In this document: positions 1 through 64,000 of the stretch, piece after piece
Layout of the letters: each line of letters begins with the position of its first letter
How positions within the stretch are numbered: the first letter of the stretch is position 1
From: Antedon mediterranea
Lineage: Eukaryota; Animalia; Echinodermata
Assembly (NCBI RefSeq): GCF_964355755.1
Contig: NC_092672.1
Coordinates: 35,036,437-35,100,436, forward strand
Reading direction: 5' to 3'
DNA: 64,000 nt
Program-made: the position numbers and the translations under genes
The notes under the pieces: generated by a model
What the model saw: the letters and a program-made list of their open reading frames with translations, nothing else
The model's database searches: none
Told to the model about the DNA's origin: nothing

Positions 1-259
1 TCATTCTTCAATATCTGGACAATATAACAACTCAATGACTGTTACGTTTTTCATAAACATCGTTTAAAAACCATTTAGTCGACCATTTAGCCTGCCCCCT
101 CCAGGACTAAAAAAATCGATCAAAATCCGTCTCGATTTAGTCGAGGTTGGCCTGAATTAGTCGGCGATTTAGTTGAAGTTCGGTTTATGAATTAAAATGA
201 CGTCATTTTTTTAGTTTTAGCTCGAACTACGACTAAAGTCCGGTTTAAGAATACGGGCG
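1..259. mobile_element. Right end of a second copy of the 927-bp element, in an RNFT intron
   Basis: Near-identical to 19798-20056, ending ...GTCCGGTTTAAGAATACGGGCG. Confidence 0.85.
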
Positions 260-609
260 TCTATATCTTTATTACTGTTATCGCTCGTCTGTGTAAATTA
301 TCCTTTATACATAAAGCCGATTTTTCACTAGGCGAATTTGTTCGCACGATTCGCAGGCGTTAGCTAATACGCATGCATACAGAAGGATTTGGAAGATGTA
401 AACATGAATACGCATGCGTATAAGCTGACGCTTTCGATTCGCACAAACGAATTCGCCTAGTGAAAAATCAGTTTAATATTGTTACGTTTTCTGGTTCTCT
501 TAAATCAGGCAAATTGTGAATATAGTATTTGAAAACATTTTTAAAAATTTAATTACATCTTCATCGTTTTGTTATAAAATAATAATGTATTTAATCTTTG
601 ACTCTCTAG

Positions 610-1185
610 GCAGGAACTCTCATTGATAAGATAAAAGAGGTTTCAGCAGCCACAAAGGGCTTTTGCTTTGACGTGGTAAGTAAATTATAAGTGGAGCTTT
701 CTTGCTTTCCAATCCCAAGGTCCAGGGTTCAATCCGGACTAATTAATTTTTTTCGTGTTCTCCACAGCAATACGGAGTCCACCTCGCAACAGGAGGGTCA
801 ACAACTGGTCAAGCTTGTCCGATTTGTCAAGATGAGTATACTGACCCTATTCAACTACAATGCAAAGTAAGCTTTATTGAATTTAAAAAAAATTGTATTC
901 CTTTCTGCCAAGCATTCCAAAAATTAAACACAATGGAAATATTGTGTCTAGGATCAGAAGTAGAGATACCACTGGGGATGCCCTAATTACAATTTTTATG
1001 ACAAAATTTCATATAATTTGAAATAACTCGATATTTCTGATATTTCTTTGCAGCACGTTTTCTGCGATGAGTGTGTTTCGTTATGGTTTGATCGTGAGCG
1101 TACTTGCCCGATGTGTCGTGCTAAGGTCGCTGAAGATCCTGCATGGAAAGACGGAAATACTACTTTATATATACAGCTATTTTAA
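610..1185 (+). CDS. RNFT2: RING finger and transmembrane domain-containing protein (RNFT1/RNFT2 family), last three coding exons; 5' part lies outside the window
   Basis: Exons 610-675, 768-866 and 1054-1185 have AG/GT boundaries and join in frame to AGTLIDKIKEV...CPICQDEYTDPIQLQCK-HVFCDECVSLWFDRERTCPMCRAKVAEDPAWKDGNTTLYIQLF*, a C3HC4 RING followed by the W[KR]DG.T..Q[LI][FY] C-terminus typical of RNFT1/2. Confidence 0.9.
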
Positions 1186-4100
1186 ATCATTTTTTTTATA
1201 TATATATTGAAATTTAAAAAGTTTGATCAAGAAAATATTAAATCTTTTGTAAAAGTAAACATGTTTAATAACAATAATACATCATATTTTAGTTGTTAAG
1301 CCTTTGTCTACACTATCAAACTTTATGTGACAAGAAAATGTTATGTGCCCATATATGGAGATGATGATGTCATCACTTTCATATTTGGGCATATCACAAT
1401 TTTTTTCAAACTAGTTTGATAGTTTAGACAGAGCTTTAGACATAAAAAAATAATTAAAAAAAAAATATTATTTAGTGAAATAGTTTTGAAATATTTGTAC
1501 AGTCCGCATTATTTTTACTATTCAATATTAAATGTTGTTAGGTAACATAAAAACTATTAAAAGATATATTGTCCTCCTGGAACAAATATTTTTTTTGTTG
1601 AATATGCCATTTAATGTCGCATAATAGTTATTCAATTTTACCAAAATTGGATCCAAAAAAAAAAAATATTTACCTGAAAATTTTAATTAAAAAAAATAGT
1701 CTAATTGACTGGAAGTCAATCATTTTTTTGGTTGACCTGCGAAATGGCCTTTTTAAAATTAATTTTCGTTTTTCAGAGGCAATACATCTTTAATTTTTTT
1801 ATTATTACATTAGTAATGTATTGTTATTTTTGTTTTATGTAATTAATGTGTCACTTATTAATTGATTTGTATGATTACTAGGAAACTCTAATTGAGATTA
1901 GATTATTTTTTACATTGTGAAATAATATGTAAAATATGTTTATATAATTATTATTATGGTGAAAGTATTTTTTAGAAATTGGTTGTGGCAAAATATTTTG
2001 TGTATATATTTATTTTTTACTTTGTAAAAATGATAAGGTAATCTTTACTGTCTACTAAAAGCATTATTTAGGTTCAATTTCAATATAATAAAAAAAACAA
2101 GATGACTTCAATGTGTTATTTGTTATTGTTAATAATTATTCTTACAACATGTTAATCTAATAGTTAAATCAAGTTAAGCGTGGTTTCCACTAGAACGCAA
2201 CACGAAGTATCAACGCAAAGTGCTGTATTGTGTAATCAAAAGTGGAAACCGACGACGTAGGAAATCAAATCAGTTTGACAGTACGTAGGTATGGTAGTGG
2301 CTTTTATTTTTGACGATAGAAATCTTGTTTCCGTATTCACATCTCAGACCAAGGGAAGCTCACTTAAAATTATAAGAATTTTCTCTTATTTAATTGAAAA
2401 CCACTTAAGGGAAATCCTTAAATGTATGTTGAATTTGTGAAGTAGTTAGTATTAAATAAATAAAATATATTCAATAAATATCTCACTTTCTCGTGATTGG
2501 TGAATATGGCCATCGGTAGGCATACTGTATGCAACCATGGACTATTCTAAAAGCTCTGTCTACACTATCAAACTTTATGTGAAAACAAAGTTTGATGTGC
2601 CTATATATGGACTTGATGATGTCATATCACTACTATATTTGGCCATATCACCACCATATTTGGGCACATCACACTTTTTTTTGTCAAACTAGTTTGATAG
2701 TGTAGACATTGACTACCATCAATACAAGATTTAATTTGAACCAAATATCTTAGTATTGACAATAACTCTACAAGTACTACACACAAAAGTCATCATTAAC
2801 ATACATTCTTTATTCAAATGATGAATTCATTCACATTCTCGACCTATTTACAGTTTTATTTCTTTTCTATACAACTAAACATGTATCCCATACATACACT
2901 CATTTTCTAAAGCTCCGTCCACACTATCAAACTAGTTTAACAAAAAAGTGTGATGTGCAGTATACCCAAATATGGTAGTGATGTGACATGTCCATATATG
3001 GGCACATCACAAAAAGTTTGATAGTGTAGACAGAGCTTAACAAATATAAACATCACTAGAAAATGTTCAACTCCGTTTCTTTCACATCCCTTTTAATAAC
3101 TTAAAATAAATAAGCTATATTAACAGTCCGCTTAGTTGGTACTTGCTTTACAAATTGAAATAACATGTAGGATATCTTAGTTACTGTACATGATTACTTT
3201 CCTTTATAACGCTCTGTTTACACTATCAAACTTTATGTGATGTGCCCATATATGGACATGATGATGTCATAGCATTACCATATTTGGGGATATCACTACC
3301 ATATTTGGACACATACATAGTGTAGACAGAGCTTTTGACCATATCAAAACAATTTAATTTATTATAACAGAATCAATGATTACAGAAGTCATGAAGCTAT
3401 AGCATACATACAGCAACAGAAAATCGTTTGTTATTTTAAAAATAAATATCCTTAAAAAGGCACGGGTCATTTGGCAAGATGTTATGCTTTTGAAACCACT
3501 AGTCTAATTTGTAGTATGCAGTCTAATCACCTGATTCATCACCTGATCAATCTTTCAAGAATTGCAGAACATACTAGACGCTTTCACCCACGAGGTGTGG
3601 ACATTGCCATTGTCTATAAAATGACTTAAGCTCTGTCTACACTATCAAACTTTATATGACAAAAAAATGTGATGTGCCCATATATGGACATGATGTCATA
3701 TCCCTACCATATTTGGATATATCACTGCCCTATTTGGGCACATCATACTTTATTTGGTCAAGTTTGATAGTGTAGACAGAGGTGAATTGAACAAGACCAT
3801 TTTCACAATTTTTTTTTTTTACAAATGTTGAATTTTTGAATTAATATCGTCCATAATTAATCAGCTCTATTCGAAGCTATATACAGTAACCATCAAACAA
3901 ACTTTTTCAACTGGTTAAGGAAATTTGTGAAACTATATAGATATATATTTTGAATGCGATCTGAACAAATTTAAGCAATTCTAAATCGCACAGTGATATA
4001 CAGTAAATAGTTATACATTCAGAATGCAATATGAATCTAAGCTAACTTAACACAACTTTGGCATGAACCAAGACTATGTCCAGGATTCCTGTATTTTGAT

Positions 4101-5427
4101 TGGCTAGTAATCTTATGAGTAATTATATTATGAATTTACATTATAAAGTAAAAACCTGTTTTTTTGGAACATCCCTATATTAAGGGGACATTTGCAAAAT
4201 TAATGAAGGGAATTAATACAAGAGTATTATATGGAAAACCCATATTCAAAACACATCCCTATTAAAGGGTGTCCCTTTAAGTGCAAATGGGGAATAACCT
4301 GTGAATTGCAGCCTACTGGGCTGAATTACACACAGGTGTGGATGACGCATACCACAACTCTCTTCTCCCCCAAAATGTCCCTTCATGTCGAGTGCTGCCA
4401 CCAACAATAGTTCTACTGTTGTGAATTTAGGTAGTTGAACACAACTTTGATATAAACCATATTAATTAATTATCATTTTTATCTTATTTACAAATCATAT
4501 AAAGCTAGTTCATTGCCATCCTTACATTTTAATTTCATTATAAATAATATTTATATTAAACACATGTTGCATGCAATGCAGTATACACTAGAACAATATC
4601 AAAAGTCTGTTTAATCATGGAAGACGAACCTTTTTTCAAAAACATAATTTTACAATTGGCAAAATGAAACAGTCTTCCTTACAGAACAGTTCCATTAAAT
4701 AAAAATATTCAAGGCACTTTTCTCAATAGTCAATACTGTTTAAAAAATTTAAATATCTATGGGTGGTGCTGTGGGGTTGGGAGAGATAACAAAAGTCATT
4801 TTATGGTTTATATGTATAGACACAAATCTTCTTGTGTGTTGTGTATATATAATTAGTAAATGTGTTATTACGATGTAAGCTGAGCTGTGATGCATAAAGT
4901 AATATGTTTACTACTAATGATCTCTAAAGTGTTCACTTCAAACAAACAAATTTATAACAAATATTAACATGATGTATAATTTATAATTGAAAAATAACGA
5001 TAAATTTTTAGTACTAAAAGTTTTGTGGCCAAAATAAAAAATTACAAATTTCATCATCATTAACACGGTGCGATATATACGATATATAGTCTAATTTGAT
5101 CACACACATTATAAAGGAAAAAATTACACCAATTAAAGTTTAAACAAATTTTAACCTGAGATATTAGCTACACTAAATGCAATTTAAATGATGATTGTTC
5201 TGTTTTTTTTTTTATTGTTCTTAATTCAATCATAGTTTATTAAGTCCAGTTTTTACTGTTTTAACCTTCTTTTTTTTGTATGTATTTTTTATCGTGTTTT
5301 TTAACCTTGGAATACACATTTCAATTACTATGTAATTTGACAATAAATTTGATAAAGTTGATTTGTATTAAGCTCTGTCTACACTATAACATTTTATGTG
5401 ACAAAAAAACGTATGTGCCCATATATA

Positions 5428-5836
5428 AATCCAAAGGCAAATTACTGAAAAAAATGACAATGCTGTGGGTATCAGTGGCTGGATCTCAATGGAGATACAA
5501 AATAAAATAAGCACTGAAAAAATGACAATGTTGTGGGTATCAGAGGCTGGATCTCAATGGAGATACAAAATAAAATAAGCACTGAAAAAATGACAATGTT
5601 GTGGGTATCAGTGGCTGGATCTCAATGGAGATACAAAATAAAATAAGCACTGAAAAAATGACAATGTTGTGGGTATCAGAGGCTGGATCTCAATGGAGAT
5701 ACAAAATAAAATAAGCACTGAAAAAATGACAATGCTGTGGGTATCAGCATGGAGGTATAAAAATGGTATCAGTGGCTGGATCTCAATGGAGATACAAAAT
5801 AGAAGCGAAAAGCTAAATCAAAACAAAAAGTAAAAA
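5428..5836 (-). mobile_element. Same retroelement family, 5'-truncated copy with 68-bp unit variant, inserted in a MITE
   Basis: Units recur every 68 bp (5514, 5582, 5650, 5718); 13-bp direct repeat GTGCCCATATATA at 5415-5427 and 5837-5849. Confidence 0.82.
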
Positions 5837-6261
5837 GTGCCCATATATATATAGGTTTTGAGTCGGTGGGTGTGCCAATAGATATCACATGGTGTTTAAT
5901 GTCCAATCACAAATGAGATGAAGGGGCTGGTACATAATTGACACATGATCAATATTAGTTATTAATTAATATTAAAATATGATAATATTGGATATATTTA
6001 AAAGTAAAAATAAAACACCTGTTGGTATAAAAACAAAAGCCTTAACACTCAATATACACAATACATAAGGCAAATGTTAGCAAATTCCATATTAAATATA
6101 ACCACAACAAATAAGACTGTACTGTATATGTCTTTTCTATTTAAGCAAATATTTTGTCCTTGTTGTTGTGTCTAAAATATGTGTCTAGAGATGTATAGAG
6201 CAAAATCTGAGTTGTCTTGTGTACAATCTACTTAGTACTGCTGCAGATTGTACAATGCTAA

Positions 6262-6621
6262 AGCTGATTTTCTACTAGGCGAATCAAACGTTTCGAAGAG
6301 AAAAAAATCGCCTACTCTCTTTCCACTACATGAGCGAATAGCTGCAACGTTCATGTTCCTCGCATGGTTGCTGAGCATTTCGATTCGCATGACTGCTCAT
6401 GAAAGCGTCATAGCTCATTTCCTGAGCTCTGATTGGTTGCGCAATATTTCGCTTCGCAAAAAGTAGAAACAATTCAAACTAGTAAATTTCGATGCAGCGA
6501 AAAATCAAGGAACTAGAATTCGTCGCAGAAGGGAGTATGACAGACAGAAACTCGAATACGCATGCGCAGAGCATGACGCTTTCGATTCGCGCGAACAAAT
6601 TCGCCTAGTGGAAAATCAGCT
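6262..6621. mobile_element. 360-bp MITE, Harbinger-like (family B)
   Basis: TIR AGCTGATTTTC[CT]ACTAGGCGAAT, TAA/TTA flanks; close copy at 22155-22514 and a shorter relative at 315-473. Confidence 0.8.
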
Positions 6622-6819
6622 TTAGGATAAAAATCCTACTGTAGGCTTCTTCTTAAATCCTTTTTGTTGGCTTTTACTTGTTAATTTACAAACTGGTTAG
6701 ACTGTCAAAGCTATGTCTACTATATTTAAGCTGAGGTGTTAAGCTTAGTGCTTATGCTAGTTATAAAATGTACTATACAGGTGCAAAGCATGGCTTTTCT
6801 TCAGTTGATAACATTAAAG

Positions 6820-9800
6820 TCATTGCATGTCGTCTTCGTCTTTGTTAACGGCTTTTGCTGCTTGTTGCGGCATTTGTTCCGGGTTGGACAGGATGGATGT
6901 TGTCCTGCCAAGCAAGGTGAGTGATGATAGTACAGCTTTAAAAAAAATTAAATAGATATTATGAGAAAAACATTTATTAGGCTCTGTCTACACTATAAAA
7001 CTTTATGTGACAAAAAATGATATGCCCATATATGGACATGATGATGTCATATCACTACCATATTTGGGCACATCACAATTCATTTGTCAAACTAGTTTAG
7101 ACAGAGCCTTACTCTATTATATAAGATAGGCACAATAATTCTTATTAGCCTCAAGAGAGCCAACAGCTCATTCGAAAAGGCATAGGGTATAAACATTAAT
7201 AGAAATAATATTGTTCTTACTAGGCCTAAGGGCCAACAGTGAGCAGTGTTGATCAAGCCAGCTGAGCACAGTTCTCAAAAGCTCTTCCTTACTGGATGTT
7301 GACACTACAGTGTTGAAAGATTCAAATAATGGTCTAATGATAATGCTGAACTGTTTTATACAAGTTAAGGTACTAACTCTATAAAACCAGACACATGCAG
7401 GGTGGCAATGGCTGATCCAGGATTTTTTCTAAGGACCAAATTACTCCACTCCCAAAGACTTGTAATAAGACTTTGTTTATGTAGAGCATCTTGTGTATAT
7501 GTTTGTCTTGTGAACTTCTGAGGGTCACTAATGATCAGCAATAGCTGGATGGATCACCCTCATTAAATATGGTTAAGTTAAAAAAAAAAGGGGAAGGGCC
7601 TAAAAATGGTGAAATGAAGGGATGAGCTTAATTTGATGTTTTATCTTTTGCATTACAATTTGCTACATTTACGGGGCAGGGGATCCGCCCCTGGGGTCGA
7701 GGTTCCTATTGGTGAGGAGTTTAATTAATAATTGTTTATGTTTCACAACGCCAGAGGCCTCAAGCATTGGATGGTCACTTAGGGTCACTAAACCAGGGGC
7801 CTTAGGCCACTGTGTTACGCCGCTGAATGTGGCTTCACCCATTAACTGGCCTAGCTAGCTATAACTAAGATTGTCTTGAAAAGCAAACTTTCTTTATAAT
7901 TTATAATTCTATTGTAAAGGATACAATCCAAAATTTCCAGTTTTGTTTCGTTCTTTCTCTAACATAATCATCAAACATGTTCTGCATTTGATCAAATCTC
8001 TGCCTTGTAACTGGTACACCGCTTGCTGGTAACTGCGCTTGCGATTCACTAATTTACGGGGGAAAAAACAAATACAATGAATTACTAATCATAAGGATGG
8101 ATCCAAATGATGCATGACATGTGATACATAATCAACCAATCAAATGGCAAGGCTAATTTTTTTATTTCTTTATTTTGTAATCGATATTATAAATAAATTA
8201 AAAGATAGAAATAAAAGGTGGTTATACGCCAAGTTGCGGATAAGATAGAAATAAAACAACAACTAGTTATTCGCCAAGTTGCGATTAACTGATTTATACA
8301 CATTAAGACAAATGACAACAAAAAAGTTAATAAATTATTTCCACTTATGTCCTATAACAATTGTAAATAAACAAAATTTAAATAGCAAATGTTATATTAA
8401 AATTATCACTTACTTGATTGAGATGTTGAGGGCGGCAATTTCTTGTCTAAGTAACTCTATTTCTTTTTCGTGCTGTATCCGCTCCTGCTTTAACTTCTTC
8501 GTATAATCCACGCCCTTTTGTAACATGGAAGCCTTACTAATCTTAGAACTTGGATTTTGATTAATTGATGGTATTAACGAATGGAGCATATCAAAACCAG
8601 ACTGGAAAATAATAAAGTTAAATGTTAAATCTTCTATTTTGGTCCTTAAGCTTAAGTGGAAACTGAGGAAATTCGGATTAGGCCCTCCATAGACCCTATC
8701 AGATCAGCACACCGGGAGACGATTCTGTACTCTTTAAATAGTGTACCAAGTTCTTTAACATGCAATGCTAAGTACACGGGACCAACGGCTTTACATCCTA
8801 TCCGAAGGATGATGCAATGAGAGTAAAGCATCTTGCCTAAGAATGCAATTAGTATGGTACAGATAACCTTGTTTCAATAATAACAATTTATTCAGACTGC
8901 CTAAAGCAAAGTACAACAAAGAAACTATTGTTACAAAATCTGAACTCGGTTATAAAACTTCAATACATCAAAACCAGACTGCTATATAAAGATACTAATG
9001 GTAATAACATAATACTAGCTATTATTGTTCTCTTCAAACAGTTTCATTGTTTTTTTACTATCAAAAATGTTGGATGCACCCAAATATGTTAGTGATATGT
9101 CATTGTGTCCATATATGGGCACATCACATTTTTCTTGTCATATAAAGTGTGACTGATAGTGTAGACAGAGCTCTACATGTACATAATATGATCAACAAAC
9201 TGAATATAGACTATATTTAGGGACTTGCAGACAGTTTAAGTGACTCAAAGTCGTAGAGGTCATATGATTTTAAAGAACTGAACTAACTACTATATTTACT
9301 CACTAACCTTGATATTAAAACGTCTTTTCTGTTCTGCTGATATGTGTGTACATGATTTCTTGAAATCCTAAATAAAAAAGAAAATAAACATTAAAAAACA
9401 AATAAAACAAATATATTATATAAACTGATAAATAAATTCAAAGGCAAATTACTGAAAAAATGATAATGCTGTGGGTATCAATGGAAAACAATAAAGTAAA
9501 ATAACCAGAAAAATTTGCAGAGCTTTCATTCAACACAACATTAAAGCAAGTGAGAGTACTTAGATCGAAATAAATAAATATTTGTGATAATACAAATTTA
9601 AAGTAAATCAAAACTATATTCAACCTACCTTATCATCATCATCCCTGCTACGATGACCCTGAAAAAACAACATGTATTTTTTTATTTAAAAATATATCAT
9701 TAAAAACTCTAGCAATATCACAAAAACCAACTCTAAAGATATAGAAATATTTAGAATAAGAAATAATGTTGTGATGTTACTACAAACACTTGTGACATCA

Positions 9801-12800
9801 TCATGTCCATATATGGGCACATCAAATTATTTTGTCACATAACGTTTGATAGTGTAGACTGGGCTTTATTCAATCTACAATCAATTTAGAAATCTTATTC
9901 TTTTTACCTGTTTTAGATCCGTGGAGTCCGGCAAAATTGCGAGTGGGTTAATAGTTGTTGTTGATATTGGACCTAGGACAAAATCAAATCATATGTTAAA
10001 AAATACAATCTAGGGTTGGTACACACCTTATAAATAAACAGGTGCAAGACCTGAATGAAAGAGTGAGGTGCACACAGAGTCGCCTAAAGAAACAAGCTCT
10101 TTCTACACTATCAAACTAGTTTAAAAAAAAGTGTAATGTACCCAAATATGGTAGTGATATGACATCATCATGTCCATATATGGGCACATCACACTAGTAT
10201 GATAGTGTAGACAGAGCCTTAGAATTCCTTTGTTCTTTTTACACCTTTTAAAGGAGTTTTAACATCACAAAGGAGGATATAAATGACTAAAAGCACGACC
10301 ATATGGCATACTATTGCGTTGATTTATAAGCTTGTTTATTGAATGCAGCTGAGGCTCTAAAAAGCATTTAAGTCAATAAAACATCACTAAAAACTGAAAT
10401 GAAGTACATTTTTTGGCTACAAAAAGTGTTACACTTACAGTGGGTTTCTGGATGTAAATTGCCTTTACCCACTACAATTATATCCACAACTCGTCCAAGA
10501 GGTATCTCCATTTACATGAATGTACTGCAATAATAATTTAACTTATAAAATGAAAAGTAAAACTAACTTGTTGGAATTTTTGGTTTAGCTCCACTAGCAG
10601 CGTTGACCATATTTGATGTAGAAATTTTAAATATTGGCTAGAAAAGAAAAACAGTGTAAAGGTAAATGTTTATATAATTATATGTTTATATTAAATTGTA
10701 CAAATGTTTATCTTTGCTACAGGGACTGTGAATATAATATGTATAAATATATTAAAAGATATATTTTCCCCCTAAAAAAATTTTTTTTTAAACATTTTTT
10801 TGTGTTAAATATGCCATTTTAATTTTACATAATATAGTTATTCACTTTGACCAAAAACTTTTTCAAAAAATATGTAATTTGAATATGGTTTTTAGTTAAA
10901 ATTAACCGTTTCTTTTGTCTTTTTATACGTGAAATATTTTTTTTTTTCTACAGAAGTGAATAACTTTATTAAAACTGCAAAATGGCTTATTCAAAATCTG
11001 ATTTTATTAATTTTTATTTTTCATGTTTTTGAGGATAATTCTTTACATTTTTTTTAAATACATCTTAATTAAATTACTCACTGTAGTACTTGTTATCACA
11101 CAGGTTGAATTCATAGACAGTTCACTTTTCAAGATCGTTGGAACTAAAGATGTTGTAGAAGTTTTAACAACACCAGTTTTGGATGTTGTCTCTGAAAAAT
11201 GAAATTCTGAAAATTGGTTATCGCAAATATTTTTACCTTCTCAAAACACCCCTAGTAACGAACACCCCTAGTAACGGACACCCCTAGTAAAGGGACACCC
11301 TTAGTAATGGGAGGGGACACCCCTAGTAAAGCGACATCCCCAGTAGTAAGGGACACCCTGGTAAAACAAACAAGGGAACTCCCTATTTATGGGACATCCC
11401 AAGTAAGAAAACACTTTGTTGGATGCTGAAGGTATCCCTTTAACAAAGGATCTACTATAGTTTTCTCCCAATTTCAGAGTAATTTTCAATATATTCTTGT
11501 GTACCTACAAGCCCTAGATTACTTGCTACATACCCTTGTTGAGAAGCTGTGAAAGCAGAGCTGTAGTACTGTTACTACTACTAGAAGTAGAAGGACCTGG
11601 AGCAGGCGCTATCCGCCTAGTTGGCGGCTTACTCTTTGGCACCGTGAAAACATCTCTATGCACTACTGTAGTGTGCGATACCGGCAACGGTAAGATAACC
11701 TGATGCGTAGACGCGGCAGGCAGAACTATTGAAGCGGTCGGTTGAGTAAATTGCACTTGTTGTGGCGCAGCCTGTTGTGGCTGCAGTACGGGAGCTTTCA
11801 CAAAATGCGTGATCACAGGTTTCTGCTCCGCAGCCTGTGTCGCAGCCTGTTGTAATATTTGCACGGCACTTTTTGTGAAAATTGTCTGTGGATTATGCAT
11901 GGTTACTTGGGGTGCGGAGAATGTCGGTTGTGTTAAACTGACTAACGTTCTTTGAGGCGTAACGCCCTGAAGGATAGGTTGACCTTGTTGAATGGTCAAC
12001 TGCGAGTCCACGATAGGATTTAACAAGGTGACATTTTGTTGTTGTTGCGTAAGCATTTGGGTGACATCAACAATGTTCTGTCTTTGCTGGTCTAATTGTG
12101 CCTCATCTTGTCGGAATTGTTCTACCAGCGACGCCGTGAACTCATCTTTGGAGGTGTTGCCTAAAGCCTCTGTGATCTGTATTGGGTATGGTCCTTGGAA
12201 TTGTCCTAAATCATTCACTTGTACTGTGTTATATAATGAAGCGTTATCGGACGTTGCAGAATTATTACTCAAAATCTGAGAACTGTGACTTAAAATTTGC
12301 GAATTGCCACTTAAAATCTGAGACCTGCCCAATACTTGTGGACTACTATTCAACAATTGTGAGTTATTGCTCGACATTTGAGAGGTGTTACTCAACATTT
12401 GAGAGGCGTTCCTCAACATTTGAGTGGCGTTACTCAACATTTGAGCATTGTTACTTGACATTTGAGAGGGGTCACTCAACATTTGAGCATTGTTAGTTAA
12501 CATTGGAGATTCATTACTCAACATTTGAGGGTCGTTGCTCAACATTTGTGTATTGAAATTGGAACCCAAATTCTGGTCTGTTTCAAGTGATTGCATAGAA
12601 TGGTCAGTAGATCCAACTGTACTAATAGGTAGAAGCAACGAGGGCTCATAACGTCTTTGTTGTATTGATGGAAAATTCTAATAAAAAAAATGTAAAAACA
12701 CATAAATACAGTAGAATCCCTCATTTATGACACCTCTATCAAGGTTTGAATGAACATCCCCGCATTCCACTTCTCCCTCCTACTCTCTCTATTTTTTTAA

Positions 12801-15800
12801 AACTAAAGACTAGGCCTAGCAGAAGTTGTGATGGTAAATAGCCTAGACTTGCTCATGACGATTTAGTTTATGTAGAAAAACAAACCTGTGTCAAATTCCT
12901 TGAGCACTACAGGCTTAAGCCATCTCTACACTATCAAACTTTATGTGACAAAAAATGTGATGTGCCAATATATGGACATTATGATGTCATATCACTACCA
13001 TATTTGAGCATATCTATCCATTTTTGGACACATCACACTTTTTTTGTCAAACTAGTTGATAGTGTAGACAGAGCTTTACTATCTACATTACTTTATCCAT
13101 CAATTTACAAAAATAATAGTTGCAAGCATTTTACATTTGTCATTCATACGTTAATTTTAGCAATCTAAAAATGATATTATGTCTACCTGCTGCTGAGATT
13201 CAGTTCCAGTAAAGACGAAAGTAGAGTTACTCTGAGCAAGAGATCGAGTCAAATCAGCTGGAAATGAAACAAAGATCAAAAGAATCATAAATATACTACA
13301 ATCATATAAACACATATAAGCACAGAATAAATTCTAAACCGCCCGGTGATTTATTAATTTAAAACAATAAGAAAATCTGTCAGAATGAGAAAAAGTCGCC
13401 CCAACAAAACTCCGAACCTTCTGCTTGATTTGCATGTCCTAACCATTAGAGCACTGGGGTTTTCATGGTATTGTTTGAACCAGATTGGATAGCGACTCTT
13501 TAAAATTCTCGGCATGGTACGGCGAAACAGCACTAGTCCCTTAATTGTACAGTACGCCAGAGATCAAATTGATATACCCTCGTATTTTATTTATATATGT
13601 ATAATTCCATGCTCCAGTATAATCCCTCCACCTAATTTTAATTCAGATAAAAGACCATTGTTAATTCCACCCCATTAATTTTCCCCAAATGTCATACATG
13701 GGACATACCAGAGGATATACGATAATGAAAAAGTTTAGGTGATCAATTAGTCTTTGTAATACCTATATTCTTAAATTATTGTCTGTTTTATTGTCATTCT
13801 TTTCTTTATATTTTTAAAACCTTGTCAAAACCATTCTACTGCAGTAACTATACTCTGTTTTAAACCTTTTAAGAAATTATTCATTATGTTTGTCTAGATA
13901 ATCATGCAAATTTTTATATTGACTGTCTGACAAACTAAAATCATCCTTTACTGCAGTAACAATGTAGTTACTGCAGTGGAATTATTTTGACATAGTCGTT
14001 TTGTTTGATAGAGTACCTTGAAATGGTTCCAACGTGTCCATAAAATCATCAAATGACGATTCCAACGTTGGTTGTAACTGCACTAGCCCTGGTTGGATCA
14101 TGTCAGCATTGTTCATATGTGCTAAAAAATATTGTAATAAAATTAAAATTGTAATAATAATAATTAATTTTTATTTTTTAATATATTTATTCACTTCTAG
14201 ATTCTAAAGCTCTGTCTACACTATCAAACTTTCTGTGACAAAACAAAATGTTATGTTCCCATATATGGACATGATGATGTCATATAAGTGGGCGTGCACT
14301 CTTTCAAGTGTGGTCTTTATAAAGGTGCGGTCTCCACACAATAATGAATTATAAAAGTTCATGTGTAAATAGGTTATAACACAAATTACTAAATGAGGCT
14401 TAAATCTGAGCTTTCATTTAATACAATAAATGATCCAATGTTAGTTCCATAAATGCTTTTACTATACAAGTGTACATTTGCAGTCTTAATAGACATAAGC
14501 ATTTGGGATTTAAGTCTGAATGAGCTGAAACTGAGCTGCAACTTAATAGACAGCCAATCAAAACGGAGATCTTTAATCCTTATAAGGGAAAGATTAAGTT
14601 TAGAGCCAACAAAAAATTGATATGGGTATAACAACAAAGAAATGTGTGCCTTATTGTGTTCATGATTTGGTAATGAGGTGTAATTGATTTATATTTGAAT
14701 TGCTTATTTATATATGGTCAATAAAAGCTTACAAACAAAATACAAAGTTAGTGTAACCTGTAGGGAGTATGTATCATTACATTATTTTCAATGCCAAAAG
14801 TTCATGTGACGTTAATGCTTCAGGTTTGTAAAGCTCTGTCTACACTATCAACTAGTTTGACAAAAAAGTGTGATGTGCCCAAATATGGTATTGATATGAC
14901 ATCTTTATGTCCATATATGGGCACATCACATTGTTTTGTCACATAAAGTTTGACAATGTAGACTTTTGGCTTGGTTTTGAGTACAATGGGATACCAAAAG
15001 ATTTCAGTATGTTAAAATTGGGCAAGGTTGGTGGAGGAAGTCTTCGAAAATGAGTGCTTCCAAAAATAGCATCCATAAGAAGTTGACTGATATTATTTTC
15101 AAATTCCTGACATCATCCTATATTTAGGTTTATACAGGTTAATAAATGTTCTACTTTTTCCAGTTATATCTAGCTCTTCGAGGAGAAAGGGCTATCATTG
15201 GTTTATCTCGGTAAGCTAAGCATAAAATAAACTGATATTTTAAATTATTTTTTATTCAATTTGGTAAATTTTCTGTTAAGAATATGTGCTATTGATCTAG
15301 AAGCTCAATGTTCAAATATAGTTCACTAATCCTTGTGTACCTTAACACAGTACTTAACCCTAGAGCCTTGAAATGTTGACCTCTAACAACTTCCACCTAC
15401 TACATTGATGCTGCTATTATAAGAAAAACCACAAATTCATAATACTAGAATATATTATAAATCTGTCTGGTCTAACAAGCTTTCATATTTACTATATTAT
15501 TCAGATTTATACTTAAAGCTTTGTCTACACTATCAAACTTTAAGTGACAAAAAAATTTGATGTGCCCATGTATGGACATGATGTCATATCAATACCATAT
15601 TTGGGCACATTATACTTTTTTTTGTCAAACTAGTTTAATAGTGTAGACCTCATATAAAAAGTACACCAACAATAGCTGTCACATGCCATATTTTAAACCA
15701 GCTTTTATTCTGAGTTTGACCTTTAGATAATGTAAACTTTTAAATCAGCCAAATATAATACTTTAAAAAGAAAACAAACAAGCAAAATGTATGGTATTAA

Positions 15801-18800
15801 AAATGATTTATATGGAATATATTTTGTTATTATGTTATGTCATGATATACATCTTGTTTATCTTTTTTTAAGTTACACGTGAGCGGCTTACCTAATTCCT
15901 TTGGATTTGGAAACGCAAACGGCTGGTTGAGACTTGTGAACAGCGTGTCGTGGAAGTCCGCAAAGAAGGAATCCTCAAACACCATTGGTTCCTCATTATA
16001 TATGTCAAACTTCATATTTTTTATCAACTCAGCATGCTGAAATAAGAACCAAAAAAGTGTTAAAGATGTATTTCTCAAAAACATAAAAAATGAAGATTAA
16101 ATAAAGACTTTGAATATGCCATTTTGTAGTTTTGTCACTTTAAAAAAAAAACACATTTTTTCAAATAATGTTTTCACTTATAAAGATACAAAATAAACAG
16201 TTAAATTCAACCAAAAACCCAATTAATGACTACTTGCTTTTTCAGGCAAATTTTTTTTTTCGATCCAATTTTTTGGTAAAAGTGAACAAATAAACTAATA
16301 AAATGTGACACTGACAGTAAAATGGCATATTCAACAAAAACAGTTTAAACAAATTATTTTCTCAGGGGGACAATATATCTTTAACGGTTGTGTATTACTA
16401 TAGTACAACCCCTCCCTTTGGACACCTCTATTTTGTTGACTCTCTCCAATAAAACAAACAAGTGGTAAAGCATCACTCGTCTATTCATTTCAATTCCAAG
16501 AAACCAGACTATATTGCACTTACTTTTTTATCTCTATTGCTCTTGGCACTTGAGTCAATTTTTTTCTGTTGCATCATAAATATTCTCCATTTATTGTACT
16601 CACTAACTACTGTGCTTGGTGTGCGTTTCCAGTATTTTCCTTCCAAAATGACTGCCTAGAAAAACAAACAAAGCAGTATTAAATCAATGAGTATCTTAGA
16701 AAAAAAAAAGCTTTTTGAAACACTTTTGGTAATAATTGACTAAAATTTATCATTTACAGAAAAAACCTGATTTTTAATTATAACAACTCCCAAGCTAATC
16801 AGCTGTAAATGAGGACTGGTTAAGAATATCCAAAAAATACATTACTAAGAAAAATATCTGTAATTGTTGTCATCTATAATTTTCAATTCAATTCAAAAGA
16901 CATTTATTTTCGTCCAAAATACAATAAGTAAAAAAAAAACAGTAAGGCCTAATGACAGATTGAGATTATTAAAAAGGCAAAGGCAGAATCCTAAGATGAT
17001 AAAATCTCGTGGTGAGATTGTCTTGACAAATTAATAATTATTTACAAAAATATAACCAAAAGAAAAATATTTAAAAAAAATTTTAAGAAATTGTAAACAT
17101 TTTTTATTTTTTTATTTTAAAAATGGTTTGAAAGCCTTGAGAGCACAAGTTTTAGGACGGTTCATTATAGTATGATTACAGTAAAAGTTTAAACAGACAC
17201 TAACCTCCGGTGCACTGTGATTGGTCTCTGTGAGTGGAGAGGCAAACTGACACACGATAGGTGGTCGACCGCCACGAACTAAACAGACAAAAATGGGAAG
17301 GTAAAATGTACAGTAGGTTCATACAATAGTTAAAATACGAAAAGAAAAAACACAGAAAAATAGGAATTTTTGCCTTTGAAATAATACTATCATTCATAGG
17401 CATATACTAAGGTCCATAGTTTAATAGTTTGTGCTTTGTTAAGCTCTTTCTACAGTATAAAACTTTATGCAACAAAAAATGTGATGTTTCCATATATAGC
17501 GATGATGATGTCATATCACTACCATATTTGAGCATATCACTACCATATTTGAGCATATCACTACCATATTTGAGCATATCACTACCATATTTTGGCACAT
17601 AACACCTTTTTAGTCTGTTAGTGTAGACAGAGCTTCAGAATTTTTAGGCTATATAGGCATACACTGAGGCCCATAGTTTTAATTCAATTCAATTATTTTA
17701 TTTCGTCATGCACTCTGGCTTGCTTTTTACATAAAACATAAAAAATATGATAAAAATGGGTAAAATACAAACAACACCAAGGGGTAAAATAAAAAAGCAA
17801 AACAAATACAAAAATGACATAAAAAGGTTAAAACTTGGCAGTAGTAAACCCCAAACTCTTTAAAGGCATAGAATGTCTGTATATTTAATCTTTAATATTA
17901 TTTTACTCAAAAGGTTTCTTTTTATGTTGCTATAGTATAAAACATAACAACTTAGATGGAGAGTGTAAAAAATGTATCGGATGGGTCGTGAGGTAATTTC
18001 CCGATTGATCGTAATCAAAACGGTACTGGGTATGGTCTACTAGTTTTTCTGCTCCAAACCAGTACATCCATTCATAGAAGCCTTGATGAAGTAAGCCTAC
18101 CTGGTGGTGGCCATAGAACGGTCCCGAGATAATGATTATACTTCGGCTTTAGTCAAGTTCAATATTGAATATCGAAACGTGGCAGGCTGAAGGCGCTTGA
18201 CCTTTGACAAGATCGCCTAAATTTTTAATATATTAACTTTACAATACTTAGTGTTGTATATTCTGGTACAGCCGCTCCATAATCTCTTTGCTTTTCTTCC
18301 TTATATCTATATTTTTAATTTATACTAACAAATATCTTTTTATTAATATAATAATAATAATATATCAAAAATTTATTAAATAATATTTATCGCATAATAT
18401 GCAATCTACGATAATTTAATTAAGTGATATAACAAATTTATTAAATACATAACATCATTTGAATAAAAAGAACAAATCACATATCTACACATAATCATAA
18501 CATCGTATACTCTATCTCTAACAATTTATTCAATCTTCTATCGACTAAAGCCGAAGTATAGTCGTTATCTCGGGACCGTTCTATGGCCACCACCAGGTAG
18601 GCTTATTTCATCAAAGCTTCTATGAATGGATGTACTGGTTGGGAGCAGAAAAACTAGTAGACCATACCCAGTACCGTTTTGATTACGATCAATCGGGAAT
18701 TTACCTCACAACATACTGAAAAAGTTGTTTACACATACAGTAATATTGATATAACTATTCTACTTACACTGCATATGCCATTCTCTCCATATTGCGTTGT

Positions 18801-21800
18801 TTAATCGGATTTTGTCCTTGGTAGACAATTTTAAACCTCTAAACCACTTCCACTTTGGAGATACAATCCTTCCTCTGCAAAAAAATTGTTTTAAAAATCA
18901 TAAAATAGGCTATTAAAACTTCAAAAATCATTTTGCTTGCACAGTATACTGTTATTAGTTCACTACTGTATACTATTACTATGTACAGTCAAATCTCCCA
19001 ATGTGATGTGCCCAAATATGGTAGTGATATGCTTAAATATGGTAGTGATATGACATCGACATCATGTCCATATTTGGGTACATCACATTTTTTTGTCACA
19101 CAAAGTTTGATAGTGTAGAGAGAGCCTTACGCCCGTATTCTTAAACCGGACTTTAGTCGTAGTTCGAAGTTCGACTTGGAAAAGTCGTAGTTCGAGCTAT
19201 TACTTCAAATTCGATTCAAAAACGAAGTAGTCGAAGTTTGCAGTTCGACTTAATGAAGTCGAGCTTTTAGTCGAGTTGCACACGTCTGGGTAACAAAGGC
19301 TATACATTGGCCAATGACAAGAGAGTATTTGAGGAGCAGACGAAATTTTGCGCATTGATATCACTTTCCATTTCTTACAACACTTTTTACGCATCAGGAC
19401 TATATACATGAAAAATAATTTTAATCGTTAATTATTAGAACAATATCAGTATTAATTTAACAGTGAAGTATATTTGATTAACAACAAATAAAATCTTAAA
19501 AATATATTTAGGAACCATGGCGGTACGGTAACTTTTATATTTTCTAGGCCCCCAACAAAGTATGATCGCCACGAACCACGCACTTCATAGCGTGACAAGA
19601 AAGCGCTAGGCCCCCTAAACATTCCATCGCGTGGTGAATTGCCGCATCTCCCATTGTCGCTATGGCGTGACGTAGCTCAAGTCGGACTTGCGCGAAGAAA
19701 ATAATGTAATTTGTATACAGTTGTAAATAAAGATGATTTTCATTATTATAATTTATACCAATGTATATTTAATTAAGCTAATATAAATATAGATATTTCA
19801 TTCTTCAATATCTGGTCAATATAACAACTCAATGACTGTTACGTTTTTTATAAACATCGTTTAAAAACCATTTAGTCGACCATTTAGTCTGCCTCCTCCA
19901 GGACTAAAAAAATCGATCAAAATCCGTCTCGATTTAGTCGAGGTTGGCCTGATTTAGTCGGTGATTTAGTTGAAGTTCGGTTTATGAATTAAAATGACGT
20001 CATTTTTTTAGTTTTAGCTCGAACTATGACTAAAGTCCGGTTTAAGAATACGGGCGTTAAAATCACATTTGGAATATCAAAATTACGAGACATATTAGGC
20101 CAATCCCAATCTTCAAACTGCTTCCGTCATTAAATATTCATTTTAAAAAATAGATTATTAAATAGCTGAAAAAATGTTTTAAATATCATAGAAAGAGTGC
20201 AAGCAGCAGGTGAACTATTTTCTCAAAGTCATTGAGAAGGTCAAACAACATAGACAGGATCCCGTTAATAATGTCAGATCAGCGGTTCCGCTTCAACAGT
20301 TTCATTTTAATAACAACGATATTAAACAAGAAAAATAAAATAAAAGCAAATTGGAAAACACTGCAGTATGGTATAAATTAAACGTTTAGTAGGAACTTAT
20401 CAGCATTCAAAATTCAACTTAACAAATTAGGAAAATACAAATTAGGAATTTTTCCATAAATGCTAGTTGAAAATTTCAAAACTAGCTAATGTTTGCTGGT
20501 CGTAATCATTTAAAGACACCTTCCCTACGTTTTTTTTAGATTTCATTTAAGATCACAAACTATATTTAATGTAAAAATAATACTATATGGTCCTATTTCG
20601 TCTTTAAATGGTTAAAAATTTGAAAAATAAGTTGATTCTAATAATTATAGCGGCCCGCTATAAATCCCAAAATGCATTGCGCACGGATTGATATTTTTGT
20701 TTTTCTTCTGTAATTCACCCACTTTTAGATCGATCGTGAGGCCAAAACAAATGGAAGGCTCCTAACTTTCCAGCGAAAATACCAGGTTTTCCCCAATTTG
20801 TATCAACATAGTCTGGCCAAAATAGAAAGACAATGCAGCAACTATACGTCAGGCTAGGTATGTAGCTAGCGTACGATGTTCGTACGTTACCGATGTTTAC
20901 CAGCTAGGCCTACAAAACTAAGCCTAGCTAGGCTAGGCCTAAAGACCGTCCACGAGAGGTCATTGCCGCGAGCTACTTAGGTAGTGCATTGTTTCTCACT
21001 TTTTATCATAATTTACCATAAAACATACATTTTTAAGACAAGGAATGACCTGGTTTAATGTTTTTAAAGTAATATATATGTATTATTTTTACAAAACGTC
21101 ACAAATTGTAGGGAAGGTGTCTTTAAATATTAGTTACTTTTTAGTCTAGCAAAGTTGATAGTTATTAGTATGCAGCCTAGCAAAGGGCAGTGGCATACAG
21201 GAGTTTAGATGTTATATTTGCTGCACATTGTTAATTGGTCATTTTAAATGGTAGAATATACAAAAACAATGAATTATGAATTAATAATTAACAATAATAT
21301 ATAGGTGGATATTATTAAATGTTAAAGCTTGTTTAATGGCTAAAAGGTCAGTAAACAATGGGTCATGGTCAGCAGAGGGTCATGGTCAACATAGATTATG
21401 AAATAAAAAACACAGGAAACTACAAAAGCTTAGATGTCTGCACTAGTTATACACTTGTCCAAGCCTACTTATGTATCCAAAGCAGGGAACATTTTCGCCA
21501 GTGTAGCGTAGCAAAAAGCTATACAAAACAACCTTATTGCTACACATTTTGAAAATTGTGTAGCAAAAAATACAATACAAAACTATGTTTCTGGACTTAA
21601 AAATCAGTTTGATTAGCAATATTGCTAAACAAAATTTTTAAATGAAAATTTTCCCTGCAAAGAGGTCACTAGCATGTCATAGTGGTTACAATATTCAGGA
21701 TGTACATAGGTGATGCAACCAGCACTCCCCTTTATTTATACTTGCCACATTAAAAAACATTATTTGTAATCTTAAAATAGTTATGTTGTTGCATGTAGAC

Positions 21801-24388
21801 TAATTTTAAAAATTATTCTTTTATTTTATAGTCCAATAATTTATCGGATAAATTACTGTCAAAATGGAGTACCAAAAGTGTGCTGAACATTTTTTATCTG
21901 TGTGACTATATTTCCCCCAACCCACTCTATGCCTGACCCACCCTCCCAACACGAAATTAAACTCAAAACCTTTTTTACTTTACTTCCTCATATATTATTA
22001 CTTAGATTAATCTATTCACCCCAACCTACTGTAGAATCTTCTGATAGCAATAATAATGTTAAAATATTTATGAGGAAATCCTTTCCAAACAATGAAAATT
22101 GTATAAGGATCCAAAATGCGAGTTTTGTGAACAGATTTTAACAAACATGATTAAAGCTAATTTTCCACTAGGCGAATCCAACGTTTCGAAGAGAAATAAA
22201 TCGCCTACTCTCTTTCCACTACATGAGCGAATAGCTGCGACGTTCATGTTCCTCGCGTGGTTGCTGAGCATTTCGATTCGCATGAGTGCTCATGAAAGTG
22301 TCATAGCTCATTTCCTGAGCTCTGATTGGTTCCGCAATGTTTCGCTTCGAAAAAGTAGAAACAATTCGAACTAGTAAATTTCGCTGAAGCGAAAAATCAA
22401 AGGAACTAGAATTCGACGAAGAAGGCAGTATGACAGACAGAAACGCGAATACGCATGTGCATAGCATGACGCTTTCGATTCGCGCGAACAAATTCACCTA
22501 GTGGAAAATAGGCTTTAGCACCAGTCAGTGTTAAGCACAACAATGTTTACATTCATAACATTCAATCTGTGAATTGCGACTGTAGAATAACTATCTCTAC
22601 TCACAATATCATACAGTACTTTACAGTATGTGGAATGGTGATAGAATATTCACATGAGTGTGGGTTGTTGTTGTGATCTAATATTTTGGTAATTGTCTTT
22701 AGCTTAGGTGGATGTACAGCAGTAGTGCTACTGTAGTAGTAGTCACAATTTAATCCAGGGGGTATGAGAAATAATCTAAGGCATGGAAAATAAGAAATAA
22801 CAATCAGGTTGTACCACAAAAAAGCTGGGTTAATCTTGTATAACATTTTTACCTAAAAATTGTTTTTTTTTACGTTCTAGTTAGAATTGCCAAATAGCTC
22901 TATAAATATAGTCCGAGTCTTCAAGAGTTAAGCGCAATTAAATACACCAGAAAAAGAAATGAATTAGAATTTATCTGCTCAAATTAATATTGATTATTAT
23001 TGTTGAATTTTTTACTTTGTACGCTGTTTGCAGAATTATTCAGTCGTTGGCTGTCTTCTCTTTGTACTATTTATGTGTTTCTATGAATACCTACATATTA
23101 TCGCAAATAGCTTGATTACGCGAAGAACGTCATTGCACAATGCATGATAGGAAGGGTTTGTATGCGTAAATACAAACAACAAATCATATCCATACGCATC
23201 ATGACGCTTGCTCCCAATCGCTTCCCACTGATTCCCACCATGCATCATGCACACTATTTATTTGCCATAATCCTTATTGTATACAGTTATGTTGGCAAAA
23301 GATGATCGGGACCACGGAAGATCGGGCCCAAGACGATCGGGCCCAGAAAACGTAGTCCCGATCGTCTTCAGCGTTGGGCCCGATCGTCCAGTGTTTTCAG
23401 AACTACGTTGGGCCCGATCGTCTTACAAGTTGGTCCCGATCGTCTTAGCATTGGGCCCGATAGTCTTTTGTGTTATATAAAATAATTTCAATAATTTCCA
23501 CATTTCATCATTTTTCATTCCTAGTGCTAATGTCAACGTGCTTTTCTTGTGTAAATTAAGATTTTAATTGAAAATATTATATCTGATTTTATCCTAATTT
23601 TCCCCTAATTAACACTACTGGTTTTAAGAATTTCTTTACCAATACTCTCGATTTATGAATAAATGTGATTGATTTTGATTGTTATTATTGTGTTGTTTGT
23701 ATTCGCGTATTTATTTGTAAACATTTTCTGAGAATGTTTTGGGCCGATCATCTGGGCCCGATCGTCTCTGGTCTCGATCGTCTCACGATTTGGGCCCGAT
23801 CGTCTTGAAGTGAGCCCGATCGTCTGGGCCAGATCGCCTCTGGGCCTGATCGTCTTTCACAGTTGATGGGCCCGATCATGTCACGATTTGGGTCCGATCG
23901 TCTGGGCCCGATCGTCCGTGGTCCCGTGGTCGTCTAATAACCATGTTGGCCCTCTATTGTATATCAGCCTTTTATAATAAATAGCACATAGGCCTATCAT
24001 ATTATTATATAATACTTCATAATAGCAATTAATATTTCGTATCTTACCCATTGTAGGCAAGACTCAGACATTCAAACAACTTTGAAAATGAAGACTCTAT
24101 CTCGTTGGTAGAACAATTTTTATTCTCCCCAAACGAATAACTTGTTGATGGATCTTTATTAGCCGAAACAAAATCGAATCCAACTTTGTCTTTTTTCTTG
24201 CCTCGATGAGGGTCACTGACCATAAAATGCCCGGAGTGGATTTGCTCGTCGCAGCCAGGTTTTGGCCCTGAACTGCTTCTTGATCGCAATTTCATCCGTT
24301 CTTTTTCCTTATAGTTTTGATCTTCCTCTGACCCTTGCATAAGTTGCAGCTTGCCTTTGGCATTTAATACATCATCCCGAGCCATCAT
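6820..24388 (-). CDS. MLXIP: Mondo family bHLH-ZIP glucose-sensing transcription factor (MLXIP/MondoA and MLXIPL/ChREBP co-orthologue), 16 coding exons
   Basis: Exons in transcript order: 24388-24048, 18874-18768, 17278-17205, 16655-16524, 16036-15892, 14121-14017, 13257-13187, 12677-11534, 11191-11082, 10637-10568, 9972-9908, 9658-9629, 9367-9308, 8601-8414, 8048-7925, 7350-7221, 6935-6820 (17 segments listed including the 30-nt microexon 9658-9629); all phases are compatible. Motifs: IHSGHFMVS, SKLFECLSLAY, SPKWKWFRGLKL..KDKIRLNNAIWREWHMQ, LEGKYWKR, DTLFTSL..PFAFPNPKE, NADMIQPGLVQLQP, bHLH THISAEQKRRFNIK, C-terminal NWKFWIFS...WLDQHCSL. Confidence 0.95.
7351..7924 (-). other. U12-type (minor spliceosome) GT-AG intron in the Mondo gene
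   Basis: Minus-strand donor GTATCCTTT (7924-7916) matches the U12 5' consensus; branch site CCTTAAC (7370-7364) lies about 12 nt before the AG at 7352-7351. Confidence 0.9.
9434..9527 (-). mobile_element. Degenerate copy of the same retroelement family in a Mondo intron
   Basis: Minus strand reads GAAAGCTCTGCAAATTTTTCTGGTT...GATACCCACAGCATT...CAGTAATTTGCCTTTGAATT. Confidence 0.65.
17988..18709. mobile_element. Element with about 165-bp inverted arms around an AT-rich core
   Basis: 17988-18154 is the reverse complement of 18543-18709 with few mismatches; a degenerate arm occurs at about 45160-45275. Confidence 0.75.
19130..20056. mobile_element. Non-autonomous DNA transposon, 927 bp, PIF/Harbinger-like
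   Basis: About 38-bp TIR CGCCCGTATTCTTAAACCGGACTTTAGTCGTAGTTCGA at both ends; TTA at 19127-19129 and 20057-20059; no long ORF. Confidence 0.85.
20514..21122. mobile_element. Kolobok-like non-autonomous DNA transposon
   Basis: TTAA|AGACACCTTCCCTAC ... GTAGGGAAGGTGTCT|TTAA; TTAA duplication with purine-purine start. Confidence 0.8.
22155..22514. mobile_element. 360-bp MITE, family B, second copy
   Basis: Collinear with 6262-6621 over its full length, same TIRs. Confidence 0.8.
23294..23942. mobile_element. Unclassified DNA-transposon-like element with GGGCCCGATCGTCT subterminal repeats
   Basis: Many GGGCCCGATCGTC[TC] units at both ends, inverted terminal blocks, flanked by a direct repeat ATGTT(GGC) at 23289 and 23943. 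Confidence 0.65.
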
Positions 24389-24855
24389 TTGCACAATTAA
24401 GCTGATTTTCAATAGAAAAACAAATAGTTTAGCTATCCAAATCCAGTATCTAAATTCGCCATTTCAGCACCTACGAAGTGTTTTTCATCCACAGTCCACA
24501 CATACAACACACGAATTGCAAAAACATGAAAACAAGATGATCGACTGATGATGACGTCACGTTGAACAACAGGGGGCGACAAACAACTTAATGAAGAGAT
24601 CATAAAAAAGAGAATTTATTTTGGTGTTTTTTGTACAAGTATTCAAACTTCCCAAAAAAGGAATTTTATTTTTATTTTAATGATAAAAAGGGATCAAAAG
24701 GCTCTATTCGACTTTATTTTCTATATTTCCCCCTTTATTAAATCATACAATTAATCTGTTTTTTCGTCGCGTCGACGATCGGATAGCGCGCGCGTGTGGA
24801 AAAAAAATTGTACGGAAATTAATTATAGAGGGCAGTTTTTACAAACGAAACAAAG
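24389..24855. promoter_or_regulatory. Shared divergent promoter region of Mondo/MLXIP and MED19 with a full CRE palindrome
   Basis: Start codons at 24388 (-) and 24856 (+) are 467 bp apart; TGACGTCA at 24552-24559; CpG-rich patch at about 24765-24795. Confidence 0.6.
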
Positions 24856-27100
24856 ATGTTGGCCGATATGATGATGGATGATGTTGACGATGGAAGACAA
24901 ATGCAGTCTTCTTCTCTTATTTTTGATGACTTGCCGACAAAAAGCCCAGAATCTATAAATGCAATATCTCCTACATCCATGTCATCAGTCGATAATGATA
25001 GATTGACGGAGAATCCATTCTATCTTATGAAGAAATTACCAGGTAGTTTTCCCTTTTGAGCTAGGCCAGTCGTCATTGACAAGATAGTGTAACTGCTATT
25101 TGTGTTCGCGGTCTAAATTGATTTATTCCCTGTGTCATTTGAACTTCCCATACACACTTTTTGGTCTAGGCCTAATATATAGTCTTAAATAGAAATTACC
25201 GAAACTAATGTTTTTAACAGTACTAGCCTTTGATAATTAGTACTTTATCTAGTTTTAATGCTTTTTTTTTTATAGAGAAGGCTGAGGTTACTGGCGAGAC
25301 AAACCTTATCAACCACTACGCGCTTGACCGAACGTATCAGAAGTTTTCGAGTAAGAAAGTAAAAGAACAACTTAGCACTTTTCTACCATTGATACCTGGT
25401 AAGCTGAAGGTGTTGTAATGCATTTGATTATATATTCTTCTTTCTGATGACAACTACTGTTATGTGTTTGATTCTTTTCAGAATTATTTATATGAATATG
25501 ATTTAATACCCTACATATTTTTTCTTTATTGTGATTGTTGAGTTATATATTTTTAAGACTGTTGCATGATACATAACCATAACATGTATTTTGTATTGCA
25601 CTTGCAATATACTTGCACTGATGAAGAGCTAGTGTTGCCCGAAAGCTCTGCAAATTTGTCTGGTTGTTTTACTTTTATAAGGTTTATTGCAAATAGCGTG
25701 CGCGACACATGGTGGAAAGGATTTGGGAGCAAACGTCATGACACGCGTACATACAACAACAAATCTTATTTTATTTTGTATCTCCATTAAGATCCAGCCA
25801 CTGATACCCATGTCATTTTTTAGTAATTTGCCTTTGGATTTATATTTTGTTTATTTTAAGTATTTGAATGTTTTTTAGGAAATATTGATACGGTTGGTTC
25901 TCAAGACAACAGTAGCCTCCAACTGTTGGTTGACAAACCTCCAATTGGAGGCAAGGAAATTCTTCAACTAAGTGGTAGTGCATTAGCAAGTTTCAAGCTA
26001 CATCCAGGATCGGTATGACATGTTTCTATTACTTCAGTTTACTTTACTCAGTCTTACTAACATAAACGCTGTCTACACTGTCAAGCTAGTTTGACAAAAA
26101 AAATAGAGCTGATTAATTATGAACGATATTAATTCAAATATTCAACATTTGTACAAAAAATATAAATAATAAATAAATTGTGAAAATGGTCTGGTTCAAA
26201 CCACCTCTGTCTACTGTACACTATCAAACTTGTTTGACAAAAAAAGTGTGACATGCCCAAATAAGGTAGTGATATGCCCAAATATGGTAATGATATACCC
26301 ATATTGTAGTGATATGACATCATCATGTCCATATACATATAGGCACATCACATTTGTTGTCACATAATCTGTTGAAAATGAAATGAATTTGCTTTTGTTA
26401 TTAGATACCAGATCAATACAAGTTATTACATCACCAAGCTCCAAAAAAACACAAGCATAGAAGACACAAAAGAGAACATCAGCCCCTGGAAGCAGGACAG
26501 GGATTTACTCAAGGTAATGCACAACCCCCGGGAGAGGTTCATACGCATCAAACAGCGAGTACAAACTCGCCAATTACAGGATGGATAAACTATTTTATAA
26601 TTTATCATGCTTATAAACTAAGTATAATTTGAGGCTTAGGGAGTGGAGTTGAAAGTGTAATGAGTTACAACTCTGGCACTACGTCAGGATTGAACCCTAA
26701 ACCTTTGAAGACGCAGGATTTTGATAATCAAATATTTATGTTTTAACCATTTGAATCGTAGGTGGTGAGGCACAAAGTGATGAACCAAAGAAAAAGAAAG
26801 TGAAGAAACACGAAGATCCAGACAGAAAGAAAAAGAAGAAAGATAAAAAGAAAAAAAAGGTAAGAACAATGTTAGGTAAATCATCTTTCTTACAAAAATT
26901 AAAATTATGCATACATTTCAGACATGACACAAGTGGGAAATTGCATTTTTATTTTTTAATTATTATTTTAAATTATGTATACACAGTTCAAACATGACGC
27001 AAGTAAAATTGCATTTTTATTTTTTTAGAATAAACACAGTCCAGACCACACTGGTGGTGTAGCACCTCCACATGAAGCTGTAGGACCTGGACGGCCATGA
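24856..27100 (+). CDS. MED19: Mediator of RNA polymerase II transcription subunit 19, 6 exons
   Basis: Exons 24856-25042, 25276-25398, 25879-26012, 26405-26513, 26762-26859, 27029-27100 join in frame: PFYLMKKLP-EKAEVTGETNLINHYAL...KKVKEQLSTFLPLIPG-NID...DNSSLQLLVDKPPIGGKE...FKLHPGS-IPDQYKL, then a Lys-rich tail and HSPDH. Confidence 0.95.
25613..25653 (+). ncRNA. Minimal type I hammerhead ribozyme motif
   Basis: TTGCA-CTGATGA-A-GAGC-TAGTGTT-GCCC-GAAA-GC-TC^TGCAA: stem I TTGCA/TGCAA, core CUGAUGA and GAAA, stem II with one A-C mismatch, palindromic AGCU stem III, predicted cleavage after 25648. Confidence 0.72.
25613..25842 (+). mobile_element. Same retroelement family, short copy with complete hammerhead motif in MED19 intron 2
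   Basis: Hammerhead at 25613-25653, about 100 bp of unrelated sequence, one partial 48-bp unit (25778-25815) and the shared 3' end AGTAATTTGCCTTTGGATT. Confidence 0.75.
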
Positions 27101-28334
27101 CACTGCATCTAAAGTAATAATTACTTTTGTTAAGCTCTGTCTACACTTTATGTGACAAAAAAATGTGATGTGGCCATATGATGACATCATATCACTACCA
27201 TATTTAGGCATATCACACTTTTTTTTTATCAAACTAGTTTGATAGTTTAAACAGAGCTTTAGAGGTTAAAGCTCGGTCTACACCTATACTTGGTTGACAA
27301 AAAAGTGTGAGGTGTCCAAATATGGTAGTGATAAGCCTAAATATGGTAGTGATATGACATCATCATGATTTAATCATCATCAAGTTTGATAGTGTAGACA
27401 GAGCTTTATGGCATTTTGGAGCACACTCACTGCAACTGTATAACAAATTTTATAAAATGATGTGTACAGTACTAAAACAGTTGTACTGCCCTCTATATAC
27501 ACAATGGCATAAACAGGGTATCATTTACCATTCTGCAGATGTGGATTGGTTTTTACTTTAAAGATGTATTGTCCCCCAAAAAACATGAATAGGTTATTTT
27601 GTAGTTTTAATAAAGTTAATCCCTTCCATAAAAAAAGTAATGATTTCTCATATAAAATGACAAAATTCAACCAAAACCTGACAAAAAAAAAAAAAAAATT
27701 CAACAAATTATTTTTTCATGGGGACAATACATCTTTAACCAGACTAAAGTTGACCCATACAAATTAGCAGTCATTTGAATAGTAGAACGTGATTTGCATA
27801 GCCATATCATAACAATTGTTTGACTATATGAAATATTTTAAACAGCTGTATATTTTAAATTTATATTTTATTTCAAATTCATGTATAAATTATTCAAATT
27901 ATCCATGTGACAAGTTGTCTTGGATATTATTTACTAGTTTTTGTCTTTTTAACATATAGATAATAAATTATACCAAACTATATCATACGTTGATCCTGAT
28001 TTTACTGGAAAAAAATTAGTATCACTTTAAGTACAGTAATATAAAATCACTAAAAAATGAAATAATACAGTGAGAAAGTGGCACAGTGGATAGGGTTCCC
28101 GTCTCTGAACTGAAGTTCAAATCCCAAGTATTCCAAAAGATCATCATATTCATGAATTTCTATAGTATATCAAGCATTATTATTTCGTTAGCTCGGCCAA
28201 TTTGTTGGATTTTCATTCTTTTTTGTGTAATATTTTGTATATATTTCTTGAAATAAATCAAATATGACTATTAATATTGCTTTTTATTTTCATCCCCTTA
28301 CAAATATGTTGTCAACATCATGATCACAATATAT

Positions 28335-28912
28335 ATCCTACACACAATTATTAACACAAAGCAATTTGTGTGTAATTCAGGATCCCTACACACAATTATT
28401 AATATAAAGCAATTTGTGTGTAATTCAGGATCCCTACACACAATTATTTATATAAAGCAATTTGTGTGTAATTCAGGATCCCTACACACAATTATTAATA
28501 TAAAGCAATTTGTGTTTAATTCAGGATCCCTACACACAATTATTAATATAAAGCAATTTGTGTGTAATTCAGGATCCCTACACACAATTATTAATATAAA
28601 GCAATTTGTGTGTAATTCAGGATCCCTACACACAATTATTAATATAAAGCAATTTGTGTGTAATTCAGGATCCCTACACACAATTATTAATATAAAGCAA
28701 TTTGTGTGTAATTCAGGATCCCTACACACAATTATTAATATAAAGCAATTTGTGTGTAATTCAGGATCCCTACACACAATTATTAATATAAAGCAATTTG
28801 TGTGTAATTCAGGATCCCTACACACAATTATTAATATAAAGCAATTTGTGTGTAATTCAGGATCCCTACACACAATTATTAATATAAAGCAATTTGTGTG
28901 TAATTCAGGATC
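28335..28912. repeat. Tandem array, 48-bp unit, about 12 copies
   Basis: Unit GGATCCCTACACACAATTATTAATATAAAGCAATTTGTGTGTAATTCA, almost invariant. Confidence 0.95.
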
Positions 28913-29351
28913 AATTTGATAGACAGTAAACTATGAAATATTGATACAGCTAATATAGCAGATATAACTTGCACGCACGATCAACCGTGCCTACAGCGTC
29001 AGATTCCCAGTGCTACTGTATCTCCACATACTATCACATATATATCACATGTGGTGCCTGTATCATGTAAGGTTACTGCTAGATACATGTGAAACACATG
29101 TTGTATTACCAAATATTCCTATGATACTTCGGAAATAGATAGTAAATAGATACAGTACTGGGAATCGGCTGCCTACAGAAAACGTTTACATACATGAACG
29201 GTTTTGACCATGCTGATTAAATCATCTTCCTACATTGGAATAAGCATTGGTTAAGGGGAATCCTGGTTAAGTACTAGAAAAGTTACATAAATATAACACT
29301 ATCTGTTTTCCCCCCCCCCCAAGATGTCCAATTATACCCATTTGATAGACA

Positions 29352-32300
29352 TTATGTAACCGAAACTTTATCATAAGGCATAAAGCCAGAGTTTCCTAGC
29401 ATCCGAACGGAAACTCTACCGCTAGGACGAACGCAGACCCATGTGATACTGCCGTGGTTTAAACTAAATCGTAACCAAGCTTCTGGAGGGAGTTGTAGAG
29501 CTCTGAAATGAAGAAAAAAAAATTGGTTAAACAGTTTTAAAAATAAGGTAAAATAATGTGTCCAGACTCTAAACTGCACATCACATGACAAAGGCGACAA
29601 ACACAAATAGTGTGAGCAATGCATGATGGGATGGAATTGGGAGCAATAGCGCCACCACCAGTCTATATAAATTTTTAATTATACTGGTGGCAGTATTGCT
29701 CCAAATTCCTTCCCATCATGCATCGCTCATGCTATTTGTGTTTGTGTTTGTCGCCAAACAATGTACTATATCTACCTGCATACAAAGTAACGTATAACAT
29801 TCGCATGGCATACTAAAAGCTCTACACTATCATTCATCTGTTCAGGACTTGCTCGATGAAAATACTTGCAAAATGCAGCCTCAATCCGAGCACCATCTTG
29901 GAAGAACTGCTGAAAAATAAAAGACAACATTTCCAAAAAACAAAGGTTCTGGTTATCAGACGCTTTGAGCATCAGGCCCAGACAATCGTTGCCATAAAAA
30001 AAAAACTTTAATCGCTAAACAATCAATCTCCTAAATAATCAAATTAATCACAAAATAAACTAAACTTAATAATCTCTTCCAATCAGCAAAATCACCTGTA
30101 AATAATCTAGAATCAAAGAAGAATATGTTCTTGTCAAGAGGGGCCAGAAGCATTAAATGAGAATTAAATAAAATCCAGGCAGACTTTAAAAACACAGATC
30201 AACAAATCCTTGAACATTTATCATTTTTAAATCAAATATGTCATTATTAAATGAAGTTAAAAGGAGTGAAAACCAACCGATGCTTCAGGTCTCCAGTGTC
30301 CTGCAGGGGGTTCAGGGGGAATTGGCGCCCCTTCTCGTAGAAAGTCACATGATTTACGAGGCAAATCAGGAAAATGCTTAGCAATTATATCAGCTGTTTC
30401 GATTGCTCTGGTCATTGTGGAATTGTGAATAAGGCTAATGTCCAGTTTCATGTCTTTCAAACGAAGACCCGTCAGATGTGCTTGTTCACGACCTGAAAGT
30501 AATCAAAAGTTCTCTAAATTTAAAAAAAGTAAAAATTAAATAAATAAAAATTGATGTATATATGTACTTACACTATAAAGTACTGTACATATATACATCA
30601 ATTTATATATAAACCCAAAGGCAAAATATTGAAAAAATGACAATGCTGTGGGTATCAGTGGCTGGATCTCAATGGAGATACAAAATGACAATGCTGTGGG
30701 TATCAGTGGCTGGATCTCAATGGAGATACAAAATGACAATGCTGTGGGTATCAGTGGCTGGATCTCAATGGAGATACCAAATGACAATGCTGTGGGTATC
30801 AGTGGCTGGATCTCAATGGAGATACAAAATGACAATGCTGTGGGTATCAGTGGCTGGATCTCAATGGAGATACAAAATGACAATGCTGTGGGTATCAGTG
30901 GCTGGATCTCAATGGAGATACAAAATGACAATGCTGTGGGTATCAGTGGCTGGATCTCAATGGAGATACAAAATGACAATGCTGTGGGTATCAGTGGCTG
31001 GATCTCAATGGAGATACAAAATGACAATGCTGTGGGTATCAGTGGCTGGATCTCAATGGAGATACAAAATGACAAAGCTGTGGGTATCAGTGGCTGGATC
31101 TCAATGGAGATACAAAATGACAATGCTGTGGGTATCAGTGGCTGGATCTCAATGGAGATACAAAATGACAATGCTGTGGGTATCAGTGGCTGGATCTCAA
31201 TGGAGATACAAAATGACAATGCTGTGGGTATCAGTGGCTGGATCTCAATGGAGATACAAAAATGACAATGCTGTGGGTATCAGTGGCTGGATCTCAATGG
31301 AGATACAAAAATGACAATGCTGTGGGTATCAGTGGCTGGATCTCAATGGAGATACAAAATGACAATGCTGTGGGTATCAGTGGCTGGATCTCAATGGAGA
31401 TACAAAATGACAATGCTGTGGGTATCAGTGGCTGGATCTCAATGGAGATACAAAAATGACAATGCTGTGGGTATCAGTGGCTGGATCTCAATGGAGATAC
31501 AAAATGACAATGCTGTGGGTATCAGTGGCTGGATCTCAATGGAGATACAAAATGACAATGCTGTGGGTATCAGTGGCTGGATCTCAATGGAGATACAAAA
31601 TGACAATGCTGTGGGTATCAGTGGCTGGATCTCAATGGAGATACAAAATGACAATGCTGTGGGTATCAGTGGCTGGATCTCAATGGAGATACAAAATGAC
31701 AATGCTGTGGGTATCAGTGGCTGGATCTCAATGGAGATACAAAATGACAATGCTGTGGGTATCAGTGGCTGGATCTCAATGGAGATACAAAATGACAATG
31801 CTGTGGGTATCAGTGGCTGGATCTCAATGGAGATACAAAGAAAAAAGCGAAAAGCTAAATCTAAACGATAAATTAAAACAGCCAGAAAAGTTAGCAATTT
31901 ATCAATTTATATATATACACTATAAATAAAGTAGCTAAGCTAATTTTTTATTTTCTTAAAAATAAAAAATGTTAATATTACTAAAAGATACCTAGAAGAG
32001 TCAACGTCCTATCTTTGTCATCTTCGCGACCTATATTGTATTGTCCATGACGAATTAGGATCAAATGGCGTGTGGCTGTTGGCTTCGCTTCTGCTAGCTT
32101 CTGATTATATATTTCATTGTCGGTTTCTTTCTTTGGTGGTTTTACTGAACTTTTTGGATCCCTTCTAAAAAATAAAACAAACAAAAGAGAACATTATTAA
32201 ATAAATTATTTAAATAATATAGGCCTAGGCCTATTTATTTTATATAAATTCTAATTAGCTATAAATTATTTATTATTAATATTCATAATATAGGTAGTGA

Positions 32301-32565
32301 ATACATTTAAAACACTGGATTAAAAAAAATGATTAAATCAAATTAATATTTAAGCTAGGCATAGGATTTACTCCAAAAAGACGCACTTGTCCCAGTTATT
32401 GTCCCACTTCACACTTGGCTCGAAGTTCGTGGTCCACGATGCGTTGGCTTGAGGAAGAAACCTTCTAAAATATTTATTTTCATCATTTGTCACACCGTGG
32501 AAATACACAGCACCAGCGATTCCAGCCGATATACCACATACAACTTTTAATGACCTAGAAAACAT
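29352..32565 (-). CDS. PGAM5: Mitochondrial serine/threonine-protein phosphatase PGAM5, 5 exons
   Basis: Exons 32565-32387, 32164-31992, 30492-30278, 29909-29776, 29502-29352 in frame. WDNNWD multimerisation motif, catalytic [62 protein letters not shown]. Confidence 0.96.
29593..29755. repeat. Imperfect palindrome of about 160 bp (hairpin MITE) in PGAM5 intron 4
   Basis: GGCGACAAACACAAATAG...GCATGATGGGA...GGAGCAATA pairs with TATTGCTCC...TCCCATCATGC...CTATTTGTGTTTG...TCGCC. Confidence 0.7.
29975..30210. repeat. Dispersed repeat of about 240 bp, second copy at about 63520-63785
   Basis: Shared AATCTCTTCCAATCAGCAAAAT...TCTAGAATCAAAGAAGAATATGTTCT...AGAAGCATTAAATG. Confidence 0.7.
30612..31896 (-). 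mobile_element. Same retroelement family, about 25 x 48-bp units, 5' end at the predicted ribozyme cleavage site
   Basis: Array 30637-31837; linker homology stops at 31896 (minus strand begins TGCTAACTTTTCTGGCTG); 15-bp direct repeat ATCAATTTATATATA at 30597-30611 and 31901-31915. Confidence 0.85.
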
Positions 32566-33313
32566 GTTTAAATGCAGTTTTTTTAAAGAAAGTTTCGATC
32601 AAGTTCGTTTACAAGGAGGCAGCCATTTTATATATTTCAGGCATGTCCAAAGAAATGTTATTTTGAAATATTAAATGTATAATTTTTAATAAATCTAGAT
32701 CACATAAAGTATTTAAATAAAATTACTGCTTAAAAATAGATTATTTTATTGTTGGAGATATTGTGTATAGTATTAATATGATGACTTAAAACTTTGAATT
32801 TTGAACTAGTAGCCGCCTCCTATCTGTTTTCTGCTAAATAAAAACCAAAATAAAGTTTCAACACGTGAAAGATATTTCGGGGAACAACGTATCTGTATTT
32901 TTCGACGGACTCCTTTTTCGACAAGGTGCCGTAATTGCACAGTATTTACAAAATACACTTACGGAGAATAGTGTAAATTAATAATTTACATCAAATAAAT
33001 ATAAGGCTGGCTAGCTAGGCAGAAACATAGTTGTTTAGGACACACACGTCACGGTTGTTGCATAATAATGTTAGTGTGTCGTAAAATGAATATATGCATA
33101 GGCGGCCTAGGTTAAAAATTATTATTATGAAAAGTGTTTTGTGTGTATAACTAGGCGTAGTGTATTCTACCTGAGTTGTAGTTATCGTATGAAATTAATA
33201 AATAGGGTTTGGCTGTAGCAGGTATATAAACTAATATATAGTAATATGTATTCTAAGCAAATATAATAAATTACACTTTTACTTACAGAAGAAGAAATTG
33301 ACAACTGTTTGCC
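32566..33313. promoter_or_regulatory. Divergent promoter and 5' UTR region shared by PGAM5 and HGH1
   Basis: Head-to-head start codons 748 bp apart; YY1-like GCCATTTT at about 32622; probable HGH1 5' UTR intron acceptor TTACAG ending at 33288. Confidence 0.5.
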
Positions 33314-35170
33314 ATGGAGACTGAGGAAATATTCCAATTTCTATCTCCATCTGCGAGAATTGATGTGAAGGCATTTGCTTTGGATTACGTCCTTGGTTTA
33401 ACCAGCACAACAGAGGGAAAGGCGCTATTGTCATCTGATAAACGATATATCGAATCAATATTCAGTTTAACAAAGGACTCCACATCATCGATTGTCAAAG
33501 ATTCCTACATAGCGCTCATAGGCTTATCAGCAGATGATGCGTTTGCAAATACGATGATTACGGACTATTGTATCGTTCCTTCGCTTCTGGAGTATATCGT
33601 TAATGAAGAAAGTGATCATGTTGATACAGTCTGCATGTTACTTGCAAATTTAAGTCGCAATTCATTTTGCTGTCGGAAATTAATTGAGCTTATAGACTCG
33701 GAAGAGTGCTCTGTTAAACTATCGAAAATTGTTGAAGTTTTCTGTCAGAAAAAATTTAACAAGAAGGAGAATAATTTAGACCATCTTGGGCTGTTTTTGT
33801 CGAACATTACTCAGCTGAGAGAGGGACGAGTGTTTGTGTTGGATAGGACACAGTGCGTAGTTCAACGTCTGTTACCGTATACTGAGTATGACGCATCAGA
33901 AATGAGAAAAGGTGGTGTAATTGGAGCCTTGCGGAATTGTTGTTTTGAAACTGGTGCGTAGTATTGTTGTAGGACATTGGTCAGATCAAGAAAATTTAAC
34001 AAGCTGAGCTCCGGAGGGTTTATGTGTGACTGCGACACAATCAGTTCCACACCCCTTAACAGAAACTGCACGCCATGGATAATATGTACATAGTACAGTA
34101 CTGTTGGTATTTGTCGCAGCCAGACATAAGATCAAAGGACTGTTACGAGTTCCTATTTTGGCAAGGCGAGCTCAGTGTCCAGTTGTTAGATTGCATTGGT
34201 CAGATGTATGAATGACTTGGGTCAAATCTGAATCAGAGAGATGACCATGATAGCAGTCACAATGCCCAAGAATCTTTGTACCTATGTAGATGATAATTAA
34301 CTTTTAAAATATGGTTTCATTATTTGTAGATAATTTATTTTTGTTTACAGATGACCATGAGTGGCTGTTGAGTGATAAAGTCGAAATCCTTCCTCATCTC
34401 CTCCTGCCATTGGCTGGACCAGAAGAGCTGACCGAGGAAGACATGGAGGGTATGCCAGATGATCTTCAGTACCTCGGCGACGATAAAAAAAGAGAACCCA
34501 ATCCAAATATCAGAAAGATGTTAATAGAATCAATATGCCAGGTATAATGTAATTTGTAGATTGATTTTTTTCCCAACTTTTATTACCAAAGAAAAAGAGT
34601 GTTTTGGCATAATGGTATCATACTAGCATATGAGAGTGCCACATTGCTTATATCCATAAGCTCTGTCTACACTATCAAACTAGTTTGACAAAAAAAGTAT
34701 GATGTGCCCAAGCCCAAATATGTTAGTGATATGCCCAAATATGTTAGTGATATGACATCATCATGTCCTTATATGGCCACATCACATAAAATTTGATAGT
34801 GTGGACAGGGCTTCATTTTTAGGATTTGAACACAAAGATGTTGGTCCTGTGCCCGATAAAAAACAATTTGGTATAAAAATACAGTATTTTAATAATTGTT
34901 AAAAACATTTTTTTTCCACAGCTATGTTCTACAAAAGAAGGAAGAAAGATTGTGAAAGACAAAAGAACATATGTAATAATAAGAGAGCTGCATAAAACAG
35001 AGAATGACAAGGAGGTGTGTGTTGCAATTGAACATTTGATACAGTTATTGATTGGAGATGAGCCAGAGAAAGGCATGGAAAACCTAAAGACGGTTGAAAT
35101 ACCGCCAGAAGTTGATGACAAGCTTAATAAAATTATGCTGCAACATGACAAATTAGAACATAACAAATAA
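33314..35170 (+). CDS. HGH1: Protein HGH1 homolog (FAM203, eEF2 chaperone), 3 exons
   Basis: Exons 33314-33953, 34351-34541, 34922-35170 in frame. Motifs CMLLANLSR, SNITQLREGR, RKGGVIGALRNCCFE, ILPHLLLPLAGPEEL..EDMEGMPDDLQYL..DKKRE, YVIIRELHK, LIQLLIGDEPE. Confidence 0.95.
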
Positions 35171-35454
35171 CAACTTATAAAATTATTGTTTTTAAAATTA
35201 AAACCACCCGCCGTTGATATACTCAAACTTTTTTTAAGAATTAAGCTCTGTATACACTACCAAACTAGTTTGACAACACAAAGTTTGATGTACTTTGCCC
35301 ATATATGGACACGATGACATCATAGCACTACTATATTTGGGTACATCACCCTTTGTTTGCCAAACTAGTTTGATAATGTAGACAGAGCTTATGGATATAA
35401 GCCACTTCCAACTAGAAATATTTCTAGGTTTTGTTACGATTCAAGGCCGTTAGT

Positions 35455-35766
35455 GAGTGAGTGGCCGAGCGGTTAAGACAGTGGAACCGTAATCACGTAG
35501 CCATAACATCGGCAGGGGTTCGAGGCTCACTCACTCCATGGTTCTGGTGGTAGAACGAGTCTTCTCGGATAAGGACTATAAACCGTAGGTCCAGTGTACA
35601 CAACTTGCTCGTGTGCACTTTAAAGAACCTAGTACATCTTTCGAGACGAGTAGGGGGTTACCCCGGTGTAGTAGTACATCACAGCCACTGATCACCAACT
35701 AGGCCCTCTGGGAGATCAGTCTTTGACTGAAGAGGTCACCCAGTATAAAGATAAAACAAACAAACT
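35455..35766 (+). mobile_element. tRNA-derived SINE with Deu/Nin-like central domain
   Basis: A box TGGCCGAGCGG, B box GGTTCGAGGC, then GGATAAGGACTATAAACCGTAGGTCC...TAAAGAACCTAGTACATCTTTCGAGACGAGTAGGGGGTTACCCCGGTG and an A-rich AAAC tail. Relatives at 52922-53122, 50936-51030 and 8640-8842 (-). Confidence 0.8.
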
Positions 35767-36809
35767 TAGCCAGCAAGAGGCAAAAAACGTTGTCATCGCT
35801 CATTTATACAGTACTGTACTGTTTTAATAATTATATTAAAAACATCTTTGCCTCGTCTGCTTTTAATCTTCTCTCGCTACGGCCCTGTAATTACTTTTAA
35901 AGTAAAGAGAGACATTCTGGTGAAAAACGGTAAACAAATTGAAAAAAACCAATCAAGACCAAAACTAAACGAAACTGTTATTAATGTTGACTGTTAATTT
36001 TAATCAAGCGAAAAATGTTATTAATTACTATAAAAAATTATGTATATAAATGATGTTATAATAGGAAATTATAACAGGTGAAGGTACTATGGTATTTGCA
36101 TATCTCACTTAATTGAAAAATATTTATAATTATAATAATACAATCATTTTCAGTTTTTTGCTAAAGCAAATTCATAATTAAAATGACATTCAAATACAAA
36201 TACTTCTCTATTAAATTCTGTCTACACTATCAAACTTTATGCGACAACAAAAATGTGACATGCCCATATATGGACATGATGATGTCATACCACTACCATA
36301 TTTGTACATATAACTACCATGTTTGGCCACACCACACTAGTTTGATATAATAGTGCAGACAGAGCTTTATATTGTTTTAAGTTTGATTTTAATAAATAAC
36401 ATATTCACACATCATCTATATTTTGTATTGCATTATTACTTTACCTTGATTTACCTTGACCTTTAGACTATAAACCTGTTAAGGTTTGTGAGTCCCTCTT
36501 TGAACATCTTGGTTATATGGCTCAAACTTTAGGTTGTGGGTTTTCCAGTGTGTTTCAAGATGGGTTTTAAAATTATTTATAGAGGATGCATTTACTATAT
36601 GATATGGCAAACTATTCCAATCATTTACTGCAGATATTGAAAAGAATTTCTGTCTGTGTTTCGATTTACTATGAACTTTTTTAATTTAAAAATATATATA
36701 TATTCTTCTTTTCGATTGTGTTAGCCTATTTTAATAAACAGCCAGTATTCCATGACGCAAGCCATTCTCCTTGGTTTGGTTTCTACTTGCATTACAAAGA
36801 ATTGATATA

Positions 36810-37275
36810 CTGTAAAACCTCGAAAAGAAGCCCATGGGCTTCTTCTTTTTTTAGTGCTCTTGGATGGGCTTCTTTTCGAGATGGGCTTCTTTTCGAGAGT
36901 ACTTTTGCAAACTGTAGAGGGGGGCTTCTTTTCGAAATGAATGCTGTAAATTTTGTCAATTTCTACTACAATAATGTTACTTTTGAGACATTTTTTCAAC
37001 CATGAAATTATGTTTAATATACCAATTAAAAAACAATATAAAAAGCAAAAAAAACAGTCCTATGATTCACCATCAAATACAATAATTTCGTCATCATCTC
37101 TCAATACAGTATGAGTAGTCTGTCTCGAAATGAAGCCCATACTATCCGATATATATAATATTTCAAGATGGGATTCTTTTCGAGAGTACTTTTGCAAACT
37201 GTAGAGGGGGCTTCTTTTCGAGATGGGCTTCTTTTCGAGTATTAAGCCCATGGGCTTCTTTTCGAGGTTTTACGG
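36810..37275. mobile_element. Tc1/mariner-type MITE
   Basis: TA|CTGTAAAACCTCGAAAAGAAGCCCATGGGC ... GCCCATGGGCTTCTTTTCGAGGTTTTACGG|TA with internal GGGCTTCTTTTCGAGA repeats. Confidence 0.8.
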
Positions 37276-38509
37276 TACGCATTCAACCGTTTGATTTATA
37301 TAGCGCCATTCCAACAGTCATTGCTCATGGCGCTGCCAAAAATATCAGAAAATGTGTGCATTTACAGAAAGGATATAAGCTTACGTTGACCAATAGGAAG
37401 ACATGGATCTTTAAAACTGTCGCTTATGATTGGTCAAAACGCTTACGTTGTGTCGTTGTGAAGACCCGTCTGTTATAACGGTAAGTGGAAAAACCACAAG
37501 ATTCAAGATTCAAGAAATTTTATTTGTCCATAAAAATGGAAATTCACTTTGCTTGGTAGATTAAAACAACAATAAAAAACAAACATAAAAAATGTTGCAA
37601 CAATTTAAAACGTGCAGTATATAAAAGATAAAATACAAGATAAAAAGTAGTATCAATGAAATTGATATCAAACTCTGACATTTATATATCATAATACATC
37701 GACATAATTGAGGCACAAGACTTTATGAATCATTATCTCGATCTTTATTTAATTTAAGAGTTTTTGATATGCATATCTGATTTATATCGAACTTATTAGT
37801 GAGCCCTCTAGTTTACAGTTTCAAACGAATGATACACTACACAACAATTAAAATGTGCAGCACACTACTTTTGATATTCATACACATTGAGACTGTGCCT
37901 CTGATATAAAACAGATATAATATAATAATATATTTGAAACATGCCAGAAACAACTGTCCCCTACTTTCAATGCTATTCTGAATTTTGAGACTACATAATG
38001 GTGCAAAAACTAATATTAATTTAAAACAATAAAAATAGAAACATATATATACATATATCTAATTAGCATCATCATTTTTTATTTCAAAGACTATACCCAA
38101 TATTCTTAAACCAAACTTTAGTAGTAGTTTGAGCTAAAATTTGTAATTGGTCTTATTGTACACAATGAACAAAAATGCTGAGCTTTACTGAAAATGTGAA
38201 AAAAAAATGTCCTGCCACGATAATGCACTGTTGTTAAAAACCAAAATGGCTTTCAAGCCACAATGAATATTAATGATCTAAGTGAAACAGTACTGTCTGA
38301 TGATTGAATAAATATAAATATATATTTGTTTAATTCCTGAAGTACATGTTGGGAAGGAGTTTTTTTTAAATTAAAAAGTATGATTTATAGTATCATAATG
38401 ACACACTCGGAATTTAGAGGCCACCCAACATATTGTTGGGTTTAATTTATATACACATACAGATCTACACATCTTTATCTCTTAATTAAATCTACCTTTT
38501 GATCCTGTT

Positions 38510-38866
38510 AAACCATTGATTGGTTCGAAAACATTGATTAGTTCAAAACTATTGATTGGTTTGAAACCACTGACTGGTTCGAAACCACTGACTGGTTCGA
38601 AACCATTGATTAGTTCGAAACCATTGATTGGTCTGAAACCATTAATTAGTTTGAAACCATTGATTGGTCTGAAACCATTGATTAGTTCGAAACCATTGAT
38701 TGGTCTGAAACCATTGATTAGTCAAAAACCATTGATTGGTCTGAAACCATTGATTAGTCAAAAACCATTGATTGGTCTGAAACCATTGATTAGTCAAAAA
38801 CCATTGATTGGTTTGAAACCATTGATATAGTTTGAAAACTGGTGATTAGTTCGAAACCATTGATTT
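38510..38866. repeat. Tandem array, 18-bp unit, about 19 copies
   Basis: AAACCATTGATT[GA]GT[CT][TCA][GA] units, often alternating as a 36-bp dimer. Confidence 0.9.
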
Positions 38867-38971
38867 AGTCTATAATAGACAATTTGTTAAGATAAAAACA
38901 TAAAAAGAAAAAAAAATCTTTTTTTTTCATCAATATTAAACACTTGATCTATATACAAAAATAATAACAGT

Positions 38972-41900
38972 CTATATTTCATGTTTTTTGTAGTGCTCCA
39001 TGAAAATATCTTCCCGGCTTCCTCTGTCAAAATATGCGCGGCGGTACGTTGACGAATCATCCTGGAATTGATATCCGTAAGTCGCCTCAGAGATCGGCGA
39101 TTTGCAGATGAGAAATAAACGCTACAACAAGTAAAATATTATTAGTTATAATTAAACAGGTTATAATGTAGATTTTGGAAGTTAGACGTTACTGTTACAT
39201 TATTCATTATACAAAATTAAAAATGTACCTGCTAGTTCATAATTTAGAATTTGTTAATGTTAACTACTAACAAAATTAAAATCAACGTTTGAAATATTCC
39301 AAGTAAAGCATAAATATAAATTAAGCTTAATAGTTCTAAGACAGTATTTGAAATTCGGCTAGAAGAAAAATAATTGAAAAATTCGAAAAAAAAAAATCCA
39401 CAAATGTAATTCTTACTTCCATAAATGAACCCTCTGCAGTTGCAAACGCATAGACAATACCAATTGGTATCCAAATCATTGAAAGTAAAGCTATAAACCA
39501 GCCTAGGAACTCGGCCCAGTCAGGATAGATATAGTCATCGTAGGTCACTACTTCATACTGTATAAAGCTGAACACAAAGATAGCCTAGAGAGCCAGAAAA
39601 TAACAATAAGATTATCAGTCAATTCAATTTAAACTTTTTAAGGTTTATAAACCAAACTCATATAGCATTTAATATACAGTAGAATATACATATATATATT
39701 TAAACTGATGAAGGGCTAGTGCACTGATGAAGGGCTAGTGCACTGATGAAGGGCTAGTGCACTGATGAAGAGCTAGTGTTGCCCGAAAGCTCTGCTAACT
39801 TTTCTGGCTGTTTACTTTATCGTTTTGATTTAGCTTTTCACTTTTTATTTTTGTATCTCCATTGAGATCCAGCCACTGATACCCACAACATTGTCATTTT
39901 TTCAGTGCTTATTTTATTTTGTATCACTATTGAGATCCAGCCACTGATACCCACAGCATTGTCATTTTTTCAGTGCTTATTTTTTTTTGTATGTCCATTG
40001 AGATCCAGCCACTGATACCCACAACATTGTCATTTTGTATCTCCATTGAGATCCAGCCACTGATACCCACAACATTGTCATTTTGTATCTCCATTGAGAT
40101 CCAGCCACTGATACCCACAACATTGTCATTTTGTATCTCCATTGAGATCCAGCCACTGATACCCACAACATTGTCATTTTGTATCTCCATTGAGATCCAG
40201 CCACTGATACCCACAACATTGTCATTTTGTATCTCCATTGAGATCCAGCCACTGATACCCACAGCATTGTCATTTTGTATCTCCATTAAGATCCAGCCAC
40301 TGATACCCACAGCATTGTCATTTTGTATCTCCATTGAGATCCAGCCACTGATACCCACAACATTGTCATTTTGTATCTCCATTGAGATCCAGCCACTGAT
40401 ACCCACAGCATTGTCATTTTGTATCACCATTGAGATCCAGCCACTGATACCCACAGCATTGTCATTTTGTATCACCATTGAGATCCAGCCACTGATACCC
40501 ACAGCATTGTCATTTTGTATCTCCATTGAGATCCAGCCACTGATACCCACAGCATTGTCATTTTGTATCACCATTGAGATCCAGCCACTGATACCCACAG
40601 CATTGTCATTTTGTATCACCATTGAGATCCAGCCACTGATACCCACAGCATTGTCATTTTGTATCACCATTGAGATCCAGCCACTGATACCCACAGCATT
40701 GTCATTTTGTATCTCCATTGAGATCCAGCCACTGATACCCACAGCATTGTCATTTTGTATCTCCATTGAGATCCAGCCACTGATACCCACAGCATTGTCA
40801 TTTTGTATCACCATTGAGATCCAGCCACTGATACCCACAGCATTGTCATTTTGTATCACCATTGAGATCCAGCCACTGATACCCACAGCATTGTCATTTT
40901 GTATCACCATTGAGATCCAGCCACTGATACCCACAGCATTGTCATTTTGTATCTCCATTGAGATCCAGCCACTGATACCCACAGCATTGTCATTTTGTAT
41001 CTCCATTGAGATCCAGCCACTGATACCCATAGCATTGTCATTTTGTATCTCCATTGAGATCCAGCCTCTGATACCCACAACATTGTCATTTTGTATCTCC
41101 ATTGAGATCCAGCCACTGATACCCACAGCATTGTCATTTTGTATCTCCATTGAGATCCAGCCACTGATACCCACAGCATTGTCATTTTGTATCTCCATTG
41201 AGATCCAGCCACTGATACCCACAGCATTGTCATTTTTTTCAGTAATTTGCCTTTGGATTTATATATATTTAAACTTATATTTGTTTCATGTGAAAGTGTT
41301 CCTTTAATAAGGGGTGTCAAAAAGGATCCCAAAACCAAAACATGACAAATTCAAAGAGATTATCTCAATTTAGGCAAGCCACTCCCCCAAGGCCTCTTTG
41401 TTAGACTTCCAAGTAGAGTATTAAAGAGGATAACCACCAAGTACATACGGTCAACATGCTTTTTCCTTTCAAATCCCTCTTATTTGGAAGTTGTTACTAT
41501 TTCTGTTCGCAATTAACCAAATCTACTTTCCTTTAAGTCGACTTAAAAACCTTTTTTCAGAATTTATATTGACCTTGCTCTATTCTCACACAGCACCTTT
41601 GATACATTTTTTAATTGATGCTATTTCTGTTTTTATTAATTTATTATTAAACAAATGTAAATAATAAAATAAACTCCTGTCTACATTATCAAACTTTAAG
41701 TGACAAAAAAATGTTGATGTCATATCACTGCCATATTTGGCCATATCACTACCATATTTGTGCACATCACACTTTTTTTGTCAAACTACTTTGATAGTGT
41801 AGACAGAGCTTAACACTTACAAATATGAGAATAGGAGAAATGACAAGCCAGCAGGATACAAAGTAGATGTTTGGAGTAGAAGTGGTCATTTCCTCAACAT

Positions 41901-44900
41901 TCCTTCTTAGTCTTGTAGCACCTACAAAAGAAAGAGAAACTGAAATGCTAACTCTAGGGACTTTTAACCAGTCCAATTGGCCAATCCAATTGACCAGTCC
42001 TATTGGCCAATCCAATTGAGTCATCTCTACATACAGTATAAAACTTTGTCTACCCTATCAAACTTTATGTGACAAAATATGATGTGCCCAAATATGGACA
42101 TGTTGATGTCATATCACTACTATATTTAATCATGCCACTACCATATATGGGCACATCACACTATTTTTTGTCAAACTAGTTTGATAGTGTAGACAGAGCT
42201 TAACACAAAAACTGGTAGAGAAGAAGTCGATCTTATAAAAATCAATAAAATATTACACTGAAATAAAATATTTACCATAGAGCCAGCAGACAGCAATGAC
42301 TTCAGCTATAGCAATGAAGAAGATAGAAACAACAGCTACATACCAGTCAATGATTTGAAAGTAGTACATGCCACCCTGAAATAATTAACATTTACAGTAT
42401 AGTGAATTAACATTGCAATTGTAGCTTGGTGGTCAACATATTTTCTTAAGATTGGTTCACAGTAGGAAGTAAGCACAATGCAAGCGAGTTTGCCATTAAC
42501 AAGCCTACAGTTCAGATAATCCATTGCTTGTGATTCGTTTGCGTTGTGTTTGCGTTGCGTCCTAGTGGGAACCACGTTTTACAACCCTTATTAAGTGGTA
42601 TTGGAATGTTCTGTTTTTAGTATAAAGATTTCAATTCAATTTAGATTCAATGCCCATATGATGAAACTTGATAAAACTTTATGTGACAACAAAATGTGAT
42701 GTGCCCATATATGGACATAATGATATCACTACCATATTTGGGCATATCACTACCGTATTTGGGTACATCACACTCTATTTGTCAAACTAGTTTGATAGTG
42801 TAGACAGAGTGTGGGTTCTCTGTATGAGCATAATATGTAGGAAGTAAGCAACATACCATGTTGACTGTTTATATGGCGTATATAAGACCTATTTTAGAAT
42901 ATGCTGCCCCTGTTTGGCATGGCGCTATCACTAAGGACATGTCCAAGTCTATTGAAAAGGTACAAAAGAGAGCATTGCGTATCATGCTAGGTAACAACTA
43001 TTTGTGCTATGATCATGCATTGTCTGTTACTGGTTTACCGACTCTTGTAGAGAGAAGAAACAAACTTGTGTTGTCTTTCGGGGAAGGCTTACTTCCCCCT
43101 CTTCATAAGCCAGCTCGGTCTCTCAGAGTCAACCGCTTTCTAGAAGTACCTCATTGTAAAACCAGCAGACTTAGGTCGTCTCCAGTTCCCACCATGGTGG
43201 ATATAATTAATAGGCACCACTAGCTCTTTTTTAGATATGTAATAAGTGAAGGTTTTAAGGTTTTTTATTCATGTATGTTTTTAATTGTATGGTACGATAT
43301 CTAATTTTATTAAGATGTTTCTATTTTTATAGCAATTTTAACTAATTTTTAGTCATTTGTAATACATTTCATTTCAGTCCTTGACTGTCGTTTTGTAATA
43401 TATTTTTATATACCGAATAAATAAATAAATAAAAAAATGTACAAACAACACCAGAGTGAAATTATTGGCCAGTACACAATTGTGTGTTATTGAATATGAA
43501 AGAGTCTACAAACCTGAAAAGTGCATGGAATACCACAGGCAAAGGTGAACAGACAAATGTACAAGACGAGGACCTCCTTACGGTTAAAATACAAAGGTTT
43601 CAGTTTGGGAAACCCGTCCATAAGAGTTGTTATGACAACTTCAACCATTGCAAACTAGAAAAGAAAGTTGAAATACAATATAATAACCTCTCCTTTTGGC
43701 CACACCCACTAATGGGAGACATTCCTACTGGAAAAACTATGACAAGAATCTGTATACAATATGAATTCTAATCACTTTTTTGCTGTGGTTGATTTACCCT
43801 TTGTTTTTGTATGACTATTTCATGTTTAAATGTTTTTTTGTATAAATTGTATTTACTTAATGTATTGATTTTCTATGTTAATGTTTTGGTGTTTTTGTGT
43901 AGTTTTTATACAGTTTTTATGTAAATGCAATACTTTCACCTTCTGCTGCTTTTTGTATCTATATGTTTTTTTAAACCGAAAAAAAAAAATAAATATAGGT
44001 TTCTTAAAAAGTAGTTTCACATACAGTACATACAAAAAATGGTAATTATTACCTGGCTGTCAATGCCTAAACAGATAAGCATTATGAAGAACAAGACGGA
44101 CCATAACTGAGGCACAGGCATGGCAGAAAATGCTGCTGGATACACAGCAAACACAAGTCCTGGGCCTAGACGAAATATAAACAAAAGGAAACCATTTATT
44201 TATATTTTGAACACCTTATAAGGTCAATTTTGTAAATATGTATCACATTTTTTGTATAATCTTTATGATAAGCATTTTTGGCTTTGTGAAGATTTCATCA
44301 GTCAGGAAACTCAGGAATGCAAACTTATTCCCATGATAAGATTTAGGTACAACCCAACAGGTATACAGGTATATATAATAATAATCCAAAATATGTGTGT
44401 CAATAGGGTCTGTATGGTACTTTTATTTAATTCATTTCATTTATTTTTCATAATATACAAAGTAAAACAAGATCAAAACTTTAAGATTAAAATGAAATAG
44501 TATAACTTGGAAGAATGTCTTTTTAGGACAAAATGTCACTTTAAAGGTCACCAGTGAAACAAACAAAAGGCATTTGAATGGCTTTTAATAACAAATAAAA
44601 AGTACTTACCACTTGCAACAACGTTATCAACATCCTCGTTTTGGATAAACGCTAGATGACCTATCACCGAGAAGATTGCGCATGAGGCAAAGAGACTTGT
44701 AAAAGCATTGATGCCCGATATCAGCATTGTATCTCTGTAAAAACAAACACAATTAATCATTACTACGAAACATTTGTATGAACCATGGTGGACTTAGTTC
44801 AAACAAAAAATGACAAACTAAGCTTTTCAATATAGCTAATGGTTTACTGGGAAATAATGAGATAAAGCTATGGTTATGAACAAGAAACAAGATAAAAAAT

Positions 44901-47900
44901 AAATTTCAGTTAAAATCAAAAGAAAATTGTTTAAAAAAAAAATGAACATAAAACAAAAAAAGAAGGGTGTAATTAGTTCTTGTTAAAGTTTAAACAAAAA
45001 TTATTTGGTTACTCCTTGTTTATGTAAATTAAGTTATTTTACAGTTTTTAGAGCAAATTATTGAAGTAATATACTCTATTGTTTACAAACGCATTTGAAA
45101 TGATAGCCTGGGGAAAAAGGTTGAAACATATGGTAACTCAAATTATAGAAACTAAGATTGTACTGGGTGTGGTCTAATAGAGTTTCTGCTCTCAACTAGC
45201 CATCCATTCATAGCACAACTTATAAAGAAAGTCAACCTCATGGCTGTAGAATGGAAGACTATACCGACTTTGCCTTTATTGATAAAAAGCTTTGAGTGAT
45301 AGTGTTACATTAAAAACCATTGCCATACTAGTATTTATGATTTTTTGTGTGGGTGTGGTTTTTGTTACAATGAAACACGTAGTTTTCTTTCAGTATATTC
45401 TTCTTTGGGACACCCCTATATAAGAGGACACATTCCCACAAAACAAACAAAAGGCAATATATACTTGTTAGTAGCCAACCCTTAAAGTAAAACTGTTATT
45501 AAATGGATAAAAAGTGCCTTATTCTACTGTAAAATACCTTAATATTGATTTTCTATTTAATATGCATGATTATAAGCCAGAATACTGTATGGAAAAAAAA
45601 AAGGAACGCGTGTTCAAGAACGCACATTTGTTCCCAAAGTATAATTTTGCTTTTGAAATCATTCATTTGAAAAAAAAAATGTAATGAAGCGGATTTAGAC
45701 GGAATAATAATTTTGCTTTGAAATCATTCATTTGAAAAATTGGAGCAGATTTAGGTGGAATAGCCTCTTAAAACAAGCAGTAAGAAATTATGTTATTGTT
45801 GAATTTGACATGCATGATAAACTTTATTCTTTTTTTTCCCTCAAGCATGCAAACCAAGCATCAGTTGAATATGAATATTTAGTTAAAAACACATTTTCTG
45901 GATTAATATCTCTCACAGACAATATTTTATATATTTATAAATATTTTAATCAGTTGTTACTCTCTAATAACAATTATCTACAGTACTACTTTATCAAACT
46001 TTATGTGACTAAAATATGTGATGTCCCCATATATGGACATGATGATGTCATACCTCTACTATATTTGGGTATATCACTACCATATTTGTTTGTCAAACTG
46101 GTTTGATAGTGTAGACAGAGCTTTACTCACTATCCTTTTCAAATGCGGAACACTAATGGACATGATGATGTCATACCACTACTATATTTGGGTATATCAC
46201 TACCATATTTAGGTATATCACTACCATATTTGGGTACATCACTACCATATTTGTTTGTCAAACTGGTTTGATAGTGTATCTTTTTCAAAATGTAGCACAA
46301 CATACAAGATGCTATACTCTATATAGGATTTGAACAAGATCCTGGTAGCCGAGCATTACAAGACCATGGCTTTTCATAATAGAAAATGAATGATTTTATA
46401 CAACATCTGCATTTTAAAGATTAAATTCATTCATAAACACTTGGGACATTCCTATTCATAGCACACCCCTATTAACGAGAAACTTCACCATAAATAAAAC
46501 AGGGGAAATATACGTTTTAACACTAAAGCCAACCCTATATATATTCAGTGGGAATCAATATTAGTGGATACTTTCCTGTTTAAAACAAACAAAGGAAATA
46601 TGCTGTAACAAGACAAACCCATATTTAGCGGACTCTCCTTATACAGATACGTTTAATTTCCATTTATATTTGACAATAAATGTATCTGTATAAAGAGGAC
46701 AGTTTTGTTGGGTCCCAAAGGTTCCCCCCAAATAGGGGCTCTATTGTAGTGTATATTGTGGTATGAAAGACTAATTATATAACATTCAACCCATGCTAAT
46801 ATAATTGGAAACATTTAAAAAATGTTTTTTTCATGCAGAATATAAAAAAGATATTTGGGTTCATAGAAAAATTATATCATGCATCATTGTAATATGGTAA
46901 ATATATGATAGCATAACATTAGGAAAATGACATAAATGAATTTGTCTTTAACTTTAACAGCAGTACCAATAAAGGATGAGATATACATGACAAGACAGGC
47001 AGGTCTAAAGGATAACGATTACGACAAATAGATAAATATGCATTTTTCATACATAAAACAAAAGAAATATAAACATTTTCAACCTAGAACTATAGGATAA
47101 CAATCTATGCTTTCTTTGATGAAAATGATATTTTCACACGTCCTATCAAATGACGTCATGATTAGTAGGAGCAATTAAATATAGTGCAATTTTATTGGTT
47201 TTATCAAAGACATCATTTGATTGGATTTTTAAAAATATTATTTTACCAAATATAGCATAAATGGTTATCCTATAGTTATAGAACGAAAACCTTTCCAATT
47301 TCGTTGCTTATCTATTTATCGTCGTTGTTATCGTCCTAGTGTAATTTGCCTTAACAAACTCCTTCCACTAGCGTATTGCTCTCAATAATTTTACATTTTT
47401 CTCATCAAACCTTGCCATCTTTAAGATCCAATATGAGATTTCTTCATTGAAATTATATCACATTCTAGATGCATGTTGTACTTTTGATTAAAGGTTTTCC
47501 AGCATTAATGAGATTGACATTATGTTTAAAAATTATTCTATTTGAACAAGATTGATGATGAACAGTATGATTTCAAAATTGTAAACATTTATTTCTGGCT
47601 GGCGTAGCCTCAACTGATTACAAGATAGCTTACAAGTAATAAAGATTTGCCTGTATGTTAATGATAAGTATGACCCCGTGGTAAATGATACATGGTACAG
47701 GAATGTGAATGATATCGAAAATTGCGTCACAGGACTAGTCATCCAACGATCCAAAACATTATAATTCCCTATAGTTCTTTCTGTCTGACGTTCACCAGAT
47801 TGCATCGCCTGATTACATCGTTGAATTTGGTGTATAATAACGATTTTGTATTATAAGAATCCAACATTGACATCTTTACCATTAAGTACATGCTTAGATA

Positions 47901-50900
47901 CCTATTATTCGGTTAGTTTACACATTTTATAAATAAAAAAAAAACATGTTTTTAAGAACAAGGAAATTGCTAAACAACAGGATCAAAACAAAACATGTCT
48001 GTCAATCAACAGAGTAGAGATTATGACATACCTTGTCGTCTGGCAAGAAATTTGAAGGGTTGAAATTTAATTATGGATTACACTGTAAAAAAACTATTAC
48101 GTAGAAGCACAGTTTAGTTGAAAAAAATATTATTATAATGTAATTAAATAAAACAAAATAACATGCATTAAACTAATTAATTATTTGTTCTTCTTTGAAC
48201 CAAATTAAAATAAAAGATAATTATGCTGTGAATAATCACTTTCTTGGTAAAGAAGAATTTGTTGAAAACATGAAATGAAATTAAACATTTATTTTAATTA
48301 CATTGTAATTGATCTTCTGCAAAAAAATTTATTAGATTGTGAAGAATGAATGAAACAACAACAAAAATATACTTATAATACATTTTTAAAAATCACATAA
48401 AAATAACACACATATTGATATATTTTTGGAAATATTTTCTCACAAAAATTGTGTAAATAAAAAAGAATCACCTGACAAGCGTGTTACTATGAAACTCATT
48501 GTAGCTAGAGAGGGCGATCATCGAGCCGAATGCGATACCAATTGAATTAAAGTTTTGAGCAGCAGCAGCTACCCAAACCTATATTTGGAAAAAAAAAATG
48601 TTACTGCATGCAAATTTATTTTGGGAATGGGCAAAGGTCATAATTGAGCATATTTTAACAAGGAAGCGGAAAAAAACATAATGCATTAACAAGAGGAAGT
48701 ATTTAATCCTTAAAAAAAAAATTAAATCTAAAAATAAGTACTCGCAATTAATACTGTAATTGATACTGTATTACAAAAGTGGTACAATATACTAACCTCT
48801 GCCTCCATTAACAGATCCCAATCTGGCTGAATAAAAAATCTAAGTCCCTCTCCTGCGCCCTCTAGTGACGCGCCCACTCCTACGAGAATCGCTAAAACCA
48901 TGTACGGGAATGTAGCAGTTACGTAAACAACCTAAAATATATACATAATAATAATAAACAATAACATTAATAATAATAAACAATAACATTAATAATAATA
49001 ATAAACAATAACATTAATAATAATAATAAACAATAACATTAATAATAATAATAAACAATAATAATCACATCAACAACAACAATAATAATAACAATAACAA
49101 TAATAATAATGTATATACACACTATCAAAAACAGACTAGTAATGTTTATTTTCTTTTTTTGTGTGTGTGTGGCCTTGTCCCACTTTTATTTGCATTGCCT
49201 ATTTTACAATACATATTCATTCAGCCGCATTCAAATACTTCCTGGTGCTGGCAAGAAATCAAGGGTCAGTTTATTTTAAGCAAAAGTACCATATTGGTTA
49301 TTCACAGCTATAGCCTATAGCTATAACTTATAGGCTACAGTATGACCTATAGCTATATAAAGTTATAGCTATAGCCTATAGCTATAACTTATAGGCTACA
49401 GTATGACCTATAGCTATATAAAGTTATAGCTATAGCCTATAGCTATAACTTATAGGCTACAGTATGACCTATAGCTATATAAAGTTATAGCTATAGCCTA
49501 TAGCTATAACTTATAGGCTACAGTATGACCTATAGCTATATAAAGTTATAGCTATAGCCTATAGCTATAACTTATAGGCTACAGTATGACCTATAGCTAT
49601 ATAAAGTTATAGCTATAGCCTATAGCTATAACTTATAGGCTACAGTATGACCTATAGCTATATAAAGTTATAGCTATAGCCTATAGCTATAACAAAAAGC
49701 ATTGAGGCAAAACTTTTAATATTCACAGTGTAATGCAATATAAAAAAAAAAATATGTTACTGTAACATATATTTTGTTTAACTTGCAAATTAAAGACAAA
49801 TTAAGATACACTACCAGACAATTTGACACTTATGAGAAATAACATAGTCATGTCAAACTGCTTACACAGCACAAATTTATATTTTGACATTTAACATTTT
49901 GTGAATATATCAAGGATTTACTTTTACTTTGTAAATGTATTCAAAGGAAAACCATTTTACCTTGCCAGAAGACTTAACCCCTTTGTGTAAGCATAAATAA
50001 ACCAAAATCCAAGCTAACACCAAGAAACCAAATATCTCCCACCGCATTTCTCCAAAATCATCAATGCCACCTGTGATATTGAGCACTCGACGACTTGATA
50101 GAAAGAAAGGGAAAACATATAATGAGGGAGGATGCTTTTTTTTTTTTTTAAACCATATTTAATGGGGGTGATCCATCCAGCTATTGCTGATTATTAGGGA
50201 CCCTCAGAGCCCTCAAACATATACACAAGATGCTCTACATAAACAAAGTCTTATTACAAGTCTTTGGGAGTGGAGTAATTTGGCCCTTAGAAAAAATCCT
50301 GACATGTGACGGGACTTGAACCCAGGACCCTTGGAGTGGTAGACAAGCATCATAACCACCAAGCCACAACTCCACTCCAAAATAGCCCCTGTATAAGGGG
50401 GATGCTTTATGTATTGCTTGATGCGTTTTTATTCTTTATTCTTTATATAATAATAGGTCCAGATGATGACAAATTGAAGTTGAAAAGAATTCGATTAAAG
50501 CTATGTCTACACTATCAAACTAGTTTAACAAAAAAAATTTGATGTGCCCAAATATGGTAGTGATAGGCCTAAATATGGTAGTGATATGACATTATCATGT
50601 CCATGTATCTTCTTCTTACTTGAATCTTCGGGCTCTTGATTAAGGCAAATGCCTTTTAAACGCCCTCCATTTCTTCTGTATTTATCTAGAATTGGTAGCA
50701 AAATTTATCTCCCATTGCTCTGTCTTTGTATGTATGTATGGACACATCGCATTTTTTTTTGTCACATTAAGCTTGATAGTGTAGATAGAACTTTAGGATT
50801 AAACTGTAATGAATAGCACAACACACATCAGAAAGGTTAATTCATTTGATATGCTAACTGAAAGAAACCGAGAAAAACATTGCGCTGTTAATGTCCAGAA

Positions 50901-53900
50901 CTTGTCCGACCTTCTTCAAAGTTAGCTGATTCAATTTCTCAGATAAGGATTATAAACCGTAGGTCCAGTGTACACAGTTATACACCTGTGTGCACTTTTA
51001 AAGAATGCAGTAGGGGGTTACCCCGGTGAACAGGTTCCCAAAATAGCCCCTGTATAAGGGGATTACTACCTATCTTAGTAATTCTTGCCTAAAAATAAAA
51101 ATACACAAAAATAAAAATTTTTAAAAAACTATATAAAATTCATCAATGATTGATACTTACTTGAAATACTCTTCAGTAGACGACACAGAATCATTGGTCG
51201 TATTATACTCTTTATAGTTCTTGAGAGAAACACAGTTATCTGTATTCCAATAATTGCCGCAAGAATCCCAAGGCAGCTCCGCGTTGAAGGACGCCACCAG
51301 ATAGAAGAGCGCCCATGCCATAATAACATTGTAATATGTGGTTAAAAGAAAGGTAATCGCAACTGTAGCAACGCCAGTCCCTGCAAATTAACATTTTTGA
51401 TACATTATCTGGGATGGAATTGCTATAAAACAGTCTTTTTAAGTGATGGTCTTAACTCCCCGATTAAAGCTGGCTTTATCAGATACAAGATTGTCTTAAT
51501 TACTAAAGCCACTCCTGTAATAGACCATTGCTGTAGAACAGTATTTGTTTTTTATTACGTATTTACTATAGGCAAATTGCCAAGGATAACCATAAGAGAA
51601 TTCATTCACTATTCTTCTTAAAGATGGCAATCCTGTTCACAAGACAAACATTACACAAGATGCTCTACATAAACCAAGTCTTATTACAATTCTTTGGCAA
51701 GTCTTAGCTAAGACTGCGTACAGTAACAAATTGAGGGCACACTTTACAAGTACTGTAGAATACCAAATAAGGTAATGTTCATCACTTTCTCAATTCACAA
51801 TCATAACAGTACGTACATTATTATTTGATTTAACACATAAAACTCATTCAATATGTTGTCTTTCACGATAAAAAATACGTATAAAGGAACATCACGTTGA
51901 CAAAAGAGAGGTTTTAGACTGCTTTAAAATTCTTTCGAGTAGGCTTTAATTTTAAAGACTGCTTACTTACAGAATAGACTGTGGTATAGAAGTGGTCTAT
52001 AATATTGACTACTTGCTACAGCACAAATGAAAGCAGGCTAAACGCTAACACCGTTTATAGACCGCTTTATAGCAATCTTCCCTGAGGGAAACTACCTTGA
52101 AATATTACAGTACATTTTTGTATGGTGGCAAATTTATGTAATCAAGAATGTTCACAATAGCAATAAATAAGCCATTTCTTTGTTAAGTATAAATGTAATT
52201 TTTTTTTCATTTCCTGAAGTTACATAGACAGGATTTGAAACCAGAAATTGCTAAGCGAGCATGTTAACGACCCCAAAGCTACAAATATGGGGTCATTAAT
52301 TAAACATGAGAGATATAAATTTCAACATCTCTTTTTTTAAATAGATTTGTTTGTTTATCTCTACTTTTTATAAATAACAATGCAAAAGATAGGACATTAA
52401 AAGTTCTATCTATCTAACAAGTTATGTTTTGCTACTTTGTTATATATTATAATCTTTAGGCCCTATTTCAAAATTCTGGATCGACCACTGGCCAGCCATT
52501 CCTTCCTTTCCTATTACCATATAAAATCACTATAGCTGTACAGTACCTTGAAGTATAGGCGCCAACATCTTGATGGCCTCCACTGGCCCATTCCTGGTAT
52601 ATTGGCCCACGGCTAGCTCCATTAGAAGAAGAGGTATCCCCGTGAAAAACAGCATAATGAAGTATGGAATGAGGAACGCACCTGTACCAGTGAATAAAAA
52701 TACAATTAGTTATTAATATTTGTTTATAATTTTTTTATTTATACTGATTCTCTCCTTTAAAACAGAGACAAAGAAAGGTTTTTTTGTCTGGGCCTATCCT
52801 ACTGTACCATTGCAATGTTTAGTCGTAATGTAATATTTTCTTTCACCATTTTTAATATCGATTGGGAGCCACTTTATCAAGCATTAATAATTCCATGTTT
52901 TAGCTTTATTATTCTGCACCAGTGAGAGAGGGGCCGAGCGGTTAAGACGGTGGAACCGTAACTACGTAACCATAACATCAGCAAGGGTTGGACGCTCACT
53001 CGCTCCATGATTCTGGGTCTTCTTGAATAAGGACTATAAACCGTAGGTCAATTGTACACATATTGCTTGTGTGCACTTTAAAGAACCTAGTACATCTTTC
53101 AGGGAAGTACCCCGGTGTACTAGTTCACATACTGGGCCACTGTCATGGACAGACGTAATGGCGCCGTAATTGGCTGCCGGTGACATAATGGGACCATTAG
53201 GGGAGAAGAATGTTGTTGAAAAGGTGTAACAATAACATCCAGGTCCATAGCGCTCTGATCTTCATGAGATAGAGATATATAAATGTCAGTATATAAAAAC
53301 ACAACAGGCACAGAAAATGAATTCTAAAACGCCCGGTAATATTATACTGAAATTTAAATATAAAATATATTATACAATGGCTACCAGATATCTCTCTATG
53401 TAGATGGTTAAACCTGAACCAGTATTTATTATACAACTGTTTCAGACCATTAGAATTAAACACTATTTTCCAACATAAAAACATTAATTTTTTATTTAAA
53501 TATCTCTGCAAATTAAAACTATGAAAACACATATCACTGTACAAAACTATGTGATAAAGTCTAATAATACATAAAACATTGTCATGTCATGATGACTCAG
53601 CGAATTTTGTTGATGACGCAGGCAATCATAAAATGAATATTGATTAAATATATTATATCACTTCAATGTACAAACTCTATTCAATTAGGATTATTAATTT
53701 ATTCTTTTTGTAAAGGGCACACAGTAAAAAGAGAGTTCGTTCAAACTATATAAAGTTCCTCCACCCTCCACCCCCAATCTGGTGTGCCTTCTGTTCAAAA
53801 CAGAATGGAAATTAATATTTGTATCTTCTAATACAAATAATTCAAGATCTACTAACAAAATATATTCGGGTTTTATTTGTTCTTTTTTTGTTTTTCTATG

Positions 53901-56350
53901 TTTGGTATATGGATGTACTATCCGAATAAAGGAAATGCTGCCAATGAAAAACCCCTATCCACTGATTGTATCTTTCAACCTCTGACCATGAGTAAACTTT
54001 GACCATTTTATCCACGATCACAGTGAATGTGAAAGCACTTAAGTATATTACTTACTGATGTTTACCTAAGGTGTATGTGTATTGTTATGTCCATATACTG
54101 ATTACAAATGTAAGGTGAATCGATAATATTAATATAATTGTGGCTTCATATTCCTAATTTTTACAGCCCTATTGATTCAAGTTGAGTGCTTACCACATCA
54201 TATTTTAAATATTTTTAATTACCGTGACAGTATTAGGCCTACTCATAACCTCAGAACAGAAACTGAATTCAAAATTCCCTTCACAAGACTAACTTGCAGT
54301 CAACAGTTTATACACATATCTGGACCAAAATTGTGGAAAGAATTCACTTGTAATGGTGGTAATAAACCGGTTATTTTAAAGAAACAAAATAAATGTATAA
54401 AAAAACAGGTCAAAAAATACTTTTTATCACTATATGCTGATTAACAACACCTTTCTTTATGGGAAATGACTGTTTTATCTAAGTTCTATTTACTTATATT
54501 GTTCTTATGTAAAAGGGTCCTACAAAAAACGAAGCTACAGCTTTTTTATGCAGGATCCTTGTTATCAGTTGTATTGCAATTATGATGTAATTGATGACTA
54601 AATAAATGTGGAATAAATAAAATGAAAATAAATAAAGTCATCAGAGGAGTTGTGTTGAAGAAAGTTTGAACATTATGAACAATAAGAATGATTGTATACT
54701 TTTAATTTCATGCCTGAATAAAGGGATACAAACAACGTGTGCACCCATATTGTTCACTATAATATTCCTATGGTGCACCAAACAAGAATTGCCGTAAATA
54801 AATAGTATTACATTTCCATTTTCTATGTTTGCTTATTTAAAGATGTATTATCCCCTGAAAAAATAATTCTTAACATTTTTGTTGAATATGCCATTTTAAT
54901 GTAACATAATAGCTATCCACTTTGACCAAAACTTGGATCGGAAAAAAATGTATTTACCTGAAACATTTGTAATTTAAAGCAAAAAATTGTCAAATAGGTT
55001 GCCAGCCAATGTGTTTTTGGTTGAATTTAACCATTTATTTTGTCATTTTATAAGTGAAAACATTATTTTTTTTCTACGTAAGTGATTAACTTTATTAAAA
55101 CTACAAAATAACATATTCAAAGTCTGATTTAATTAATCTTCATTTTTCATGTTTTTGGGGGACAATACATCTTTAATATGATTAAATATGCTAAACCATT
55201 TAATCAGCAGACGAAACAGAAATTTATCATCCAATTAAGACAATATCCATTAATTACAATCCTTCCTAGTATAAAAATCCCACTCACTATATGTTTCCCA
55301 AATTTTATAAACCCTGGGAGGGACTATAATATACTCAAAACTCATTATACAATACGATAACTCATTTTAGTGTTTACACAGACCTCCTTCAGTAGATTAT
55401 AGCCTAGTCTTTACATTCCGATCCTCCTTATAAAATCTTGTATATATCGCTCGCCTCATCTGAAAAATGTTCACAACATCCCCACCGCCTTAGCTCACGC
55501 GTATTTTATATTAATAATTATATTTATAGCATCTTTGCCTCGTCTGTTTTTAACCCATCGTTACGGCCTTGATATACTGTACATAAAAAAGCTTCATGTA
55601 ATGCAAGAGGGTCCTGCAAGAGGTAACTGACAATAGGCCCTAGAGTAGTAGCAAAGAACTGGAATTTAAGTTCTTTGGTAGTAGCATGTAGGTATAAAAA
55701 AGATACCTCCATGGTAGTAGTAGTTTATAGTAGAATCAATACCTCCATGGTAGAATAGTGTACTAACTAACTATACTCTAGTAGTAATAAATAGTACATT
55801 TATTGCACTCAGTGTTTTCAAAATGTTTGCTTTATTGCATCTTTATCCCTAGTAGTAGTACTAGGCCTACCCCATAGTCTCTCTGAAAATAAATTTGGGG
55901 AAAAAGCTTATTATATGCTTATAAATGCATATCAAAGCCGATAAATTTAAGTGTGTCGTCTCAGGGCCGAGTCGTCTCAGGGCCGAATCGTCTCAGAGCC
56001 GAATCGTCTCAGGGCCGAATCGTCCCGTTACCCGTTGGACACACACACAACACACGCGGTCGATGAAAACAATAAAATACAAATTTAATCTTACCTCCAC
56101 CACTTTTATAACAAAGGTAAGGAAACCTCCAAACATTGCCTAGACCAACAGCATAACCAACACATGACAGGACAAACTGTGCCTTCCTACCCCATGTTTC
56201 TCTTGAAACCTTTACAACACCTTTTCCATCCATTTCCAATGCTTTCTCTTCAGCAGCCGATGATGTATGAACAGCGGCGGCGGTGGTCGTTCCTCCTTGT
56301 GTCACGCTTGGCGGGTTGCTTTCTTGAATAAGAACACCCATAATATTCAT
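38972..56350 (-). CDS. ine: SLC6 sodium/chloride-dependent transporter, inebriated (ine) subfamily, 13 exons
   Basis: Exons 56350-56095, 52681-52547, 51380-51161, 50093-49961, 48931-48797, 48578-48472, 44734-44610, 44165-44053, 43654-43514, 42375-42276, 41921-41821, 39584-39417, 39121-38972 are all phase-compatible. SLC6 signature [36 protein letters not shown]; TM6 [17 protein letters not shown] resembles Drosophila inebriated rather than the usual TQIFFSYG/LG. SLC6 call is near certain, subfamily less so. Confidence 0.88.
39704..41259 (+). mobile_element. Hammerhead-bearing, minisatellite-carrying non-autonomous retroelement (most complete copy)
   Basis: Hammerhead motif 39759-39795, linker, about 28 units of the 48-bp repeat (39850-41235), 3' end CAGTAATTTGCCTTTGGATT; 16-bp direct repeat TATATATATTTAAACT at 39691-39706 and 41260-41275. 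Confidence 0.85.
39759..39795 (+). ncRNA. Minimal type I hammerhead ribozyme motif, preceded by three 19-bp partial duplications
   Basis: GCA-CTGATGA-A-GAGC-TAGTGTT-GCCC-GAAA-GC-TC^TGC; predicted cleavage after 39792; upstream units ACTGATGAAGGGCTAGTGC x3 (39704-39760) carry GGGC, the perfect partner of GCCC. Confidence 0.7.
42812..43437 (+). mobile_element. 5'-truncated LINE fragment (CR1/L2 group)
   Basis: ORF 42858-43223 [17 protein letters not shown]...[10 protein letters not shown] is the post-RT region of CR1/L2-group ORF2, followed by a 3' UTR and an (AATA)n tail; it truncates the end of a MITE. Confidence 0.85.
48946..49110. repeat. AAT/AAC compound microsatellite
   Basis: Repeated AATAATAATAAACAATAACATT and (AAC)n(AAT)n. 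Confidence 0.85.
49307..49693. repeat. Tandem array, 60-bp palindromic unit, about 6.5 identical copies
   Basis: Successive 60-nt lines are identical; each unit contains GTTATAGCTATAG-C-CTATAGCTATAAC. Confidence 0.95.
50166..50366 (-). mobile_element. tRNA-derived SINE, second family
   Basis: Minus strand GTGGCTTGGTGG...GGTTCAAGTCC head; the body is shared with 7415-7560 (+) and partly with 51645-51700. Confidence 0.7.
52922..53122 (+). mobile_element. Second, more degenerate copy of the Deu/Nin-like SINE
   Basis: Collinear with 35455-35670. Confidence 0.75.
54150..54636 (+). mobile_element. Degraded LINE 3' fragment (L2/Crack-like)
   Basis: HNLR...[21 protein letters not shown]...KK..KKY resembles the L2/Crack ORF2 C-terminus; AATAAA-rich tail at 54600-54636. 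Confidence 0.6.
54841..55172. mobile_element. Kolobok-like MITE family (five copies)
   Basis: TTAA|AGATGTATT[GA]TCCCC ... GGGGACAATACATCT|TTAA; related copies at about 1562-1789, 10757-11064, 16064-16380 and 27562-27734. Confidence 0.8.
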
Positions 56351-57434
56351 TTATATAAAGATCTTTGATTTATAGAATATACAATTGTATTGTAGGTATG
56401 GTGGACGACTTCTAATCTTTCTGATTTACTACTTACTATCACATAACAATGACCGGATAAATATTCATATTATATTTTCTAATCAAAAAGCAAATAATTA
56501 GAACTAGACTGTTCCATTGTTACGAAAGGGGCCTCATAGTTCTTGCAATATTAAATTGAATTCTTCTCAATTTTAATGAACAATTTTCGAATTTTCTGTA
56601 AACCTACTATTTTATATAATTATAGACTAGGTCTACCTTAAAAAATATGAGCATAACTTTTAAATTAAAAACGTTTATTTCAAAATGTCTTACTGTTGAT
56701 TCTAAAATGTAACAGTCCAAAACTTCATTTTTTTTAAAGTACTGTAACTTTCTCTCAGTAATGCATATACTTATCATCATCGTAATTATCACAAAACTAA
56801 TTCTACTAGCATACGTCACCGATTATTATATTTCACCAAATATCAATGGTCACTCATCATTACTTGTTATTGTTAGTTATGCTGCCATTTCTTTGCTACC
56901 AAGTTTGCAGTAAAATATTTTACAATTGTCGTATTCGAGTGGACCGTTGAGTAGTTTTTCCGTTGAGTACGTTTTAACGGAGTATTTTGAGCGTTGAGAT
57001 TGTTCTTAACGAAAAATCTTTCGTTGTCAACGTTTTCTATTCGAATGACTTTCTGTTGAGCACAAATTTACAATTCGAATACAAAAAGTACTCAAAGAAT
57101 CTTTACGTTGACAACGAAAGTTCCCAATCGAAATACGACAATTGACTTTATTACGATTTACCAACTATCATATTGTACACACTTCTACTTCCATTCGTGT
57201 TGATGAAGCACACACAAAAGACCGTAATACATCTTTTCTTTTTTATTTGAAATTCTTTCTAAAAGGATTTAAGTACAATATATATTACTTGCTTTGTATG
57301 AGTTATTGTCATAAAGTTTTTTGAAACACACATGAATTGGGAGCATAATACACCACAACCTGTTTATATGTATACATAAAATATAATTGTTAATAAATAA
57401 TAATAAATAATAATAATAATAGTAAATAATAAAT

Positions 57435-57522
57435 AGTTGGCTTTCTCAAAGTGTAGTGACACGTATGTCACAGTGACAGTCAACGGTGACATACGTGTCA
57501 CTACACTTTGGGAAAGCCAACT
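57435..57522. repeat. Near-perfect 88-bp palindrome (hairpin MITE)
   Basis: AGTTGGCTTTCTCAAAGTGTAGTGACACGTATGTCAC ... GTGACATACGTGTCACTACACTTTGGGAAAGCCAACT. Confidence 0.8.
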
Positions 57523-58939
57523 GATAGTTGGCGAAACATCAGGTAAATAAAATAATCGTTATTTACTATTACTATTACGGTTGAGATATAATAAACTATT
57601 ATATTTTATTTGTAATACCAACTGAATGAATCTTTTTAATGAGTATATGTATACAGCATAATATATTTATTTAATAGTTAAATAATCCAGTATGTCTATA
57701 TAATAAATCATGAAACGTGGTTAGTGTTGACGTATGCATCAGTGGCGGATCAAAGACTTTGAAATAGAAGGGCCCACAAGTAGTGAAATGAAGTACTGAC
57801 AAGTCCTCCCCCAGCCCTCCCCCTTCCGTATTCTGATAAAGACCCACCCCTGATTTGAACGCCTTTAGAGCACAAAGTTTTCAGAACCATGCATTATCAC
57901 AACAACTTTGCCAAAATTGCCAAAAACAGAATTTTACACTAAATATTGATATCTGAATAAAATGATACGAAGAGTGATACGAAAAAAATAAAATAAATAA
58001 GTTTATGCACTTTCTGGCCAATAATCGCTATGATTGGGGAAAGTCTCGCGATGATCTAAATAAAAATGTTTCCAGATTAATACTTATACTATCAAATAAA
58101 ACACAACAAATAAGCAATACAAAAAGAACAGTGACAATATATTTCTAATATATACAGTATGTAAAATATTATACATGGAAGATAATAAAAGGTTACAACA
58201 ATGTACAAATTACCAACATAATTTTATTTATAATTTAGTCCATGATCAAACATCCTCTGTATGAGTTAAACATTTTTAGCCAATCATAATATTTCACTTT
58301 GGCAAAAGAAAGCTAAGGATTCTAGGAGCATTAGGCTCTGTTTACACTATCAAATTAGTCCGACAAAAAAGTGTGAAGGGCCTAAATATGGTAGTCATAT
58401 GCCATCATCATGTCCATATATGGGCACATCACATTTTTTTCACATAAAGTTTGATAGTGTAGACAGAGCTTAAGTTTCCATCAGTTTGGTTCCCACTTTA
58501 TGTGACAAAAAAATATGATGTGCCCTTACATGAAGTTATATAACTACCATATTTAGGCATATCACCACCATATTTGGGTACATCACATTTTTTTGTCAAA
58601 CTTGTTTGATAGTGTGGACAGAGCTTAACAAGTGTGTGTGAGTAACTTTTTGAAGTAAAATATTACACAATTCAAATTAATATTTCAATTAAATTGATAT
58701 TACAAATAATAAAAGACGCTAATACTGTATAACATTTCAACACGTTGTTTTAAAAGTCCTACAATTATATAATTTGTATTTGTAATATAGATAACAAAAC
58801 AAATGTGACAGATCACTTTGTTTACTTTTTTTATCTTTGTATGATTTTGGATTTTTATCTTAAAGTTCATGTACAGTTCAGCAGTCCAAATGTAATTCTT
58901 TCACCTTTTAAATACGTAAGCAATATTGTCAAAAAGCAG

Positions 58940-59676
58940 TGATGACCGACATGGTTACGGCTGACAGCCATGGTTAGGGATGACCGAAATGGTTAGGGCT
59001 GACCGACATGGTTAGGGCTGACTGACATAGTTAGGGCTGACCGACGTGGTAAGGGCTGACCGAAATGGTTATGGCTGAAAGCCATGGTTAGGGATGACCG
59101 ACATGGTTAGGGATGACCGAAATGGTTAGGGCTAACTGACATGGTTAGGGCTGACCGACGTGGTAAGGGCTGACATGGTTAGGGATGACTGACATGGTTA
59201 GGGCTGACCGAAATGGTTAGGGCTGACTGACATGGTTAGGGCTGACCGACATGGTTAGGGATGACCGACATGGTTAGGGATGACCGAAATGGTTAGGGCT
59301 GACTGACATGGTTAGGGATGACCGACATGGTTAGCGATGACCGACATGGTTAGGGATGACCGAAATGGTTATGGCTGACAGCCATGGTTAGGGATGACCG
59401 ACATGGTTAGGGATGACCGAAATGGTTATGGCTGACAGCCATGGTTAGGGATGACCGACATGGTTAGGGATGACCGACATGGTTAGGGATGACCGAAATG
59501 GTTAGGGCTGACCGACATGGTTAGGGCTGACCGACGTGGTAAGGGCTGACCGACATGGTTAGGGCTGACTGACATGGTTAGGGATGACCGACATGGTTAC
59601 GACTGACCGCCATGGTTAGGGCTGACATGGTTAGGGATGACAGACATGGTTACGGCTGACTGACATGGTTAGGGTT
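58940..59676. repeat. Tandem array, 19-bp unit containing TTAGGG, about 38 copies
   Basis: Consensus GACCGA[CA]ATGGTTAGGG[CA]T. Confidence 0.93.
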
Positions 59677-60371
59677 GAGTGAGTCCATTAATAAATGTCT
59701 TTACATAAATAATAAATTTTGAATAATCTCTATTTTATTTAATTTGTTACAGTCAATGTAGTAAGTAGCATAAGTATAATATATAAGTATACAATATATA
59801 CACATTTTATGCATATAATCAATACACTAAAAAGGATATATGGTATCAATGTTGTACTTGAAATTAAAATTATAGCAGTTTTCATGATATACCAACAAAG
59901 TTAAACAACCTCTTTTGCATAGTAATTTCATTCAGGCATCTGTCAGCTATAAAATATGACTATGAAAAGGACATGGAGAGGAGGAGTGGTCTCTTGAAGA
60001 ATAGTTGGGCAAAGTATGTACTCAATTATGGTGGTGATATGCCTAAATATGATAGTGATATAATGTGATATGTCCATCAGCATCACATTTGTTTGTCACA
60101 TAAAGTTTGATAGTGTAGACAGAGCTTAAGTTGGCGAAACAATAGGAATCCCCCTTGGCATTGCTGGTAGAACACGGTGGAAAGGTCAGTATTTGAATAT
60201 TCATTTAATTTTACATTTATAGCCAAACTTTCACAGATGATATTTTTGTTTGAATACGAGAACACGTTTCTCCGTTCTAGACATGATATATGTCGTACAT
60301 GGTTTCTTCAGGTTCTCATCTCTTCATTGTTATACCATACAAGAATTCCAAATTAATAATTCTATTCATCA

Positions 60372-63172
60372 TTATTTTTTAATTGTTACTGAACCATCTT
60401 TTGCAATGTTTAAAAGCTTTAATGATCGAAGTACCTGTAAAAACAACACAAAAATGTATTAAACAATGTTTTCTGTCAGACAAATGTTAATGGTAAAGTG
60501 AAAACACTTTATAATTCAATTCAAATAAGTACAAATAAGGGGATATGTGGCAGCATTCACCATTCACTAAGGAAAACTCCCTTCAAATCAAAAATCTATA
60601 TAAGTGAATATAAGTGAACAGAAGTTTTAAGGGAAATATTTATTGAGTTAAGTGATTATGCTCGATTGTGATTGGTGTCACGAACCTTAAGTTTAGCAGT
60701 CCCGGTTGTACCAGTCACCCGCATGCCCATCTTGCTCATATCTGGCACTGATAATGCTAAACTGTTGTCTTTGAAATGTTCATGCAACACACCATACACC
60801 TATTACAAAGATTTATAAATCATCATTTATGTTTTCCATAATACAAAACAGGTTTTAAAGCTCTGTCTACACTATCAAAATAGTTTGACAAAAAAAGTGA
60901 TATACCCAAATATGGTAGTGACATGATATCATCATATCCATATATGGGACATCACATAAAGTTTGAAGTTTTAAATTGATTCACTAATTTGGGAAAGGGC
61001 TTGAGCTGTTGATTGAGGGTCTTTAGTTTGTGATCTTCTTGGTGTGATAATTCAATACTGGGATTGGGTGCATGTGAATCCTGATAGAAACAGCAGCTTC
61101 AGGCCCACATAACTGCTGTAACATCATCATCCAAAAATACTTGTTCCACCCCCAGAACTACGGATGAGTGTAAACCCATCAATTGTATGGCTAGGTTGCA
61201 GTACCCCTGCCTTAACCACTCGGGGAGGGAGTGCCCTACGCCAATTGTACGACTATAGGTTGCCACTCAAGGAGGGAGTGCTATAGGAGGTCAAAGGTTA
61301 ATAACTGACCCTGTTTACATCCTCTAGTTTCGCCCTTCCTCTTATTAGTGTTGATACTGAATCAAATTCTTCTTGAGAAAGTGGAACGCATTCTTGTGAT
61401 TCTTTCCGCAGCTCAGCAGGCGTTTGCTTGGGAAAACTGTCTAAAATTGAATTAAATTATTTTAAAATTTCATTTAAATTTATTTTAAAACATTCTTATT
61501 CTTTTATTGCGAATCAAATCTGTGTTACGCTTTGTCTACACTATCTAACTAGTTTGTCAAAAAAAGTGTGATGTGCCCAAAAATGGTAGTGATATGCTTT
61601 AATATGGTAGTGATATGACATCATCATTTTTTTTGTCACATAAAGTTTGATAGTGTAGACAGAGCCTTACGAACTTATTGAAAAAATATAAATTTATATA
61701 CAGTACAAAAGTATATTTATTCAAGGAGGCTCTGAGTTTGTTAATAATCACTTATACTATAGTGACTTTGTTTAGATTTATTGAATATTTGAAGTATGCT
61801 GGTAGCTTTTTTATTAACTTAATTTATTAACCTAATTTAATTATATAAAAAAAAATTAATTGAATGGAAAGAAAAAATAATTGTAAAGATCATATAGTAT
61901 AGTATATATATATAAAAAATCAGTTCAGTTTATGAAACGACATAAATATTTCGTAATTTAGAAGAAATATAATATTGAGGGCGCTATTCACACAAGGTAA
62001 AAATATTATAGATGAGACAGCAATTAGTATTACTCACAAAGGGATGACAGACAGAGTAAAGCTAACCTGTAGAAATTGTAATTGTGCTTTCTTCGATTTC
62101 ATCATTCTTTTCAACTCGTTCAACTTCCTTTTAAAGATAACAATGATTAATTATTATATTAACAATGGAAATTGTAAAATACTTTAAAATGGCTGTATTA
62201 ACAATTAGAACAATAAATTATATAGACAATAAAGAGTTCCATCTTGCTTGTTTGTGACGAATACCCTTTTCACATCTGCAAAATGTAACAACTTGTAACA
62301 AGTTGTAACCAGGTTTGCATAGTGTGAAGACAATTTTGTGGAAAATCTCCCGAGATTTCACAGTGGTCCCTTGTGAATCTCGGAAGAAAAACACTTTCCT
62401 CCCGAGATTTCACAAGGTTTGCGTATGCGTGTGTGAAAACATGTAATAAGTCGGGAGATCAAACCTGGTTACAAGTTGTAACAATTTATGCAGATGTGAA
62501 AAGGGTATTAGGGTGTGAAATTATTTAATTTAAGTTACAGTAGTTGCATATTGTTATGATAACATAAATCTTTATTGCCATGAACACGAAATTTGGTTGT
62601 ACTGTGGTAACATATTTTTTGCAGGAACATTTAAACCTGCAAAAAATCATATTGAATGCAGTACATAGAAATAAAAAAAATACAGAACTATCTTTGGAAA
62701 GAAGAGTTAGATACAGTAGAGATAAAAAAGGTATTATACTAATTGGAAAATTACCATGGTTTAAGGGTCTTTCACACCTGTTCTGGCATAGTTCCGGACC
62801 GGCGAATTGAACATTAATGTTTCGTTTTCACGACGCAATCGATATGCGCATAGCCGCGTGAAAACAATACATTGACGTTCAATTGGATTTTCCTGCGCCG
62901 GACCGGAACTGTGCCGGAACAGGTGTGAAAGACCCATTAGGCATGGACCTATAGTCCATGGTTTAGGTAAAATTGACCTTTTTATAATCAATTCAAGGTC
63001 ACGGCATGTGTTACTGTTTACTTCCTATACTACTGACAAATGACATCATGACGTACGTCTAATGTCAATTTACCTGGTTTTGCTCCGATTCATCTGCAAT
63101 CAATCCATCACCATTCATCGGTAAACCTAGAGCGTGTAATGTATGCTGTTCATCTTCCGACAATTCTGGAAG
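60372..63172 (-). CDS. SKA2: Spindle and kinetochore-associated (Ska) complex subunit, probably SKA2-like, last five coding exons; 5' part outside the window
   Basis: Exons 63172-63074, 62127-62067, 61440-61310, 60799-60686, 60434-60372 join in frame: LPELSEDEQ...VPLSQEEFDSVSTLIRGRAKLEDVNR-VYGVLHEHFK...MSKMGMRVTGTTGTAKLK-VLRSLKLLNIAKDGSVTIKK*. EEF.SV..L.RGR..L..VN resembles the Ska C-terminal domain. Exon structure is solid; the paralogue assignment is from memory. Confidence 0.65.
62262..62507. mobile_element. Harbinger-like MITE
   Basis: TIR TACCCTTTTCACATCTGCA / TGCAGATGTGAAAAGGGTA. Confidence 0.7.
62764..62936. mobile_element. Harbinger-like MITE
   Basis: TTA|AGGGTCTTTCACACCTGTTC ... 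GAACAGGTGTGAAAGACCCA|TTA. Confidence 0.75.
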
Positions 63173-64000
63173 CTATAATAAAACAACTTAAGGAAGTACA
63201 TTTACACTCTCCCAATACCAGACACCCATTGGTCTGGCCCAATGTCTGCTTTCCTGAAATTCTAAATGTGTTTTTAATAGTAAAATAGAGACCTTTTGGA
63301 CATCAAGAAAAGTCTTGTTTTGGGGGTCGAGTTTCTGGTTTTCAGAAAGTCCAGTATTGAAGTCTTACGTATTTCAATTACAGCACCCTGGAGATTGCCA
63401 TTGCTAAGCACTATCGAATTGGCTCTCCATACTGCACAATCAAACATATAAAAGTAAATAAAACAGAAATAACAAAATTGAAAAATTGCGTAGTATCAAA
63501 ATAATCATTAAAATACTTCGGACCCAAACAATCGTGGCCATAAATAACAAAAACAAAACTTTAACAACTAAATAATCAATCTCCTAAATAATAAGTAAAT
63601 AAACTGAACCGAATCTCTTCCAATCAGCAAAATTATCTGTAAATGATCTAGAATCAAAGAAGAATATGTTCTGGTCAAAAGGGGCACAGAAGCATTAAAT
63701 GCTTTAAGTCTCAAGATCCAGGTAGATTTAAAAACTGGTCCTGATCCGCTTGGGCCTGATCGCCTGTGGTACAGATCAACAAATCAACAGTAATGATAAT
63801 GGTGATTATATGGAGTAGGCAAAACGTGGGAATGGCAATGTAGAGGAGAATGATCATAATCATAAACGTAGAGGAAAATGGAGATAATGATGTGAAGGAA
63901 AAAAAACATCATTGATGATATTGTTGATGCGTCATCGATGATATTAATGATGCATCATTATCATCTGCAATCCGTCTGTTTAGATGATGATGTTTTAACG

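Follow-up and report, generated by a model that had tools for sequence, protein, structure and literature searches.

Does the insertion found in the PGAM5 intron of Antedon mediterranea begin at the predicted cut of a hammerhead ribozyme, and does it thereby provide genomic evidence that the ribozyme was active in vivo? The function of the minimal hammerheads of Penelope-like elements (PLEs) is called unclear in the accessible part of a published account (PMC8557442). Ribozyme activity could be read cheaply from a genome if insertion junctions peaked at the cut; this insertion, termed copy B, does not supply such a peak on its own. If a minority of the templates is indeed cleaved, stubs that start at the cut would document ribozyme activity and could be counted in any assembly. 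We analysed copy B together with the rest of the window, that is, the whole stretch of 64,000 nucleotides. Copy B and its surroundings are made up of the following features.

30493..31991, minus strand: PGAM5 intron hosting copy B, 1499 nt, GT..AG
30612..31896, minus strand: copy B, 1285 nt, the part of a Penelope-type repeat that lies downstream of the hammerhead, containing a 48-nt array and no ribozyme core, sense to PGAM5
30597..30611: 15-bp target duplication of copy B, at the 3' end of the element
31901..31915: 15-bp target duplication of copy B, at the element's 5' end
31895..31910, minus strand: junction patch of copy B, a tandem target 8-mer that includes the four extra bases at 31897-31900 and two bases (31896-31895) overlapping element positions +1/+2
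30634..31839, minus strand: 48-nt tandem array in copy B, 25 units, the unit being without a hammerhead

The GT..AG intron running from 31991 to 30493 links the RHG exon to the downstream PGAM5 exon with the frame open, and the exon downstream of it matches human PGAM5 (E 3e-23). Together, the exon match and the open-frame splice join bear out the placement of copy B in a PGAM5 intron. As originally described, 31901-31915 and 30597-30611 form a perfect 15-bp duplication, which extends no further on either side, and four further bases at 31897-31900 precede the start of the insertion. We also confirmed that the letters at 39785-39810, in the related copy A, are GAAAGCTCTGCTAACTTTTCTGGCTG, and that the minus strand from 31896 has the same 18 bases as copy A from TGC onward, after GAAAGCTC. 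Copies A and B agree at 25 of the 27 positions aligned after the cut, and there are several base differences within their unique parts. Copy B is a stub, 1.3 kb long, of a repeat that bears the hammerhead and is likely a pLTR, the end repeat of a Penelope-like element. The units of its array are nearly identical, three being 49 nt long and two carrying one substitution.

A perfect 20-bp inverted repeat (30548-30567 / 30585-30604) overlaps the left target duplication of copy B, and an 11-bp direct match links 30569 and 31916, around the insertion. Judging from these letters, the target site may have carried a hairpin or an older duplication beforehand.

The window contains five copies of the family, whose 3' ends all lie at one point, 131 nt beyond the predicted cut (arrays counted once). 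The features of the four other copies are listed below, with negative and positive numbers giving positions upstream and downstream of the cut.

39707..41259, plus strand: copy A, the closest relative of copy B, begins at the CUGAUGA box (-32..-29), with a 3-nt target overlap
39691-39706 / 41260-41275: target duplication of copy A, 16 bp
39759..39795, plus strand: hammerhead motif of copy A (minimal type I), with the cut predicted to fall between 39792 and 39793, 3 bp of stem I visible and an A.C mismatch in helix II
25613..25840, plus strand: copy C, intact core with a stem I of 5 bp, 5' end about -36 or further upstream, in sense orientation within a Med19 intron
24856-26994, plus strand: Med19 gene, which hosts copy C in an intron
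9437..9536, minus strand: copy D, decayed, extends across the cut at least as far as -8 and probably further
5428..5836, minus strand: copy E, starts at about +19, with a 68-nt array
5849-5837 / 5427-5415: target duplication of copy E, 13 bp

A profile search of the window outside the arrays of copies A, B and E found no sixth copy, all other matches having E values above 2.6. Copy A is laid out as four 19-nt repeats of the ribozyme front, followed by 68- and 48-nt arrays. No target duplication was found for copy C and no clear one for copy D, whose likeness to copy C further upstream is weak (6 of 300 shuffles were as good). Thus, the 5' junctions mapped by target duplications are three only, at -32..-29 for copy A, +1..+3 for copy B and about +19 for copy E. 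The duplications themselves, of 13, 15 and 16 bp, are TA-rich.

Intact cores, with a CUGAUGA box at 39762 in copy A and at 25618 in copy C, a GAAA box and an NUH cut triplet, have their predicted cuts after 39792 and after 25648, respectively. In both cores the CUGAUGA box is followed by one extra A, a G-C closed helix II region and then GAAA-G-C-U-C; the extra base lies between positions 9 and 10.1, there is a G10.1-C11.1 pair, and 15.2-16.2 is palindromic. The predicted position of the cut is sound, since the 5-bp stem I of copy C directly abuts it, which has a chance of about 0.002. In copy A, whose upstream arm is cut off, only 3 bp of stem I are visible, and the source of copy B has no visible stem I. 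The second pair of helix II is an A.C mismatch in copy C and in the last repeat of copy A. Searching the window with 4227 Rfam families, the hammerhead families included, gave no match at the gathering score.

Minimal type I hammerheads (min-HHRs) have been described from metazoans, in the pLTRs of Penelope-like elements (Cervera and De la Pena 2014, PMC4209133). In the accessible part of that study they share with the motif described here the CUGAUGA box, the extra base before helix II, the G10.1-C11.1 pair, and GAAA followed by a palindromic 15.2-16.2 (GC) and UC. Also alike are the 5-bp helix I, here in copy C, and the occurrence mostly as dispersed single motifs from truncated elements. 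Unlike in the published min-HHRs, however, helix II is short and has the A.C mismatch in both intact cores, and no full element was seen in the window.

Misfolding is predicted for both visible cores. In the best predicted fold of cores A and C, the start of helix II pairs with the GAAAGCUC box, and the resulting hairpin hides the core and ends at +1. The active fold is worse than the best one by 2.4 kcal/mol in copy C, by 4.8 kcal/mol in copy A with its last repeat and by 11 kcal/mol when the third repeat of copy A is taken as the core. Helix II is not stably paired in either intact core, its predicted pair probabilities being <=0.02. At its 5' end, copy A carries the front half of the ribozyme as four 19-nt repeats (39704-39778), which are not all alike: in the first three, a variant sequence allows full pairing of helix II (GGGC, 4 G-C pairs), and the last has the mismatched form also found in copy C. 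The fully pairing fold of the upstream repeats is not favoured either. In co-folded dimers the competing hairpin was kept and the active fold was absent, a true double hammerhead having been estimated in parts only.

This hairpin offers one way to account for copy B without any cleavage. Reverse transcriptase could have stalled at its foot in uncut RNA, where the 3' base of the AGAGCU/AGCUCU pairing is +1 and the junction would fall at +1..+2. Of the folds predicted for copies A and C, this pairing has the lowest energy, and the same holds for their co-folded dimers. However, the fold is weak (about -8 kcal/mol) and no better than those of shuffled sequences (z 0.22 and -0.55), and copies A, C and D were copied through it. 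Moreover, a stall of this kind needs the GAGC variant, and the source sequence of copy B is not visible at this point. We judge a stall at the hairpin to be rather improbable.

The junction of copy B had been described as starting exactly at the predicted cut. The interval within which the junction lies does include the cut, but it is resolved only to +1..+3, being blurred by a repeat of the target. The four extra bases and the first two bases of the element complete a repeat of the neighbouring target 8-mer, so that ATAAATTG stands there in tandem (31910-31903 and 31902-31895 on the minus strand). The first two bases can thus be of target or of element origin, which leaves the junction at +1 to +3. 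Perfect 8-nt tandem repeats occupy only 5 of the 64000 window positions, and since the patch repeats a target 8-mer in such a rare arrangement, we infer that it was copied from the target. That the four extra bases match the target by chance has a probability of 0.013, and we rejected the reading of them as untemplated additions. Read from the letters, the two bases taken as the start of the element belong to the patch or represent microhomology. The base at -1 of the junction does not match the element, and between -32 and +20 the element has seven TG sites. The junction cuts both ways equally: a cDNA that ended at the cut could have been re-primed via the two bases, or the target could have annealed at any TG of a longer cDNA.

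End-joining repair, too, leaves templated patches with short microhomology. The junction could accordingly stem from a later loss of 5' sequence from a longer insertion, or from a host repair event that is unrelated to the end of the cDNA. Such an origin is hard to reconcile with the perfect 15-bp duplication, which directly adjoins the patch, and with the almost unmutated array, which makes copy B look young; we consider it very improbable.

How well the five copies fit the cut can be put into numbers. One copy (B) fits it, three (A, C and D) run across the site uncut, and the start of copy E lies downstream, at about +19. For 3-5 copies and a range of 52-140 nt, the probability of at least one match to the cut is 0.06-0.26 with a 3-nt junction and 0.02-0.09 with a 1-nt junction, figures that leave out the number of windows and landmarks scanned, which further weakens the match. 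A cleaved fraction of 10-30% is favoured over none by 1.4-4.2 to 1, with up to about 4 at 20%. At a cleaved fraction of 50% the ratio to none is 0.6-1.5 to 1, and 90% is excluded.

These numbers bear on the explanation in which the template was the 3' product of hammerhead self-cleavage, formed in a dimer via the AGCU palindrome, and in which reverse transcriptase ran off the 5'-OH end at +1 and re-primed on the target. It fits the +1..+3 interval, which includes the cut, the base at -1, which is unlike the element, the core, which follows the min-HHR pattern (PMC4209133), and the likelihood ratio of up to about 4 at a cleaved fraction of 20%. However, with one of five copies at the cut, a fraction of 0.9 excluded and one of 0.5 not favoured, it is not the main route. 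In addition, the active fold lies 2-11 kcal/mol above the best one in monomers and was not recovered in co-folded dimers, the activity of min-HHRs in vitro is low in the accessible part of the cited work (PMC4209133), and ribozyme sequence upstream of copy B is not visible. We regard this origin of copy B as possible but doubtful. Equally tentative is the more general proposal that hammerhead-cut RNA serves Penelope-type elements in vivo as a second, minority template beside uncut RNA. As it stands, the insertion does not amount to genomic evidence of ribozyme activity in vivo: there is one blurred junction in five copies, for which two cleavage-free explanations exist.

The non-random aspect of the 5' ends is a looser one. 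None is located from +20 up to the 3' end, and those that are mapped, three in number, fall within about 50 nt. If truncation were memoryless, such clustering would have a joint P <=0.006 for each of six mean lengths from 50 to 1500 nt (post hoc, five copies), and arrays of 48/68 nt that already formed part of the template would make the clustering even stronger. That the 5' ends cluster around the ribozyme suggests that the template RNA begins near it. Since the 5' ends are clustered and the 3' end is common, copying from an internal site to an RNA 5' end near the front edge of the ribozyme is the simplest reading.

The explanation we prefer, with a probability of roughly 0.52, is that copy B arose by reverse transcription of uncut RNA that stopped early, that its junction carries a target-templated patch, and that the match to the cut is incidental. 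The TA-rich target would have been nicked on both strands 15 nt apart, in line with the perfect 15-bp duplication. The starting point of copying would be fixed, at the common 3' end 131 nt beyond the predicted cut; that copying starts internally is proposed by analogy with the Poseidon element PAc (PMC11167929). From there it would head for the RNA 5' end, which the clustering puts at or just upstream of the front edge of the ribozyme. Copying ended variably in the last stretch, at -32..-29, at +1..+3 and at about +19, and in copy B this would be a few tens of bases short of the RNA start. Finally, the end of the cDNA would be joined via 2-3 nt of microhomology, in copy B after an 8-nt slip on the target to which the repeated 8-mer points. 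Copy A was also joined by microhomology (3 nt).

An early stop on uncut RNA is favoured by copies A, C and D, which span the uncut site, together with the start of copy E at +19, by the match of the extra bases to the target, and by the predicted misfolding of both visible cores. It also has a precedent in the LINE Nimb-2, where, in the accessible part of the report, extra bases or microhomology mark 95% of the 5'-truncated inserts and direct joining 82% of the full-length ones (PMC4245944). Counting against an early stop are the junction interval, which includes the cut, and the favoured cleaved fraction of 10-30%. The 2-nt overlap with +1/+2 counts against it as well, since it is also expected from a run-off cDNA re-primed on the target.

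Further evidence comes from PAc, the Poseidon element of Anolis, whose reverse transcription initiates internally (Frangieh et al. 2024, PMC11167929). As far as the accessible part of that study goes, mutants of the hammerhead core leave the insertion products unchanged in vitro, so that cleavage is dispensable, which favours an early stop on uncut RNA for copy B. According to the same part, no RNA-seq reads began or ended at the cut, but the ribozyme did cut when the protein was added, which lends some support to a cleaved template (PMC11167929). The family resembles PAc in its AT-rich targets and in the fixed internal 3' end past the hammerhead (~85-92 nt in PAc, as subtracted from published figures, vs 131 nt here), and uncut RNA is a working template in PAc. 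Unlike in PAc, the ribozyme here contains no ORF start, the element has internal arrays of 48/68 nt, and copies A, B and E have clean 13-16-bp duplications without an inverted arm (PMC11167929).

The reasoning behind a cleaved template is that of R2 elements with 5' HDV-like ribozymes, in which the ribozyme cut sets the template's 5' end. In the accessible part of the R2 study (Eickbush et al. 2013, PMC3774820), extra bases that resemble the target, as well as microhomology, are seen at junctions from ribozyme-cut templates. R2 thus provides a precedent for cleavage, and the extra bases of copy B, being of this type, count against an early stop. However, R2 has another ribozyme and belongs to another element class, and the R2 case is built on cleavage assays and on many junctions from each species, compared to the one junction here (PMC3774820). 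Among PLEs, we found no report of junctions at the hammerhead cut in the literature, as represented by titles and abstracts and with few subscription papers covered; the accessible part of PMC4209133 gives no analysis of insertion junctions.

In being non-coding and AT-rich, with a type I hammerhead and long target duplications, the family is also like the metazoan non-LTR retrozymes, for which, as for the family here, mobilisation by a PLE protein is likely, according to the accessible parts of two sources (PMC7229834; bioRxiv 10.64898/2026.07.22.740005). That it is itself a retrozyme is ruled out, as the 48- and 68-nt units are without a hammerhead core and there is no cut-to-cut repeat unit.

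The family has traits of EN+ Penelope-like elements, namely a hammerhead upstream of a fixed 3' end, AT/TA-rich targets and heavy 5' truncation. Copies A, B and E are single stubs, in which neither a partial tandem or inverted pLTR arrangement nor a 30-40-bp tail was seen; both are described as frequent but not obligatory in the accessible part of PMC8557442. Five short motif patterns for an ORF with reverse transcriptase and GIY-YIG domains had no match in the six frames of the window. Because no such gene of the family was seen there, its Penelope membership and the start of the RNA are only inferred from sequence. Short motifs of the family were found at one locus in metagenome contigs, with a prokaryotic coding match, at three loci in prokaryote genomes, with the likeness confined to the motif, and at none in viral contigs. 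None of these loci is a genuine further copy. The core pattern occurred at 41 loci in viral contigs, none of which had stem I plus a contiguous stem II of at least 3 bp, a measure by which the cores of the window themselves score one contiguous stem II pair.

Taken together, copy B is a real but ordinary Penelope-type stub, whose coincidence with the cut is suggestive, single and blurred. With five copies in 64 kb the family is dense, and it is sharp-ended, so that the Antedon mediterranea genome suits a count of junctions.

Some further observations concern the copies themselves. Tandem arrays lie inside copy B (30634-31839), copy A (39843-41236) and copy E (5444-5747). The 48-nt unit is common to A (26 units) and B (25 units), with differing variant patterns, and the 68-nt unit is found in A and E. 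The arrays could have been inherited from the source elements, arisen by telomerase-like slippage of the reverse transcriptase or expanded after insertion. In the interior of copy C (25680-25762), about 80 nt of unrelated, more GC-rich sequence replace part of the element. Selection that purges sense-oriented intact ribozymes from introns was also considered, and is ruled out by copy C, whose intact core lies sense in the Med19 intron. Copy E sits inside a member of a dense family of short dispersed repeats, MITE-like by appearance and with 21-nt internal tandem units, which occurs at many sites, e.g. 1299, 2550, 3628, 10094, 17439, 42041 and 60858.

Tandem arrays unrelated to the hammerhead family are found at 28337-28912 (48 nt), 49306-49693 (61 nt), 58943-59678 (19 nt) and 38510-38865 (18 nt), their flanks having weak 9-10-bp matches or none. 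The window also contains the following neighbouring features.

8410-24463, minus strand: HLH gene
33302-35170, plus strand: DUF383 gene
39336-56350, minus strand: sodium:neurotransmitter symporter gene
42834-43223, plus strand: 129-aa frame, no Pfam match

We take the HLH gene to be MondoA/MLXIP-like, and the DUF383 gene is presumably HGH1-like. The 129-aa frame, we assume, resembles the C-terminal part of the ORF of a CR1/L2-type LINE.

Follow-up and report, generated by a model that had tools for sequence, protein, structure and literature searches.

A Repeat Family with a Minimal Hammerhead Motif and an Expandable Internal Minisatellite in the Crinoid Antedon mediterranea

Minimal type I hammerhead ribozymes are known from Penelope-like elements (PLEs), where they cleave poorly and as dimers (PMC4209133). 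In PAc, a Poseidon element of Anolis carolinensis, cleavage is described only in the presence of the protein (PMC11167929). Reverse transcription of PAc starts at fixed internal sites 111–118 nt into the open reading frame (ORF), the ribozyme cut lying at 26; its targets are AT-rich, its genomic ends match the start sites, and its main substrate in vitro is the uncut RNA (PMC11167929). For PLEs, (TA)n targets and nonautonomous derivatives are on record (PMC8557442), and among the Penelopes of Adineta pseudo-LTR (pLTR) sequences alone can be mobilized in trans, with duplications of 8–10 bp (PMC3846280). A review (PMC12692304) gives Helitrons and LTR elements as carriers of internal arrays, places Penelope elements among the sources of satellite DNA, and treats transposons as vehicles of arrays.

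The window considered here is the whole 64-kb stretch of Antedon mediterranea DNA that was analyzed (33% GC). It contains five related loci of one repeat family, E1–E5, as an earlier note made from the sequence had claimed, and these sum to 3611 bases, or 5.6% of the window (Table 1). The family is real and high-copy, and its five loci are not alike. It likely belongs to a known class of elements, Penelope-type with a minimal hammerhead, and bears an unusual expandable cargo. In the literature covered, which left most subscription journals, Dfam, and Repbase outside its scope, we found no account of this family and none of an internal subelement array in a hammerhead-bearing Penelope end.

Architecture of the Five Loci

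On the element strand, the full layout consists of a leader of ~20 nt, the hammerhead motif, a U-rich linker, at least one unit of the array, and a 3′ end of 25–27 nt, which amounts to ~185 nt plus the variable array. Between the cut site and the first unit the linker spans 60 nt, and not the 55 nt or so given earlier, and E2, previously delimited as 9434–9527, extends to 9565. The five loci had been credited with one architecture. This holds for the 3′ end, which is common to all, but a whole hammerhead is found in only two (E3 and E5). E2 has a decayed one, the 5′ end of E4 is at the predicted cut site, and that of E1 is ~19 nt past it.

Table 1. Positions of the family's features in the window
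Locus	Feature	Position	Strand	Remarks
E1	5′-truncated copy without hammerhead	5428..5836	-	Five unit starts, 68-bp spacing
E1	13-bp duplication	5415-5427 and 5837-5849		Insertion at edge of another dispersed repeat
E2	Decayed copy: upstream leader, degenerate hammerhead, about half a unit, 3′ end	9435..9565	-	
E3	Copy with whole hammerhead, interrupted linker, one deleted unit, 3′ end	about 25611..25840	+	
E3	Hammerhead	25613-25653	+	Stem I 5 bp; predicted cut after 25648
E3	Piece of another repeat interrupting the linker	about 25677-25765		
E4	Copy beginning at predicted cut site	30612..31896	-	25 nearly identical 48-bp units
E4	15-bp duplication	30597-30611 and 31901-31915		4 extra bases at 5′ junction
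E5	Extent of the locus	39704-41259	+	
E5	5′ target-site duplication	39691..39703	+	13 bp; 3 further bases common to element start
E5	Three 19-bp tandem repeats of the hammerhead 5′ half	39704..39760	+	G form of stem II
E5	Minimal type I hammerhead	39759..39795	+	Strict descriptor; predicted cut after 39792; stem I 3 bp
E5	Hammerhead core	39762-39768	+	
E5	Extra A	39769	+	
E5	Stem II	39770-39784	+	A-C mismatch
E5	GAAA, then palindromic helix III	within 39759..39795	+	
E5	U-rich linker	39793..39852	+	60 nt
E5	Two 68-bp units	39853..39988	+	
E5	26-unit array, 48-bp type	39989..41232	+	Sequence variants in blocks
E5	Fixed 3′ end	41233..41259	+	Putative reverse-transcription start
E5	3′ target-site duplication	41260..41272	+	Opens with TATA

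The catalytic boxes CUGANGA, GAAA, and UH are present in E3 and E5, together with stems I and II. The motif of these two loci has an extra base between positions 9 and 10.1, a G10.1–C11.1 pair, a palindromic helix III, and a short helix I. Judged by its sequence, it fits the minimal hammerhead of type I known from Penelope-like elements (PMC4209133), a kind that the earlier note placed in Penelope-like repeats and in non-LTR retrozymes. A strict descriptor of the minimal hammerhead matches the window twice, the predicted cuts falling after 25648 and after 39792, and has no match in 200 dinucleotide shuffles. Rfam (E ≤ 5) returned 22 weak matches, none of them to a hammerhead family and none on the element's motif; hence, the hammerhead call rests on the descriptor and not on a curated model.

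Helix III (AGCU) is self-complementary, with a duplex energy of −2.5 kcal/mol. Both whole hammerheads carry an A in stem II, which results in an A–C mismatch, and their best predicted fold is not the catalytic one. Within the window, the G form of stem II is confined to the partial 19-bp repeats, three in number, that stand at the E5 5′ end. In public contigs from four runs aligned on E3, the G that completes stem II (at 25627) takes up 97.6%, 99.3%, 97.4%, and 98.8% of the depth. The A form of E3 and E5 is, then, the minority form in the family. As to covariation within the family, the window offers two whole copies only, and the table of contig variants is incomplete, lacking the difference expected at 25787.

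Exact-pattern scans of three collections (viral contigs, metagenome contigs, and prokaryote genomes) found no member of the family. The viral contigs gave 0 matches for the hammerhead pattern and 0 for the unit. The sole metagenome match to the hammerhead pattern comes from an unrelated element, L001, which shares the core but has a stem I and a stem II loop that are different yet paired. By eye only, its ORF and RT-like fragment look Penelope-like. Neither had a match in Pfam or, by tblastn, in the window, and a search for Penelope reverse transcriptases (RTs) with the fragment gave 31 candidates, none at E ≤ 0.001. The single match among prokaryote genomes was GC-rich, lacked stem I, and was taken as a chance occurrence.

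No RT or GIY-YIG motif was found in the six frames of the window, nor any ORF for such a protein in the five copies. The ATG inside the hammerhead core is followed by a stop after three codons, and the long ORFs over the arrays are the repeat in translation, no genuine ORF being found there. The other features that the earlier note had missed in the element were not found either. ARAGORN reports 0 tRNA genes, although it can miss decayed heads, and no tRNA-derived head of the SINE type was seen; none of the five loci has a poly(A) tail, such as the A-rich tail of SINEs; and E2 and E3 have no terminal or subterminal inverted repeats like those of a MITE or Helitron-type element, nor does the family have two fixed ends. 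The window also holds an exon of HGH1 (33314–33952), with a protein 100% identical to that of A. mediterranea and 81% identical to that of Anneissia japonica.

The repeated unit consists of a 44-nt core, which a T-run joint brings to a period of 48 bp and a longer spacer to one of 68 bp. The 48-bp unit of the earlier note is therefore one of two lengths, the second being that of E1 and of the first two units of E5. There are 28 units in E5, 25 in E4, five in E1, one deleted unit in E3, and about half a unit in E2, in agreement with the range of below 1 to about 28 first reported. E1 and E5 have in common the 68-bp junction and the unit variants B and C. Therefore, the source copies were already multi-unit, and arrays travel with the element. 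This bears on the claim that the element seeds a satellite: arrays lie inside it and variants are shared between copies, but the window contains no array freed of the element's ends.

Within E5 the variants are arranged in blocks (11 like neighbors, P = 0.009; two single variants taken alone give P = 0.03 and 0.05), as expected of turnover in DNA. The 25 units of E4 show two substitutions and three T-run changes in total, against 7 differences from E5 over the 85 positions of linker plus 3′ end. Three periods, of 19, 48, and 68 bp, coexist in one short element, the 19-bp repeats lying exactly at the 5′ junction of E5. The idea that the unit is a structured protein-binding hairpin found no support, its predicted fold being unremarkable (unit alone, z = 0.17; unit and 3′ end, 0.15; linker and unit, −1.03). 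Four other long arrays are present in the window, with periods of 48, 18, 61, and 19 bp, and no repeats of at least 10 bases flank them, save for one low-complexity 10-mer. Since these arrays have no convincing flanking repeats, the genome lengthens minisatellites without the element, and so array expansion at the DNA level is common in this window.

Ends, Target Duplications, and Family Size

All five loci have the same 3′ end, with 0–4 substitutions between pairs; in the layout of the element it lies 131 nt past the cut site. It had been described as running into TATA; this is the case in four of five loci, and the first three bases, TAT, follow it in all. The 5′ ends are variable. Direct repeats anchored at the junctions flank E1 (13 bp), E4 (15 bp, with 4 extra bases), and E5 (16 bp, of which 13 plus 3 common to the element start). 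These are the 13–16-bp repeats already noticed in three copies, and they withstand a null in which TATA sites of the window are paired at random, where P(≥13) = 0.0013. The junction repeats of E2 (7 bp) and E3 (3 bp) are not significant. An 8-bp match of E3 to its own 3′ flank lies 16–18 bases off the junction and so was discarded as a duplication.

E1 is inserted at the edge of another repeat, and its target word could be followed in eight aligned other copies of this host, taken from ~40 matches. The word occurs once in these copies, exactly in five and with one change in three, which supports a true duplication on insertion; the sequence past the second copy of the duplication does not continue the host repeat. 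No inverted 5′ copy was found in the flanks of E4 and E5 or in the whole of E2 and E3, and none of the five copies has a clear optional tail of 30–40 bp.

In three of the five loci, sequence remains on the upstream side of the predicted cut; these copies would therefore derive from uncut or rejoined RNA. A ribozyme-processed RNA, as proposed in the earlier note, is doubtful for most copies on this account, and also because PAc, the one Penelope element assayed in vitro, used mainly unprocessed RNA (PMC11167929). E4 may be a copy of cut RNA.

The family was followed in public contigs. Half or more of the sampled words were present in 5 of the 23 listed runs, from two organisms, and four runs, corresponding to at most three samples, were aligned on E3, with 4119, 1914, 3254, and 711 contigs. 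In run X1 the summed depth drops ~170-fold past 25847, from 738,000 to 4,400; therefore, the 3′ end is sharp family-wide. In three runs the ratio of summed to single-locus depth is ~5,700–22,000 at the hammerhead and 2,800–4,800 at the 3′ end; these ratios are not a copy number, and they are rough, E3 departing from the family majority. The size of the family in the public contigs is roughly in the thousands.

Among the rows listed, the contigs that extend past the hammerhead on its upstream side number 55, 54, 59, and 17. Their loose ends have median lengths of 55–248 letters and agree at 0.51–0.58 over 30 letters, so that most copies have no one shared upstream sequence. The letters nearest to the hammerhead resemble the leader of E2 over ~15–20 nt. 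Most copies seem to start a short way ahead of the hammerhead, with no continuation into a shared ORF; a few full-length masters are possible. The joints listed include two that are head to tail, from 25845 to 25611 and to 25621 (depths of 359 and 398, for a single-locus depth of ~250–300), and others that go back within the element, from 25817 to 25773/4, from 25806 to 25765, and from 25678 to 25615.

Mode of Insertion and Origin of the Arrays

The fixed 3′ end, the variable 5′ end, the long duplications, and the TA-rich targets fit target-primed reverse transcription, whose signature had been pointed out from the start. With modest confidence, we favor the view that the family is a protein-free, high-copy repeat derived from the pseudo-LTR end of a Penelope. 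Target-primed reverse transcription in trans, performed by the RT/GIY-YIG protein of a Penelope, would make the copies, and the array would be carried in the RNA and later lengthened in DNA. The Penelope-like origin is suggested by the type of hammerhead, and by analogy with such elements we infer the partner protein. An endonuclease would nick TA-rich DNA, and the RT would start at one fixed point of the RNA, ~130 nt past the hammerhead cut site, producing the sharp 3′ end. Synthesis would halt at varying points, hence the varying 5′ ends, and a nick of the second strand 13–15 bp away would generate the target duplications. The template would mostly be uncut RNA, because a single minimal hammerhead is expected to cleave only with the help of a second copy or of the protein; E4 was perhaps copied from cut RNA. 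Source copies already held arrays, as the shared variants show, and these would be carried in the RNA; after insertion the arrays would grow and be homogenized by slippage or unequal exchange. Several observations speak against this view: the window has no partner ORF, two of the five loci have no significant duplication, and both whole hammerheads of the window are stem II mismatch variants. In addition, the inverted 5′ copy and the tail of 30–40 bp, optional hallmarks of Penelope, were not seen in the regions scanned, and the duplications of the Adineta Penelopes are shorter.

The same loci could be remains of an autonomous Penelope-like element, with 5′-truncated ends made in cis from full-length RNA and with a pseudo-LTR that holds an expandable segment, in which case there would be no separate nonautonomous family. 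We regard this as unlikely, albeit with precedents: minimal hammerheads in genomes mostly stand singly and have been interpreted as truncated PLEs (PMC4209133), and PLE insertions are strongly 5′-truncated (PMC8557442). The leader common to E2 and the contigs upstream of the hammerhead also agrees with it. However, the upstream loose ends, among the rows listed, agree as little as if they entered unlike flanks. Furthermore, the ATG of the hammerhead is closed at once, whereas the ORF of the anole element starts at its hammerhead (PMC11167929), and an array of variable length occupies the place where the start of that ORF would sit.

A different question is whether the arrays are written by the enzyme itself. 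The Penelope RT might re-anneal the end of the cDNA at the ATTTT that flanks the unit and recopy the RNA segment during insertion, adding tens of units per event. The near-uniformity of the E4 units, beside a linker and 3′ end that have diverged from E5, would be accounted for in this way, as would the three periods in one short element, the go-back joints among those listed in the contigs, and the position of the 19-bp repeats exactly at the 5′ junction. Moreover, PLE RTs group with TERT and DRT10, and the latter adds repeats by means of an A-B-A′ template (PMC12632851). Yet the microhomology at the junctions equally fits slippage in DNA, the variant blocks of E5 and the variants shared with E1 require a multi-unit template or later turnover, and the window has unrelated long arrays. 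DRT10 failed with a B segment of 20 nt (PMC12632851), and here B would be 43 nt. We consider that such writing is improbable.

Still less probable is a non-LTR retrozyme, in which paired hammerheads would cut tandems, the monomer would be circularized, and the RT would start within the circle and read across the joined cut site. Two whole hammerheads occur together at no locus of the window, the ribozyme lies outside the tandem 48/68-bp unit, and retrozymes bear canonical hammerheads (PMC7229834), even if the self-complementary helix III is what a dimer needs. The position of the E4 5′ end is in line with a cut; however, one copy in five is expected at the cut site by chance in ~10–15% of cases by a rough estimate, and the 5′ junction of E4 repeats part of the target. 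Likewise, the two joints listed from 3′ end to hammerhead start have the depth of a single locus and could be nested insertions into the TATA of an earlier copy. A nonautonomous DNA element, of Helitron type or a MITE, whose tandem repeats are internal and whose hammerhead-like motif is incidental is hardly credible, even though no carrier of short euchromatic tandem arrays is better known than Helitrons (PMC12692304), given the long and variable duplications, the one fixed and one variable end, the lack of terminal or subterminal inverted repeats in E2 and E3, and the absence of the motif from 200 shuffles. Helitrons are not known to leave long duplications.

Under the favored Penelope derivation, a Penelope end, rather than a Helitron or an LTR element, disperses an internal minisatellite here. 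At the least, the family amounts to an extensive natural archive of how Penelope-type elements insert in a crinoid. With thousands of sharp-3′-ended copies, counting could show whether a Penelope hammerhead ever sets the inserted 5′ end, and whether the tandem arrays form in the course of retrotransposition or later. If it were true that the RT writes the arrays, repeat addition of the telomerase type would be linked to the birth of satellite DNA. The Penelope RT, the closest eukaryotic relative of telomerase, and not DNA slippage, would then make thousands of dispersed minisatellites.

Comparison with Known Systems

The closest likeness is with the minimal hammerheads of PLEs (PMC4209133), which have the same core boxes, extra base, G10.1–C11.1 pair, 2-nt palindromic helix III, and short helix I, and which are mostly single dispersed motifs present in thousands. 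Helix II is of 4 bp here and of 7–8 bp there. In addition, the copies seen here have no ORF, and the segment past the ribozyme is amplified up to 28 times (PMC4209133 for the comparison).

PAc, the Poseidon element of Anolis carolinensis (Frangieh et al. 2024, PMC11167929), also presents a hammerhead followed shortly downstream by a fixed insertion end, has AT-rich targets, and leaves copies that retain the uncut ribozyme. In contrast to the copies seen here, which lack an ORF, it is autonomous, with an ORF from the hammerhead on. Its two start sites define a tail of 30–40 bp, whereas the family described here has one end, 131 nt past the cut site.

Animal non-LTR retrozymes (PMC7229834; bioRxiv 10.64898/2026.07.22.740005) resemble the family in being noncoding, hammerhead-bearing, and low in GC, in their long duplications, and in their proposed dependence on Penelope. 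They have a hammerhead, mostly canonical, in each tandem unit, whereas here the unit is devoid of one and the motif is minimal. Because the tandem unit excludes the ribozyme, the family is not a non-LTR retrozyme as defined.

The nonautonomous elements of the Chlamys group, such as MRC1 (Craig et al. 2021, PMC8557442), are likewise nonautonomous PLE derivatives, and they resemble the 3′ end of the autonomous element; they differ in being green algal, mostly without canonical hammerheads, and in forming tandems of whole elements. The target duplications of the Adineta Penelopes (PMC3846280), at 8–10 bp, are shorter than the 13–16 bp found here. Finally, the family is like other transposon-borne arrays, those of Helitrons, of LTR-element 3′ UTRs, and of Penelope-derived satellites (PMC12692304), in that a mobile element disperses short arrays that can be lengthened.

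A minority base in stem II

Both whole hammerhead copies of the window, those at the loci E3 and E5 of the array-carrying repeat family, have the minority A in stem II (at 25627 and 39771, respectively), a form that accounts for only 1–3% of the summed depth of public contigs aligned on E3. This A and the bases around the cut site make up a perfect inverted repeat, and the A form is predicted to favour a noncatalytic hairpin over the catalytic fold.

Neighbouring repeats and genes

The insertion point of E1, a further locus of the family, is the edge of an abundant dispersed repeat that is followed by short 21-bp tandem units and occurs at about 40 sites in the window; presumably, it resembles a Helitron-type nonautonomous element. 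The linker of E3 contains a fragment of another repeat family, which has relatives at two other sites of the window, one of them a long fold-back, and which shows separately raised depth in the contigs. A fold-back with 27-nt arms (93%) adjoins the locus E4 and takes in its 3′ target duplication. Around the four unrelated long tandem arrays, no convincing direct or inverted flanking repeats were found at distances of up to 300 bases. One remnant resembles, by eye, a C-terminal piece of a LINE reverse transcriptase; a Pfam search with it gave no match.

Other repeats and host genes in the window
Feature	Position	Strand	Remark
Tandem array, 48-bp period	28337–28912		unrelated long array
Tandem array, 18-bp period	38510–38865		unrelated long array
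Tandem array, 61-bp period	49306–49693		unrelated long array
Tandem array, 19-bp period	58943–59678		unrelated long array
Dispersed repeat with 21-bp tandem units	e.g., 1296–1356, 3626–3685, 58416–58473
Repeat fragment in E3 linker	25677–25765
Relative of E3-linker fragment	29604–29738		long fold-back
Relative of E3-linker fragment	23199–23277
Fold-back beside E4	30541–30611
LINE-like remnant	42834–43223		by eye
HGH1, three exons	33314–35167	+	host gene
Sodium:neurotransmitter symporter exon	56009–56350	−	host gene
Exons resembling Mondo/MLXIP gene	11526–12677 and 24044–24463	−	by eye

Possible Penelope-like features

The metagenome contig L001 has an unrelated minimal hammerhead (5993–6036) downstream of a 361-aa ORF (4635–5720), and a reverse transcriptase–like fragment at 1367–1654 on the minus strand. 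By eye, the ORF and this fragment appear Penelope-like, a likeness for which Pfam and homolog searches gave no support.

Visual inspection also suggested, directly 3′ of the predicted cut site in E4 and E5 (39793–39833 in the latter), a branch-point-like word and a U-rich tract, which closes with an AG some 35 nt further on; the word is absent from E2 and E3. These elements seem to be arranged as at the 3′ end of an intron, and introns are known within the pseudo-LTRs of Penelope elements.
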